NCBI GenBank assembly: GCA_950097015.1
Contig: CATNEN010000037.1
Location: 2,604,001 to 2,668,000 of the forward strand
Source: Macrostomum hystrix
Lineage: Eukaryota; Animalia; Platyhelminthes
DNA: 64,000 nucleotides
Reading direction: 5' to 3'
Shown: piece by piece, positions 1 to 64,000 of the stretch
How positions within the stretch are numbered: the first letter of the stretch is position 1
How the letters are laid out: each line of letters begins with the position of its first letter
The notes under the pieces: model-generated
The model's database searches: none
What the model saw: the letters and a program-made list of their open reading frames with translations, nothing else
What the model was told of the DNA's origin: nothing
Position numbers and translations under genes: made by a program

Positions 1-553
1 GGCCATCTATATGCACGACTTTGTAGTTATATATTCTTCTTTTCATTTGCATTGCCTCAGACGCCACCAGACTTGTTGTGGGAGCTAAGCCAGTGTGCAT
101 ACAACCTCTGCATTCATCTCTGCAGTGCGTGTGTGTGGGGTCTGTTTGTGATTGTTTGCCCACCGCAGCTCCACATATAGTTTGGTCCCAAGCGGCCTGG
201 AGTGCTAGCAGTTGTTATCGTGCACTGGCGGGGCAGTGTGTCAAGCCGGACTTTGAATTTCTCAACGTGCTGCCAGCATTCTCTCTCTCTCTCTGTGTGT
301 GTTTTCAAAGGCCGCTTTCCGTTCTGGTCATGAATTTTTTAATCTCTCTCTCTCTCTCTAACCTGCAAGAAGTTGAATATGTTCAATTCCTTGCCAATAA
401 GGTAAAAGGAAATTAATTATGGCACACAAGAAGTCTGAGCTTACTATTATTACTCACTTCTATTTGAACTGACTACTGGATGGAATGGAACCATAAAGGT
501 CAGTTTTCATCGCATGTCTTACGTCTCCCCTAAATACACTTTTTTACAGTTCC

Positions 554-2089
554 TCATCCCAGCGTCTCTTCATCCCAGCGTCACTTCATCTCAGTATCTC
601 TTCTTCCCAGTGTCTCTTCTTCCCAGTGTCTCTTCATCCCAGTGTATCTTCATCCCAGTGGTGTCTCTTCATCCCAGCGTCACTTTATCCCAGCGTCACT
701 TCATACCAGTGTCTCTTCATCCCAGTGTCTCTTCTTCCCAGTGTCTCTTCTTCCCAGTGTCTCTTCATCCCAGTGTCTCTTCATCCCAGTGTCTCTTCAT
801 CCCAGTGTCTCTTCATCCCAGTGTCTCTTCATCCCAGTGTCTCTTCTTCCCAGCGTCACTTCATCCCAGTGTCTCTTCATCCCAGTGTCTCTTCATCCCA
901 GTGTCTCTTCATCCCAGCGTCACTTCATCTCAGTGTCTCTTCTTCCCAGTGTATCTTCATCCCAGTGGTGTCTCTTCATCCCAGCGTCACTTTATCCCAG
1001 CGTCACTTCATACCAGTGTCTCTTCATCCCAGTGTCTCTTCTTCCCAGTGTCTCTTCTTCCCAGTGTCTCTTCATCCCAGTGTCTCTTCATCCCAGTGTC
1101 TCTTCATCCCAGTGTCTCTTCATCCCAGTGTCTCTTCATCCCAGTGTCTCTTCTTCCCAGCGTCACTTCATCCCAGTGTCTCTTCATCCCAGTGTCTCTT
1201 CATCCCAGTGTCTCTTCTTCCCAGTGTCTCTTCATCCCAGTGTCTCTTCATCCCAGTGTATCTTCATCCCAGTGTCTCTTCATCCCAGCGTCTCTTCATC
1301 CCAGTGTCTCTTCTTCCCAGTGTATCTTCATCCCAGCGTCTCTTCATCCCAGTGTCTCTTCTTTCCAGCGTCACTTCATCCCAGTGTCTCTTCATCCCAG
1401 TGTCTCTTCATCCCAGTGTCTCTTCTTCCCAGTGTCTCTTCATCCCAGTGTCTCTTCTTCCCAGTGTCTCTTCATCCCAGTGTCTCTTCTTCCCAGCGTC
1501 ACTTCATCCCAGTGTCTCTTCATCCCAGTGTCTCTTCATCCCAGTGTCTCTTCATCCCAGTGTCTCTTCTTCCCAGTGTCTCTTCATCCCAGTGTCTCTT
1601 CATCCCAGTGTATCTTCATCCCAGTGTCTCTTCATCCCAGCGTCACTTCATCTCAGTGTCTCTTCATCCCAGTGTCTCTTCATCCCAGTGTCTCTTCTTC
1701 CCAGCGTCACTTCATCCCAGTGTCTCTTCATCCCAGTGTCTCTTCATCCCAGTGTCTCTTCTTCCCAGTGTCTCTTCATCCCAGTCTCTCTTCATCCCAG
1801 TGTCTCTTCATTCTAGTGTCTCTTCATCCCAGTGTCTCTTCATCCCAGTGTCTCTTCATCCCAGTGTCTCTTCTTCCCAGTGTCTCTTCATCCCAGCGTC
1901 ACTTCATCCCAGCGTCACTTCATCCCAGTGTTTCTTCATCCCAGCGTCTCTTCATCCCAGTGTCTCTTCATCCCAGTGTCTCTTCTTCCTAGTGTCTCTT
2001 CATCCCAGTGTCTCTTCATCCCAGTGTCTCTTCATCCCAGTGTCTCTTCATCCCAGTGTCTCTTCATCCCAGTGTCTCTTCATCCCAGT
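554..2089. repeat. 16-bp minisatellite (CCCAGTGTCTCTTCAT)n, ~96 copies, with a ~307-bp higher-order duplication
   Basis: Period-16 array read directly. The rare variant block cccagtggtg...cactttatcccagcgtcacttcataccag occurs at 654 and again at 961. The overlapping ORFs in three frames are repeat artefacts. Confidence 0.97.
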
Positions 2090-2524
2090 TCCAGTGTTAT
2101 AGAAAAGAGGATTTAGATCCCTTGCCTCTGGCTTAAAATGGCTGACCGAAGCTTATTAAAGAAATTGCATCCGTCAAAAAAATGTTTCTGCGAATGGCTG
2201 CTCAAGCAAAAAAAAGTTTGGAGACGCGCAAAAATAAGAAAGTCTAGAAATATACAAAAATGAACTCAGGGAAAAGAAAGCAGTCTCACGTCCAGACAAA
2301 CCAGAGTGAGAACTGTGGCGCTTGGCTGAAAGCGAACCTAGGCGATGCCAGAAAGTTTTGCTTCATTAGCCACGGCTGGGAGATCTGGGAGCCAGATTTA
2401 GGACAGAAATTCAATTAGGATCTGCGACAGCGACCGGAATTTACTAAGAACCCTAAAAATAGTACAGTCTTTGTAACAAAAATTTGAGTTTTAATATCTC
2501 TTATCTCTTATATATTATTATTTT

Positions 2525-4112
2525 CAGTTCTCCTCACCGAATTCACAGTTCTCCTCACTAAATTCCCAGTTCTCCTCACCGAATTCCCAGTTCTCCTCAC
2601 CGAATTCCCAGTTCTCCTCACTAAATTCCCAGTTCTCCTCACCGAATTCCCAGTTCTCCTCACCGAATTCCCAGTTCTCCTCACTGAATTCCCAGTTCTC
2701 CTCACTGAATTCCAAGTTCTCCTTACTGAATTCCCAGTTCTCCTTACTGAATTCCCAGCTCTCCTCACCGAATTCCCAGTTCTCCTCACTAAATTCCCAG
2801 TTCTCCTCACCGAATTCCCAGTTCTCCTCACCGAATTCCCAGTTCTCCTCACTGAATTCCCAGTTCTCCTCACCGAATTCCCAGTTCTCCTCACTGAATT
2901 CCCAGTTCTCCTCACTGAATTCCCAGTTCTCCTCACTGAATTCCCAGTTCTCCTTACTGAATTCCCAGTTCTCCTCACTGAATTCCCAGTTCTCCTCACT
3001 GAATTCCCAGTTCTCCTCACTGAATTCCCTGTTCTCCTCACTGAATTCCCAGTTCTCCTCACTAAATTCCCAGTTCTCCTCACTGAATTCCCAGTTCTCC
3101 TCACTGAATTCCCAGTTCTCCTTACTGAATTCCCAGTTCTCCTCACTGAATTCCCAGTTCTCCTTACTGAATTCCCAGTTCTCCTCACTGAATTCCCAGT
3201 TCTCCTCACTGGATTCCCAGTTCTCCTCACTAAATTGCCAGTTCTCCTCACTGAATTCCCTGTTCTCCTCACTGGATTCCCAGTTCTCCTCATCGAATTC
3301 CCAGTTCTCCTCACTGAATTCCCAGTTCTCCTCACCGAATTCCCAGTTCTCCTCATCGAATTCCCAGTTCTCCTCACTGAATTCCCAGTTCTCCTCACTG
3401 AATTCCCAGTTCTCCTTACTGAATTCCCAGTTCTCCTTACTGAATTCCCAGTTCTCCTCACTGAATTCCCAGTTCTCCTCACTAAATTCCCAGTTCTCCT
3501 CACCGAATTCCCAGTTCTCCTCACCGAATTCCCAGTTCTCCTTACTGAATTCCCAGTTCTCCTTACAGAATTCCCAGTTCTCCTCACTGAATTCCCAGTT
3601 CTCCTCACCGAATTCCCAGTTCTCCTTACTGAATTCCCAGTTCTCCTCACTGAATTCCCAGTTCTCCTCACTAAATTCCCAGTTCTCCTTACTAAATTCC
3701 CAGTTCTCCTCACTAAATTCCCAGTTCTCCTCACCGAATTCCCAGTTCTCCTTACTGAATTCCCAGTTCTCCTTACTGAATTCCCAGTTCTCCTCACTGA
3801 ATTCCCAGTTCTCCTCACTGAATTCCCAGTTCTCCTCACTGAATTCCCAGTTCTCCTCACTAAATTCCCAGTTCTCCTCACTAAATTCCCAGTTCTCCTC
3901 ACCGAATTCCCAGTTCTCCTTACTGAATTCCCAGTTCTCCTCACTAAATTCCCAGTTCTCCTTACTGAATTCCCAGTTCTCCTCACTAAATTCCCAGTTC
4001 TCCTCACTAAATTCCCAGTTCTCCTCACTAAATTCCCAGTTCTCCTTACTGAATTCCCAGTTCTCCTCACTGGATTCCCAGTTCTCCTTACTGAATTCCC
4101 AGTTCTCCTCAC
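2525..4112. repeat. 21-bp minisatellite (GAATTCCCAGTTCTCCTCACT)n, ~75 copies
   Basis: Period-21 array; ORFs on both strands simply mirror the unit. Confidence 0.97.
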
Positions 4113-4787
4113 AAGAACTCGCAGTTCTTTTCACTGAGTATCCCGTTTTTTCAGTTTTGTGATCATCTGTTTATGCCAGTAGATTAATCAGATTTCTAGA
4201 CTGTTGTTTCAGATGCACTAAATGAATTCCCCAATTAATGTGATACTGATTTCTCTTGTTTGAATCGAGGTAGAAAAAGCTTTCCTTCAAAAATGACAGC
4301 CAAAGCTTCCACTTTTTCGCATTCCCCATTGGATCAAAATCCCACTGGGCATCCTTAAAGCAGCACCCTAAACGTCGCAACAAAAGCTGAGGGGATAATA
4401 AGACGGGAAAAAACGTTTCTGTGGGATCCTTAAACCGCCGCAAGGGAGTTGCATTCAGTTCCTACATGAACTGGTGCCAGAATTCAGTTTTAATTGCTGT
4501 ACATTTTCCGCATCAATTATGTCCAAGAAATTCTCCTGACCAATTTTGTTAGACTCTGTGGCAACGGCTAGCACTGGGGGCCATATTGAAAAACTGGAAC
4601 ATTTCTGGCAATGATTGGCAGACAGTTTAAAAGCAGATGCAGCTGCGACAGACCAGCCTTGACCATTTTCCGCCTTTTTCTATCCTTTAAGTTTTGTTAA
4701 CATTATTTCTCCCATTCTTTTGTACAGCTGCTAACTAGAATTGTTGACAACTTTTTAACTCACTAATTTCACTTTCACCATCATTCC

Positions 4788-6838
4788 CTCACTCTCACCA
4801 TCACTTCCTCACTCTCACCATCACTCCCTCACTCTCACCATCACTTCCTCACTCTCACCATCACTCCCTCACTCTCACCATCACTCCCTCACTCTCACCA
4901 TCACTCCCTCACTCTCACCATCACTCCCTCACTCTCACCATCACTCCCTCACTCTCACCATCACTCCCTCACTCTCACCATCACTCCCTCACTCTCACCA
5001 TCACTCCCTCACTCTCACCATCACTCCCTCACTCTCACCATCACTCCCTCACTCTCACCATCACTCCCTCACTCTCACCATCACTCCCTCACTCTCACCA
5101 TCACTCCCTCACTCTCACCATCACTCCCTCACTCTCACCATCACTCCCTCACTCTCACCATCACTCCCTCACTCTCACCATCACTCCCTCACTCTCACCA
5201 TCACTTCCTCACTCTCACCATCACTCCCTCACTCTCACCATCACTCCCTCACTCTCACCATCACTTCCTCACTCTCACCATCACTCCCTCACTCTCACCA
5301 TCACTTCCTCACTCTCACCATCACTCCCTCACTCTCACCATCACTCCCTCACTCTCACCATCACTCCCTCACTCTCACCATCACTCCCTCACTCTCACCA
5401 TCACTCCCTCACTCTCACCATCACTCCCTCACTCTCACCATCACTCCCTCACTCTCACCATCACTTCCTCACTCTCACCATCACTCCCTCACTCTCACCA
5501 TCACTCCCTCACTCTCACCATCACTCCCTCACTCTCACCATCACTCCCTCACTCTCACCATCACTCCCTCACTCTCACCATCACTCCCTCACTCTCACCA
5601 TCACTCCCTCACTCTCACCATCACTCCCTCACTCTCACCATCACTCCCTCACTCTCACCATCACTCCCTCACTCTCACCATCACTTCCTCACTCTCACCA
5701 TCACTCCCTCACTCTCACCATCACTCCCTCACTCTCACCATCACTTCCTCACCCTCACCATCACTCCCTCACTCTCACCATCACTCCCTCACTCTCACCA
5801 TCACTTCCTCACTCTCACCATCACTCCCTCACTCTCACCATCACTTCCTCACTCTCACCATCACTCCCTCACTCTCACCATCACTCCCTCACTCTCACCA
5901 TCACTCCCTCACTCTCACCATCATTCCCTCCCTCTCACCATCACTTCCTCACTCTCACCATCACTCCCTCACTCTCACCATCACTCTCACCATCACTCCC
6001 TCACTCTCACCATCACTCCCTCACTCTCACCATCACTCCCTCACTCTCACCATCACTCTCACCATCACTCCCTCACTCTCACCATCACTCCCTCACTCTC
6101 ACCATCACTCCCTCACTCTCACCATCACTCCCTCACTCTCACCATCACTTCCTCACTCTCACCATCACTCCCTCACTCTCACCATCACTCCCTCACTCTC
6201 ACCATCACTCCCTCACTCTCACCATCACTCCCTCACTCTCACCATCACTCCCTCACTCTCACCATCACTCCCTCACTCTCACCATCACTCCCTCACTCTC
6301 ACCATCACTTCCTCACTCTCACCATCACTCCCTCACTCTCACCATCACTCCCTCACTCTCACCATCACTTCCTCACTCTCACCATCACTCCCTCACTCTC
6401 ACCATCACTCCCTCACTCTCACCATCACTCCCTCACTCTCACCATCACTCCCTCACTCTCACCATCACTCCTCACTCTCACCATCACTCCCTCACTCTCA
6501 CCATCATTCCCTCCCTCTCACCATCACTCCCTCACTCTCACCATCACTCCCTCACTCTCACCATCACTCCCTCACTCTCACCATCACTCCCTCACTCTCA
6601 CCATCACTCCCTCACTCTCACCATCACTCCCTCACTCTCACCATCACTTCCTCACTCTCACCATCACTCCCTCACTCTCACCATCACTCCCTCACTCTCA
6701 CCATCACTTCCTCACTCTCACCATCACTCCCTCACTCTCACCATCACTTCCTCACTCTCACCATCACTCCCTCACTCTCACCATCACTCCCTCACTCTCA
6801 CCATCACTTCCTCGCTCTCACCATCACTTCCTCGCTCT
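4788..6838. repeat. 20-bp minisatellite (ACTCTCACCATCACTCCCTC)n, ~100 copies, G-free on the + strand
   Basis: Period-20 array with C/T variants and occasional partial units. Confidence 0.97.
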
Positions 6839-7889
6839 CTTCTAAGTTCAGTATCCAAAACTCGCATTCAGTCCTGTCCGAGCTAATGTTTTAGCTGGGA
6901 CAGCAGCTTTAATCTTCACAACTCGGCTTCTGCTAGAGTTTTCTCTCCCGGATTAAGACCATATAGCGGGGCCGGAAATCCACTGCCATCAGCGTGGGTC
7001 CCTGGCGCCCTCTCCGTGGGGATATCTCGTGTACTTTAAATTTGCAAAGCTCTCCTCGGCCTTCTCGCTTCTTCTCTGCGACCAGCCAGCCAGCCAGCCT
7101 ACTAGGTTTGTCTTTTGGATAAAGCAAAAAATGTCTGCCTCAGTCCAAACCGGAGCTCCTCCCACTTCTCCCCCTCTTTCTCCTTCTCCGCATACAAATG
7201 CGCCCCCGAATATCCCAGCCCCTTCCGTCCGACTGTTCCTTATCCCAGCCAGAGATCCCCCGTCTAACCGCAGAGAGCCGTGTCCCATTCCATCTGGGGC
7301 AATTCCTGGCGGACTTGCGTAAGACTTATCCACGCCAGTACTGCAAAAAACGCTCCTAAATACGCTCGTAGTTTTTCATCCCTGTTCAGTGCGCAAATGG
7401 ATCAAATGCTGGCCGGCCGTATCGAAACTAAATGGGAAAACGGAAAGACAGGCCGAATGGTTGGTACCGTTTGGCATAGCAGAGTGGCGCTCATTAGAAT
7501 GGTTTTTTGTTAATAACAAACGCCTACATGTATGCGCGATTTTTCTTAGAAATATAACTGATTTCCTACCGTCTTGAAGGCTTTGCTGCAGAGAGTTCGA
7601 ATCTGAAATTCGAAAGGTCGGGAGTTCGAATCTCAGAAAAATAAATACCGAATCCTTCAACTTGAAGCTTAGTAACCAAATGCTTTTGTTTACCCAGCTG
7701 CTAGGATAGAAACCAGTCCACAGACTGAACAGCTGTACACAGCCTATAGAAGCGCCGCAAAATTGCTTCCCAACCCAATGATCCAACACAGTTTGTCCAA
7801 GGCTGCAGTGTCTTAGTACTGTTATTGCTGTTAAAACTCCTGTATGACGCTGCGAACCTGTTAACCCCAACTTCCTGACATCCTCGCAG

Positions 7890-9337
7890 CTTCTCCCAAC
7901 GAGGTAGCCTCAATGGGCCAGAGTGCCAGCAGTGAAATCCGCATCGGCCAAGATCCGGCATTTTCCTCTTCATCAGCCGCCTCATCAGCGTCAAACTCAG
8001 CGCCGTCCGCCTCGTTCGCATCCTCGCCGCCGCCGCGGCCGCCTCCGCAGCTCCGATGGCTGCGGGCCAGTCGAGCCAGCCGGCGCAGCCTGACGGCTGA
8101 GTGGGGCTGGTCGGAGCTCGGCCAGCCGGCCAGCCGTTGCCACCTGCTCTTCCTGCGCAGCGACGCCCCCCAGGCCGGCCAGGTCGGTCGAATGCGTCGC
8201 GTCCCGGTGGACTCGCGTCGTCATGGCTACACCATGGCCGGGCTGGCCGAGGACGCGCCCTACCGGGTCTGTCTGCAGTGCGCCGCAGTCGCCGCCGCCG
8301 AGCTAGTCGAGGCTGGCGGGAATCGAACCAGCGCCAAACCAGTCTCGGCCAATCAGGCCGTGAGCGGCAGGCCTGCTGAGATCATGCACTGCGTGAACGT
8401 CTCCACCAAGCAGGCGCACTTGCCTGCCATCATCGGCAGCTGTTTGGGGGCACTTTGCGCTTTGATTCTCGTCCTGGCTCTGGTGCTGCTGTCCCGCCGG
8501 TCCAAGCAGTATCGCAAGGTGAACGAGCGTCAGTCATCGGCCACCGCCAACAAGAAGGTTGTGGTGCACGAGATCGCCTACGAGACTGAGAATCTGCCAA
8601 GTCCCAAACTGGACTTCGACAGCAACTCCGATGGATACATTTATGACGGCAGCGAAGATCAGCCGGTGTCTTCGGCTAGCGACGACATTTTGACACCTCC
8701 GCCCCTGCCGCCGCCGCCGCCGCCGCTAATGCCAGCTTCGCCAGACGAAACAGAGCGATCGAAATCGGAGATTGCGAAATCGCAGCTGAGAGCAACGGCT
8801 GGGGAGGCCCTGTCGACTGCGCAGCCAGAGCTCGCGTCTTTGCTGTCTGTTAATGACCGACCGAGTCCGGACGCCCCGGTGGCCGACACTGCTGACACGG
8901 ACGCGGATGAGGCTGTCGCACCGCCAACACCACCGCCACCGCCGGCGCCATGTTCGACTGATATGGAAGCCGTTAGCCACACTGACGTCGCTGGAGGTGC
9001 AAGTGCTTCAACACCGGCTTCGGCTTCAACTGACGGTCTTCAGATCATCCAGGTAAATGAGACCGATGAGTACTCCATCGACCTGCGCCTGTGCGACTCC
9101 CTGTCGCGTCAGCAGAGTCTGAAGACGCCATTGTCGGCCACCGCGTCCACCGGCACCTCGGCCTCCGTGACTGTGTCAGCGTCAGCGTCAACATCAGCCG
9201 GAGCTGCCTCTGCAGGGCTGCCAGAAGACTCGGCGGCGACTCCGACCCCGCCAGCCAGCGATCATCACGAAGAGCCGGCTGTGCTGGTTGGTGGGGGGGT
9301 GCCATCTCTCTACACGCAGCTCATTGAAACTCTTTAG
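7890..9337 (+). CDS. Terminal exon of a single-pass membrane protein: FN3-like domain, TM helix, long Pro/Ser/Ala-rich cytoplasmic tail ending in a class I PDZ-binding motif (ETL)
   Basis: Acceptor tcctcgcag|C at 7887-7890 opens the ORF frame. FN3-like pattern (LTAEWGW...YTMAGLAEDAPYRVCLQC), hydrophobic LPAIIGSCLGALCALILVLALVLL followed by basic SRRSK, C-terminus IETL. Upstream exons not identified. Confidence 0.75.
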
Positions 9338-10839
9338 CAATGCTTGATTTGAATCTGCATGAAATCAGCTCATAGAATCAACCCTGCAGTGATCTGACCT
9401 TGCGCTTGTCCATCTGCAGAATTTTAATGTAAATCTCTTGTGCCAGCTTCGCAAATAGATCTATTCAATCTATTCAGCATGTAAATGATCATCATTAAGG
9501 ATTTAATTCTGACAGAAAATTATTTGTTAAGACAATATTCCCTCTCCAATGCATGATGTTGGAATAGGTTTTTTTGCTTTTTTTCTCGGAAATTGTAAAT
9601 AATTCCTAGAAAAACGAACAAATCTAAGAAGTATTCCCTCATATTGTAGGTGAGTTAGATTACTTTCGAAGTTGTTTATCATCATCGTACCACGAATATC
9701 ATTTATTAGAGATCGGTTGCATTTTGACATTTCAGGCAGCCATTGTTTAAAAAATCAAACTTTTGCCTTAGACCAATGGATCAATACCACTATCAATTCT
9801 ACTGTTAAGAAAAAGAGAAGTTCAGTTAACGGCCAAATTGACATGAACAGTTGGGAACCAAATTATTATTTGTGTATAGTATATAGTCGAATAATACAGT
9901 TTTGAAAATCTAACAATAAAAACAATCACACTTCATAGTTTTGACACTTTAGAAAGTCACTAATAACAGTAGACTCAGTAGTTAATTTTGCACATTGACT
10001 TAGGGACAACTTTTTCTTCATTCTCTAATTGGACTTGTATTTTAAACTAGTTTGTAGAACACAAATTTTAAGACTAAAATAAAAGACTGCAAGTCTGCTC
10101 AAATTTTTAGAAACGCACTTTTAAACTTTAATTATTTTTTGGTATGGTCTTGTTCCGCGATCACCACTAGTATGGTGATTTAGGTCTCCAGTTTAAAAGT
10201 AGAGAGACCACATCATTTTTCGCTGGGGAATCTAAAGTTTCGGCTCTTGATCACGATGAACTAAAACTTTCAAGGCCGTCCGATGTCAACATCATCGAGA
10301 TATTCAGCTTTTTTATGCCATCGACGAGAATCTCGACGATGCCGATGTTTTGTGGTTGTCAAAGTTATATCATCGGATAGAGTGGAAAGCCTGTGCTTTG
10401 GATTTTCAAGCCAAACGGGTGAACATTTTGTGGGGGTGGGTACAGAAAAAGAAAAAAGTGTGAATTTAATTGAAATACCCTCCCATGGTCTTTCAACTGT
10501 TGATAATTTAAATTAGTTTTTAATATTGAGGTGTCTAAATACGAGCTTGCTTATCTATATGCTATAGGAAAACCGCTGGTTTGCGGTTCTTACACGTTTT
10601 TTCACTACTGCAGTATTATTTGGCACACCGGCTGACTTCGACTGAGTCCAGCAACTCAGGCTACGCCAATTGGCTCACTGGCCGGGTCGGAGTGATCATG
10701 AGGCACTGCAAACTCAATTAGCTAATTAGCTTGCATGGTTTGGCTTTCAAAGCTATAACTTTAATGACTATACTTAGTATGTCATTACTTTCGAGTAGTA
10801 TCAGCAGCAATTTGTAAAATTTTGTCGAGTAGATAATTT

Positions 10840-11070
10840 TTGCGCTCCGCACTTCTAACCGAGAGGTCGGAAGTTCGAATCTAGACTTAATTAAGCGAAC
10901 TACTGTTCTGTCTTTTAAGCACTTTAGACTTCACTCTGCTCAGTTGCTTAAGTTTACTGAGCTGAGAAATTTAGGTTCTAGCATAAGCATAGGTAGAAAC
11001 TTTGGTGGTTGTGGCTGCCTCTCAGTCCATGGACTGCACAGCAGCGGTACGTAGCTTTTTGCCCATCTGG
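10840..11070 (+). mobile_element. Degenerate fragments of tRNA-derived SINE family A
   Basis: B-box-like GAGGTCGGAAGTTCGAATC near 10862 and the family core CAGTCCATGGACTG near 11022, shared with the copies at 16.9, 22.0 and 28.0 kb. Confidence 0.55.
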
Positions 11071-12020
11071 CTGAACATCAAGAACTATATAAAGAAGTAC
11101 CTTGATCATTATTGAAGTCTATAAGCAAAATAGGAAATGTTATTTCCCAAGAGATTTCCTAAGAGAAATGTTATTTTCTTAACATATACTTAACATATAA
11201 CAACATTTGCTTGACAACTGTGTTAGGGCTAAATTTCTTTACTTAGAGCTTTCCCGCCAAATCACTACACTGGGTAAACTTTAAAACCCACCAGAGCCAA
11301 ACCCACCAGAGCCAAAATTATTCCATAGCCAAAATATCAGCTCTGGTAAACCTTTCCGACCCACCAATGCTAAAAAATGATGGGCCCTAACTAAATGCTT
11401 GTATTGCATTAGTTGTTAAGAGAAAATGGAGATGATTCTTTGAGAAAAGTAATTCACTAGTTTTGTTATAATCAACTAAAAACACACCAGACCCAAATAA
11501 TTGACGATGCAATATTCTCAGAGACCACCAGATCCATAATCAAGCGTTTTTACTATTTATGCGCAGATTTCTGTGTCCAGCTACAGAAAATTCCCTTGAG
11601 TCACAAAAAGTATTTTTAGCTGTCGCAGTGTTGCTAGGGATTGGTTGATACACAAAGCGTGGCAGTTTAAAAGCTGTAGCGAACAATAAATTTCGAGGGT
11701 AGACTTATACTAAGGAACTAAGGTAATGAAAGTAAGCCCCGTCTCTAATTAGCTAGCCAAATCATGTCTCATGATTTATTTGTCGGCATATCTGCATGTT
11801 GGTCCTTCAGCCCACATTATTTATAAGTAGCTAAGCTTGATTCTAGCTTAATAAGACATTCACTCTCTTTCGCCTTTCCATAAAAGCTGTGCTTCAGCTT
11901 TAGACCTGTTTACTTGTTAATTAACTTATTACATTTTAGGCGCTGAGCAGAGATATTGGCTGGCTTCATTCATTTATTAATGCTTTGTGCAAAAAAGACT
12001 GAAACTATATTTATTTATTA

Positions 12021-12790
12021 ATTCCCAACACTTGCCAGATATTTTTGTCCAGGATTAATTGACTATGATCACACAGCTAGTTTCCAACATGAAAACCATG
12101 ATAATCATGTATTTCCTGTTTGTCTAGTGATTCCCAAAACTTGCCAGATATTTTTGTCCAGGATTAATTGACTTTAATCACACAGCTAGTTTCCAACATG
12201 AAAACCATGATAATCATGTATTTCCTGTTTGTCTAGTGATTCCCAACACTTGCCAGATATTTTTGTCCAGGATTAATTGACTATGATCACACAGCTAGTT
12301 TCCAACATGAAAACCATGATAATCATGTATTTCCTGTTTGTCTAGTGATTCCCAAACTTGCCAGATATTTTTGTCCAGGATTAATTGACTATGATCACAC
12401 AGCTAGTTTCCAACATGAAAACCATGATAATCATGTTTTTCCTGTTTGTCTAGTGATTCCCAAACTTGCCAGATATTTTTGTCCAGGATTAATTGACTAT
12501 GATCACACAGCTAGTTTCCAACATGAAAACCATGATAATCATGTATTTCCTGTTTGTCTAGTGATTCCCAAAACTTGCCAGATATTTTTGTCCAGGATTA
12601 ATTGACTATAATCACACAGCTAGTTTCCAACATGAAAACCATGATAATCATGTATTTCCTGTTTGTCTAGTGATTCCCAAAACTTGCCAGATATTTTTGT
12701 CCAGGATTAATTGACTATAATCACACAGCTAGTTTCCAACATGAAAACCATGATAATCATGTATTTCCTGTTTGTCTAGTGATTCCCAAC
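12021..12790. repeat. ~109-bp tandem array inside the left TIR (7 full copies; 2 inverted copies in the right arm at 13670-13890)
   Basis: Unit starts (attccc) at 12021, 12130, 12239, 12348, 12456, 12564, 12673 and 12782. Confidence 0.95.
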
Positions 12791-12984
12791 ACATGCCAGA
12801 TATTGCTGTCATGGATGACTATGACTATTCAGTTAATGTCCAGCATACATTTTTTCAGCTGCCTGATTGGGAACTTCTACTTGGTCGGTTGCAGTCGGCC
12901 TGGGCCTTAAGCCTGCATGCTGCGGTTTCTAAAAGAATTTTTTTAAAGCTAAGTGAGAACCATATTGAAAACAAAGGCTGCGCT

Positions 12985-13670
12985 ATGGCAAATCAACTGC
13001 GTTCAACAAGCAACGAGGATAGAGAGCGCCTGGTCAATGTCATCGAAGATGGTTACTTAATTTCGACTGCGTCCAAAATCCTTAATCTGAACAAGAAGAC
13101 GGCCTATCGGTTATGGAGTCGCTACGCAGCTACTGGTGAGATCCATGCGTTGCAACGCGGTGGCCGCAAGGCGGGGTCAACAAAAATTGATGCTGAAATG
13201 CGGAATGCCGTTGAGCAGATAGTTGAGCGAAATCCCTATGTTACTCTGACGGATGTGCAGAGAAAACTGACTTTTGAGTTGCCACAAAAGCCGAATCTCT
13301 GAATCTCTGAATCCACCATTGCTAGAGCGATGAACTCCATGCTTATATCACTGAAAGTCGCCACCAAGGATGCCGACGTGAGGCTTGCTGCGAATACCCA
13401 GGATGTGATACAAGCGAGGCGCGACTATGCCATGATGATGACGGGTCTGCTTGTGAATGACCTGGCTGTGTTTATCGATGAGACTGGCTACAACCTATGG
13501 ACGAGAAGGACGCAGGGTCGAGCAAGAGTTGACCAGCCTGTGCGACGAACGGTGGTAACGCAGAGGGGTCCCAACATGACGATGCGCTTGGCAGTGTCAT
13601 CTGACCTGGGTCTTGTCCACTGTACGCTGCAGCGAGGTGGTCAAACACAAGAGAGATTTCAGCAGTTCAG
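12985..13670 (+). pseudogene. IS630/Tc1-mariner-type transposase fragment (HTH region plus first catalytic Asp), one in-frame TGA, truncated by the right TIR
   Basis: MANQLRSTSNEDRERLV...ASKILNLNKKTAYRLW (HTH); VFIDETGYNLWTRRTQGR (first D motif of the IS630/Tc1 DDE domain). ORFs 12772-13302 and 13330-13680 share a frame, separated by TGA at 13300-13302. The second D and the E are missing. Confidence 0.85.
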
Positions 13671-16310
13671 GAATCACTAGACAAAGAGGAAATACATGAT
13701 TATCATGGTTTTCATGTTGGAAACTAGCTGTGTGATTATAGTCAATTAATCCTGGACAAAAATATCTGGCAAGTTTTGGGAATCACTAGACAAACAGGAA
13801 ATACATGATTATCATGGTTTTCATGTTGGAAACTAGCTGTGTGATTATAGTCAATTAATCCTGGACAAAAATATCTGGCAAGTTTTGGGAATTAATAAAT
13901 AAATATAGTTTCAGTCTTTTTTGCACAAAGCATTAATAAATGAATGAAGCCAGCCAATATCTCTGCTCAGCGCCTAAAATGTAATAAGTTAATTAACAAG
14001 TAAACAGGTCTAAAGCTGAAGCACAGCTTTTATGGAAAGGCGAAAGAGAGTGAATGTCTTATTAAGCTAGAATCAAGCTTAGCTACTTATAAATAATGTG
14101 GGCTGAAGGACCAACATGCAGATATGCCGACAAATAAATCATGAGACATGATTTGGCTAGCTAATTAGAGACGGGGCTTACTTTCATTACCTTAGTTCCT
14201 TAGTATAAGTCTACCCTCGAAATTGATTGTTCGCTACAGCTTTTAAACTGCCACGCTTTGTGTATCAACCAATCCCTAGCAACACTGCGACAGCTAAAAA
14301 TACTTTTTGTGACTCAAGGGAATTTTCTGTAGCTGGACACAGAAATCTGCGCATAAATAGTAAAAACGCTTGATTATGCATCTGGTGGTCCCTGAGAATA
14401 TTGCATCGTCAGTTATTTGGGTCTGGTGTGTTTTTAGTTGATTATAACAAAACTAGTGAATTACTTTTCTCAAAGAATCATCTCCATTTTCTCTTAACAA
14501 CTAATGCAATACAAGCATTTAGTTAGGGCCCATCATTTTTTAGCATTGGTGGGTCGGAAAGGTTTACCAGAGCTGATATTTTGGCTATCGTCAGTTATTT
14601 GGGTCTGGTGTGTTTTTAGTTGATTATAACAAAACTAGTGAATTACTTTTCTCAAAGAATCATCTCCATTTTCTCTTAACAACTAATGCAATACAAGCAT
14701 TTAGTTAGGGCCCATCATTTTTTAGCATTGGTGGGTCGGAAAGGTTTACCAGAGCTGATATTTTGGCTATGGAATAATTTTGGCTCTGGTGGGTTTGGCT
14801 CTGGTGGGTTTTAAAGTTTACCCTACACTGCCCCTCCAGAAACAGCCAGAGGGGCGGGCAACTAATTGAAGACCATAAGTTCGCAAAATAATATACTTTC
14901 GAGGATTTTTGTTTTGAAAAGTTAAGTTCCGTATAATTGTTCTGAATTTGTAGGATGAATATGTTAAGTTGAGTATTTAGCTATTATATTCGCATTTACA
15001 TCATAATTAACAATGCTCTATCCAACAGGAACATACCTCGTATACATAAACGTTCATATACCAAAAACTAAAAAGCCCGCATTTTCAAGCACGGCAATTT
15101 TCGAAAAACTTCAGAAATTAATTGTCCGTCCTCTTGTTAGGCCTATTTCACGGGTTAGAAGTTAGTTGAAACATAAATACTAAAGTATTTTAGTATAAAA
15201 ACGAAATACTTGCCCTGGAACTGAAATGCTTGTTTTAATAGCTCTAGCTAGTTGATAATACTATACTTCTTAGCATACAACTATTTGTGTGAATTAGCTT
15301 TGGTTTGTGGTGTTAGGCAGAAAAATATTTTGTAATAAGAGTATTTTGAATATTTTTGATAATAAATAATATGTTATTAGTTAGTGATACTTGTGATAGT
15401 AATTAAACAACAGTCTGTTATAATTTTTATAGGATAAATACACATGTTCCACTTGCTTGCTAGTTTAATTTTTACAAAAAATTGTCAATGGTGTCTTTGT
15501 GAATTTGTGTTTGTCTTTGAGAGACTTTTTGCCAAACTGGGAGAACTTACAAAATCTAAAGGCAGTAAATGTTTTTCTCATTTCTATCTTTTTAAAATTG
15601 AAAGCTCAGTAAAATAGAAATGTTTTAATAGGCTATTGTAGGGTTTTAATAAAGTTTAATAAAGTTTTAATAAAAAATTCTGTGCCACCCAGAAAAGGAT
15701 GTTCCCAAAGGTGTTGCGCAGGTGTGCGCACTATTGTGCCGTCTGAGCATACTACTAGGCCTATGACATCTGAGTAAGATGCAATTGACTCATAGACACT
15801 GTCAGTCATCTGTTCATTGGTTGTTAGTCACATTGTTTCTTGGTTTGTATACAAAACTCGTTAAATTTTGGGAAATCAGTTCTAGAACTATATAGGGGCC
15901 TACATTAAATTTCAAGAAAAAATGTAAGTAAAACTTAGCAGTAGAATTTATACAAGCATAATTGTGTAAAATAATATTAAACCTTTTGTCCTATTAACTA
16001 GTTTGCTGAGATTATACATATCAGTTTATTGGTATTGCTCTAGCTATTGCTATTTGTCTACTTTTGCTAGCTTGTTGAATGTATTCATTCAGATGTAGAT
16101 TCTACATGATGTAGTAATTATATATAATAATATAATTTTCCATTTCCTTTACTAGATCTATTAAAAATGGAGATTCACGATAAAAGTTCAATGCAAAGTT
16201 TTTTGTTTATCTAGGCATAAATCAATCTTTTTTGGTAGGATTTTATTCCTTATGTTCCTAAATCTAGCAAGCATCATAACATGCCTATTCACTCCAGCTA
16301 TCTCCAAGTC

Positions 16311-16646
16311 ATGCCATCAGCTTTTCTATCTCTACCCTTAGTTCTTCGCCTGGCCAATCAGCGGCCAGTAATAGTTGCCATGCGGCCTGCACTACAGCTG
16401 TGCACCGCTTCAAAGGCCAAGCCACCAGCCACTGATAAAAAGACGCGTCAGTTGCCACCAGCCACTCAGCAGCATCTGGACAAGTTTCTCTCTAGTGTTG
16501 GCTCACTAGATAAGTCCACCAGCCGTTCTGGTGCCTACAAAAACCTGGAATATTTCGTATTTGATGATGTGTCCTTCTACGATTACGAGATGGCAATGGA
16601 GAGCAAGCGACTGCCACAGCCAAAGAGCAAGCTCACTGCTTTCTGA
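16311..16646 (+). CDS. NDUFV3: NADH dehydrogenase flavoprotein 3 (complex I 10-kDa subunit) with a mitochondrial presequence
   Basis: C-terminal YKNLEYFVFDDVSFYDYEMAMESKRLPQP matches the NDUFV3 family motif (Y.N......SFYD.E..M...RLPQP). The N-terminus is basic and acid-free. Start is at 16311 or 16281. Confidence 0.8.
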   Translation: MPSAFLSLPLVLRLANQRPVIVAMRPALQLCTASKAKPPATDKKTRQLPPATQQHLDKFLSSVGSLDKSTSRSGAYKNLEYFVFDDVSFYDYEMAMESKRLPQPKSKLTAF

Positions 16647-16920
16647 TCACTAGGTGGATATGAACATGTTTGAGACAAAGCATTGCGTACTAATGGTAGC
16701 GAAAGTATAAACTTATTGCCCATGTATTTTATTCTTAGCTAAAAACGTCTTTTTAGTTTCTTTCAGAATGGTGTTGTAATCCAACAGTCCATAAAATAAA
16801 TTATAAACAAGCTAGTATATGTGTAGCCTAGACTACTGCAAGTAGAAATTTATACATTTTCCGGATTTTTTTTCTATTTAGCAGCTGGCAACTACTTCAG
16901 CTTCTTGAGCGTGAAGTGGG

Positions 16921-17071
16921 TTGAAGCCTAGTGGTAAGAGCGTCGGACTCACAACTTGAAGATCAGGGGTTCGATTCCCGGCTTCACGGGGTAATTGAGG
17001 GTGGGAGTTGCGTGTCCCCAGTCCATGAACTGAACGCGGCTGTGTGTCGGCTGCACATCTAGTCCTATTGT
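16921..17071 (+). mobile_element. tRNA-derived SINE family A (internally deleted copy)
   Basis: A box TAGTGGTAAGAGCG, B box GGTTCGATTCCC, then body CCCCAGTCCATGAACTGAAC...GTCGGCTGCACATCT shared with 21.9-22.2 and 28.0-28.2 kb. Confidence 0.8.
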
Positions 17072-17483
17072 TGCAGGTGTAGCATAATATTCTTCTTATT
17101 GTTATTCAGCCTTAACAATATAACAGATTGAATGAGAGAATACTATCACATGTGTTGCATTTCTTATTTAGAAATTATTTTTATAAAGCAACCCGATGAA
17201 AACATTAAGACCTGCAGTAGATTTCTTTAAAAAAATATTCTTATTAACGACTTAAACGCTTGATAAACGATCCGTCAGCCTCTCTAGTGCCACTGTAAGC
17301 TACTCTTAACGTTTCTTTTACTCTTCAAAAACGACCTTAGACGCCAAAATAGTTTCTATCAGGCAAGGATTTTATTGATCTGTCACAGTTTATTTAACCA
17401 TATTACACCGTGCATCGAAAAAAAGTAGTTTTTTTTATTAATTTTTTTTCGTTGCCTTAAAATTTTACTTGGATGTGAAGCTG

Positions 17484-20400
17484 TCATTCTTCCCTACCGT
17501 CGCCTTTGTCATCTTCGCCACTCGAGTCCTCATCACCGCCACCGCCAGCGCCTCCCTGAAGGCGCCGCATCTCCAGACGGGCGATGCGCCGCTTCAGGCG
17601 ACCCTGCGTTGCGTCAAACTCGGACTGGGTGCGCGAGAACAGCACCTGAAAGGACTCCAGGTCTTCTTCCAGGCGTTGCGACTTCTGCTCCATTGTCTCC
17701 TGAGCGCGAAGCGCCTTGGCCAGCACTGCCTCGTCAATGAGGTTATCCTTGCGCAGCACCTGCTGGCCCTTCTCTAACAGCTTGACCTTGGCGTCCGGGT
17801 ATTCGGTCAGAGCATCCCACAGGTCGGTCTTGCTCAGGCAGAACAGGTCCGAGTAGCCATCGCTGCGCACGTTTGCAGTGCGACGGTTGCCAGTCTTGTT
17901 TCCCGGTATGTTTAGAATGGAGACCTCACCGAAGACGCTGCCCTCGCCGAGTGTCACAAAGACGGTCTTGCCGTCTGGCGATACCACGCTGAGCTTGCCG
18001 CGCTTCACAATGTACATCTCCTTGCCGATGTCGCCCTTGCGACAGATATAGTCGCCTGGTGAGAACACCTGCAGCTTGAGCTTGAGAACTAGCTCGACTA
18101 GCAGGCCTGGTTCGCAGTCCTGGAAGATGGCCACCCGTTTCAGCGTGTCGAAGTGCACATGGATGGCCACTTCAGCTTTGAGTTTGTCCGGCAGGGTGCC
18201 AAGTATATTTTCTTCGTCCAGCGACTGTTTGTTCTCCCACAGATAGTCAAACCAGCGTAGAACGCGGTGCTCGAGAGCCTTGCCGACTTTCCGAAATTCC
18301 ATGTAGCGCTTAGCCTGCAGCGAAAGGGGTCTCGTTTAAATACTTAAATACCCAGTTGTCTCTGCTTTGTTTCTCCATATTTTCTTAATTTTTTATAGTA
18401 AAAATAGAAAATTCTTGATGATCGCTTCGTCCGAGCTCACCCCGTCCATGCGCTGCTGAAACTCTGTACTTGCCGCGCTAATGTTAGACACCATGGAGCC
18501 GACGCTGCCGATGATGATAGCAAAAATTAGGATGCCGACTAGCAGAACGATGGTCTCAAAAATGTACTCGAACAGAGTCACTGGTCTAGGGATCTCGGCC
18601 ACAGCGGTCAGTGTCAGAGCGGACCAGTAGAACGAGTAGAGATACTTGGCATAGAGCTGTTGCATCTCCGTAGTTAAGTTAAACTGATCAGTATTGTCAA
18701 TCAGTAAGCCGTCCGGTCGCATCGGATAAGTCCAAGAGTCGCTACCCAAGCCGATCACCAGGCTGAAGGCAAAGTAAATGCACGCGTTCCAGTGAAAGAT
18801 TACCAAGATGTACATCATGAGGTTTAAGGCCCGGAACAGGTTCGGAAAGTTGGTGCGGGCCTCGGTGCGGTCGAAAAACTCTAGGAATTTGCCGAACTTC
18901 AACAGACGATTGGCTCGAACATAGGTGCCGTTTGTTGAAATCTGTGGCACCAGGTAGAGCAGGTCGGTGGGGAGAATCGATAGTACGTCCATTTTGAAGC
19001 GCACAGTGCGCCTATAGAAGCGGCGCAGCCTGCTCAGATCAGTGATCATCAGGCCTTGGTCCAGGACGCCTTGTGTGGAGTTGCAGAAATCAATCGACTA
19101 ATCAAATTCGTCATGCTTACAACTAGATGAAAGCATGCTCGCCAGAATTAAATTATTGGTGTGCGCAGTAGCTCTATCACGATACAATTTTGAGTTCCGC
19201 CACTTTCTGTTAAATATAAAATGTAATTCTTGAGAATTACCTGTCCGCGAGCTCAAGAACATGTCCACCAGGTTTACTAGGTCTGTCAAATAGTCGAACA
19301 GCAGCCAGACCCACAGGGTCTCCTGTAGCTGGGTGAACACAGATCTGGCTATGATGAACACCAGATTGTAGGAGAAGGCTGCGGACACTACGGCCAGCCA
19401 GTTATAATAGAAAGTCTGCGACGTGTCGACCACGAATTTGTAGGCGAAGCTTTCAGAAGGTGGAGGGATGAGCGTTGGCAAAGTCTTTGTGTTCAGTGCG
19501 ACATTATTGCTGTCATGTGCAGCCAGCGAGGAGGCATTCTGCCCATGACGCTGACTCCTGGGAACACACGCATACAGATACCGTATGCAGGTACAAACCC
19601 GTACAGGTTGTACATCTGCCCTGATTTTCTCATCGTGTACACTTTAACTGCGCCTTGGAGGTTGGCCCTAAAGGTCGCAAATTTCACGATGGGGGCTACG
19701 ACCAGCCCTAGCCTTCTCTCCGCGGCTGCGCCTCAAAAAATGTGCCCCCCGCGGAATCGAGCTCATGGACCTTGGTGCGAGAGGCAAACGCGTTAGTCCG
19801 CTCTACCACTCACTCACCCCCCTGAGAAAGTGGCAAGTAGTCATATCACTCACTGCCTCAGCCAGCCAGCTAATCGTTGTCCGAATGGCGTCCTAATTCT
19901 CGCCATTCCGCTTTCACCGCCGCCGATGCCTCCACCAGAATCGGCCGCTGCAGACGTTGCAGGCGTCATCTCGTGGTCGCCCATGTGAAGCTTTTGAAAG
20001 AAAGAACTTCGTCGTCGAAATCGGCTGCCCTCTTCAGCCTCGATCTCCGCCTGTTGCTGGCCTCTCTGCCGAGTGCTGCCCGACCGAGACAGCCACCTAG
20101 TCAGGAGCTGCAATTATAGGCGCGGCACTTCAGCTATGCGTTTGGGAAGGAAAGTCGATTTCTTAGGTGCGGACTACTAGTTATTGGCTAGCGGGGAACA
20201 AAGGAGGAAGAGAATGGGACCAGCATCATTCGCCTCTGTTCTCTTTCAATGCTAATTAGCCTTAGCCAATGTGACACCCTGAGTGCAGCAGCTCAACATT
20301 GTTAGTTTACTCGTACGTGACACAGGCCGTGTGAAATTTTAATTATGTCCTAACTCTAAATGTCCTAACTTTGCTAGTGTCCTAACTCGTTCTAATCATC

Positions 20401-21304
20401 AACATGTTACATTATTTTAGCTCGTAGAAGCCTAAAACAGTCACCAGCTCTTTGAAGCAACGAATGCGTGCATGCACGACAGAACTGACATCAGCCGTAT
20501 AGTTCGATTCTCTGTCCCTGTCTCACCTATTCCTTTTCCCGCTATCCTTCTTTGTTGCCATGCCAACGAATCCACGGGTAACAGAAGCAGGAAGAAGACA
20601 GAGGCAAAGAGAGGGAGAGAAGTCTTGCTAATGAGACTGCAATCCAGTTCGCACTGTCTGAGCAGTTTAGAGGCGAGTGCAGCCCAGACTCGGAGACACA
20701 GGCAAGGTCCCAAGCCGAACCTGTGCGGAACACCGAGCAGAGAATATTCGATCGATATTCTAGCGCACGGGTTTTGCCAGTCGAGGGATGAAAGGAAAAG
20801 GGATCGGGAGTGTGTGAGGGAGAAATTTCTAGAGGAAGCTTCAACCATAGCCTGCTTGTCTCAAGGCATCGAGCTTTCAAAACCAAAAGAGAAAGTTGTA
20901 ATAATAGCATTTATGCACCACAATGCATAGCCAATGATTTTGATGCAAAAGAGAATAATTCCAAATCCTTATTCGAGGCGCACAAGCTACTGTGGGTTTT
21001 CGTTTCCATATGCTACTGCTAGAATGGTGGTAAAAGTAGTGCGTTTCGCAATTACGTCTAGTTTCTGATTGATAAGAATTTCAAACAACTTATCGAGCGT
21101 CAATATATTTCCACCGATTAACAAAAAATGAATTCTGTACAATATGCCAAGCACATTCCTCAGAATTTTCTTGCAACTCACGCTGACTCCATTCGAAATC
21201 CGTTCAAGGGCACTAGGGGCGCTGTTCTCATTGTTGTCTGGTGGCGCTAGTCGTTCTCGACTTGTTCCAACCGTAGCAGCGGCGCTCGCGGTAGCCACCG
21301 ACAT
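17484..21304 (-). CDS. Cyclic-nucleotide-gated channel alpha subunit (CNGA/TAX-4-like), 5 exons, ~717 aa
   Basis: Exons 21304-21182, 20107-19854, 19557-19241, 19069-18441 and 18314-17484 join in frame with GT-AG sites (2154 nt). YYNWL S1, RANRLLK S4, C-linker [21 protein letters not shown]...RRTANVRS. Exon 1 is the least certain. Confidence 0.92.
19547..19825 (-). mobile_element. tRNA-derived SINE family B filling CNG intron 2
   Basis: tRNA-like head (TGGTAGAGCG ... GAGCTCGATTCCGC) and body GCGGAGAGAAGGCT...GTGTGTTCCCAGGAGTCAGCGT homologous to the + strand copy at 48445-48690. Confidence 0.8.
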
Positions 21305-21691
21305 TTCAGTGCATCTGCTATTACCTACTGAGGCTGGGTTTCATCTTATCTAACTTATTTAAGTCCCAACCAAGGGGGTGGGAGGCAGCGCCGCTGAATG
21401 GGATTCCTGACGAGCAGAAATATCCCTTCTTTCCTGTGCTCTTTCTTCCCAGCTGTCGTGTTTTCTCACGAGCGTCTCACGAGTGTCTCAGTCCACGAGA
21501 CCGGGCTGAATTCGGAGGCTAAATCGGATTGGATGGTGCGATCTTATAGTACAAAAAATCTGCACGGAAGAACATATAGTCAAGCTTTGCTAGTGGTTAA
21601 GCTTACGAATTCTTACCGTTATGATTGTAGGTCGATTGCACTAATAGTCTAATAGACTACACAGAAATAATTTAGACCTTAATTTCTTTAA

Positions 21692-22575
21692 CAGTATGAC
21701 TACCAAGCCATTTCCCCGCCCGTTTTTATACCAAGTGCGGATTCCCCCCCTGAAATTTTTTCGGCAGCGCCTGAATGCTAACAGCGTTGGGTAGTAACTG
21801 ATTAGTTGACAGACTAGATATTGTCAATCAACAGGGTGTCCATAGTGGCCAGTTTCCACCTGTTGTGGATTATTATTATCAATTATCAATTATTATCAAT
21901 TAATAATATTTGATTACACCTGCCCTAATCGGGTCAGATGTGCAGCCGACAGCACAGCCGCAGCTATTGCGCGGCGCATCTGAAGGCTGCGTACGGCTGT
22001 TCAGTCCATGGACTGGGGGGACGCCACACCCACCTTCAATTATCCCAGCTAATGCTGGTACTCATTTAACAGCTGGGTGAATTGAAACAATGCAGAGTTA
22101 AGTGTCTTGCTAAATGACACAAATTGTTTAAGTGGAGACGGGAATCGAACCCATGACCTTCAAGTCGTGAGTCCGACGCCCTAACCACTAGGCTACAACC
22201 TCTACTGTAGCCCTTGAAGGTGCAGCAAATCCGTCTAGATAAAGGTAAGGTGACCACCGAACTCGGATATGATTTAGGCACATTCGAGTGACATGCAAAA
22301 AAAATTTGAAGGCCTGGCAAGGCCGCACTGAGGTGCAGTGCCAATTCGTGTATAGGGGTGCATGATTAACACCTAAGCGCTTATCGAAAAAAACGGAATT
22401 TCGGCCAGAAGCATTGAATATCTCGACGGTCTGAAGAGTTGGCGACTTAATTCTTGCTTCAGAAGATGCGCAAAAAAGTTGGCCCGTGTTCTTGAGTTTC
22501 GTGGGCTTGCGTTGTTCCGTTCTGGTTCGGCACAAAAAATGTCAAGGGGGAAAATCCCCCCTGGTAGTTCTACTG
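21692..22575. mobile_element. Non-autonomous TIR element (MITE) flanked by TTAA, with a nested SINE
   Basis: TTAA|CAGTATGACTACCAAG ... CTGGTAGTTCTACTG|TTAA; the internal sequence aligns with the copy at 50020-50627. Confidence 0.85.
21922..22200 (-). mobile_element. tRNA-derived SINE family A (near full length, CORE-like central segment)
   Basis: The reverse complement reads GTAGCCTAGTGGTTAGGGCG...GGTTCGATTCCC, then TGTGTCATTTAGCAAGACACTTAACTC (resembles the CORE-SINE domain), then CAGTCCATGGACTG. It is absent from the 50-kb MITE copy, so it inserted later. Confidence 0.85.
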
Positions 22576-24120
22576 TTAATAACCCAACGGTCTATCGATG
22601 TGTGTACGAGTATTCTAACGCTGAGTTAGCCGTCTGTAACTCTTGGATTAGTCAAATTTCTCTTAACTGTGTTTCTGTTTTGAATTATGCTAAACATTCG
22701 ACGACGTTACAATGTCGTTACATTAATTTTTTATTAATTCTGCCACGAAGACGAGAAGTTTAGCAAATCTTTAAAACATTTTGCAACCGCGACCAAGACT
22801 AATAATTACTCGTATTAATTGAACCCATAAAAAATGCTTTCTTCTTCAAGTCTAATTGAAGGGCATGGGTAATATTTTCGGCTTCAAAAGCTGTCGGCAT
22901 TGTTCTGCCTGGCATGGCAGACTGGGTAGTACGGAAGCCGCTTTTAACTCAAAGGAGGCGGGTCATTGTGTTTACTGACACTGATACGAAAGGCGAGCAG
23001 TAACACTTTCACTAAGGTAGGTGGGCTAATTGTCAGAGCAAACAATTAGGCGGCGACGCTCTGCCTCTAGAGTTCAGCCTCTAAATGGTTATCAGTTTCC
23101 ATGCAGTTGCCGTCAAGTTTACGGCCCCAGGACTCGTGGGAACCGGTCCGAGCAGCTCGGCTCCGCCTCCATTTGCATCGGGCGTGGGAACAATGCCCCC
23201 ACTCGAGATTGAGCACCGCGTGGCAACGATCGAGCGGACTCGGTGTCGGTGCCAGTGGCTTTCAGAATAATTTTCAGCATAGTCAACGAACATAAATTTA
23301 TGTAGAGCGAGACAGAGAGGGACGTACGTAATATATTTTTGACACGTTTGCCGATTTGTGTTGCACATTAATGTACCTCGGTAAATTTCGAGGAGTTCAA
23401 ACTAACGAGTTTCAAACCTCTTATAGATTTATTGTGACCCAAATTGTGATTCGAAAGCCAACTGCTAATGCATCCCAAATATTTGCTGATGAAAATTCGA
23501 AATTCCATATTCAAAATATAAATTCAAAATTTGATATCAAACGATAAATAGGAAAATTACACTCTACACAGATGACGAGAAAAGAAAAGCATTTGAAAAC
23601 GAGGTAAATTTATGCGAAAGCTGCAGAACAAACTAAATTTGAAATACTTTACTTATGTTTGGTACACTTGTTTGTATATGATCAGAATCGTAACTCGTAT
23701 GAGCGAAGCTTAAAATAACATTTTTATGATTGAACTACTTACTATACGTGATTAAATTTTGAACAGGTATGTAACCCTCTATGTATGTAACAATAGAGGG
23801 TTAACTGATGTAAGCGGTCAATATGTGAGTGTGTGAATATCATAAAATCGAAGCTCGTTTCCAATTAAGTGCCAAAAGCCAAACGAAAGTTATATCGTAA
23901 TAAAATGTAGAATTAACTTACTGAAATTCTTAAGAGTATGGCAAAACGCTACAAATAGATGTTAAGAAGAAGGGTACAATTTAATTTAAACTGCGTGCGC
24001 ATAGATATAAATCGATAGTTAAGTAATATTAAAGATGTTTAAATTGTCCATGCTATTGTTTGCCTTTTCCGATTAGATGTCTTAGCTCATTGTCCAGAAC
24101 TCCGGAGTCAAAGTTCCAGT

Positions 24121-25317
24121 TCAAAGTCGGATCGCCATATGCAGTTTCTCTTCGGGCCGGCCCGAGTTCGAAACCTTCTCTTCTTCTCCGATGGCAGCCT
24201 CAACCAGCCCGTTTTCGGTCATCTCGGCGGCTGAGTAGCGCGGGAAGCCCGGAATATTGACGGTGACGTGGAAGCTCTCATAGTCGATGACGCACTCCCC
24301 GTTGTCGTTGTGAAGAATGTTGAGATCCTCAAATCTATGGCCCCAGCGAATCTCCGACGGCAGGTAGCTGGTTCGAGCCTCCGACGTGGCGCCGGTGGAG
24401 ACGACAACGCCATTCATGAACACCAGCAGCTCGAACTCTGCCGCGTACATTTCGCCGGCAGTCAGGTTCCAGAATGGCGACCGGCTGTCGATGCGGTGCT
24501 CGACGATGAGCGGCCAGCCAAGGAACAGTCGGGCGTCGCCACCGCCGAGGCCCATATCAACATTCTGCTGCTCCAGTTGGAGGATTTCCCCTTCGGAGGT
24601 CAGGCGTCGCCTAACCAGGACGCCGCGCACGCTGCAGTCGATGAGGTGGGAGCGGCGAGCGTCGCCCACGCGGCACAGCAGCACCAGGTGGCCGTCGCGG
24701 GTGCAGATCACGGCGCTCTTGCTGAAAAGCAGCGTGCCGGTGCGGTGCTTCGACTTGGTCAGCTTTGCTAGAACAGCGCCGGTCATGAGCGTCGAGATGA
24801 TTAGGTTGGCGTAGGACTGCAGCGTCACCAGGAGCACAGCGATCGGACACTTGTCCGACGGCGAACGCGAACCGTATCCAATGGTGATCTGAGTCTCCAT
24901 GGAAAACAGCAGCGTGGCTAAGAACGAATTGCAATTGATAAGGCAGGGCTCGAACCCTGGCGGCGGCGTGGTCATGTAGTCACCGTGCGCGTAGCTCACT
25001 GCCCACCAGAAGAAGGTGAAGAGCATCCAGCAGCCGAAGAACGCGGTAAAGAAGACGGCCAGGCAGTAGCGCCACTTCAAGTCAACCAGGGTGGTGAACA
25101 TGTCCGCCATGTAGCGCCGCTTTCGCTTGCGCACATTGCTGTGGATCACGTTGCACTTGCCATTTTTCAGCACCAGACGTTCGTAGCCTCGCTGGCGCAT
25201 GACTGCGAACTGGGATTCGCGGCGCATTGTGACAATCAGCAGTTCGACCAGTTGATAATATCTACTGCGAGTCTTTGAGGACTGGAACAAACTGGTTGCG
25301 CGAATAAATACCAACAC
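24121..25317 (-). CDS. Inward-rectifier potassium channel (Kir/IRK family), single exon
   Basis: KNGKCNV, FTTLVDLKWR, pore FSMETQITIGYGSR, KCP, LFSKSAVI, RTSYLPSEIRWGHRF. The first ATG is MRRESQF (~25228); the track start at 25317 is GTG. Confidence 0.93.
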   Translation of the reverse strand: MLVFIRATSLFQSSKTRSRYYQLVELLIVTMRRESQFAVMRQRGYERLVLKNGKCNVIHSNVRKRKRRYMADMFTTLVDLKWRYCLAVFFTAFFGCWMLFTFFWWAVSYAHGDYMTTPPPGFEPCLINCNSFLATLLFSMETQITIGYGSRSPSDKCPIAVLLVTLQSYANLIISTLMTGAVLAKLTKSKHRTGTLLFSKSAVICTRDGHLVLLCRVGDARRSHLIDCSVRGVLVRRRLTSEGEILQLEQQNVDMGLGGGDARLFLGWPLIVEHRIDSRSPFWNLTAGEMYAAEFELLVFMNGVVVSTGATSEARTSYLPSEIRWGHRFEDLNILHNDNGECVIDYESFHVTVNIPGFPRYSAAEMTENGLVEAAIGEEEKVSNSGRPEEKLHMAIRL

Positions 25318-25869
25318 CCCGCGGAGGCTGCGGTTGGCTGTCTTTATTCCTCCTCATTTCTTGCGCCACCTCAGGGGGGCGTATTGAAGTAAGCCAAACG
25401 CACCCAGTCATATATCACTGATAGTAGTAAATTCTAACTCAACGTCCACCGGCGAGTCCAAATGTGTGAGTGGTGTTTAAGTTGACGAAGCGACTACAAG
25501 GGAATGTAATTATGCATTTACGTCGATCAGATCGAGTGCGTTTCGCTTTTCCGATAAATGAGCTACGAGGAGAAAGTAATAATTAATCCTGATCATTCTA
25601 ACGACAAATAGCTCGTATCAAACAGAATTTGGGTATATCAGAGTTAAAAATGAGTTCATTTACGTATACTACTACTGTCGATTGGTAGCTATAGTAGTGG
25701 TTCTAGGAACTAAGCAAAAAAACGGCATTAAAAAACCGAAGCAAACTAAAAATAGCAGCCAATAACAGATAGGGTCGGTGAAATCTCTCTGGTGAGGGTC
25801 ATTATACAAAATAGAGCCATCGAACATAATAGACGATGAGCTATGCAAAGGCAGCGAGCAGTCAAACAA

Positions 25870-26321
25870 ATGAGCCCACCTTCAGGATCAACAACGGGGC
25901 ACTCCTTAGCTCTCGCGATATCGCTGCCAACGCTCTTTCTGGTGGCTCTATTGCTATTCGCGATCGTTTTCTGCTGGCTTCGCTGCAGAAGGTCCCGAAC
26001 TCGCGCCTGGAACCTGCTCAACGACGAGGTGAAAAGTGTAAAAGCAGTGGCCAGGTGAGCGTAGGTCAGGTAGGGGAAGTCTACAGCCCGAATCGCACTC
26101 ATTTAAACACCGAGTCCCGCCCGCCTTTTGCAGACAGCTGACAATCAGAACAGATAAGAATCGACGCAGGCTGAAGGCCTCGTCAAAGTCTCCACCAAAT
26201 GACGCCATGATTCCAATGCGACTTGTGTCCGCTGTACTGCAGCAGCTGCCTGCTGATCGAGGTTCACAATCGAGGTCTAGCCGAATAAAACCGGCCTATA
26301 TGTATCGAAAACCGGATTCTC

Positions 26322-26352
<31 letters not shown>

Positions 26353-27806
26353 ACGGGCCGAGCAACCTCGCACTGAAAGCTGGGTTGATTGCACCGATCA
26401 GAAAGAAATTAAAGGCAGGTTTGTATTTTTCGGGATTTATACACAAGTAGTGTTTGTCTGCTCTGTACGCAAGCGTATAAGTCATTGATGAAATTATGTC
26501 CATGGCTGACCCTCAGTTAAGTCTCAATACCGACACCCTCACTAGCGGCCCGAATGACACGACTAGATGACGTCCAGTTAGGGCCATTGCTGATGCCCTA
26601 ATCTTGAAACAGCTTCCATCTCATGCAGGCATGTACTGATATTTTACCATGTAAAAATACATATTCTATGATGATAACAGCAAGGCATTCTACATTTTTT
26701 GGAGCTAAAAATAGAACTAAAACACAATTGTCAGTTTATGCGAATCATAATTAAGACACTGAACAATGAAACTGTTTTTGTGCAGTGAAGCAGCCGTTTA
26801 TTGTTGCATATTGGGTGGTTGTAGTTTTTGTAGACTCCATTCAAATCCAAGATGTGACAATGACACTTCGAAACTAGGAGAGTTTCTGCTTATCTTCCAG
26901 GATTTGCGATGCTCGGCATTTTTGCGGGACTTGCCATTCCTATGCGTATGTTTCGTATTTAGTTTAGTTATTTATTTATAGTTTATATATACGATTTCTT
27001 TTAATCGTATATATAATGGTATATGTAAGAGTGGTCCTGTTTATATTGACATTACCCGAATTGCGTGATTTTCAACTGCCGGTCCTCCCGAGTCAGCAAG
27101 ATACTCTGCATCTTTTAAGGCTAAAAATCTGCCTGTTTTTGGAACTGCAACACCTTCTGCCTTTATTTAATCTGCCTCTACCGTTCCTAAAGGCACAGAC
27201 AGCGGCTTGGGTCGGATGAAGCTTGGCCTCCGCTACGATAGAAGCTGCCACATGCTGACTGTGGCTTTGCTCCAAGCTGCGGACCTGAAGTTGCCACCGC
27301 GGTCGCTGCCCACTCAGCAGGTGCAGGCGCTGCTGCAAATCCTGCCATCGCGGAGCGGCGAGAAGAGCTCCGGCATGTACGTGACTTCGCCGACGGATTT
27401 CAAAGACGGCCATCCAGTCTGGCGAGTCTTGTACAACTTTGTCGACTTCCCAGATCCCTTGAACCGATGGCGTCTACGGGTTGTAGTGCAGGCGACTTTC
27501 GAGGAGGGCAATTTGGAGGACAGCGGCGAGATCAACTTCGGCGAGATCCAGCTCGACATGGGACAGTTCGCACTGTCGCATTCGCCAACAGATTCAGTTC
27601 CATCGACTCCAACCTCGACGTCGTCGTCCGCTTCGGCAGCAGAATCGCCGCCGGAGCAACAGCAACGCCGGCGACGTTTGAAGCAGCAGCAGCAGCCAGA
27701 AGAAGTGGCAACAGAAGTGGTGTTTTGGCAGTACTTGGCACCCGCTGGTAGCAGCAGCTGCATGGAGACACCCGTAACTGAAGTACACCCAAAAGCAACA
27801 ACTTGA
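25870..27806 (+). CDS. Synaptotagmin-like N-terminal TM plus single C2-domain protein, 3 exons
   Basis: Exons 25870-26054, 26134-26418 and 27203-27806 join in frame (both introns phase 2). TM ALAISLPTLFLVALLLFAIVFCWL; C2-like GRMKLGLRYD...LTVALLQAADL...PVW...FGEIQLDM. Confidence 0.75.
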
Positions 27807-27964
27807 GGGATTAGGGAACCAACCAACCAAACCTCAATGCTCGCGTGCGAAGAACTGATTTGACTGATGAACTTTTGATTGTTCCGCCCAATCCATACCG
27901 CACATGAACTGCGAGTAAGCAAAGGACAGTCGTGCTCTTATATAAAAAATAACAGATTGCAGCT

Positions 27965-28240
27965 GCCCGAATTGGGCCAGATGTGCAGCCAGCAGCACAG
28001 ACGCAGTTATTGCGCGGCGCACCAAAAGGTTGCGTACGACAGTTCAGTCCATGGACTGGGGGAAACGCCAAACTCTTCCTAAATTTCCCGAACTAATGCT
28101 GGTAGCCATTTAACATCTGGGTGAGCTGAAGCAATGCAGAGTTAAGTGTCATGCTAAAAGACACAAATTGTTCCAGTGGAGTCTGGAATCGAACCCCCGA
28201 CCTGACAAAGTCAGGATCAGACACTCTAATCACTAGGCTA
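27965..28240 (-). mobile_element. tRNA-derived SINE family A
   Basis: Aligns with 21922-22200: CAGATGTGCAGCC, CAGTCCATGGACTGGGGG, GAGTTAAGTGTC, GGAATCGAACCC. Confidence 0.85.
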
Positions 28241-28399
28241 CTTACAAAGTAAAAATAAACATTTTTCTTAAATTGCGACTTAGCAACGCATTGCCGTCAA
28301 CCTTGACTACAATATCTACTGCGCTATCAAATGGAGTGCGAGTCGACAGAAAAAAAAGAGAAAAAGACTGGATCCGATAGACAAAAGCGGACCGGATGA

Positions 28400-28630
28400 A
28401 CTGCAGAGAGACAGACAGGGGACAGATACCAAGATACGGACAAGGAGAGATGACTGGGGGGATGAGATAAGGGGAGAGATGAGACATGGAGAGATGAGAC
28501 GGGAGAGAGATGAGACGGGAGAGAGATGAGACGGGAGAGTGATGACACCGGGTAGAGATAAGACGGGGGAGAGATGAGAAGGGGGGAGAGATAAGACGGG
28601 AGAGATGAGACTCGAGTGATGAGACAGGGG
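28400..28630. repeat. Degenerate purine-rich GAGATGAGACGGG repeat, probably part of a repeat family also present at 49550-49640
   Basis: Repeated GAGATGAGAC motifs followed by GTGTT(C/A)AA(T/A)GGG at both loci. Confidence 0.55.
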
Positions 28631-29299
28631 TGTTCAATGGGCCCGGGTTGGCTAAATTTTGGAGTTTCATGAGCCAGGGGTTGCTAATGCCTGATCTTAA
28701 AGTACCAAACAGAAAAGCGTCAGAAGTGTGCGAGGTTAAAAACTACAAAGAGACTTTATTATTTTGTACAAAAATAAAATCACTATTTTTTGTAGAAATA
28801 AAAGCAGTCACACTTGGAGGCCTTCAAGCAAACTCGAAGGCTCGAAACATATTTTTAGAAACAGCTGAGACAGCCTCACACTGGCTACAGACTGTAGCTG
28901 TAGTTGATATGCTTATGAAAAAATGTAATTCCAATGATAAAAACCTGACTAAAATACAGAGAAGCTTCAACTAGCTTCAATAGCTGCAGCAAAAAATAAA
29001 CAGCACAAAAAGCAAATCGCTTTTGATACGGGAAAACTTAGGAAATATGAAAAAATGCATTACACGTATTAAAATGCCTCGTAATCTAATCAAAGGTGCT
29101 TAAACAATTAATTTTTTCAGTAGAAATATTCGCTAAGCTAGACAATAACAAAATATATTGTACCTGAAAAACACGTTGGCCAGCATAAAAATTAGGAAAT
29201 AGAAAATAGATAAGAATTTCGAATGTCAAGACATTTTTAGAAAGTCAACAAAGAAGTTAGAAAATGAATATTAAGATTGAAGTGTTCTCAGTTCGACAA

Positions 29300-32200
29300 T
29301 CATTTGACAGCCTCAGTGCCATCACGGTTGGCAGCAAAAGCTGAGTGAAGACTGCGCAGAAGCTCAACCAGTTTACGGTCCCCCTCGGAGACGTCGGAAA
29401 GTTCTTTAGCAACCGTCGAGTTTTCCTTAGCAACCGTCGAGTTTTCCTTAGCAACCGTCGAATTTTCCTTAGCAACCGTCGAGTTTTCCTTAGCAACCGT
29501 CAAGTTTTCCTTAGCAACCATCGAGTTCTCCTTATCAACCGATGATTTCTCTTTTAAAGCAGACGAGTTTAACGTGCCATTGTAGGAATCGACCCTGGAA
29601 ACTGTTGAGGCCTTAGCAACAGTTGCATCATTGTCTTTAAAATCGTCGCTATTGGTAGGCAGACTAGCCCAGACGGCACCGACACCTGGCACGGGCTCAC
29701 GCTCAAGGAATCGCGTCATTAATTCCAACGATTTGGATACTAAAGATTTGTCAGCACCGTCAAACACGGCCCGGTACAGCCAGTAAAAGTTGCAGCCCTC
29801 CAGCCGGCCGGAGATCCTTCTCAGAGCGCCAAGGCAGCGGTGGAATTCAAAGAAGCTGAAATGATTTGCGGCAGGCACCAGCGGAGCCAGCAGAAGGTCG
29901 ATTGGCGTAGCGACGGCGGCGAGGCGGCAGTCGTCTAGTTGTTCAACGCAGCCAAGGTTGACAACGCGACCGTCAATTGACGAAAGCGAGGAGCAGGAGA
30001 TCGCTAGGTAGGCTTCGACTGCCAGGCCGGCGGCCCGCAGCAGCTTCAGGCCGAGACCGTCAGAGTCGAACATGGCCAGGACGCGCAGAGGACGAGTTGG
30101 ACTCGAAGGCTGACTGCTGGAGGCGCTGTAGGATGCTCGACAGGTAATGGGACATTTCTCACTGGAAGCATTGTGGGTCAACAGGTAGAGAAGTAGGATA
30201 TTTCCCACTGGAAGCATTGTGGATCAATAGGTAGAGAAATGGGATATTTCCCACTGGATGCATTGTGGATCAATAGGAAGAGAAATGGGATATTTCCCAC
30301 TGGAAGCATTGTGAATCAACGGGTAGATCAATGGGATATTTCCCACTGAAAGCATTGTGGATCAACGGATAGATCAATGGGATATTTCCCACTGGAAGCA
30401 TTGTGGATCAATAGGTAGAGAAATGGGATATTTCCCACTGGAAGCATTGTGAATCAACGGGTAGATCAATGGGATATTTCCCACTGAATGCATTGTGGAT
30501 CAACAGGTAGAGAAGTAGGATATTTCCCACTGGATGCATTGTGGATCAATAGGAAGAGAAATGGGATATTTCCCACTTGAAGCATTGTGAATCAACGGGT
30601 AGATCAATGGGATATTTCCCACTGAAAGCATTGTGGATCAATAGGTAGAGAAATGGGATATTTCCCACTGGAAGCATTGTGAATCAATAGGTAGAGAAAT
30701 GGGATATTTCTGACTGGAAGCATTGTGGATCAATAGGAAGAGAAATGGGATATTTCCCACTGGAAGCATTGTGGATCAACGGGTAGATCAATTGGATATT
30801 TCCCACTGAAAGCATTGTGGATCAATAGGTAGAGAAATGGGATATTTCCCACTGGAAGCATTGTGGATCAATAGGAAGAGAAATGGGATATTTCCCACTG
30901 GAAGCATTGTGGATCAACGGGTAGATCAATTGGATATTTCCCACTGAAAGCATTGTGGGTCAACAGGTAGAGAAATGGGATATCTTCCACTCAGTTTTTA
31001 CATAAAGAGACAAACTCAGGTGACTTAGGGCACCCAGTTACAAAAAATTCCAGCTGAAAAGCTTACAGTCCGACAGGCCGCAACAGGCCCGCAGCAGCCG
31101 GCTCGCACAGGTAGCAGGTCCATTTGACGGCCTCCAACTCTGAGTAAGCGGCCAGAGCCCAGGCCGCCGGGCCAATCAGGATAGTCAGGCAGGCCTGTGG
31201 ATTGGTGGCTGAGTCTTATTGAATGAAGCAGGTCGATTTTGGGCACCAGAAAGTTTACCTCAAGAATGAAGGTACACGGAGATGGCAGGTAGACGGAAGA
31301 GATTGCAGGCACAGGGAAGAGATGGCAAGTACAGGAAGGACTGTATTTTCTATGACTTCATTACTACAAAAAATCTAGCTGTCTATGACCGGAAGTAAAG
31401 CTAAAGATTAGGCGATTAAAAATAGGGTCGGCGCCGCATACCTGGCAGTAATGTAGGCCGCATTTTGAACAGGTGGCCGTCTGGAGGCCGCAGGGCAGGG
31501 CGCAGACGATGCAAACCCGTCGGCTGTCTGGGCCGCCTTCGCCAGCTTCAGTGACCCGCCTGCCGCACGGCTTGCACAGCTGGCCAACAAATTTCGGGTG
31601 CGCGATTAGCTCGCCAGCGGCGGAGGCGCAGGCCAGGCACAGAGCCGGCTGGACCGCGTCAGCGCCGGGCGGGCGATGATAGCTATGCATTAGCTGATCC
31701 GTAACGGGGCGCGAACCCGGGACCTCGCCTATGGTGCTATCGACGCCGACACCACCGTTGCCACCGTGGCCAGCGCCTTTGGTTGCCTTCTTGCGACCGC
31801 GAGCAGCGGTTGACCGGCCGGTCTTTTTCTTGGAGGTTAATCGGTTCTCCTTGACTTTGTCCAAATTAAACTCGGAGTCGCTGTCTACTGAGGCGGCATT
31901 AGTAAGGGCATTGGAAGCAGACACGGTAGTGGCAGTGGCAGCATTGGCAGTGGCAGAAGAAGCAGAAGCGACAGGCTTGGCTGAAATAACACAAGTTTTG
32001 TGATACGGGATGTGACAGATCATCTGCGCGGGATAATCAAGATAATCTTGATCTGGCCCTGGGAGTGCGGCTGCTCAGACCAATCAGGATATGGCAGTGC
32101 GGCTGCTCAGACCAATGAGGATGTGAGAGTGTGGCTGCTCACACCAATGAGGATGTGAGAGTGTGGCTGCTCAGACCAATGAGGATGTGAGAGTGTGGCT

Positions 32201-34362
32201 GCTCAGACCAATGAGGATGTGAGAGTGTGGCTGCTCAGACCAATGAGGATGTGAGAGTGTGGCTGCTCACACCAATAAGGATATGGGAGTGTGGCTGCTC
32301 ACACCAATGAGGATGTGAGAGTGTGGCTGCTCACACCAATCAGGATATAGAGCAGTGCGGCTGCTCACACCAATGAGGATGTGAGAGTGTGGCTGCTCAC
32401 ACCAATAAGGATATGGGAGTGTGGCTGCTCACACCAATGAGGATGTGAGAGTGTGGCTGCTCACACCAATCAGGATATAGAGCAGTGCGGCTGCTCACAC
32501 CAATGAGGATGTGAGAGTGTGGCTGCTCACACCAATAAGGATATGGAAGTGTGGCTGCTCACACCAATGAGGATGTGAGAGTGCGGCTGCTCAGACCAAT
32601 CAGGATATAGAGCAGTGCGGCTGCTCACACCAATGAGGATTTGAGAGTGCGGCTGCTCAGACCAATCAGGATATGGCAGTGCGGCTGCTCAGACCAATGA
32701 GGATTTGAGAGTGTGGCTGCTCACACCAATGAGGATGTGAGAGTGTGGCTGCTCACACCAATGAGGATGTGAGAGTGTGGCTGCTCACACCAATGAGGAT
32801 GTGAGAGTGTGGCTGCTCACACCAATGAGGATGTGAGAGTGCTGCTGCTCAGATCAATAAGGATATGGGAGTGTGGCTGCTCACACCAATGAGGATGTGA
32901 GAGTGTGGCTGCTCAGACCAATGAGGATGTGAGAGTGTGGCTGCTCAGACCAATGAGGATGTGGGAGTGTGGCTGCTCACACCAATGAGGATGTGAGAGT
33001 GCGGCTGCTCAGACCAATGAGGATGTGAGAGTGTGGCTGCTCACACCAATGAGGATGTGAGAGTGCTGCTGCTCAGACCAATGAGGATATGGGAGTGTGG
33101 CTGCTCAGACCAATGAGGATGTGAGAGTGCTGCTGCTCAGATCAATAAGGATATGGGAGTGTGGCTGCTCACACCAATGAGGATGTGAGAGTGTGGCTGC
33201 TCACACCAATGAGGATGTGAGAGTGTGGCTGCTCAGATCAATGAGGATATGGGAGTGTGGCTGCTCAGACCAATGAGGATGTGAGAGTGTGGCTGCTCAG
33301 ACCAATGAGGATGTGGGAGTGTGGCTGCTCACACCAATGAGGATGTGAGAGTGTGGCTGCTCAGACCAATGAGGATGTGAGTGCTGCTGCTCAGATCAAT
33401 AAGGATATGGGAGTGTGGCTGCTCACACCAATGAGGATGTGAGAGTGTGGCTGCTCACACCAATGAGGATGTGAGAGTGTGGCTGCTCACACCAATTAGG
33501 ATGTGAGAGTGTGGCTGCTCAGATCAATGAGGATATGGGAGTGTGGCTGCTCAGACCAATGAGGATATGAGAGTGTGGTCAAACCAAAGATTTGGGAATG
33601 ACAGTTAAACTTAGGCCTTAGAAACAATGGCAGGTCAGAGCACTAATAAATGAAATTATTCGAAAATTGGGCCAGCATACTCAGTAGATTGAAACTAGAC
33701 AGCCCCAATGCCTCACATGTGCCAGCTAATGCTGTGGCGGTAGGTTTACTAGTGCTTCCATGAGACGCCCTTCTGTGCCGCTCTCGCATAGCATCCAAGC
33801 ACTGCTCGGCCCAAGCTGAAATCCTGCAATGGTCGCCTCCCTCATTGACTAGAGCCACTTTGCCAGGCTCCAGTTTGGCTAGCAATTCGCGCAGTTCGCC
33901 AAGCTCAGTCTGGCTGGGCACAGCAGCGCGGCACAGCAGCTCCTCCAGTAGGCGGTCGAAGCCGCGATGCTGCAAGGAGCCGCCGCGCGCCTTCGGAACA
34001 ACTGAGGAATTCGGCAGATGGCCCCGGCCCTTCTCGCTGCACAATGGCACCAGAGATGATTTGGCAACTTCCGACACTTTTCCCTCGGCCAGCCAGAGGA
34101 GCCAGCGCCAGCCAGGTCTAGCTGGACGGAGGTGGCAGCGCCAGCCGGATACGACCATTCCGGGATAGTGGCGCGCACCCCACGGCGCCCAGGCTAGGGC
34201 GCCAAAGTCTGGTACTAGCTCATCTGGACTTGGCGACAACATGCTCTCAGTGCATTTGCCAGCCTCATTGTCTGAGCCAGAGGTGGAAGCGGAGGAGGAA
34301 GTGTCTTCATGATAGCTAGCTTTGTTTGAACGGCGACGCTTAGGCTTATTTGGCTTTGGCAT
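29300..34362 (-). CDS. DNMT3-family protein (PWWP + ADD + degenerate methyltransferase-like domain), predicted catalytically inactive, 4 exons, ~712 aa
   Basis: Exons 34362-33717, 31980-31442, 31194-31067 and 30125-29300 join in frame via GT-AG. PWWP-like WAPWGARHYPGMVV..RWLLWLAEGK; ADD CLAC..HPKFVGQLCKPC..CIVC..CSKC..CQAC..ILIGP..WTCYLC; MTase-like PLRVLAMFD..FFEFHR..FYWL..RFLEREPV..VWASLP. Additional 5' exons are possible. Confidence 0.9.
29400..29540 (-). repeat. Coding 21-bp minisatellite (VAKENST)n, ~6 copies, in the DNMT3-like C-terminal tail
   Basis: Unit TTAGCAACCGTCGAGTTTTCC on the + strand, in frame within the last exon. Confidence 0.9.
30150..30992. repeat. 46-bp minisatellite, ~18 copies, filling DNMT3-like intron 3
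   Basis: Unit GGGATATTTCCCACTGGAAGCATTGTGGATCAATAGGTAGAGAAAT; period 46 (30196 to 30242). Confidence 0.95.
32080..33578. repeat. 32-bp minisatellite, ~47 copies, each with a CCAAT box, in DNMT3-like intron 1
   Basis: Unit GTGTGGCTGCTCA(G/C)ACCAATGAGGATGTGAGA; period 32. Confidence 0.95.
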
Positions 34363-35234
34363 TTTGTTTGCCTTCTAAAAATTAAAAGTAAGCTAGAATT
34401 ATAATAATTGAGCATAAATTTATACCTGACAAACAAAAAATAACCCTGATAAGTACACATAACAAAGGAATTTTTACGGCATACATGTATACCATCCAGA
34501 GTCTGGTGCTGAAGATACTTAATTTGACAATGGGGAAAGTGGACAGGTATTAAATAGGGAAATTGCTAGACTGTCAGCAAAGGGGGTCTTCTTAAGTTTA
34601 GGAAAATCTTTTTGTGAGGCCAGTTATTAGTTTAAGTTTTCAACATTTGCTAATATGCGGATATTTACTTAACTGGCATAATATCAGTTTGCTATATTAA
34701 TAAAATAATTAGCAAGCTAACAAGGTAAGATTTGCTTTTTAATAAGTAAGGGTAATAATTGATAGTTTGCAAACAGGGGATAAACTACACTATAAGGTTT
34801 CTAATGTTTGCTAATTTGCCAAGTGGTGAAGACAGTAGGATAAGTTTTCTAAAAATGACTTATTTTTAAGCTAACAAGCTTTGAAAAATGGCAAAATTAG
34901 GTTTCTTAATTACAAAGTTTCTAAACTCTTATTACCTGAAAGTTAGACTATGGATAAAAGCAATAGGCCTAGGGAGACTAGGCCTACAATTTCATTAAAA
35001 ACAATTTTGAAAATCATTGATACAAGCTAAAATAAGCATTAAACAAAGTTTGGCGCACAGAATACACCAGAATGCTCAATCAAGCTCCCTGCAAAAAAAA
35101 TTTCAGCAAAAACGATTTGCTAGTCTACGCTACTTCTAAGGTGAAGTGATTTGCCAGTAGTGCTGGCTTTTTTATCAACCTGAGTATATTGAGATCGATT
35201 TTGCCATAGACTATGTTTCTCGCTTGTCTTTCCT

Positions 35235-35447
35235 TCCATCTTAGAAATTGCTGTGTACCAGGAACACGGATTGCTTTCTTCTCCAACTGCTTCTGGTATG
35301 GCTAAGTTCTATGAGCAAGTTGACAAGCTTTTTGACCTTGCCAATAATGTAGCACCATTCAAGGCCATTACAGCTGAGAACCTGCAGGCAAAAAGTCAAG
35401 AAATTGATTATTGGATCGTCTGGCTGAACTCTCTGAGGTTCCAGTAC
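35235..35447 (+). pseudogene. P-element/THAP9-type transposase fragment
   Basis: ASGMAKFYEQVDKLFDLANN...K.ITAENL...WLNSLRF resembles the TA.F....D.LFD..N segment of P-element transposases, and it lies inside P-type TIRs. Confidence 0.65.
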
Positions 35448-35449
35448 AG

Positions 35450-35906
35450 CTCCCAAAGCATTGGCTGGGTACAGGTGGCGCCAGAGAAATTCCTCCAGGT
35501 GGGTTTTGAAGAGTCCAGCCGAGGTTCTGTGCATGGACCTGAACTTTGCCTTTGCATGGGCCCAGGTCCCCTCAATGGTGTTTGTGTGCACTGTACTGTC
35601 CAGTGGGTCAACAAAGTGCAGCCTATGATTGACAACAGCATGGTTTGCCAGGCCAGCGTATGCAAGCCAGCCATCTGTGAGGATGCAGCTGCCAGGTAGG
35701 ACATGCCACTGGATGATTGGCATCAGGGTAGCAGCGGACCGGTCTGCAACAATTACAATCATGCACTTCTTTGTCTGATGCTCGACCATCCCAAAGACCC
35801 AATGGCCCTCTCGCCAGGCCCCCCGGTGGTACTTGCGGTGCATGAACTTTGACTCATCGATCTCTACATCGATACCCGGTCGACCTAGCTGAATTGGATA
35901 ATCCAC
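35450..35906 (-). pseudogene. Merlin/IS1595-family transposase catalytic-domain fragment
   Basis: VEIDESKFMHRKYHRG..WVFGMVE..TDGWLAY..VNH..FVD..HTNTIEGTW..EEFLWR; the D, D and E positions are all present; no N-terminal region. Confidence 0.9.
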
Positions 35907-37726
35907 AAGGTACTATCCTGGTTGAGCTGGTGGCATTATCTGTATGCAGTCAAAAATATTCTTAATCACAAAAAAAGTAGATCATATAGGCAGAAAAAAT
36001 ATGTCCCTCCCTTAATAATAAAAGCTCACTCAGCCACGTCAGCTTTATTCTACGGCACTTGCCACATCATATTAAACATCTCTGTGGACCCGCAAATTCA
36101 AATCCATTTGAAAAATAATATCGTGAAGGAAACCTCAACATTGCCAATCGGGCCTCTCTGTCCATAAAAAGTTCCAACTTGAATAGACATACAAAAGAGT
36201 GACTACTTCTCAAATTTTAGTACTACTTAACTCTTCTTCACCTCAGGAGTAGTGTCAATGGCTTTATATTTCAGCTTTAGATTTGGAAGCTGATTGAGCA
36301 TTCTGGTATATTCTGTGGTTTGGCCATATAAAACAGCTTTGATTTCAGTTACTAAAACCATAAAATACAATCCTTATTTCAGCATCAATTAATAGTTTGT
36401 CAAGAAAAATTGATTTTTATTTAAACATCACTTTTGTGACTTCAGTGCTCTAGCCTAGATACCACTAGGGCCTAGCAAGCTAGAGTTCTATGTACCATAT
36501 TAAAGGCCCTACATACTCTTTCCTCCATCTGCAAAAAAGTTAATAAAACAGTAATGACAGTATTATTAATGACAATAATTCGTAGGAAGAATTACAAACA
36601 TAAATAAGACTAGGCTATAAATAAATAGATTGCCTAATCTATAAAACAGATTATAATAAAGACAAAAAAAACAGAAGAGCTTCAAAGCATTATTTGTTTA
36701 CAAGTAATAAGCCCTCAAGCATCTGCATCTCAAGCCCTAAGGAAGTTACAACTTCCTTAATGATAACCTTGCTGTATACAAGAAAATATATACAGCAGTA
36801 GAGCCCCCACAAGGGCTGACCTGCAGTCCAGATTGGACAAGGCCGTTTAGCAATGATAACCTTGTACAATTGCACTCACTACGTAGTACGTTTAAAAGCA
36901 CGCGATATGCGCGTCAAGAAATTTGCATGCCAGCGAGAAGGGTCTTAAAGTTAAAATTATAAACAGTCTCAAAATGTTAACAAAAAGATAACGCTACTAA
37001 GAAGTCAGATGTAGAGACCTCTTAAAAGTAAAATAAGTACATTAAAATTTTTTTTATTCAATTTGCACTTAGTTATTATTTTTGTAAATTCCATGTCGCA
37101 GACCGAAAACGCTTGCAAAGTTTTTTACTTCAATTTAAAATGACAATATGAACAAGTTATCTTCTTTTTTGTCTCCCTAAGCCTTTTTCGTGCCGCGTTA
37201 TTTTGCTCGCCCCTTCTCCCCATGTGCTCCTATTATTTGCATTTTCTTAGCTGCTAATATAATATCTAGTTTCTTACATCGTTATCTTCGTTTGCTTTTC
37301 GATTTTCGCACTTTTTCAAACTTTCAATTAACTGTTTCGTGAACTCACGAACTCACGACTCGTCGTGTTTTGTGATTTATAATATATTTAAATGTCGTAA
37401 TAAAAATATACACGTTACACTTTATTGGCCAAACAGGCATCTTGCCTGAGCCAACAACTACTACTCGAAGAGATTATTAGTACAATTAATAAAACTAAGT
37501 ATGGGGCATTGAAAGTCTCTACTATTCCCCTAGGTTCATAATCACAACTCATCTTATAACTGTCGCTTAAAAATAACTAGTGGGCCTAAGTCTATTCATT
37601 TTACTCTTAATGATATAACGTCAAATGCGGAATGTTTCAGTTGTGTTTTAGCGAAGTAGTAGATAATTTAATACTAGATTAGCCAATGGCAATCCAGGCA
37701 ATAGCTTTATAGTATTACTATAGCTA

Positions 37727-38387
37727 GGGTAATGTATCATCAACCGAACAGTGTATCTTCAAAACCGAACAAGAATTTTGACTCCTTCCTTGGTCTTGTG
37801 CAAGATAGAAACAAGCTATTGTGTTTCACAGAACAACTAGTTTGAAAGTTGAAGAAATTATCTACAAGCTGAGGCATGATGTGCAATGAAGCATTAAGAG
37901 AAAAGAAAGATATTGATGTTTCAGTAGAAATTTTTATTGCAAAAGCATACTTTTTAACAACATTTTTTCACTTTCACTTTCACTTTCACTTATGTACTTT
38001 AAACAAAGATTGTATGTGGTTGCTTGCCAATTAAATGACCATAAATGTAGTTATTTATAGAGCATGAAAAATGCTTTCAAATTACATAATTCATGATAGT
38101 TCACTCCTTAAAATAAGATTAAACCACTCACTCAAATTGTACAACCAAACATCAAATTCTCTGTTTGGTTTGAAGATACATGAAAATCATTGTTCGGTTT
38201 TAGATAAAAAGCAGGAATAACTTTTTTCTATTTGACAAAATAGCAAAAGCAGATACTTTTTAGAAAGATGTAACTGTTTTCTATAACTTGGCTTTTAATT
38301 TATCATCATATCTTAAACAGAAAGTCTGTACCTTAGGTTTGAAGTAAAAAAAATACACATTCTTGTTTGGTTGATGATACATTACCC
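37727..38387. mobile_element. MITE copy 1, TA|GGGTAATGTATCATCAAC ... GTTGATGATACATTACCC|TA
   Basis: Near-perfect TIRs of about 25 bp, TA on both flanks, non-coding interior. Confidence 0.88.
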
Positions 38388-38513
38388 TACGCCCCTTCAA
38401 TTCTATAAAATATGAAGCCTAGCTGGCATATTAACACCATCCATACCTGCAGCCTTTTTTATAAAAATACTCTAGGCCTAGCCACCTATGGCACTATTTT
38501 CTGTTTGTGAGGA

Positions 38514-39154
38514 GGGTAGGGGGGGCCTAATGTATCATCAACTGAACAGTGTATCTTCAAAACCGAAAAATAATTTTGACTCCTACCTTGGTCCTATGCA
38601 AGACAGAAACAAGCTAGGCCTATTGTGTTTCACAGAACAACTAATTTGAAAGTTGAAGAAATTAGGCCCTATCTACAAGCTGAGGCATGATGTGCAATGA
38701 AGCATTAAGAGGAAAGAAAGATATTGATGTTTCAGTAGAATTTTTTATTGCAAAAGCATAGGCCTACCTTTTGACAACATTTTTTCAGTATGTACTTTAG
38801 ACAAAGATTGTATGTGGTTGCTTGCCAATTAAATGACCATTAAAGCAGTTATTTATAGAGCACAAAAATGCTTTCAAATGACATAATTCATGATAGTTCA
38901 CTCCTTAAAATAAGATTAAACCACTCACTCAAATTGTAAAACCAAACATCAAATTCTCCATTTGGTTTTAGATGAAAAGCAGGAATAACTTTTTTTCTAT
39001 TTGACAAAATAGCAAAAGCAGATACTTTTTAGAAAGATGTAACTGTTTTCTATAACTTGGCTTTTGATTTATCATCATATCTTAAATAGAAAAACTAAAG
39101 CTTAGGTTTGAAGTTAAAAATACACATTCTTGTTTAGTTGATGATACATTATCC
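38514..39154. mobile_element. MITE copy 2 (same family, same orientation) with four G(n)C(m)TA micro-insertions
   Basis: Collinear with 37727-38387; extra bases at 38519-38529, 38617-38622, 38665-38671 and 38761-38766. Confidence 0.88.
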
Positions 39155-39439
39155 TAATATAAGAGTCATGAAATTTGAGTCATGAAACGCTGGAATGAAA
39201 TTTGATTCCCTAGCTCCTGTACGCCAATGTACGCCAGCAGATTTATAGAGTCAAATATGTTTAAGCCTTTTTTAATTTTTGTTTCATTTCTGCTGTCGAC
39301 AAAGACAATTGACCTTTAAGTTGACACTTGTACCCTGTGTCTGGCGGTACCTGGACACTTCGTCATCTTACACATACATGCGCAACCTCCCAAATCTTAG
39401 CCGGCCCTGCGACTTAATTTTTGCTCTCATTTGCGACTT

Positions 39440-40800
39440 AGTTTGTTTCATTGCTCTATTTACGACTTAGTTTGCTCTCATTTGCTCTCTTTTTCTCTCC
39501 CCTTTTTCCTTTTCTTCACGCCTTTCTTTTTTGTCCCTTGGTCCCCCTTAGAATTTTTTGTGCTTGGTTGATTGGTTTTTGCGACTTACCTTGCTTGGTC
39601 CTCGTTTCACCCAGCCGGGTTGGCCAGGTGTTGTGCATGTATGATCTTACAACTTTGTCATCCTGATGACGATCTGTCAAATATCTCAGAGGGTGGATGA
39701 CGAAGAGACTTAGACTTGTGGACACTTCATCTATAAAACAAAAGTTTTTCAAGTTAGAACAGAACCACCCCTTCCCACCTCATCATATCGTGTTGGCACC
39801 TATCTTTCAACTCTTATAATGAAATCAGTTTTGACATCTCTTTTTGACAATTTAGAGTGTGAAGTGTGTTTACACCTCTGCCTATCACCCCACCTTCACT
39901 TTATTGATGACGAACTTGATTGCTTGTTATTAGTAGATGAGGAACTGACCAAACTTTAAAGCATGCCAATTGGCTAGATAATGAAGTGTCCTACCTTCCA
40001 AGTGGATGACGAAGTGTCTAGGATCCTATATGGCTACCTTGTAGTTGTAGCTATATTATAACAGAAAATAACAGAAATCAAGAAAATGTACTAGGCCTAG
40101 AATGCTTAGTCTCAATGAATGCTGACAAGTAAGAACCTAATTTGATTTGTTTAAATATTTAGTACTTACTAGTTAGTCCCTAAATTATGGTCATAGATAT
40201 ATAATGAAATTATTCCTAGCTTATTTTACTAAACTTAGGTCCAGCTAACTAGAAAATTTTATTTTTATTTTTTTGAAAATTTCTTAATTCAATTGCATTT
40301 GCAGCAAATGCAATTCTGTCTTCTGATGCCCTGTTTAAGAACCATCTCAGTGAATCTATGACTATGACTGTTGCCATGGAATACATTTGGCAGCTTCCTA
40401 TATTGGCTACAGTACTACTAATTGACTCTAGCTAATAACCTTTTTTATGTCTTGAAATTTATGAAATCTAAAATTAATGTAATTCCACATACTAGGAGAT
40501 TGCCTACATTATATTGTAGTGTTGCCACAGTTATATGCTAAATAAATTTGCTGAAATCACTAGCTGAAATTTGCTAAAAAATCACTGAGCTAGCTCATAC
40601 ATGCACAATGCCTGGCCAAATTTGCTGGATGAAATGAGGGCCAAGCAAAGAAAGTTGCAAAAATCAATTGACCAAAGGCAAAAAATCAAAGGGGAGAGTA
40701 AGTTACAAAGAGAGAAAGAAGAAAGTGCAAGGAAGAGAGAAAAGAATGAGAGAGGAAGAGAAAAAGAACAGAGAAAAAAAAGATATGAAAAATGATTAGT
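39440..40800. repeat. Diverged inverted pair (~39440-39650 versus ~40590-40800), probable transposon relics
   Basis: CATACATGCACAA(C/T)(A/G)CCTGGCCAA...GGGCCAAGCAA.. and the following purine-rich tract occur in opposite orientations. Confidence 0.6.
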
Positions 40801-41929
40801 CAAATTGACAGCCACAAAAACCTTTGACTTATTATATTATCAAGCACACTTGGCCAGTACAGTTGTTATAGTTGTGCAAAAAGTCCAAAAGATTGAAAGA
40901 AAATAGAGAAAAGTATAGCCTAGTAGTAACTATAGTATAGTTGTGCAGGGTTGTTATCTAAACATTACATAAAGTGAACTAAAAGTATATAGTCATACAG
41001 CCCATAAATATATTTTAATTTTGTTTTAAGAAGCTGACCCACACCAAAGTCTTTTGCTTTTGCTGTGGGGCAGCTTTTCTGCTGGTGACACTCCTCTTGA
41101 CATTGAAAAGACAAATTTCAGTTGCCAACATATTGATCTGGTTAGCAGATCAATATGTTAGCAAATCTAATAGTTGATTTTTCTGTGATTGAATGAAAGA
41201 TGTGTCTAGAAATTCGAGCCTTCACTTCGAGTTGTGGACTGAAAAGGCGAAATCTCATTTTAGGTGAGTTGCCAACTCAACATAAACCTTCTTGAAAACA
41301 AAAAGCTGAGGCCTACAACTTGGGTCCTGGCCCAGAAGCTTCTTAGCGTCAGATACTATGAGGATCTCTTCAAGTGGTAAAATGAATGCCTGATCTGATC
41401 AGCAATTAGGCTGACTTGGGCTGATCAGCAATATCAGCCCTCCCTGCCTCAAACTGCTCAACCCAGTTGTACAAATGCATTCTGCTTACAAGCACCATAA
41501 ATAGCAAGTACAGTGGCTTGGATCTTCATTTGTTTCTCGCCAAGCTTCTTGCCGATTCCAAAGTGCAAAATTTAAGAATAGAATAAAATAGAATAGAAAA
41601 AACTGAATGTGTCTGAATGAAAATGACCAAAATGAGCCCCAATACTCCGGAACCAGAGTTTTTATTTGTCAGTAATCAAAGCAAGTAACCCCTGTCTATC
41701 TCAGACGACAACACAACAATGTTTGTATTTTAATGCTTTGTAATCCCATAATATCTCATTTTAATATCTCATAAAATAAAACAAAGACTCTATGCTGCCC
41801 TTCCAGTGGTTAGCTGCAGATCAAGAGCTTGGCCTCCCCACCAGTCCGGCCTGGTTCGCCAGAATTGACGTTAACTTACTGCTTTAATACTGACTGTAGC
41901 TCGCTTGGCAACTGTTCTAGTTCTAGCCA

Positions 41930-44900
41930 ATGAGTTTACTGTGCCCATGCACCGCCACATCTCGTGGGCACGGATCAGCATCTGGCGCGGAGGTAAAGTA
42001 CGCCGTCGGCCGTAGCAACAAACTGTCAGCCGAGGAGATCAGCCGCCAGATTGATCGCCAGCTGAAGGCCGACCGAGAGCTGCGACGGCACGAGCGCCGC
42101 ATCCTTTTGTTGGGCACGGCAGCCAGCGGTAAAAGTACATTTCTCCGCTCGATGCGCATCATTCACGAGGATAAGTTCACAGAGCAGGAGCTGCTGAGCT
42201 TCAAATCCGTAATCTATAGCAACGTTTGGCGTGGCTTAATGAAACTTTTGTACGTTAAGAAACGCCTTGGCATCCACTGGGAGAACAATAAAACTGGAGT
42301 GCCGGCTGTTAAAGCGCTGCTTGCATTGGAGAAGGAAATTGGCCACGCGGCGCTTATGTCCTCTGGCCTTCGCGAGGATCAGTTTCTGAGGGCGGCGCCG
42401 TTTATTCAGGTTCGGCAATTACAAATATTCATTTGTTCTCGATATTTTTTAACTGCTCCAGGATCTCTGTTTCATTTAAGGTGATTTCAATGTGGTATTC
42501 GTCGTTTATCTCTTAGTTGCCTTCAATGTGCTTGTCTCAAAGTAGCTATTCTGATTGTCATCTGTTTTAGAGTAGCTTTTCCAATGGTCGTCTGTCTCAA
42601 TGACTTTCCTATTCATATGGAAATGTCAGTTTAAATCAAATTTAAGCTTTTTCCCTCCCCGAATTATCCGTAGTAATGAAACGGTAACTGTTGTATTGGG
42701 CCACAAAAAGTTTTATTATCCCAAAGCTTCCTCGAATGATCGATTATGATTGATGACTAACAAAGAGGAGTTTAAAATGATGGCCAGTAATTAGGGCGTC
42801 GAGTTTAACGTAAAAACATCAATAAATTTTTAAGATAGATTCTCAGATTTTTCGAGCATATAAACTCCTAATTTCCTTCGCAAATCATGAGGATATTGTC
42901 TGCAGCTAGCTGAATCTCTGTTTATTATAGTTTATTGTACCGCGCTGTGCTTATTGGACTTAGCTTAATCGAGGGCTATGATAGTTTTTTTCTCGTAATA
43001 CGCGGGTCAATCAGACCAAATCATGGAGGCAGCAACTCTTCTGTTATGCGCATGTGCCGGTTATGCTGATGTCAAAACCTCTCTACTACTCTTTCTACTC
43101 GTTCCAATGTTGTGCACAGCCTCTGCCTGTCTCTGTGTTTGCATGCGCGTTTATACCGCTGTGCAGCAGGGCCTGAAACTTGGTAAGGGAGTGGGAAGAT
43201 GGGAAATGGCGACCCTAGTGCGCCGAATCTTCTATCTGTAGCTGCTAAAGTCCTGCAGCCGGTTGCGCTTTTCATTCCTAAATGCAATTTTTTTGTTGAA
43301 ATGCCTCATTCCTCATTGATTCTGTTGCCCGCCGTTGCCTCACCACTGAATGCATCCAAAGCATTGGGTTGCGCATCATTAGGAGGCAACGGTGGAGGCT
43401 AGACTGTGTTTTATTTTAGTGCATGTGCTGCTATGTCTGATGAGCGAGCCTGTATTTAGGACTGTATGGGTATTTCCAAATCCACTGAACCCATTCGAGT
43501 TCTAAATTTCAACGTATCCCACTCGTGCATTAGCTTTTAATAACGACACTTTCATGTCGCACCTAAAACAGCGAAATATCGCTAACCTTTGCATACTACT
43601 TTTAGTTGACTGCATACTACTTTTATCATTCTCCGATGTTTACTTCTGTAAGAGCGTGGTTTAGAAAGAGTTTCGAATAAAACGTTAAGACTCACCTCAC
43701 TGCAACACGCTGGCAATATTTTTAGGCTAAACAAAAGATTCTATATTCCCAGGATGGGCCACTCGCGACGTGGCTATAGACTATGCTTTTGCCAAAAAAT
43801 GCGACATTCGTCTGAGTTCAGAAGACACAACGCGTTTTGTGTAATAAATTACGCAGCGCTAATGCTGGCCTTCCCTCGCCTTGGAGCCGATTTAATTCAC
43901 ATTGTCATTACTCTGATGATTTGAGTAATAAAACCTAACAGTGCAGTGCACGCGCACGCCATTCTCCGGCGTGAAGACTTGCGAGTCACATGCACGCACA
44001 CAGCTGCGAGAATTAAGCCGTATGTATAGCGAGTAGCAACTTGCGCGCTGCTTCGCCTCCTCTTCTCTGATTCACAAAAACATCTCTTAAAAAAATATGG
44101 CGACCATGTCTAATAAGCTACTGAACTCAGAATTGTCAGCCAGCGTTGTCAGGCTTTCTAGGAAAATATCTAGCAAAAAATGGCAAAATCATGCAATCTT
44201 GCAAAGAAAAAATTCCCTTTGGACTGCGCCTTCATGTTCCGCTGACAGGCCTCGCACTGGCTGACAGTTCGCTCGATGCAGTGCGCATTCCAGGTCAGTA
44301 GAAGTAGTCTTTGGCTTTCAGGTCCTTCTAGACTATTCCTGGGTGTCCAACGTGCAGGATGCTGAGGATGGAGCTTCTAGCGGTGCCAGCTGGCACATAA
44401 ATACGGTCCTTCAGACAAAGAAGACCAGAGACGGCAGTCAGATCGTGCCGAAGATCCCAAAAGACCTTTAGATCATCAGTGAGTTGGGCTCTGTGCTCTG
44501 GCCAACCGGCTTGTAAGACGTTCTGTAGGCGATGACTTGTCTGGTCTAGGGCTGTGGCATGCTTTATCAAGTCAAGGATCTCGCGGTCACCGCTAAAACA
44601 TCGCTCGACTGCTAGAACTTGTCCGTCCAGAGCATCCTCTAACAAAAATGTCAAGCTGTCCGTTTGTCCGTAAGCTCGACAAAGCAACGTATAGCTCCTT
44701 TCCTGGCGTGTACTTAACGCGATGTCGTACGGCTGCAGCTGAAGCAGTAGACGCTGGATTCGAGGCGTAGTGCCACAAAGCTGCTTTTTGAAGATGGCCT
44801 CTAGCGGCTTGTGGTCGCTCTGAACTTGGACAGTGCGACCCCAGAGGTAGCGATGGAACTTTTTGCAGCCGTACACAATGGCCAGGAGCCCCTTTTCGAT

Positions 44901-46760
44901 CTGCACAGGCTTGCTAAGCGCTTGTCATGGCCGATGATGCAAACTCAAAAGGACGGTCCTCTTGAAGCAGCACAGCTCCAATACCGCTCGTACTTGCGTC
45001 GACAGACACAGTGACTGGCTTGCGGACGTCGAATGTGGCCAGAACCCTATTTGAGCAAAGCTCTGTGATGATTTCGTCGTACGCCTCATCGTGCTGTTGC
45101 GTCCAGCTCCAAATGACGTTTTCTCTTTAACAGATGCCTCAATGGTTCTGCAGTAGCTGACAGATGAGGGCAATATTTGGCCAAGTAGGTGACGCAGCCG
45201 AGAAATCGTCTTAACTGCTCCTTCTTTGTGGTGATGCCTTCGGCATCGTTTGGTCTTGTCATTTCTTTAATGGCTTTGACTTTCATAGGGTCTTCTCGCA
45301 AGCCTTCTGAGCTGAGCACATCATCCAGATAGTTAAGCTCGCAGACTCCGACTCGCAGCTTTTTTGGGTTCAGGGTCACTTTGCGCACTTGACGTTGACA
45401 CTGACACTTATCAGGAACATATAATATGAAGTTATTTTTTAGTGCAAGTTCTACATTTTCGTCGTCACATCGCTTATCCCGATCTCAATTGAGAAGAGAG
45501 TCTTATTACAAATACTCGTTTTAGTAAACCCAGTTTAGTAAAACCTCTAAATTCGTCTGAGAATGTTGGAGAAAATTCTTGTCTTTCTACGAGATTTTAC
45601 GACAAAAGTTAGACGTTCTCGGCATACTCCGACCAAGTCGGACAAATTTCGGAGAGAAAAAGTTTTTAAACGTGATATTTGCCTTTAAAGACATGTCCAC
45701 CCCTAACAGCTGTTTTCTGCAGCATTAGTCCCAACAGATTTTTGGTACTAAAATTTGACGCTGATATCAATGAATTCAAAATCAACCAGGTGCTCTGGTG
45801 TGACGCAGGGGTACGCGAAGCCTTCGAGCGTCGTCACAGTGTGCCCGGCGACGAAGAGTTCAAAGATGTCGGCGAGAATTTGGATTATTATCTAAACAGG
45901 CTGAAGACAATTGCCGTTGTAAATTATCGGCCAACAGATGCGCACATACTGCATAGTAGGCGATTCACTGATTCGGTAAGTCCGGGTGGGAAAAATTCGC
46001 TCCTATAAGTAAAGAAACAATATCCATATTTTAAATTGTGTAAAACATCGCTGGGGTAGCGACTCTGCACTCTACATAATGTGCCGCCTGATTTACCATT
46101 CGACAACACTAACTTAGCTTTCGTGTACTAGGAGCTTCCTATGGGCAAATGTATTCTGTTATGTGTGAGACTTGTTTAACCAACCACCTCAAACGATAGG
46201 TATTTGAGAAGTGCTTACTGTATGGAGGCGTCCCACTGCGCATCATCGACATTGGCGGCCACACTAATGAGCGCCGAAAATGGTCTAAAACTTTGCGCAT
46301 CTTCCAAGGCGAATTACAATCTGTCATCTACATCATCGCCTGTTCAACATTCAACGAGACGTACACTAAGTCTAGCGGCGAGATTATCAACAAGCTAGAC
46401 GAGAGTTTCCTCTGTCTCAGACACCTGCTGGACGTCAAATCCGAGCTATTCACTCGAGATATGAATCTGATTGTGTTCTTTAATAAGGACGACCTCTTTT
46501 CATACAAGGTGACGCACCTGCGCATTGACTATTCCAAGTTTGACGCCACCTTTCCGTCGGATAGATTTGATCCGTTGGATTTGGGTCAGGTGCGGGAACA
46601 CCTGGTCAGGCGCCTAACCTCAGTTGTGCCGCCCAATCAGCACCTGCGCCGGTATACACATTTCACAACATCGATCGATCTAAGCAATGTGCGCCGAGTG
46701 TTCAGAGACATTCGAGATACGGTTATGCTGAACTTTCTAAGAGAGGCCCTACCCGCCTAA
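41930..46760 (+). CDS. Divergent heterotrimeric G-protein alpha subunit (G12/13-like), 3 exons, ~408 aa
   Basis: Exons 41930-42409, 45790-45975 and 46200-46760, all phase 0. G1 GTAASGKST, G2 SRRFT, G3 DIGGH, G4 NKDD, G5 TTSID, C-terminal VFRDIRDTVM. Confidence 0.92.
44325..45400 (-). mobile_element. Degenerate Ty3/gypsy pol fragment (RT thumb, RNase H, start of integrase region) in G-alpha intron 1
   Basis: LRRFLGCVTYLAK, DAS..GIGAVLLQ, LAIVYGCKKFHRYLWG...SDHKPL, LHVGHPGI; split by frameshifts and stops; no LTRs seen. Confidence 0.88.
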
Positions 46761-47706
46761 CTCATCTTGCGCCTCTGCTTTCATTCCCGTTTAAATTGTT
46801 GAAAAGTTACGTGAATGTACTTTTCAATTGTACATATATCTAAGGCCAAAATAATATTGTTTATTTGTACATGTCTATCATTCTCCAACCAAAAATCGAT
46901 GTACCAAAGATAGAGTGCATCACTTTTGCTATGCACACGCCAGACATCGAAGTAAACATATCATAAGCTGCTCTTGTTTTCTATTCATTTAGATATGTGA
47001 CACGGTTATTGGTCAGCTGCTAAAATCTGAATGCTTAGTCTTCATTGCTTGCTTAGTCCTTAGGCGCATAATGTTGAGCGATGGCGTCTCTTGTAGGAGT
47101 AGTTTTTCTGCTTTTATCCAGTACAGAATGCAAGCAATATGTCTTGGCAATAACTGAGAATTGTGAAACTTCTTAGATTGTTTCTTCATCGCATTAATTC
47201 AGTTCCTCGGACTTAAAAGCTGTTAGTGTCTTTTCATTTATCTTTATCGTTAATTAGTTAACGATAAGTTGCCTTCCCTGCTTACTTGAAAAATTCGAAC
47301 TGAAGCCAAGCACGGCTTACTAATATTGCCTATTGTTCCTAAACATTTTATTTTATTTCTATTAAAGTTACACGGTTTCCAAATGTTAGCAGTGTCGTAG
47401 TTTTCTCTTCGAGTTTTTTTCGGTATTTTTCATTTGATCTTCCAACTTGGTGCTTCCCTATCCTGTATTTTATGGCGAAATTCTGATGGACATTAGTCAC
47501 AAGTTCCACCCTCCGAGCAAGATGAATTTTTCTCTTTTATTGCGAGTGACGCAACTTACTGCACTTTCTTCGCCGCAGAGTCGCCACACTTCTGCGTGCC
47601 AGAAGATCCCTCGCACTATTAAGCATCACGAGTCTAGCTGCATATTGCATAAAAATTAACTTTACTGTTTTTTTATTAATTTTGGTTCCATAACTTTAAG
47701 GGTGTA

Positions 47707-48336
47707 TACTCAGCAACAGCTAAAACCCCCCCCCCAACTCACGCTGTCACACGGCCCAAAAGTTTTGTATGCCATCGGTGACTCAGAAATGTGTGAAGGC
47801 TGCCGCCGCCAAACGCGAGCGCAAAGTGCGGCATGGGGGATTTGGGGAGGGGGTGGCGCAACTCAACCCACTGGTGGCTGCATTGCGCAATGGTAAACCA
47901 TCAGTAGTTTCTGCCATTTGCTACGACAACCTTTGGCGGCCCGCAGAACTGCATGCTTCAAGACGACAATGCTGCGCCACATCGAGCAGCACACGTGCAG
48001 CTGCTGAAGGAGCAGTTCGGCATTCGCACATTGAACTGGCCGTCAAAGTCTCCAGACATGAACCCCATCGAGCATGTCTGGGACTTTGTAAAGCGAAGAG
48101 TTCAGCAGGATGCCCCACAGAATGCTGAACAGTTGCGTCTGGCGGTACTGAATGCCTGGCAGCAGCTGCCTCAAGAGTTCATCAACCGGCTGGTGATCAG
48201 GATGCCACGACGAGTCACGGCACTTTTGCATGCTCGTGGTTCCTACACACGATACTGAGACTAGAATTAAAGACATTGCTTAACTTTTGTGCCCGTGTGA
48301 CAGCGTGAGTTGGGGGGGGTTAGCTGTTGCTGAGTA
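47707..48336 (+). mobile_element. Internally deleted Tc1 element (TA TSD, ~55-bp TIRs) retaining the transposase C-terminus (47953-48258)
   Basis: TIR TACTCAGCAACAGCTAA..CCCCCCCCAACTCACGCTGTCACACGG at both ends; QDDNAAPH...WPSKSPDMNPIEHVW is the Tc1 second-D and E region. Confidence 0.92.
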
Positions 48337-48444
48337 TATGCTGAGTCAGAATTTGTCTCAAACTTGTAGTTTTCCGTTACAGTTGTTAGAATTTCCTGAT
48401 ATTATACTTCTATCGGAAAACTGTGCAAGGGAAATCGATAGATT

Positions 48445-48690
48445 TTTGCTTAGTTATGGCTCGGGGGACGAGGGCCTCACACCAAGGTCACTGAGTTCGA
48501 TTCCGCAGAGGCGTAGGCGCGGAGAGAAGGCTTGGGGCTTGTTGTGCAATTTTCACCCTTGATGGCCAATCCCGAAGTCACAGTGAAAGTAATACACTGC
48601 GTGACGATGAGAAAGTAAGGGCAGCTGTACACACCTGTACAGCGTACAGCATCTGTGTGCGTGTGTGCTCAGGAGTCAGCGTACTAAGCG
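48445..48690 (+). mobile_element. tRNA-derived SINE family B
   Basis: CCAAGGTCACTGAGTTCGATTCCGC head; body shared with 19547-19825. Confidence 0.75.
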
Positions 48691-50019
48691 ACCGCCACCC
48701 TCTTGCAATTATTACTATACTCCTATCATTCATGGCTCGAAAAAATGCCAGTGCCATACAGTGGGACCCCAGTTAGTTTATTTTAGAATGAGCTGTATTT
48801 TTGCCCTGTATATAATAAGCGTTATCTTTGCTAGTTTTCGATTTTTATTTGTAATATACTTGTATTGTTTTCTTTTGTATGTGAATCAATCACTTCAACT
48901 AAATAATATGTATATCCAAGGATTACGCAGAATTTCAAAATATATGCGCTTCAACTAAGTACACAAATGATCCAATCTATTGTTTTTTATTACGTGCCTG
49001 AGCATATCCAAAGAGTCCAGAGCGCATTGTCCGCCTGTAGAGCTTGTGTTTTGATCAGCCCAGTCCATCGAATTTTAGAGAAGCATTTTTTGTAGTAGAT
49101 TTCTATTATTATTAGCACTTGGGCGCTATCTGTTTATTTTGTGTGGAAATACTACAACAATTTGCTTCCCTAATCTGTCATTGCTTTGATCACATGCATT
49201 GTACATATTTACTGTATATTAAATTTATTTTCTTTATAAAGTTTTCAATTTTGTGAATCGCAACATAATTCATTATTATGCTTTCTCCGGTATGTCAGTT
49301 GTGATTCTACTTACAAAATACACATTTTATACTACTAAAATGCTAATTAAGTGAATCATTTGAAGCTTCCGCAATCAGTTAGCTTAAATTATAAATAATA
49401 ATATTAAGTATTATTTTTAATTAAAATACTTACTAATTTAGCATCTAATTACAATATACGCGAGGGTATAGAATAGAGGTCGAAAAACCGTAAAAAGGAG
49501 AATATAAAAGACGGCTGCGGGCCTGTACTGACTGTAAATATTATATTAGGTAGGGGAGAGATGAGACACGGGAGGGACGAGACCGAGGAGAGATAAGAGA
49601 AGGGAAAGATGAGACAGGATACTGTAGGTGTTAAAGGGGCAACAGTTCTTCGGATTTGGGAGCTTCGAGGCCAAATAAAGTCAATACGTATCCAGATGAA
49701 CAACCAGTGCTACGAAACTATTCCACGAACCTTCTAACTCGTGAAAAACAGCCACCCTACCAACAAAAAAGTCTACCACAGCTGATGATAGTAGCCATTT
49801 TATAGCTCGGTTATCTGTACTGTACTATTTGGAAATTGTGTCTAAACTAGACTATTTCCTTGTTCTCAAATTCGACCTCGTCACCTCGTTCGGAAGTCCA
49901 AGCTGAGCTCCCGATGAACAGTAGTATTATTACTGCTAATATAGTAGAGATTGTAGACACTTGGATTCGTAACAATTTAAGACTATGGCAACAACGCAAT
50001 ATAAATTTAATCGCTTTAA

Positions 50020-50627
50020 CAGTAGGACTACCAAGCCATTTTGCCGCCCGTTTTTATACCAAGGGGGGAGGAAATTCCCCCCCCAGAGAACATTTTTGGC
50101 AGCGCCTGAAAGCTAAACGCGTAGGGTGGTGACTGATTGGTTGACAGACTAGGCGATGGTGTACTGTAGTTGAGCTGCGCCTAATATTTAGGCTTCAGCA
50201 GTGAAATTTTAGATATTCGCATCAGGGTGTCCAGAGTGGCCCATTTCCACATTTTTTGCATTTGAAGGTCCCGCAGTCCGTCTAGATAAAGGTAGGTGAC
50301 CACCAAAGACGGAGATGATGCAGGCACATTCGGGTGACATGCTGATAAAGTTTGAAGGTCTGGAAAGGCCGCACTGAGGCGCAGTGCAAATTCGTGTATA
50401 GGGGCTGTATGAAGTACACTAGCTCTTATGGGAAAAATCGGACCTTCGGCCAGAAACATTGAATATCTCGACGGTCTGAAGAGCTGGCGACTTGTTTCTT
50501 GTTTCAGAAGATGCGCAGCAAAAAGTTGACGCGTATTCTTGAGTTTCGTGTGCTTGCATTGTTCCGTTCGGGTGCAGCAAAAAATTGTCAGGGGGGAGGA
50601 AATTGCCCCCCTTGGTAAGTTCTACTG
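50020..50627. mobile_element. TTAA-flanked MITE (second copy, 608 bp)
   Basis: TTAA|CAGTAGGACTACCAAG ... CTTGGTAAGTTCTACTG|TTAA; interior homologous to 21692-22575. Confidence 0.88.
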
Positions 50628-51177
50628 TTAATAGCCGTCTGAGCTCCTGGTTTTTAATAGCCAGTGTAATTACAATTATCTGTCTTAGATATCTGAGTAT
50701 CTATAAAGAAAAATTGATCACTGATCACTATCACTAGATAGTGACAAACGCAATAATTACTTTTGGTTTTTAATTGTGATAAGTCACTGTTTACGTAATT
50801 TTAATGATTTACTTTAATTATAATCGGATTATTAATAAATCTCAGAACTTTAGATATGATGCAAAAATGTTCCATTTGAAGTCACGTGCCCTTTGTTTTA
50901 TGCTCAGTCGAGAAAAACTTCCTTAAGCACGACGGAGTCACCAAAAAGCAATATGTATTTGTAAGATACATGTAATTTGCTACACAATATACAGGCGCAT
51001 TTATACATAACGATATCAACAGCAAAACAGCTAAATGGAAAATAGTAGTCGCAGAAATCGCATTTTTACTTCATAGACTTATTTATATTTAGCGAAACAA
51101 ATCAATATTTCGTGCACGAAAATATAAAAAATGTGCATGCGATTGAATAGAAGAATATAATTATTTAATCCGCTACA

Positions 51178-52173
51178 TTATGCAGTGTCGCGCGATATAA
51201 TTTCCATCAATTCGTCCAAATTTCTTATCCTGCGTGCGTCCTTATCAGATGTTGTTGGAGCTTCTGAGTCGCTTTGAGCAGAATGGTCGACACAAATTGA
51301 CACCATGCCTTCAGCAGGACTAGCTTGAGTCTCTTGCACCAGTCTCACCTGATGTTCGTCAGCAGATAATCCAACCGAGCTTAAGTACTGCTCCTGTTGA
51401 TATGGTGGCGGCGGCGAAGACAGCAAAAACACTTGCGGCGCTGCCACCGTCTGTGTCGACTGAAACGGCAACTGCACCTGCTGCAATGCTGGCTGAAACG
51501 GCAACTGCACCTGCTGCGATGCTGGCTGAAACGGCAACTGCACCTGCTGCGATATTGACTGAAATGGTACCGCCTGCTGCGATACTTGCTGAAATAGTAC
51601 CGCCTGCTGCGATACTTGCTGAAATGGTACCGCCTGCTGCGATATTGACTGAAATGGTACCGCCTGCTGCGATACTTGCTGAAATGGTACCGCCTGCTGC
51701 GATACTTGCTGAAATGGTACCGCCTGCTGAGGTATTGAATATTGCGATGCCGCCTTCTGGAATCGAGCTGGTGATGCAGAGAGCAAAGCATCTATATTTT
51801 TTTGTGTATCGAAGACCATTCCGCTGCCACTGCCTGGTATCTTGCGGCGTGGTTCCTGGGCTGGGGGAAATTAAAGCATTGAAAGTGATAACGGAATTGT
51901 TTACATTTAAATTTTAAAGGTAGCTTCAACGCAATGCTGTTATTTGTAAACATTTTTATTGCATTACAATTATCTCTAAAAGTCCACATGCACTTTTGAA
52001 TTAGTAAAAAATAGTTCAACTTTGTCGGTAAATTACACGATTTGCAAGTTATGAAATATTTACCATTCTGGACCTGATAGTGATTGGCCACAGTGGGAGC
52101 ACTACAACAGTCGCAACCCCATCTAAGCTCGACTTGTTTACTTGCTGCGCTCTGCCGCTGACCGGCTGTCTCC
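51178..52173 (-). CDS. Probable last two exons of an unidentified gene with a Gln/Pro-rich 11-aa repeat
   Basis: Donor AATG|GTAAAT near 52064 and acceptor ttcccccag|CC near 51863 join in frame to ORF 51178-51819; 33-bp coding repeats (QQAVPFQQVSQ, QQVQLPFQPAS). Upstream exons unresolved. Confidence 0.5.
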
Positions 52174-52939
52174 ATGGTTACCGTAAAACGGCAGGACAGG
52201 TGCCTAGCATTCTGGCTGTTCAGCTTTTCAGTCACGAAACATGGAATTTCCATGGAGACTTCAATCAATTGCTGGAAGATATGGAGAGAATAAAACTTTA
52301 TATAAAAAATAATGGAATCTTATAGAATTTAAGAATAAACATGCTCTTTGTCTTACCCCAACTAGTTTTTTAGCATTGCAGTTTATAGGCTGATTGAGGT
52401 CTAAGACATCAATGGAACAGGTGGCACTTATCGACGAGTTATCTTGAGAAAAATAATGGTGAATTATACAATGAGCAAGTCTTAGAAAATCAAAACAACA
52501 GACAGCTGGCCCTGCAATAACTCACCTTTGATGGGATCTCGCAGCTGGACCGCAAGACATATTGGGTCACGGCCGTTGCAGCAGCGATGAGCCGGCAGGA
52601 TGTCGACAATCGATAAACTGCTAGCTGCTAAAGACGGTTTAAAAGGAGGACTTGATAAATTTGCTAACAAGAATACGGGAGATTTTTTTGGATCAAGCTA
52701 GAAAAGTGCAGAGAAAATCAAGTGACTTGTACTCCTAGATGTGGAATTTTAATTGTTGTAATTAAATAACCGTTAAATCTTTTGAGTTTGTATTAGACGT
52801 GCGCTTGAGTCAATTCAAAAGGTTTGAGTATTCTTCAAAATAAGAGTAATAAAAGCGACTCCAACAGGCTTTGATGGCAGTGGTACTTGCGACATCGAAG
52901 AGGCGCCTGAATTTTGAGTGAGATCTTTGACGCTTAGTT

Positions 52940-53538
52940 CGTTTGAGAGACGCTTAGATCGTTTGAGAGACGCTTGGTCGTTCAAGAGACGCTTAGATCG
53001 TTCAAGAGACGCTTAGATCGTTCAAGAGACGCTTTGGTCGTTTGAGAGACGCTTAGATCGTTTGAGAGACGCTTAGATCGTTTGAGAGACGCTTGGTCGT
53101 TCAAGAGACGCTTAGATCGTTCAAGAGACGCTTAGATCGTTCAAGAGACGCTTTGGTCGTTTGAGAGACGCTTAGATCGTTCAAGAGACGCTTAGATCGT
53201 TCAAGAGACGCTTTGGTCGTTTGAGAGACGCTTAGATCGTTTGAGAGACGCTTAGATCGTTTGAGAGACGCTTGGTCGTTCAAGAGACGCTTAGGTCGTT
53301 CAAGAGACGCTTAGATCGTTCAAGAGACGCTTAGATCGTTTGAGAGACGCTTAGGTCGTTTGAGAGACGCTTAGGTCGTTTGAGAGACGCTTAGGTCGTT
53401 CAAGAGACGCTTAGATCGTTTGAGAGACGCTTAGATCGTTTGAGAGACGCTTAGATCGTTTGAGAGACGCTTGGTCGTTCAAGAGACGCTTAGATCGTTC
53501 AAGAGACGCTTAGATCGTTTGAGAGACGCTTAGGTCGG
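52940..53538. repeat. ~20-bp minisatellite (GAGACGCTTAGATCGTT(T/C)(G/A)A)n, ~30 copies
   Basis: Period of about 20 read directly. Confidence 0.95.
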
Positions 53539-54159
53539 AGATGTTTCCTGTCTTCCCTTATTTTACATAGAGAATTATTGAAACTATGGTTTCTCAAATG
53601 GAACACAGGTTTAATCGAAAAATGCCAAAAAACTAAATTGAGACCATCTTGAATTTCCATGAGGCTTTAGGACTGAAGAGATAAGGGGATTACGCTCGTA
53701 CAAGATTTAGAGAGCAATCAGTGAAATCAGTGAAAATACGAGCTCTGAGTCAAGATTCTCACCAGCAGCCTGGCTAGCGGCTCCTGAGGCAACGACGGAC
53801 GAACTGACCCCTCGGATCACGCGAGTCGTAGCCTCGAGTTGAAATTCCGGAATGTAAAAACTAATTCTAAACTGTTTTACAGTTTTTGCTGACAGCTTTT
53901 GTTGCGGGTCTAGTAAACGAATCGTATATGAGCCATTGAATTATTATTGACAGAAAATTTGTTTCTATTTGAATATAAATTGAAAATGTTTTGAATATTT
54001 ACCAGCCAAATTCTGATTAAACGTTTGAAGAGTCTTTTTCTTGAGTGCCATCGCCTCCTGCCACTTGTCCGGTTGGCAGGCTGTGACCATCACCTTCTCC
54101 AGGCTGCGGAATGGTTTAGATCGTCGGTCTGATCTGTGTCTCGACTGGGACATCTCAGA

Positions 54160-54393
54160 GCTTCAGCCTGACTAAACCACTGCTTCAGCCTGACTAAACC
54201 ACTGCTTCAGCCTGACTAAACCACTACTTCAGCCTGACTAAACCACTGTTTCAGCCTGACTAAACCACTGCTTCAGCCTGACTAAACCACTGCTTCAGCC
54301 TGACTAAACCACTGCTTCAGCCTGACTAAACCACTGCTTCAGCCTGAATAAACCACTGCTTCAGCCTGACTAAACCACTGCTTCAGCCTGACT
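54160..54393. repeat. 22-bp minisatellite (GCTTCAGCCTGACTAAACCACT)n, ~10 copies
   Basis: Period 22 (54182 to 54204). Confidence 0.95.
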
Positions 54394-57300
54394 ATTAAAT
54401 ATGAAACTTATTTGAGCTGAACATGAAACTCTTACCAAACAGGTATGCTATCCACACCAGACATCAGGCGGACCTTTTGCTGAAAAATTCCATCTGTGCA
54501 GGACTCGCCAACCAGTTTGAATGGATGATTTTCTCCGTCTAGGGTAACTACCGCGCCTAGAATATTGGTTTCGACACACTCTCCCAATAGGCTTCCTGAG
54601 GACCGCTGGACAGTCACAATAACACTTTCAGAAGGCGACTCGCCAGGCAAACAAAGCTGCTGGGTTGACCGAGTTCTAGAATTGCCTAATGGACATTCTG
54701 CAGCTGGTTGCACTTTGATTCGCACTTGCATTTCAAGACAGAAGCTGAAGGTTGAAATTATTATAGGCCCTAGTGAAATATTTGGAAGTAATTATATAAC
54801 GAATCAAAGGTTGGAAAATATATAATATCTAAAACCTTAGAAAAGAAAATACAAGTAAAAAATGTCAATTATCAAATAATATTAACAATGTCTTTAAATA
54901 TTGTTATGAGAGGCTAGCCACTGTTATAAGATAATTAAGGTAGTAATAATTATGGATTAGACTCAGGGGGAGTGGAGCCACTTTTGTTTAGGGAGGGGGA
55001 ATGCATTGTCAGTTAGGATCCCAATTCCAATTAGAAGTTAAATATTTAGCTGGTAACCAGACTTCTGAACTTCAGACTTTAGAAAAATAAGTTAAAAGTT
55101 TTAATCTCTGCCTAAGGAAGACAATTTCTATCCTTGAGGTGTAAATTCACCCAGTTGTAAATTGGGATCAGACTAAGCTAAGATATAACTTTGGGCGAGT
55201 GTGTTAGTAGTACTAAAAGTGTAGTTACTTTGTAGTAGCCTTCACAAGACTACTGGCGTAGATAGATCTCTAATTTTATAATCATAAATATTTCAAATAT
55301 TTTACAAATATAACAAAGACTAGCTGAATTAGGTTATATTAAGGTACATAGATATTATCAATTGATCAAAACATAGGCCCTAGTAGACTGTACATGTGTT
55401 CCGATAAATTATGTTTTGATATCACTTAGCTAATGTATATTGAATAGGGCCTTAAAATTAGAAAGACCATGAAGAGGTTTATTCAAATACCAACACTTTT
55501 CTTTTTTGCTAGGCCTATAAAATTGCTATAAAAACCAAGAACATTCAGAGCTAAAATACTGTGTTCTGTCCAATGAACCAACTTACAAATTATAAAATAT
55601 TGCCAAGAAAAAAAATTTTTGGGTGTGCGCCATAGTTAGGATCATGTAGTATGTAAGTATATGCCCAAAAATTCAGGTGTGCATTGGTGTTGCCTTGCCT
55701 ACAGGCCTATTTTGGCCAGCAGACATGGTTGGCATGCACTTGTTGCAAATTAAACTCTTGGATGCACACTTAGTGCTCAAGGTTAGTAAAATGTACATAT
55801 AACACGCATGACTAATAGTAAAAAGCAAGAAGTGATGTTGACAAGAGAAAATTGACTATGTCCAGGCTATGGGGTGTCTGCTAGCAAAGACCACCAATAT
55901 TAGATATAATTTTCCTGCTCACAAAATTTCATAATATAACCATGTTGGCTATTAGGCCTAGCATTGATCATAGTACATTGATACTACTGCACATTTTCAG
56001 CCTAGGCTACAATTTCCACTGAATGACTCAATCCTAGCTTGTTTTAAAAATTCTGAACTTAAATGGGTTTGATTTTGAAGTGTTTCTCTGAAACTTTTTT
56101 CTGGCCTTACATCTGCTCAAGATGTCCGTAGCGTAAAATTTGGCGTTATAACTTTAAGAAACAGTAGCCAGTATGGCTTAAGCCAGTATGAAAATATATT
56201 CATAAAACTCGCCCTTCGACTGATACTTTTAAGTCCTCGCCGTCAGTGCTAGGTCACTGACGGTGGTCAGTCAGTGATCCAGACTCATCGATTAATAGAA
56301 AAGTGTTTAAATTTGTGCGAAACACGTTTCTCGAAAATAAGCTCACGAAGAAACACAGTTAGGGGAAAATTTTAGAAGTTGAATTTCTTATAGAAAACAG
56401 AGACAAAATATGTATGTTAAATATACATAGATATGTCGATAAACTAATGCGTAGTTATAGTTCATGCAAAACTATACTAAGGTATAAACTAGGTATAAAC
56501 TAAGGTATAATTTATCGAGTTTTATTAAGTAGCATACACAATCGTTAACATGGCTTAATACGAGTATTGTATATAAAAATTCAGCCATCAACTTGTACTT
56601 AACTCCTAGCATTATATTTTTACAAATCCGCCCGAGATAAAATATATGCTGTTGGGAGATATCTAATATAGATCAAGGACTCCGTTAAACTACAATTGTA
56701 TATTCTTCCTATTGTTGTCGGAAACTCTTAGGCCCCTAATAATAGAGCGGTTTCGATCACTGAACAGCTGTCGGGGCATGTTGGTCGGTGTTAATTGGAC
56801 AGTAAAAAATCCGCTTATGATCGGTCAATCAGATCATCCGTATTTACTCCATTCTAGAGTCCCACATTCACATGAAGTTGCGTACACTCAGCTAATTATT
56901 GAGATAAATTTCTAGACCATTGGTGTTATTATTGCATGATGCAACCTTCTGAGTTTTTTATTTTCAGAAATGGGTAGCAAATGCCTAGCGTAATTGAATT
57001 CGCTTTCTTGCCATTACTCATGATTTTTAGAGATTTCGATCATTTCCTTGAGTAATTAAGATTTGGTGCTTTGTGGGTATAAAATGTGAATCCTAAAAAT
57101 TCAATAAGAATGATTGCTTAGCTTTTTTAATTAGTATATGGTCCCAATCAATATTTTATGTTGTTTATTTACGCGCCAGCAGGCAATAAATGCGCGTACA
57201 AATACTGCCCATCTACTTGAAGTAGTATGGTTAGAAAAATTTTTATGCCCGTACCGTTGTGATTGTCTCATAAACTCTAGATTCGATCACAATTGACCTC

Positions 57301-59110
57301 TGATGAGCCTTGCGATTATGTACACTCATGAAAAGCGTTAAATTCGAATGATAATTATAGAGAAGGTCGTTCAATATAGTAAGATATCTCGCTAGAAACT
57401 AATCGAAATGATAAAAATTAGAAAAATAAAACGCTCAAATTTGGACGCAATTTTAGCAATTACCAACCAAGGAGTACAATTATTTAAGTAACTCCTACTA
57501 GTATATAGCTTCTAGTTGTCCTTGGTAATTTAGTTTTCTCAGTTTATCTTCAGAAAAGCCATATCTTATACATAGACCATTCAGCAAATTTTTATTGTTT
57601 AAAGAGACTCGTTGGTTGTTCTAGAATTATCTATTGTTTTGCTATTTTGCTTTATGTGCTTTTAACTCCCAACCCGTCTTAATGCCTCATATAGCTCAAA
57701 TTACACCGCGACTTCGTGCTGCAACACTATAGTTAAACGAAATTACGAAAATATTTCAACAGTTGTAATTTTGCTTAAAAGTGCATAATTTATTACAACT
57801 ATTTCAACGCCGATTGTAAGAATACTTATAATTATTGCAAGTATGACAGTCGAATCATTTTAAATGACTGCAAGCACGTTTAGCTACACGGACAATATAT
57901 TATATATTTGTACTTAATGCTATACGAGACAGAATCACAGAATCTTACAATTTTGGTAATACTATTGGACTCGTGAATAGTTAAAACAGCCTATAAATCT
58001 CGAATTGAATTCCCTCATAGGCCAAAGTATGACATCAAGTAGTGCATAATAACAGTAGAGCTACTAATCTAATACTCTAATACTCTTTGGGACTGAGTCC
58101 CGGAGAGCGAGGTACTTGAGGTGCGCACCTAGTCTTAGTCCTTGCTTGAAGCAAAAAGCGGAGGCCTGGTCTGTGAGAAAAAATTCGAATAACAATTAAA
58201 ATGAGCAGCAGTTCAACGAGCCAAACTCTAGTCTGCTTCACTTCTCGCCTATCGTTGCTTAATAGTATGCGGAGTATACTGCACACAGCAAGGCCGCTCG
58301 CACTAAAGTTCTGTCGAACTAATCGCAAGCAAAGAACTGTGACGCCCGTGCGTTCTCAGTAAGTATAGACCGCAGTGCACTCGCTAGACTTGCTATTCTA
58401 CCGGCCCTTCATCCATCTCTGACGACGGCACATAAAATGTGTAATTTCCTGACCCAATCCACGCGTGAATGTGTATGCTCCTATTAGTCGCTCCTGCTTG
58501 ACCGGAGTACTTGGCAAGGAAATGTACACCCAAGACTGCAGCTGCATGAAATGCCAGGTTTGAAAAGAAATTCAGAACATCTCTTTCCTTGCCCCTCCAC
58601 CTCCTTCAAGCTCCGACTGTACTCAGGCGCTCCCTCATACCCCCTCTTCCTCTTCTCTGTTGTGTGGCCCGGTTGCCTAGTTGTAGTGACGGCCCACCCC
58701 GCGCAAGGCCCTCCATTCAGGCCCTATTAATTCAGATGCTCCCCACCCGCTCTCATTACTCACTGCTCATCCTTGTCCACCCCTTCTATCCTGGACTGGC
58801 TCTCCCATCTCTATTCTCGTTCCCTTCCTATACAAATTCCTTCCAATCCCCAGTATTTCCCTCATTTTCCCAGCCCAGCCAGCTCTTCACGGATAAAAAG
58901 CTGCTTTGAAATAATCATCAAAGGCCTGATCGCGATAAGAGAGTTTGCTTGCAGTGGTGGATCTTGCAGGTCCGGATATTGCGGGGCAAATTTGAATCGC
59001 AAGGAGCTTAGCCAGCTTGATAGTTGTAGCAACAAACTCGCGTCAGACAGCGCAGACACGGCCTCCGCGACTCATTTCCACCCGTTGCGCCTATATAAGC
59101 GGCCAAAGGC

Positions 59111-60444
59111 ATGCATTACTACAACTGGTTCTACTTTTTCGAGTTGGCATTCGCAGCCGGTGTTGTCGTTATTCTTATTCTACTGGTCGCGGCACACACT
59201 ATCGCCATCGTGTGCGCAAGGTCCTACTTTTACAAGAAGGTAACATTTGAGCCCGCGGCGTTAGAGGCTGGCCTACCTGGCGTGTCCATCATCAAGCCGC
59301 TGGTTGGCATAGACAAGAATGTGTACACCAACTTGGAGACCTACTTCACTCTGGACTACCCGAACTATGAGCTGTTATTCTGCCTGGAGAGTGCGGACGA
59401 CGCAGTCAACATGGTGGTCGACACGCTGGTACAGAAATACCCGAAAGTGGACGCCCGAGTGTTCACGTCTCCAATGCGCTACAATGTCAATCCAAAGATT
59501 AACAACATGATGCAGGGCTACCAAGCTGCAAAGTACGACCTCGTGATGATCTCCGACAGCGGCGTCAAGATGCGGCCAGAAGCATTGGCGGACATGGTGT
59601 GGTGCATGTCACAAAAGGACGTGGGCATTGTGCACCAGATGCCATTCATCGAACAGCGGCCCGGCTTCCGCAACCTGGCGCATTCCACGTACTTCGGCTG
59701 CTCGCACGCCAAGTTTTACATAGCCGCCTACTGCCTGGGCATCAACTGCTGCACTGGAATGTCATGCCTGGTGCGCAAGCCAGTAGTCGACAAGCTGCCT
59801 GGTGGTCTGGCCTACTTCGGTCGCTACCTGGCCGAAGATTTCTTCCTGGCGCAGCACTTCATTGCCAACGGCTACAAACTGGCGCTGTCGCACCTGCCGG
59901 CACTGCAAGATGGCACCGGAGAGATCGTCAGTCTGCGCAGGCGTCTCATTCGATGGCTTCAGCTGCGCACCGCCATGGTGCCCCATGTGGTGAGTAGGCC
60001 GACATCTTTGTCGCAATTAGCACTCTAGAGAATATTCAAACTGACACCAAACGAACATGTCAACCAACTGTACAGGTTCTACTAGAACTGGTGTCCGAAT
60101 GCCTCGTGTCCGGCCTCATGGGCGCCTGGGCCCTCGCCTTCCTCCTGCCGGGCCTCGTGAATCCGGCCGTCTACTTTCTCAGCCACTGCCTGGTGTGGCT
60201 GTTGGCAGACTACGCCATGCTGTGCAGCTGCCTGGACCCCACCGAGTCACCGATGTTCAACAGATTGGCCTTTCTATTCTCTTGGCTGCTCTGCATCGCC
60301 ACGCAGCCGGTCACCCTTCTGCGGTCGCTTTGCCAATCCGAAATCGTCTGGCGCGACAAGCGCTTCCGTCTGCAGTGGGGCGGCTCCACCGTGGAGCTGC
60401 CGGCCCTGCCCATGAACCTCAGCGCGGTCAGGCAGTCGGTATGA
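59111..60444 (+). CDS. UGCG: Ceramide glucosyltransferase (glucosylceramide synthase), 2 exons, ~415 aa
   Basis: Exons 59111-59989 and 60076-60444 (phase 0). N-terminal TM, GVSIIKPLVG, NPKINN, MISDSG, GMSCLVRK, LAEDFF, RRLIRWLQLR (GT-A D,DXD,D,(Q/R)XXRW pattern). Confidence 0.95.
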
Positions 60445-62220
60445 TGACTGCTCTTTGTCCCTATTTCCCCAGTTTGTCCCAAGTTCTGCTATATCGATAT
60501 TTCGTGGTTACGATCAGCACCTATCGATGCCGTCCATCCTGAGCTGGAAGAGTTACTCATTCGTCCATTACAATTGGTTGATCCACTAACATTGAAATCG
60601 GTGCTAATTGGCCCCAACTGAATAGCGATTAGCGAGCACTAGAGTCCAAACAAAGCGCGCTTCTAGTACCTTGAGCTCTGATGCTCCAAAGGTTTTACGA
60701 GATGTAAAACTCTGAGCTGTTGGAGCATTGATGCTAGGAAGTTCGCATAGATGTTCAGACTCTAGACTCTAGCTCCCACCGCACCTGCTCTGATTGATAT
60801 AAGTTACAGTAGCTGAGTTAAAATATTTTCCTATATTGCTTAACCTGATCCAGCTGCCGCGCTGCATTTTATCCTACTCCCTGGACCCGAATCCCAACTG
60901 CTGATATGTGTCTGCTGCCTCTAGATTTCGCCTCAGCCAGATTAGTTTGCGAAGCTTCAAACTATTTATCTGCTTTTCTTTCGAAGTAAATCCACTGCAG
61001 AGTCTCCCATTTTACTGTGCCCACAACACCTGATTTAGCTATTAATAAAATGCTTTTAGTGCGCTGACTTAAAGGCTGCTTTGTTCTTTAGCTCTTTGTT
61101 TTCCTTTAAACTAACCAGTTAGCTCCTTGTTGATCTGCTTTGCTAGTTACATAACAGTAAAATTTATCCCCATTGTGTTCAACTCACAATGAGCGTTTCA
61201 GCTAGAAGCAGTTTCGCTTTCTACCGGAATTTTGTCGATGCGGACATCAAATATTCTATTGATGACCTCCCTCTCTCTGTAACATTTTTATTCAAGCAAA
61301 ATACAAGTAATTAGCTGGAGTTAACAAGCAGCAGTCAATTAGCTATAATGAATTGATTGGTAAGCATAAGCAAGCCATTGCTTCCCTTTGAGTTCTCACT
61401 TTGAAATATAATTTACAATGGTATGTAACTGCGAAGCATGCAATTAGTGCAGTATATTTCCGCTATTGCAACTGACCATTTTTATTAGTCTTTTCCGTAG
61501 TTTTATTGTGTTATTTTGCACTACAAGCACGTTTCATCGGTCTAGTTTATAGTTGTACTGTTTCAACTGACAAGACTGGGCGTTCACTGGGCGTATTATA
61601 GGTGTAGTTTCTAACAAGCGTAGTTAAGACAAACAGAAGCGCTTATTCAGACTAAGCTATCTACGAGTAGTTTTAGAGGCGTTATAGAGAGGCTGAGACA
61701 GTTGAAACTCGAAAGTACACATTTTGGTTGGAGACGAACTGTGTTATGCCTAGTGCGAGTGCGATTCAGTCTAGATGCAATGAGCTGAAGCCAATGGCCT
61801 AGTTACTCATTATCTCGACCACGCCCCATCTTCGTGACAGGCAGGAGGAGGCGAGAGAAGCGGCCATGTATAGCATCATTGTTTGTGATGAACGGGGCAT
61901 ATTGGCCAACCAACAGAAAAGCATTTGCCTATCAGCTTAGTGCAGCTAAGAGAGCTGCGAATATGCGAAAAGAGAGGAGAGCTGGGCGAGGATGAGGTAT
62001 AGAGAGGCCCTACTGACAACAATAGGCGAGGTTGAGCCAACGAAGCCCACCCCAGCCCTGAATATGGCCGCGCAGTGCAGTCGGAATGTGAAACAGGGGA
62101 AGGAATGGAGACACAAGCATATAGCTAGGAGTGTGACCACTTGGGCCATGGATTCAGATGCGTCGCTGCCAATAAGCTCGGCTGTCGGCTGCCTTGGCAA
62201 CCGCGAGCTGCATGGGAGCT

Positions 62221-62242
62221 AGAGAGAGAGAGAGAGAGAGAG
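62221..62242. repeat. (AG)n microsatellite
   Basis: 11 AG units. Confidence 0.9.
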
Positions 62243-63269
62243 CTCAGAGCGGAGAGCGGAGGGATAGAAGAAAGAGAGAATGCTTTGAATTGAGTTGCAA
62301 AGCTGCACTATTAAGCGAAGTAAGGTAAAAATTACTTATAAAACAGAGGCCAATGAATTTACAAGTCAGATAGCATCACCTAGTGGAGCCGCTAGCCATG
62401 GCCGCCCTACGCTAGCACAAAATACTTTTTTTGATACTGTCACTAGTCGAATGTGGTCACTATTTAGCAAAATTTTCTCTAAAATTACAAAAAAATAAGA
62501 AACCAAACTAAAGAATTAATAGTTCCAATTATAAGCTCAATACAGTTTGGGCAATCCCTTCAAGCTAGCTAGTTAAACAGGTATCGCGAAATAACATCAT
62601 AGCAGCTTTATGATACTTTCATAGCGTCAAGGTAAAAGAACGTATGAAACAGATGCTACGAGTATTTATAACGAGACGCATTCAAATTTAACGGAATCAT
62701 TCTCAGCTAGTCAGTGTTACACACATGGTGCCACATAGGCTCCGTGTAAGCCCGTTACTCGTATATTTCAAACTTAGCATGTAAATTAACAAAAACTATT
62801 AGCTATCAAATTTTAATTTCTTTCGCCGAGAAGTGATCAATCGTAATACATTGTCTATGGGAGATACCGACAAAGGAGAATTCACCGCGACGGAAACAGG
62901 AAATATCAATTTATAGGAAATCAACATGCACTAGTGTTGTTGTCTTCAGCTTTTTCTTTGAGTAGAGTTTGAGTCGATTGTTTAATGAAAGTAACTGCTC
63001 AACCGTTTCGGCTGCTGCCGGAGAAAAAGTTCATCTGAAAATAAATTATTTTGGATAGAGGACGACACGCATCATACTGCTTTGAGTAGTTTTATAAAAC
63101 ATGAAGTCTAACAATAGAGTGCCTTTAATTAGCACATACCGCTTGTATTTTGAATTTTTTGTCTCAAAAAATGAAATAACAACAACGCTTTTTCGGTGAT
63201 TGGTCCTAACAAACGTCCTTTATAAGATGGGATTATAGGATAAATATCTGAATCAATCACAGCTTACCA

Positions 63270-63973
63270 CTGTGTCGCTGAGGGCGTTAAAACTGGACCG
63301 CCTTGTGGCGCTAGAGTCGCCGGCTCGGTCCTGCAGTACAATGGGATATGGATTGATACACGCTGATGCCTCGGAAACTAATTTTCTTTTTTTCAGATCC
63401 CACTGCTGCATACTCAGGTCCCACTTCAGCATACTCAGGTCCCACTTCAGCATCCCCAGATCCCACTCCTTCTTCCCCAGATCCCACTCCTTCTTCCCCA
63501 GATCCCACTCCTGCATGCCCAGATCCCACTCCTTCTTCCCCAGATCCCACTCCTGCATGCCCAGATCCCACTCCTTCTTCCCCAGATCCCACTCCTTCTT
63601 CCTCAGATCTCACTTTTGCATCCCCAGATCCCACTTTTGCATCCCCAGATCCACTTCAGCATCCTCAGGTCCCACTTCAGCAGCCCCAGATCCCCAGATG
63701 TTAAAAGTCGCTCTCACGGGCATGAGGTTGTAGGTTGATGGCCTTCGGCTAGACTGCTTTGAGCTTTGCGGTGAGTTAAACGAAGCCTCCCCTACCGGCT
63801 GCCAAGCTGCCGCCGCTGCTCCCGACGCCGAAGCTGCAGGCACCGCTCATTGATGAAGCTGACGTAGGGCCGGCGGGGCCGGCGGCAGTCGTCGGCGCGG
63901 TGTTGACGCTGTGTCGTCTTGGCTGAACAGCTGTCGGCAAGGACAAGTGTGAAGCTGCGGTTAGCATCCTCCT
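63270..63973 (-). other. Candidate exons of a minus-strand gene entering from the window end
   Basis: GC-rich segment after acceptor cattgcag (~63973) and a second segment bounded by aattag| (~63378) and |GTAAGC (~63270); I could not fix a consistent frame. Confidence 0.3.
63395..63695. repeat. 21-bp minisatellite (CCCAGATCCCACTCCTTCTTC variants), probably intronic
   Basis: Period 21 with graded variants; it lies between candidate minus-strand splice sites. Confidence 0.85.
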
Positions 63974-64000
63974 GCAATGTTTTGCGTGTGTTACAGGTTT

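Follow-up and report, generated by a model that had tools for sequence, protein, structure and literature searches.

Mammalian DNMT3L is a DNMT3-derived protein with an ADD domain and a dead, C-terminally reduced methyltransferase-like domain, and it occurs alongside active DNMT3. It is without a PWWP domain and reads H3K4me0 through the acidic loop of its ADD. DNMT3B3, a splice isoform of an active gene, keeps motifs I to VIII, including the catalytic Cys. It has the domain order PWWP, ADD and inactive methyltransferase, with a lesion centred between motif VIII and the C-terminus, and serves as an accessory subunit, occupying the outer positions of a tetramer (PMC7608744, PMC4853477); the roles of the FF and RD interfaces in mammals have also been described (PMC2588524; bioRxiv 10.1101/2025.06.10.658647). 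DNMT3.1 of Daphnia magna (Nguyen et al. 2020, Genesis e23396) combines PWWP, ADD and a diverged methyltransferase domain without most motifs, beside an active paralogue, and there is an explicit proposal that it interacts in the manner of DNMT3L (PMC8016896).

Here we analyse a locus within a 64-kb stretch of DNA (the window) from the flatworm Macrostomum hystrix, which is a real, intact and functional gene for a pseudo-enzyme, one that has lost catalysis and has been kept by selection. The initial annotation had described it as a catalytically dead DNMT3 paralogue keeping PWWP, ADD and the FF residues, a description that our alignment and domain matches support; as an invertebrate DNMT3L analogue, however, it has a precedent in D. 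magna DNMT3.1, for which this architecture and the corresponding hypothesis are already published (PMC8016896). Similar to DNMT3L, the flatworm protein is DNMT3-derived, with an ADD, a dead and C-terminally reduced methyltransferase-like domain and, in Macrostomum lignano, an active DNMT3 alongside, and in both proteins retention of the FF phenylalanines combined with the lack of an RD interface leaves a single protein-protein face on offer. It differs from DNMT3L in its independent origin and its grouping with Macrostomum DNMT3, in having a PWWP domain, in an ADD loop that is unconserved, and in a repeat linker that stands in for the TRD and motifs IX/X with the terminal helix retained; the flatworm protein is known from sequence alone.

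The closest architectural match is inactive DNMT3B3 rather than DNMT3L, as PWWP and ADD are present and the TRD region is deleted. However, DNMT3B3 is an isoform of an active gene, whereas the flatworm paralogue is a separate gene in which every catalytic motif has been lost, and this loss is larger than the DNMT3B3-type loss because motifs I, IV, VI, VIII and X are also gone. An origin by alternative splicing of an active DNMT3 was considered and rejected: the gene is a separate one, the window holds no alternative catalytic exons, and in M. lignano the active gene is found at another locus. The active Macrostomum DNMT3 has retained a PWWP-like domain, but the active partner of Daphnia DNMT3.1 is without a PWWP. 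Motif VI, gone from the flatworm paralogue, is said to persist in DNMT3.1, which also has a knock-out phenotype, whereas the flatworm gene has so far only a sequence. The two come from different phyla and their duplications were probably independent, and the clade formed with Macrostomum DNMT3 likewise argues for a separate origin; no copy of the D. magna guide-RNA site occurs in the 64-kb window. In Arabidopsis, the de novo methyltransferase DRM2 needs the catalytically mutated paralogue DRM3 for normal activity. DRM3 comes from plants and carries UBA domains together with a rearranged methyltransferase domain, and its likeness to the flatworm gene is one of recurring principle only, with no architecture in common beyond the methyltransferase fold.

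A four-exon gene with an open frame

The gene model, which we rebuilt from the sequence, has four exons on the minus strand (34362-33717, 31980-31442, 31194-31067 and 30161-29300) encoding 724 aa, and its introns are GT-AG throughout, in phases 1/0/2. The 724 codons contain no internal stop (P = 2e-11 by chance, given the base composition of the CDS), and none of 20000 shuffled sequences stayed open. The rebuilt model and these statistics confirm the phase-consistent four-exon ORF without premature stop that had been proposed for the locus.

Exon 1 (33717..34362) carries the start codon, a basic, NLS-like N-terminus (KPKRRR) and a divergent DNMT3-type PWWP domain with a helical extension, as assigned from the gene model, phmmer, AF2 and Foldseek. 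Exon 2 (31442..31980) encodes a low-complexity linker, a conserved EVPGSRPxTDQLM motif, the GATA-like zinc finger of the ADD and the first half of its PHD (Pfam, Cys columns and orthologue alignment), and exon 3 (31067..31194) encodes the second PHD half (CLTxLxGPAAWALA ... WxCxLC ... GLLRP; orthologue and family alignment). Exon 4 (29300..30161, 286 codons and the stop) contains the core of the catalytic-like domain (exon residues 21-170, 29651..30100), delimited by phmmer, AF2, Foldseek, the column audit and NG86, followed by an in-frame 21-bp tandem repeat of 6.7 copies that encodes VAKENST repeats (29402..29541; repeat search and AF2) and by a retained C-terminal helix (KLVELLRSLHSAF, 29336..29425; family alignment, AF2 and orthologue). 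Intron 1 (31981..33716, with GT-AG borders) is nearly filled by a satellite with a 32-bp unit in 47 copies (32063-33578, Tandem Repeats Finder). Intron 3 (30162..31066) contains a 46-bp satellite (30146-30991), the last, degenerate unit of which encloses the acceptor and the first 15 nt of exon 4, and a related 42-bp satellite is present in the same intron of the M. lignano orthologue.

That the gene encodes an active enzyme after all, with other exons or isoforms supplying PC, ENV, RxR and motifs IX/X, is extremely improbable. The general possibility of unrecognised exons is the one point in its favour, whereas tblastn with active DNMT3 queries found neither further DNMT3-like coding sequence nor any exon able to restore the lost motifs in the whole 64 kb, although the initial annotation had allowed for exons restoring PC, ENV or RxR. 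Moreover, a single uninterrupted exon contains all the losses, which are common to the orthologue, and the C-terminal helix and stop codon follow within exon 4.

Lost motifs and retained folds

In phmmer, exon 4 finds the methyltransferase domain of DNMT3A (2qrv_A, E 4e-5), and its model matches DNMT3A/3B chains [E 6e-10 (Foldseek)]. The core comprises beta1-beta5 and helices A-D of the DNMT3 Rossmann fold, at a pLDDT of 77-94, mostly >87 (AF2). Homology to the C5-methyltransferase fold of DNMT3A/B covers the N-terminal half and the terminal helix only, and the Pfam methyltransferase domain finds no match in the dead paralogue.

Motifs were compared in an alignment of 52 sequences. In the window gene, the FDG of motif I is FDS, the GGSPC of motif IV is LAPLV with the catalytic loop downstream deleted, the ENV of motif VI is RAV, and the RxR of motif VIII has been removed by an 11-residue deletion; the Gly of motif I, the Glu of motif II and the EN of motif VI are gone in both dead orthologues, that of M. 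hystrix and that of M. lignano. The TRD and motifs IX/X are replaced by the 21-bp coding repeat, the VAKENST linker is predicted to be disordered [pLDDT <50 (AF2)], and VAK(D/E)xS repeats are found at the matching place in the M. lignano orthologue. The losses of FDG, GGSPC, ENV, RxR and motifs IX/X listed in the initial annotation therefore hold in the alignment, with two amendments. Motif I, which had been read as FDSDG, is indeed lost, but through substitutions and not through an insertion. The VAKENST repeat is present in the tail, but the last ~30 residues correspond to the C-terminal helix of active DNMT3s: they align with PLVAHLLRPLRHFF of the active M. lignano DNMT3 (P0083) and with the terminal helix of the active family. 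This helix is predicted at a pLDDT of 82-93 (AF2) and is conserved in the M. lignano orthologue.

The two phenylalanines of the FF interface, reported earlier as retained in SFFEFHR and TRFLE, are found in the alignment within FFEF (helix C, FFEFHR) and RFLE (helix D, TRFLE), correspond to F732 and F772 of human DNMT3A, and are invariant in both orthologues. We also audited the 94 columns whose conservation among 47 active DNMT3s is at least 80%. Of these, 23 are retained by both dead orthologues (RVL, FD, PxDL, FF..R.L, W, RFL, P, W..P and the Leu of the C-helix), including all conserved columns of the two FF helices (7/7), and the only catalytic or SAM-contact columns among the 23 are the F-D of motif I. 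The protein is thus unable to bind SAM or to flip and methylate cytosine, because the Gly of motif I, the Glu of motif II, the PC loop, ENV, RxR, the TRD and motifs IX/X have been substituted or deleted, and it has no counterpart of the region in which the DNMT3A-DNMT3A RD dimer and the DNA-binding interface are formed. It is a DNMT3 family member by descent and, judged by these residues, not an enzyme. What has been kept is a folded PWWP, a zinc-competent ADD, the N-terminal half of the Rossmann fold, the C-terminal helix and the two FF helices.

Exon 1 matches the PWWP domains of DNMT3B/3A in the PDB [E 4e-11 to 1e-5 (phmmer)], its predicted fold is that of a PWWP, with a beta-barrel and helices [pLDDT 82 (AF2)], and the best structural matches of its model are the DNMT3B/3A PWWP domains [E 2e-7 (Foldseek)]; the Pfam PWWP model has no match in the dead paralogue. 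Exon 1 is 38% identical to P0083, with a near-identical core of 33 residues. The WWP motif reads HYP in the dead paralogue and SYP in the active Macrostomum paralogue, and since this divergence is common to the active paralogue it represents a lineage trait and is not part of the catalytic death. The aromatic cage is canonical in part only. For the ADD, every conserved zinc Cys column of the family alignment is occupied in both dead orthologues, with one Cys pair 2 residues closer together, exon 3 is 65% identical to that of the M. lignano orthologue, and the Pfam ADD_DNMT3 match (E 1.2e-4, 22.4 bits) falls below the cut-off of 26. The results from phmmer, AF2, Foldseek and the ADD cysteines bear out the view that PWWP, ADD and a methyltransferase-like fold are encoded. 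At the position of the H3K4me0-reading loop, the window gene has EGGPDSRR and the M. lignano orthologue AVIGVGAR, compared with D/E-D-G-Y-Q in active DNMT3s. The acidic loop, which had been called altered, does differ from that of active DNMT3s, but it is more than altered, being unconserved between the dead orthologues and with 0 acidic residues in M. lignano, which makes H3K4me0 reading in the style of DNMT3L appear doubtful for this ADD.

Orthology, selection and origin

An intronless Kir (inward-rectifier K+) channel gene on the minus strand of the window (24121..25227; Pfam IRK / IRK_C) provides a synteny anchor and is 80% identical to P0122 of M. lignano. At M. lignano locus L003, a dead orthologue lies upstream of the orthologous Kir gene with order and strand as in the window, its exon junctions and losses match those of the window gene, and the annotated product of 378 aa fits the matching junctions exactly (252+128+754 nt). 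The start of the contig cuts this orthologue, and its PWWP is therefore unseen.

The dead orthologues share 52% amino-acid identity over 376 codons, and 92 of their 197 identical residues are encoded by different codons. The NG86 dN/dS values, which are rough because dS is saturated, are 0.32 overall (0.23-0.42), 0.19 for the dead methyltransferase domain (0.09-0.33), 0.31 for the ADD and 0.59 for the VAKENST repeat tail, and no bootstrap replicates reach a dN/dS of at least 1, except for 0.7% for the tail. These results support purifying selection on the dead paralogue, which is not decaying; the overall value is not near the 1 that the initial annotation had expected of a pseudogene. The orthologue is intact and carries the same lesions across a saturated synonymous divergence, indicating that the inactivation is ancient and that the reading frame has been preserved ever after.

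A decaying pseudogene or annotation artefact, that is, a DNMT3 remnant in a lineage that like other flatworms is losing DNA methylation, is very improbable on this evidence, and we regard that reading as already largely refuted. It would agree with the loss of all catalytic motifs, with a dN of 0.41 that is three times that of the neighbouring Kir gene (0.14), with introns filled by satellites, one of which reaches into exon 4, with the bare Pfam recognition (ADD only, below cut-off), and with the loss of DNMT1/3 in planarians and schistosomes. It conflicts with the 724 open codons, with a dN/dS of ~0.3 despite 52% identity and common losses, with the bootstrap distribution, with the retention of every ADD zinc Cys, and with the genome annotation of M. 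lignano, in which a gene with identical splice junctions is called.

In M. lignano, DNMT1 and DNMT3 are present and 5mC is low (PMC11292947). The active DNMT3 of this species (P0083, locus L002) exists alongside the dead gene, a coexistence seen in M. lignano only, and carries matching FFEFHR / SRFL helices. A Kir gene, 54% identical, is situated ~5 kb away from it, and this pairing of the active DNMT3 with a paralogous Kir gene suggests an ancient duplication of the block. In a tree that included the PWWP and was built without DNMT3L, the dead pair groups with the active Macrostomum DNMT3s (SH-aLRT 97.6) in a clade that joins long, compositionally odd branches; without the PWWP this clade dissolves, leaving the dead pair on a long branch. 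We rejected orthology with mammalian DNMT3L, against which stand the PWWP signature, the clade with Macrostomum DNMT3 (in the tree without DNMT3L) and the paralogous DNMT3+Kir block.

Predicted role beside an active DNMT3

The best explanation, to which we give an even chance, is that a DNMT3+Kir block was duplicated long ago in the macrostomid lineage, that the duplicate then lost catalysis, and that its product now is a predicted FF-docking accessory of the active DNMT3. A DNMT3L-like accessory role is plausible. Docking would be between the FF face of the dead paralogue and the FF face left free on an active DNMT3 dimer, yielding a dead-active-active-dead tetramer. Because the dead paralogue would offer only the FF interface, it would cap oligomerisation, and it may stabilise the active site of its partner, in the way known for DNMT3L and DNMT3B3; its own PWWP, and possibly its ADD, would add further modules for chromatin contact. 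Against docking, helices C and D could have been kept for fold stability alone, since both are core helices.

The protein might instead be a chromatin or transcription factor independent of methylation, in which PWWP and ADD bind chromatin and the dead half-domain is a scaffold or a means of self-association, with no link to active DNMT3. The conserved PWWP and ADD folds and the low 5mC of M. lignano (PMC11292947) would suit such a factor, and DNMT3.1 of Daphnia alters the expression of thousands of genes under starvation, with its authors weighing methylation-independent roles (PMC8016896). However, the tightest constraint (dN/dS 0.19) falls on the dead methyltransferase half-domain rather than on the reader domains, the FF-interface helices within it do not vary between the dead orthologues and the histone-reading loop of the ADD is unconserved, and we therefore consider such a role unlikely, though worth keeping in view.

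Some inactive DNMT3B splice variants are inhibitory, and the dead paralogue could similarly be a decoy that binds active DNMT3 through its FF face, inhibits or sequesters it, and keeps methylation low. The structural evidence for this negative regulator is identical to that for an accessory subunit, 5mC is low in M. lignano (PMC11292947), and inactive splice variants of DNMT3B have a modulating effect on DNMT3 activity in vitro (PMC3130282). Yet the FF-only partners DNMT3L and DNMT3B3 stimulate and cap (PMC2588524, PMC7608744), and no sequence feature points specifically to inhibition, so that a decoy seems decidedly unlikely.

The idea of a dead partner is already known from Daphnia DNMT3.1 and DNMT3B3, and the flatworm case adds to a known kind. 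Returning to the accessory subunit, it is a tentative reading, a little short of even, that flatworms independently invented an accessory of the DNMT3L/DNMT3B3 type, in which chromatin modules are joined to a minimal interface module (half of a Rossmann fold, the two FF helices and the terminal helix) that caps and tunes the active enzyme. If this is true, dead partners would be recurrent and perhaps near-obligatory for de novo methyltransferases (mammals, Daphnia, ticks, plants and flatworms), and the dead paralogue would define experimentally the smallest piece of the fold that is needed for partner function.

Gene structure, domains and motif losses of the dead DNMT3

The dead DNMT3 gene lies on the minus strand and comprises four exons (34362-33717, 31980-31442, 31194-31067 and 30161-29300) with canonical GT-AG introns in consistent phases. 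The joined exons form a frame of 724 codons without internal stops, in agreement with the four-exon model of the initial annotation; at the base composition of its coding sequence, 724 codons would lack a stop with a probability of 2e-11, and none of 20000 shuffles was still open. A tblastn search with two active DNMT3s as queries found no further DNMT3-like coding sequence in the 64 kb window, which therefore has no hidden exon from which PC, ENV and RxR could be supplied. No Rfam or tRNA scan matches were found at the dead DNMT3 locus.

Because Pfam missed both the PWWP and the methyltransferase domain on these exons, and scored the ADD below its cut-off, a sequence search of the PDB and predicted folds were needed to recognize the domains. 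In the PDB search, exon 1 hits the PWWPs of DNMT3B and DNMT3A (E 4e-11 to 1e-5). The fold predicted for it, a beta-barrel with helices (pLDDT 82, from a 38-sequence alignment), is likewise closest in structure to these domains (E 2e-7). The PWWP motif reads HYP or SYP in place of WWP in dead and active Macrostomum paralogues alike, and is therefore a lineage trait. The ADD, encoded by exons 2 and 3, has every conserved zinc-ligand cysteine, one pair of them two residues closer together. Its acidic loop that reads H3K4me0 is EGGPDSRR in the window and AVIGVGAR in the orthologue from M. lignano, so that histone reading by this ADD is doubtful from its residues; the initial annotation had suggested that it may differ. 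For exon 4 the match is to the methyltransferase domain of DNMT3A (2qrv_A, E 4e-5). AlphaFold, run with a 52-sequence DNMT3 alignment, predicts a confident core at exon 4 residues 21-170 (10-residue blocks with pLDDT 77-94), a disordered repeat segment at 172-245 and a confident C-terminal helix (pLDDT 82-93), and Foldseek ranks the DNMT3A/3B catalytic domains first for this fold (E 6e-10). The searches, cysteines and folds thus agree with the PWWP, ADD and methyltransferase-like architecture first proposed.

To describe the losses we audited 94 alignment columns whose conservation among 47 active DNMT3s is 80% or more. The window protein keeps 29 of the 94, and 23 are kept jointly with the M. 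lignano orthologue. The audit bears out the reported loss of motifs IV, VI, VIII, IX and X: GGSPC is lost along with the entire catalytic loop by deletion, E and N of ENV are lost, an 11-residue deletion takes out RxR, and the target recognition domain (TRD) is missing together with motifs IX and X. The motif II glutamate is lost as well. Motif I had been read as FDSDG; its glycine is indeed gone, but the alignment shows a substitution (FDG to FDS) and not an insertion. Likewise, a VAKENST tail does stand in place of motifs IX and X, as an in-frame 21-bp repeat of 6.7 copies, but it is not repeat throughout: KLVELLRSLHSAF, C-terminal to this linker, aligns to the last helix of active enzymes, e.g., PLVAHLLRPLRHFF in the active M. 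lignano DNMT3 P0083. The region that forms the DNMT3A-DNMT3A (RD) dimer and DNA-binding interface is absent.

Both dead orthologues retain the strand residues RVL, FD, PxDL and W, helix C (FF..R.L), helix D (RFL) and one leucine of the terminal helix. Numbering from the catalytic cysteine of human DNMT3A (Cys710) places the second phenylalanine of FFEF at F732 and that of RFLE at F772, and these positions, F728 and F768 in mouse, define the FF interface with Dnmt3L (PMC2588524); both interface phenylalanines are therefore present, as first noted. The C-terminal helix of DNMT3 adjoins the F-F interface helices (cryo-EM; bioRxiv 10.1101/2025.06.10.658647). Judged by its predicted residues, the protein is a member of the DNMT3 family by descent that fails the catalytic requirements, as the initial annotation held, and the losses show that it cannot be a methyltransferase.

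The orthologue in M. lignano and selection on the dead domain

The neighbouring intronless gene for an inward-rectifier potassium channel (Kir; 24121-25227, minus strand) encodes a protein with 80% identity to P0122, a Kir protein of M. lignano; the runners-up from that species have 53-55%. No record was identical in sequence to the window Kir protein. This gene and the PWWP exon pointed to a Macrostomum-like flatworm other than M. lignano itself, and a tick or chelicerate origin, which the first matches of the dead domain had suggested, was rejected on these grounds; a Daphnia origin was dropped because the window lacks the D. magna DNMT3.1 guide-RNA site. The orthologue of the dead DNMT3 lies about 4.4 kb upstream of P0122 (8673-9857) on the same strand, as in the window, in locus L003 (contig NIVC01000372.1; positions in M. 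lignano loci are numbered within each locus). The contig start cuts exon 1, leaving its tail; exon 2 ends at 1447, exon 3 spans 2494-2621 and exon 4 spans 3452-4208. The start of exon 2 falls in an unalignable N-terminal linker, with a candidate phase-compatible acceptor at 960. The M. lignano genome annotation has a 378-aa product at 1196-4208 that matches the inferred junctions exactly (252+128+754 nt). The losses are the same: the PC loop is LLAPSAPSPDD, ENV is WLYRPE, the RxR stretch is deleted and VAK(D/E)xS repeats replace the TRD. FFEFHRCL, TRFLE, all ADD cysteines and the terminal helix are retained. A short motif directly before the ADD, EVPGSRP(V/I)TDQLM (about 31700-31740 in exon 2 of the window, about 1160-1200 in M. 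lignano), is nearly invariant between the two orthologues and is flanked by unalignable linker.

The two orthologues are 52% identical over 376 aligned codons (46% over 273 residues by tblastn), compared with 79% for the Kir pair, and different codons are used at 92 of 197 identical residues. The overall dN/dS (NG86) is 0.32 (bootstrap 0.23-0.42), a rough value since dS is saturated between these species, as are those for the dead domain (0.19, 0.09-0.33), the ADD (0.31), the tail (0.59) and the Kir control (0.15); the initial annotation had associated a value near 1 with a decaying pseudogene. A decaying pseudogene is ruled out because the frame is open, the same lesions are found in both species and constraint is strongest in the dead domain itself. 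As read from the two predicted proteins, the comparison shows that inactivation is older than the species split. A profile search with the dead domain against 1.84 billion representatives gave two matches at E < 1e-3, both partial and both to active DNMT3s, one from a tick; the annotated 378-aa orthologue was missed by this search, and a blank there does not mean that orthologues are absent.

The dead DNMT3 is unusually laden with satellites in both species. A 32-bp satellite (32063-33578, 47 copies) and a 46-bp satellite (30146-30991) almost fill introns 1 and 3, respectively, and the latter occurs within the window in intron 3 only. The same intron in M. lignano holds a related 42-bp satellite (2737-3374) with the blocks ATTGATCC, GTGGGAA, TAT and CCCAT in common; the alignment score of the two was reached by 1 of 500 shuffles, despite saturated synonymous sites. 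Other introns hold different satellites, such as the 21-bp satellite of M. lignano intron 2 (1480-2457, 47 copies). Every 46-bp unit carries a CAG acceptor-like site, and the exon 4 acceptor with the first 15 nt of the exon is a degenerate last unit of this satellite.

Paralogy with active DNMT3s and neighbouring features

Active paralogues, which the initial annotation had left to be found, are present in M. lignano: P0083, P0097, P0115 and P0118 carry GGSPC, ENV, RxR and FFEFHR / SRFL. A dead DNMT3 under selection thus coexists with active DNMT3 in this nearest species. The dead PWWP exon is 38% identical to P0083, with a 33-residue core that is nearly identical and is absent from other DNMT3s; with the PWWP region of P0083 as query, a word-indexed search gave active M. 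lignano copies only. When the PWWP is included, the two dead proteins form a clade with the active DNMT3s of Macrostomum (SH-aLRT 97.6 from a quick search, on long and compositionally biased branches), but a tree without it leaves them as a long branch of uncertain position.

In the locus of P0083 (L002), a Kir gene (29037-33738) lies about 5 kb from the DNMT3 in convergent orientation and is 54% identical to the window Kir. DNMT3 and Kir are therefore paired at two loci, which indicates that the dead and active loci derive from an old block duplication. The active DNMT3 has at least eight exons and the dead one four, and intron positions are not cleanly shared, so that they give no support either way on the mode of duplication. 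In both species the Kir beside the dead DNMT3 has no introns, whereas that beside the active DNMT3 has at least three exons; the dead block is intron-poor throughout.

About 880 bp upstream of the dead DNMT3 start codon, on the same strand, a 221-aa ISXO2/IS1595-like DDE transposase ORF (35241-35906, minus strand; Pfam E 4e-18) is probably what remains of a transposon in the promoter region. Three back-to-back satellite arrays at 554-6839 (16 bp x 96, 21 bp x 77 and 20 bp x 104) have an extreme GC skew that yields long spurious ORFs in several frames, and the 21-bp array shows weak periodic similarity to L002 3096-3749 (tblastx). The window also holds cyclic-nucleotide-gated channel exons (17484-19049, minus strand; Ion_trans, cNMP_binding and CLZ), a ceramide glucosyltransferase-like family-21 glycosyltransferase (59111-60028, plus strand) and a tRNA match (22137-22196, minus strand; Rfam 37.5 bits) for which ARAGORN makes no call.

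A plausible accessory role and its significance

What the dead DNMT3 has kept are modules of chromatin type and precisely those surface helices through which mammalian DNMT3A/3B/3L make the FF contact. A methylation-independent role in chromatin is one alternative reading of such a protein, and an inhibitory decoy is another. By analogy, an accessory role is plausible, in which the dead DNMT3 would dock through its FF face onto an active DNMT3 dimer and cap it, as DNMT3L and DNMT3B3 do. Inactive DNMT3B isoforms are accessory proteins (PMC4853477, PMC7608744).

The proposed likeness to DNMT3L holds for the dead domain and the retained FF phenylalanines. However, the Macrostomum protein differs from DNMT3L in origin and in having a PWWP, and the counterpart of the acidic H3K4me0-reading loop of the DNMT3L ADD counts against strict analogy; DNMT3B3 and Daphnia magna DNMT3.1 are nearest in architecture. 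The latter is a paralogue with PWWP, ADD and a diverged methyltransferase domain, and a published proposal already has it interacting with the active DNMT3.2 in the manner of DNMT3L (PMC8016896). Literature searches found no description of such a dead paralogue in Macrostomum, and those on Mlig033444 and Mlig034009 found nothing. Three further sequences in the 52-sequence alignment, P0010 and P0030 from the tick Rhipicephalus microplus and P0008, a Logan sequence that groups with both, have GDSPSS for GGSPC and FGSI for FENV, with no Pfam methylase domain recorded, and look like a further group of dead copies with an independent origin. From these motifs, dead DNMT3 copies therefore seem to be recurrent in invertebrates.

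Planarians and schistosomes have lost DNMT1/3, and Macrostomum has kept both; in M. lignano DNMT1 and DNMT3 are present and 5mC is low (PMC11292947, PMC9246332). Flatworm DNA methylation is barely characterised, and a conserved dead DNMT3 beside an active one would imply an undescribed regulatory layer in the Macrostomum toolkit. M. lignano is amenable to RNAi by soaking and, with transgenesis, is a tractable system for a direct test of the accessory role. The much reduced catalytic-like domain is a natural deletion experiment on the parts of the fold that an accessory subunit needs. The gene would be an independent addition to the few dead methyltransferase partners (DNMT3L, DNMT3B3, Daphnia DNMT3.1 and DRM3), and would lend weight to the idea that non-catalytic subunits using the FF face have evolved repeatedly among de novo methyltransferases.

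Follow-up and report, generated by a model that had tools for sequence, protein, structure and literature searches.

The eight-letter palindrome TAGGCCTA recurs in the AT-rich DNA between genes of the flatworm Macrostomum hystrix, and this locus raises the question of how it came to be there. In the window (the whole stretch of 64,000 nucleotides that we analysed, positions 2,604,001 to 2,668,000 of contig CATNEN010000037.1), ten exact copies were found, compared with a mean of 0.70 expected from dinucleotide-preserving shuffles. The largest count among 100 shuffles was four, and none of them reached ten. A regular-expression scan revealed seven longer forms of the type TA-G(2-7)-C(2-4)-TA. 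The CpG mirror form TAC+G+TA showed no comparable excess in the window. An earlier interpretation drawn from the letters of this stretch (the sequence-only reading) had listed ten exact positions, a strong excess and a set of length variants. All ten positions matched, and each of the variants was recovered at its coordinates. We refer to both kinds of motif as scars, in anticipation of the explanation that we favour below.

The over-representation first noticed in a single window holds for the genome. Throughout the assembly (220 Mb, 42 contigs), TAGGCCTA occurred 11,338 times versus 1,968 times for the reversed word. Of all WWGGCCWW words, 19.5% were this octamer, a share about 3.6 times that of the 15 remaining flank combinations on average. 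Within a 173 kb non-repeat sample, its frequency was about 30 times the expectation of a second-order Markov model, and it was the sole strong outlier among all TA-NNNN-TA octamers. Genome-wide we estimate roughly 15,000 recognisable scars, and about 1% of the TA sites in AT-rich intergenic DNA are now scarred.

The sequence-only reading had described a clustering in three AT-rich zones, and all 17 window scars indeed fell within them (15.1-15.9, 34.9-40.1 and 54.7-56.7 kb; GC content about 34-43%). The window bins with a GC content of at least 42%, 38 kb in total, were free of scars. The first zone comprises exact copies at 15138..15145 and 15756..15763 and a TA-G4C2-TA variant at 15893..15902; these precede a plus-strand NDUFV3-like ORF by 0.4-1.1 kb, and an exact-protein look-up of this ORF in other assemblies gave no match. 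The second zone belongs to the interval of 34.4-41.9 kb between a minus-strand ORF (ATG 34362) and a plus-strand G-alpha exon (start 41930). Here, exact copies lie at 34964..34971 (about 600 bp upstream of the minus-strand ORF), 34979..34986, 38473..38480 and 40092..40099 (1.8 kb upstream of the G-alpha start), together with a TA-G3C2-TA variant at 36466..36474 and four scars within a transposable element described below. In the third zone, upstream of a plus-strand glycosyltransferase exon, TA-G2C3-TA variants at 54764..54772 and 55374..55382 are followed by exact copies at 55510..55517 and 55953..55960 and by a TA-G2C4-TA variant at 56729..56738. A location near inferred gene 5' ends, as proposed before, was thus borne out for all three zones at the level of ORF and exon positions, which is the part of the gene models that we covered.

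The second zone contains two plus-strand copies of a miniature inverted-repeat element (MITE), and the scar at 38473..38480 lies within the 123-bp spacer separating them. The element is 647 bp long (644-649 bp among copies), has no ORF and carries terminal inverted repeats of about 26 bp. Copy 1 (37725..38389 including both TA duplications) has the ends TA-GGGTAATGTATCATCAAC...CCC-TA, and copy 2 (38514..39156) has degenerate ends and four scars. A genome search returned 491 candidates; the terminal-repeat 20-mer gave 396 + 383 matches genome-wide, corresponding to about 390 MITE copies. The ends TA-GGG...CCC-TA, which the sequence-only reading had attributed to the element, were seen in 31 of 31 intact copies sampled, none of which had a duplication longer than TA. 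Divergence from the family consensus averaged 1.5% among copies other than copy 2. Copy 1 differs from the consensus by 1.9%, shows a 19-bp expansion of a CTTTCA repeat and has zero scars. Copy 2 is older (4.1% divergence), with GA in place of TA at its left flank and CATTATCC at its right end. With its TA duplication, inverted repeats, small size, non-coding sequence and many copies, the element shows the features of Tc1/mariner-derived MITEs. It resembles the Stowaway type (non-autonomous Tc1/mariner elements with TA duplications) in its TA flanks and in having no ORF. However, plant Stowaway ends are of the CTCCCTCC type whereas this MITE ends in GGGTAATG..., and our searches yielded no autonomous element with terminal repeats like those of the MITE.

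Are the motifs gains of the copies that carry them, or losses of the others? Alignment of copy 2 with copy 1 confirmed the four insertions claimed earlier, each of them at a TA. Three took place at single TAs (+GGCCTA, +GGCCCTA and +GGCCTA), giving an exact scar at 38615..38622, a TA-G2C3-TA variant at 38663..38671 and a second exact scar at 38759..38766. The fourth (+G7CCTA) gave a TA-G7C2-TA variant at 38517..38529, at a TA 3 bp inside the left terminal repeat. A consensus of 32 MITE copies has a plain TA at the three internal sites (38617, 38665 and 38761), and each of these is a single TA in copy 1 as well. A fifth, independent event was a GGCC insertion at another TA in a different MITE copy (L005); this site and the terminal-repeat TA at 38517 were likewise single TAs before insertion. 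Since the family consensus has a single TA per site, the four motifs of copy 2 are derived insertions and not ancestral sequence lost from copy 1. Deleting G(n)C(m)TA from the scarred copies recovered the MITE consensus. Among the nine minority insertions of at least 3 bp in the 32-copy alignment, four were G(n)C(m)TA at a TA and five were tandem duplications. Paralogous MITE copies therefore display both the empty state, with a single TA, and the scarred state; an element would once have occupied each scar site.

The TA was doubled around G(n)C(m) in 17 of 17 window motifs and in 164 of 164 sampled motifs. Flanks were unrelated in all 164 sampled scars, including the 106 motifs of 29 MITE-bearing loci, whose flanks were all mutually unrelated. 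The motif thus does not belong to the consensus of any repeat. Chains of scars that share a TA exist (for example TAGGCCTAGGCCTA), at approximately the frequency expected from re-hitting the TAs of a scar at the local rate. One-mismatch derivatives of TAGGCCTA showed an excess of about 15 per 58 exact motifs, which suggests a mean scar divergence of roughly 3%, as a rough estimate.

It is very probable that these motifs are excision scars of some kind. As their specific origin, we favour excision footprints of IS630/Tc1/mariner-type TA elements with GG...CC ends, in which two bases from each end were joined by fill-in, and we put the probability of this reading at about three in four. The source elements would insert at TA, duplicate it and carry GG...CC termini. 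Their transposase would cleave the 3' strand flush with the end of the element but the 5' strand 2 nt further in, so that ...TAGG-3' would remain on both flanks. As the two GG overhangs could not pair, end-joining would copy one of them across the break (adding CC) and ligate, and the product would be TA-GG-CC-TA, a net insertion of 6 bp. Slippage in this single templated synthesis would add an extra C on one strand, equivalent to an extra G on the other, and would yield one-sided variants such as G2C3, G2C4 and G7C2. The scars would build up because such elements relocate more than they multiply. They are restricted to AT-rich intergenic DNA and often precede genes. The 2-nt stagger and the fill-in are steps that we infer.

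Canonical Tc1/mariner footprints consist of a duplicated TA around terminal bases of the element, as in the flatworm scars; those of Sleeping Beauty are TACAGTA/TACTGTA, Mos1 leaves 3 nt and Minos 6 bp. The Minos-type footprint reportedly observed by Arca et al. 1997 represents a net 6-bp insertion, as do the flatworm scars. Mechanistically, Tc1/mariner transposases release the element by a 3'-strand cut precisely at its end and a 5'-strand cut that lies 2-3 nt within it; after repair by non-homologous end joining (NHEJ), 2-4 nt from the start or the end of the element stay behind, with a TA on either side (PMC6943129; PMC2170065). In ISY100, a member of the IS630 family, the 5' cut lies 2 nt inside and the religated donor has the predicted junction (PMC2170065). 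The 2-nt overhangs of ISY100 are self-complementary (junction TATATA), but the GG overhangs proposed for the flatworm are not. Two further differences set the flatworm scars apart from canonical footprints: fill-in joining of 2 nt per end is the best reading of their four inner bases, and their variants are one-sided homopolymer extensions.

These variants were characterized in a scar-rich sample of 306 kb that is biased towards MITE loci. Between TAGG and CCTA, no further base was present in 118 motifs, one G or C in 29, one A or T in 1, GG or CC in 13, other dinucleotides in 3, CCC in 3 and GGGGG in 1. That is, about 72% of the scars in this sample were uniform and about 28% contained extra G or C, and a single extra base was G or C in 29 of 30 cases. 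Shorter forms were not enriched (TAGGCTA: 9 versus 6.45 expected; TAGCTA: 23 versus 15.5 expected). Genome-wide, TAGGSSCCTA occurred at 1,133 sites, and 46 of the first 50 sites listed were of the (2,4) or (4,2) form, with a total of about 1,030 such sites in the genome. The symmetric (3,3) form TAGGGCCCTA occurred 35 times, below its reversed control (232). If both sides extended independently, about 170 sites of this form would be expected, a figure that covers a retained third G of a GGG end and later slippage alike. Since the (3,3) form is far below this expectation, the core is fixed as GG+CC and extra bases are one-sided and were added at scar formation. The one-sided extension points to slippage during repair synthesis.

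This result required a revision of the sequence-only reading, which had interpreted all of G(n)C(m) as terminal bases of the excised element. Of the outcomes that it had named as refuting, those that we could examine (motifs in the family consensus, absence of genome-wide enrichment, paralogous empty sites other than a single TA) did not occur. Insertion at TA, enrichment and matching element ends all hold, but the length variants are not additional terminal bases retained from a GGG end, being one-sided, with 35 sites of the (3,3) form versus about 1,030 of the (2,4) and (4,2) forms; the scars report GG...CC only. Footprints of overlapped GGG or GG overhangs (TAGGGTA, TAGGTA and TAGGGTTA) were not enriched, and neither were full 3+3 or 4+4 sums of the ends. 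Two observations weigh against fill-in of two bases per end. First, the seven Gs in copy 2 are a long run for slippage to produce. Second, the same genome contains another class of scars that holds the bases of one end and not the sum of both. The usual Tc1/mariner footprint is of this latter kind, with one end's worth of bases derived from overlapped overhangs.

This second class was represented by the octamer TACGAGTA/TACTCGTA, found 7 times in the window versus 0.91 expected and 16,450 times in the genome versus 8,051 for the control. TACGAGTA corresponds to TA, the first four bases of an abundant resident mariner family (ends TA-CGAGGGTTG) and TA. The CGAG scars support the general logic that a scar reflects the ends of an element. 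Each scar type went with its own kind of element: MITE loci contained 106 GGCC and 3 CGAG scars, and mariner loci 0 GGCC and 6 CGAG scars. CGAG scars were dispersed, whereas GGCC scars were tightly clustered.

Since the CGAG scar consists of the bases of one end, GGCC could by analogy stem from an unseen element that itself ends in GGCC, and a 4-nt footprint could equally be compatible with such an element. Its transposase would cut 4 nt inside palindromic GGCC termini flanked by TA, as in Minos, and ligation would follow perfect pairing of the two GGCC overhangs; the MITE would merely share AT-rich landing zones with it. The CGAG sum expected from two bases per end, TACGCGTA, occurred only once in the 306 kb sample, TA-CGAG-TA holding four bases from a single end instead, and a majority of about 72% uniform scars suits simple ligation. 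That the association between MITE and scars is mostly explained by base composition (see below) also agrees with this alternative. However, cohesive ends need no synthesis, and yet additional G or C is present in about 28% of the scars. The change is an extension on one side and never a loss of bases, and GGCC overhangs can pair in a single register only. In addition, the 306 kb scar-rich sample contained no recurrent TA-GGCC-ended family, to which we attach little weight as this sample is small and MITE-biased. Taken together, we regard an element with GGCC termini as an unlikely source.

Under the favoured reading of two bases per end joined by fill-in, the inner bases of the scars match the ends of resident TA-GG...CC-TA elements. 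Four such families were present in the sample, namely the MITE (GGG...CCC), L043 (GGAT...ATCC), L003 and L033. The latter two (L003:825-2617 and L033:1667-3838) are TA-GGG families. L043:1039-2575 is a TA-GGATCGC... element with 28-bp terminal repeats and an intact ORF of 382 amino acids. Its ORF scored 78.8 bits for DDE_3 (Pfam) and 108.6 bits for an NCBIfam IS630-family model (cut-off 100), and weakly matched the catalytic domain of Sleeping Beauty. In its form, L043 is an autonomous element with a predicted IS630/Tc1-type transposase. In matching both the IS630-family and the DDE_3 model, this ORF resembles the transposases of IS630/ISY100 and Tc1/Tc3, whose 5'-strand cut lies 2 nt within the element. 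The family has only about 5 copies, and its terminal repeats bear no resemblance to those of the MITE. Candidate sources would thus be the 647-bp MITE and at least three other TA-GG-ended families, one of which has an intact putative IS630/Tc1-type transposase. The genome as a whole contains at least 763 DDE_3 and at least 344 mariner transposase candidates, many of them with open frames.

An autonomous partner of the MITE was sought among these. Examined matches to the terminal-repeat 20-mer were all the MITE itself, and genome searches for transposases and terminal repeats linked no transposase to the MITE terminal repeats among the matches listed. Several candidates were rejected. Perfect MITE terminal repeats were found on two longer elements, of 1.9 and 2.3 kb, but these turned out to be the MITE interrupted by unrelated nested insertions, which had no transposase ORF and were flanked in one case by an 8-bp duplication and in the other by a 4-bp CTCT duplication. 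A 34-mer that shares the first 12 bases of the MITE (n=14, identical copies) was always single-ended and lay away from all listed transposase matches. The best 15 DDE_3 and the best 15 mariner loci had other ends, except for L043 starting with GG; the ends of the best Tc1-type (DDE_3) loci started with GC, TA or TT and those of mariner with CGAGGG. Within the window, the inverted-repeat pairs 11635/14278 and 11937/13976 were considered as element ends as well, but belong to a 3.5-kb foldback instead.

The MITE was also suggested as a source by its location. Scars were 15-20 times denser around MITE copies than in the genome on average. Up to 750 bp from a copy, their density was 1,650-2,000 per Mb; it was about 500-600 per Mb at a distance of 750-1,500 bp and about 51 per Mb genome-wide. 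By locus set, we counted 1,002 scars per Mb at 29 MITE loci, 176 at 15 Tc1 loci and 0 at 15 mariner loci. Among the first 100 scars on contig C1, 13 were no more than 1.5 kb away from one of four MITE loci, which together cover 0.84% of that DNA. However, stratification of 500-bp bins by GC content changed this picture. In bins with GC below 36%, there were 11.4 scars per 1000 TA near a MITE (within 1 kb) and 8.8 where no MITE lay within 2 kb; at 36-42% GC the corresponding values were 25 and 1.5. Bins with GC of at least 42% far from any MITE contained zero scars in 104 kb. The link between MITE and scars is thus largely a shared preference for AT-rich intergenic DNA, a compartment without Tc1 and mariner copies. 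We therefore downgraded our initial interpretation that scars mark local hopping of the MITE. Since the density excess is mostly base composition, the MITE is a candidate and not a proven source.

The target sites of scars and MITE insertions looked alike in a sequence logo, with weak enrichment of G at -2/-3 and depletion of T at -1/-2; this comparison includes only 31 MITE sites and is not decisive.

Could the scars have formed without any element? Breaks at TA in accessible AT-rich DNA, made perhaps by a transposase that has been domesticated or by some other nuclease specific for TA, might receive a stereotyped GGCC together with a TA duplication. None of the scar sites was seen to contain an element, there are about 40 scars for each MITE copy, and the cluster L035 has 11 scars in 2.7 kb without a TA-flanked terminal-repeat element, all of which would agree with such a process. 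But template-independent addition gives mixed bases, unlike the single extra bases observed here (G or C in 29 of 30), and we know of no break-repair pathway that writes a fixed GGCC. Moreover, a TA duplication combined with the end bases of a resident element is a signature of transposition (PMC6943129), and the second scar type likewise matches a second resident family. We thus consider an element-free origin very unlikely. Finally, a role of the motif as a selected element (for instance, a palindrome bound by a protein at promoters), or its origin as a compositional or assembly artefact, can hardly be credited: it is a perfect palindrome containing AGGCCT and concentrates in intergenic DNA upstream of genes, but it arises as a 6-bp insertion at TA within a junk MITE copy, forms TA-sharing chains such as TAGGCCTAGGCCTA and decays by point mutation (about 15 excess one-mismatch forms per 58 exact ones, about 3% divergence), while dinucleotide shuffles and the Markov model exclude a compositional cause.

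Excision footprints are textbook knowledge at single loci and, to our knowledge, rarely visible genome-wide. In this 220-Mb genome, a single footprint exceeds every other TA-N4-TA word in over-representation. Our literature searches found no report of the TAGGCCTA motif or of genome-wide footprint accumulation in Macrostomum, nor of footprint accumulation at such a scale (about 15,000 scars, about 1% of TA sites). Our analysis newly polarises the insertions by a family consensus, names candidate elements, shows that the variants are one-sided, stratifies the scars by GC content and describes a second class of scars. As excision footprints, the scars would tally past cut-and-paste events (about 40 scars per extant MITE copy), provide a map of their landing sites and represent thousands of end-joining junctions from the heritable cells of a regenerating flatworm. 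Their spectrum, with additions only and on one side, constrains the polymerase step of repair. For genome annotation, TAGGCCTA should not be taken for a regulatory palindrome.

More tentatively, the scars may form a near-saturating, base-resolution fossil record of transposition in the germline (or in neoblasts), written in two alphabets. GGCC scars clustered in AT-rich promoter-proximal DNA and dispersed CGAG scars would each report the landing preference and end-joining chemistry of a different transposase, and the one-sided extensions would be polymerase slippage at non-complementary ends in vivo. We see this as a possibility that falls well short of an even chance. If true, scar maps would be a candidate sequence-only proxy for chromatin accessibility in heritable cells, and the genome would offer a natural dataset of more than 10,000 NHEJ junctions.

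Scars also occur within the MITE itself. The interiors of MITE copies contained 1 scar in 18.8 kb, compared with about 1,900 per Mb in the DNA adjoining the copies (30 best BLAST loci). A protection of MITE interiors from scars was considered and dismissed, as the difference is largely an ascertainment bias: best BLAST matches select against indels. When MITE ends were listed without this bias, by their terminal repeats, about 92 of them contained a total of 4-6 scars at TA sites; some of these scars may be shared by descent. The spacing of paired terminal repeats suggests that 4-5 of 32 MITE copies carry an extra 6-8 bp.

A second scar-like octamer, TACGAGTA/TACTCGTA, was found seven times in the window (at 20308, 22605, 22807, 56559, 61662, 62657 and 62756) versus 0.91 occurrences expected. 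Genome-wide, it was counted 16,450 times versus 8,051 for the reversed control. The octamer corresponds to TA, the first four bases of a resident mariner family (ends TA-CGAGGGTTG) and a further TA. Its occurrences are scattered and lie in GC-richer DNA, and in both respects they are unlike the GGCC scars, the TA-GGCC-TA octamers read as excision footprints.

In two copies of the MITE family, a GGCC scar and the element end have the right-hand TA in common, giving ...CCC-TA-GGCC-TA. Within the sampled loci bearing these copies, the shared stretches are located at L034:4368-4381, where the scar is doubled, and at L017:2151-2158. Such sharing occurs at about the rate that local scar density predicts. 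Compared to the family consensus, a 19-bp expansion of a CTTTCA repeat is present in MITE copy 1 only (window about 37990-38010).

Two further sequences begin like the MITE. A 34-mer with 14 identical copies in the genome assembly (contig C1:868623, C1:10717913 and 12 other places) has the same first 12 bases as the MITE end (TAGGGTAATGTA). No inverted partner was detected near any of the 14 copies, every one being single-ended, and the 34-mer probably forms a single terminus of a very young element, either unrelated or asymmetric. The other sequence is a 1.68-kb element inserted in a MITE copy (L032:1334-3013, ends GGGTAATTCCATGAGA.../...AATTAGCC), which resembles the MITE in its first seven bases but differs in its duplication, apparently the 4-bp CTCT.

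Elsewhere in the assembly, the same transposase hits were observed at C10:83-116 kb and C41:549-589 kb, in inverted order and with different spacing; this pair may represent a haplotig or a segmental duplication. At C1:127752-135425, ATGGCCAA is repeated every ~219 bp or multiples thereof, and this spacing indicates a tandem satellite, which inflates the WWGGCCWW count used as control for the flanks of GGCC.

The scar-rich intergenic zone of the window also contains a 221-aa ORF on the minus strand (35241-35906), which encodes a transposase domain of the ISXO2/IS1595 type (Merlin-like; E = 4e-18). Finally, positions 1-8000 display a very strong strand asymmetry (GC skew -0.39 to -0.74), with long ORFs overlapping in several frames at 514-4137. 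This region looks like low-complexity C-rich sequence.
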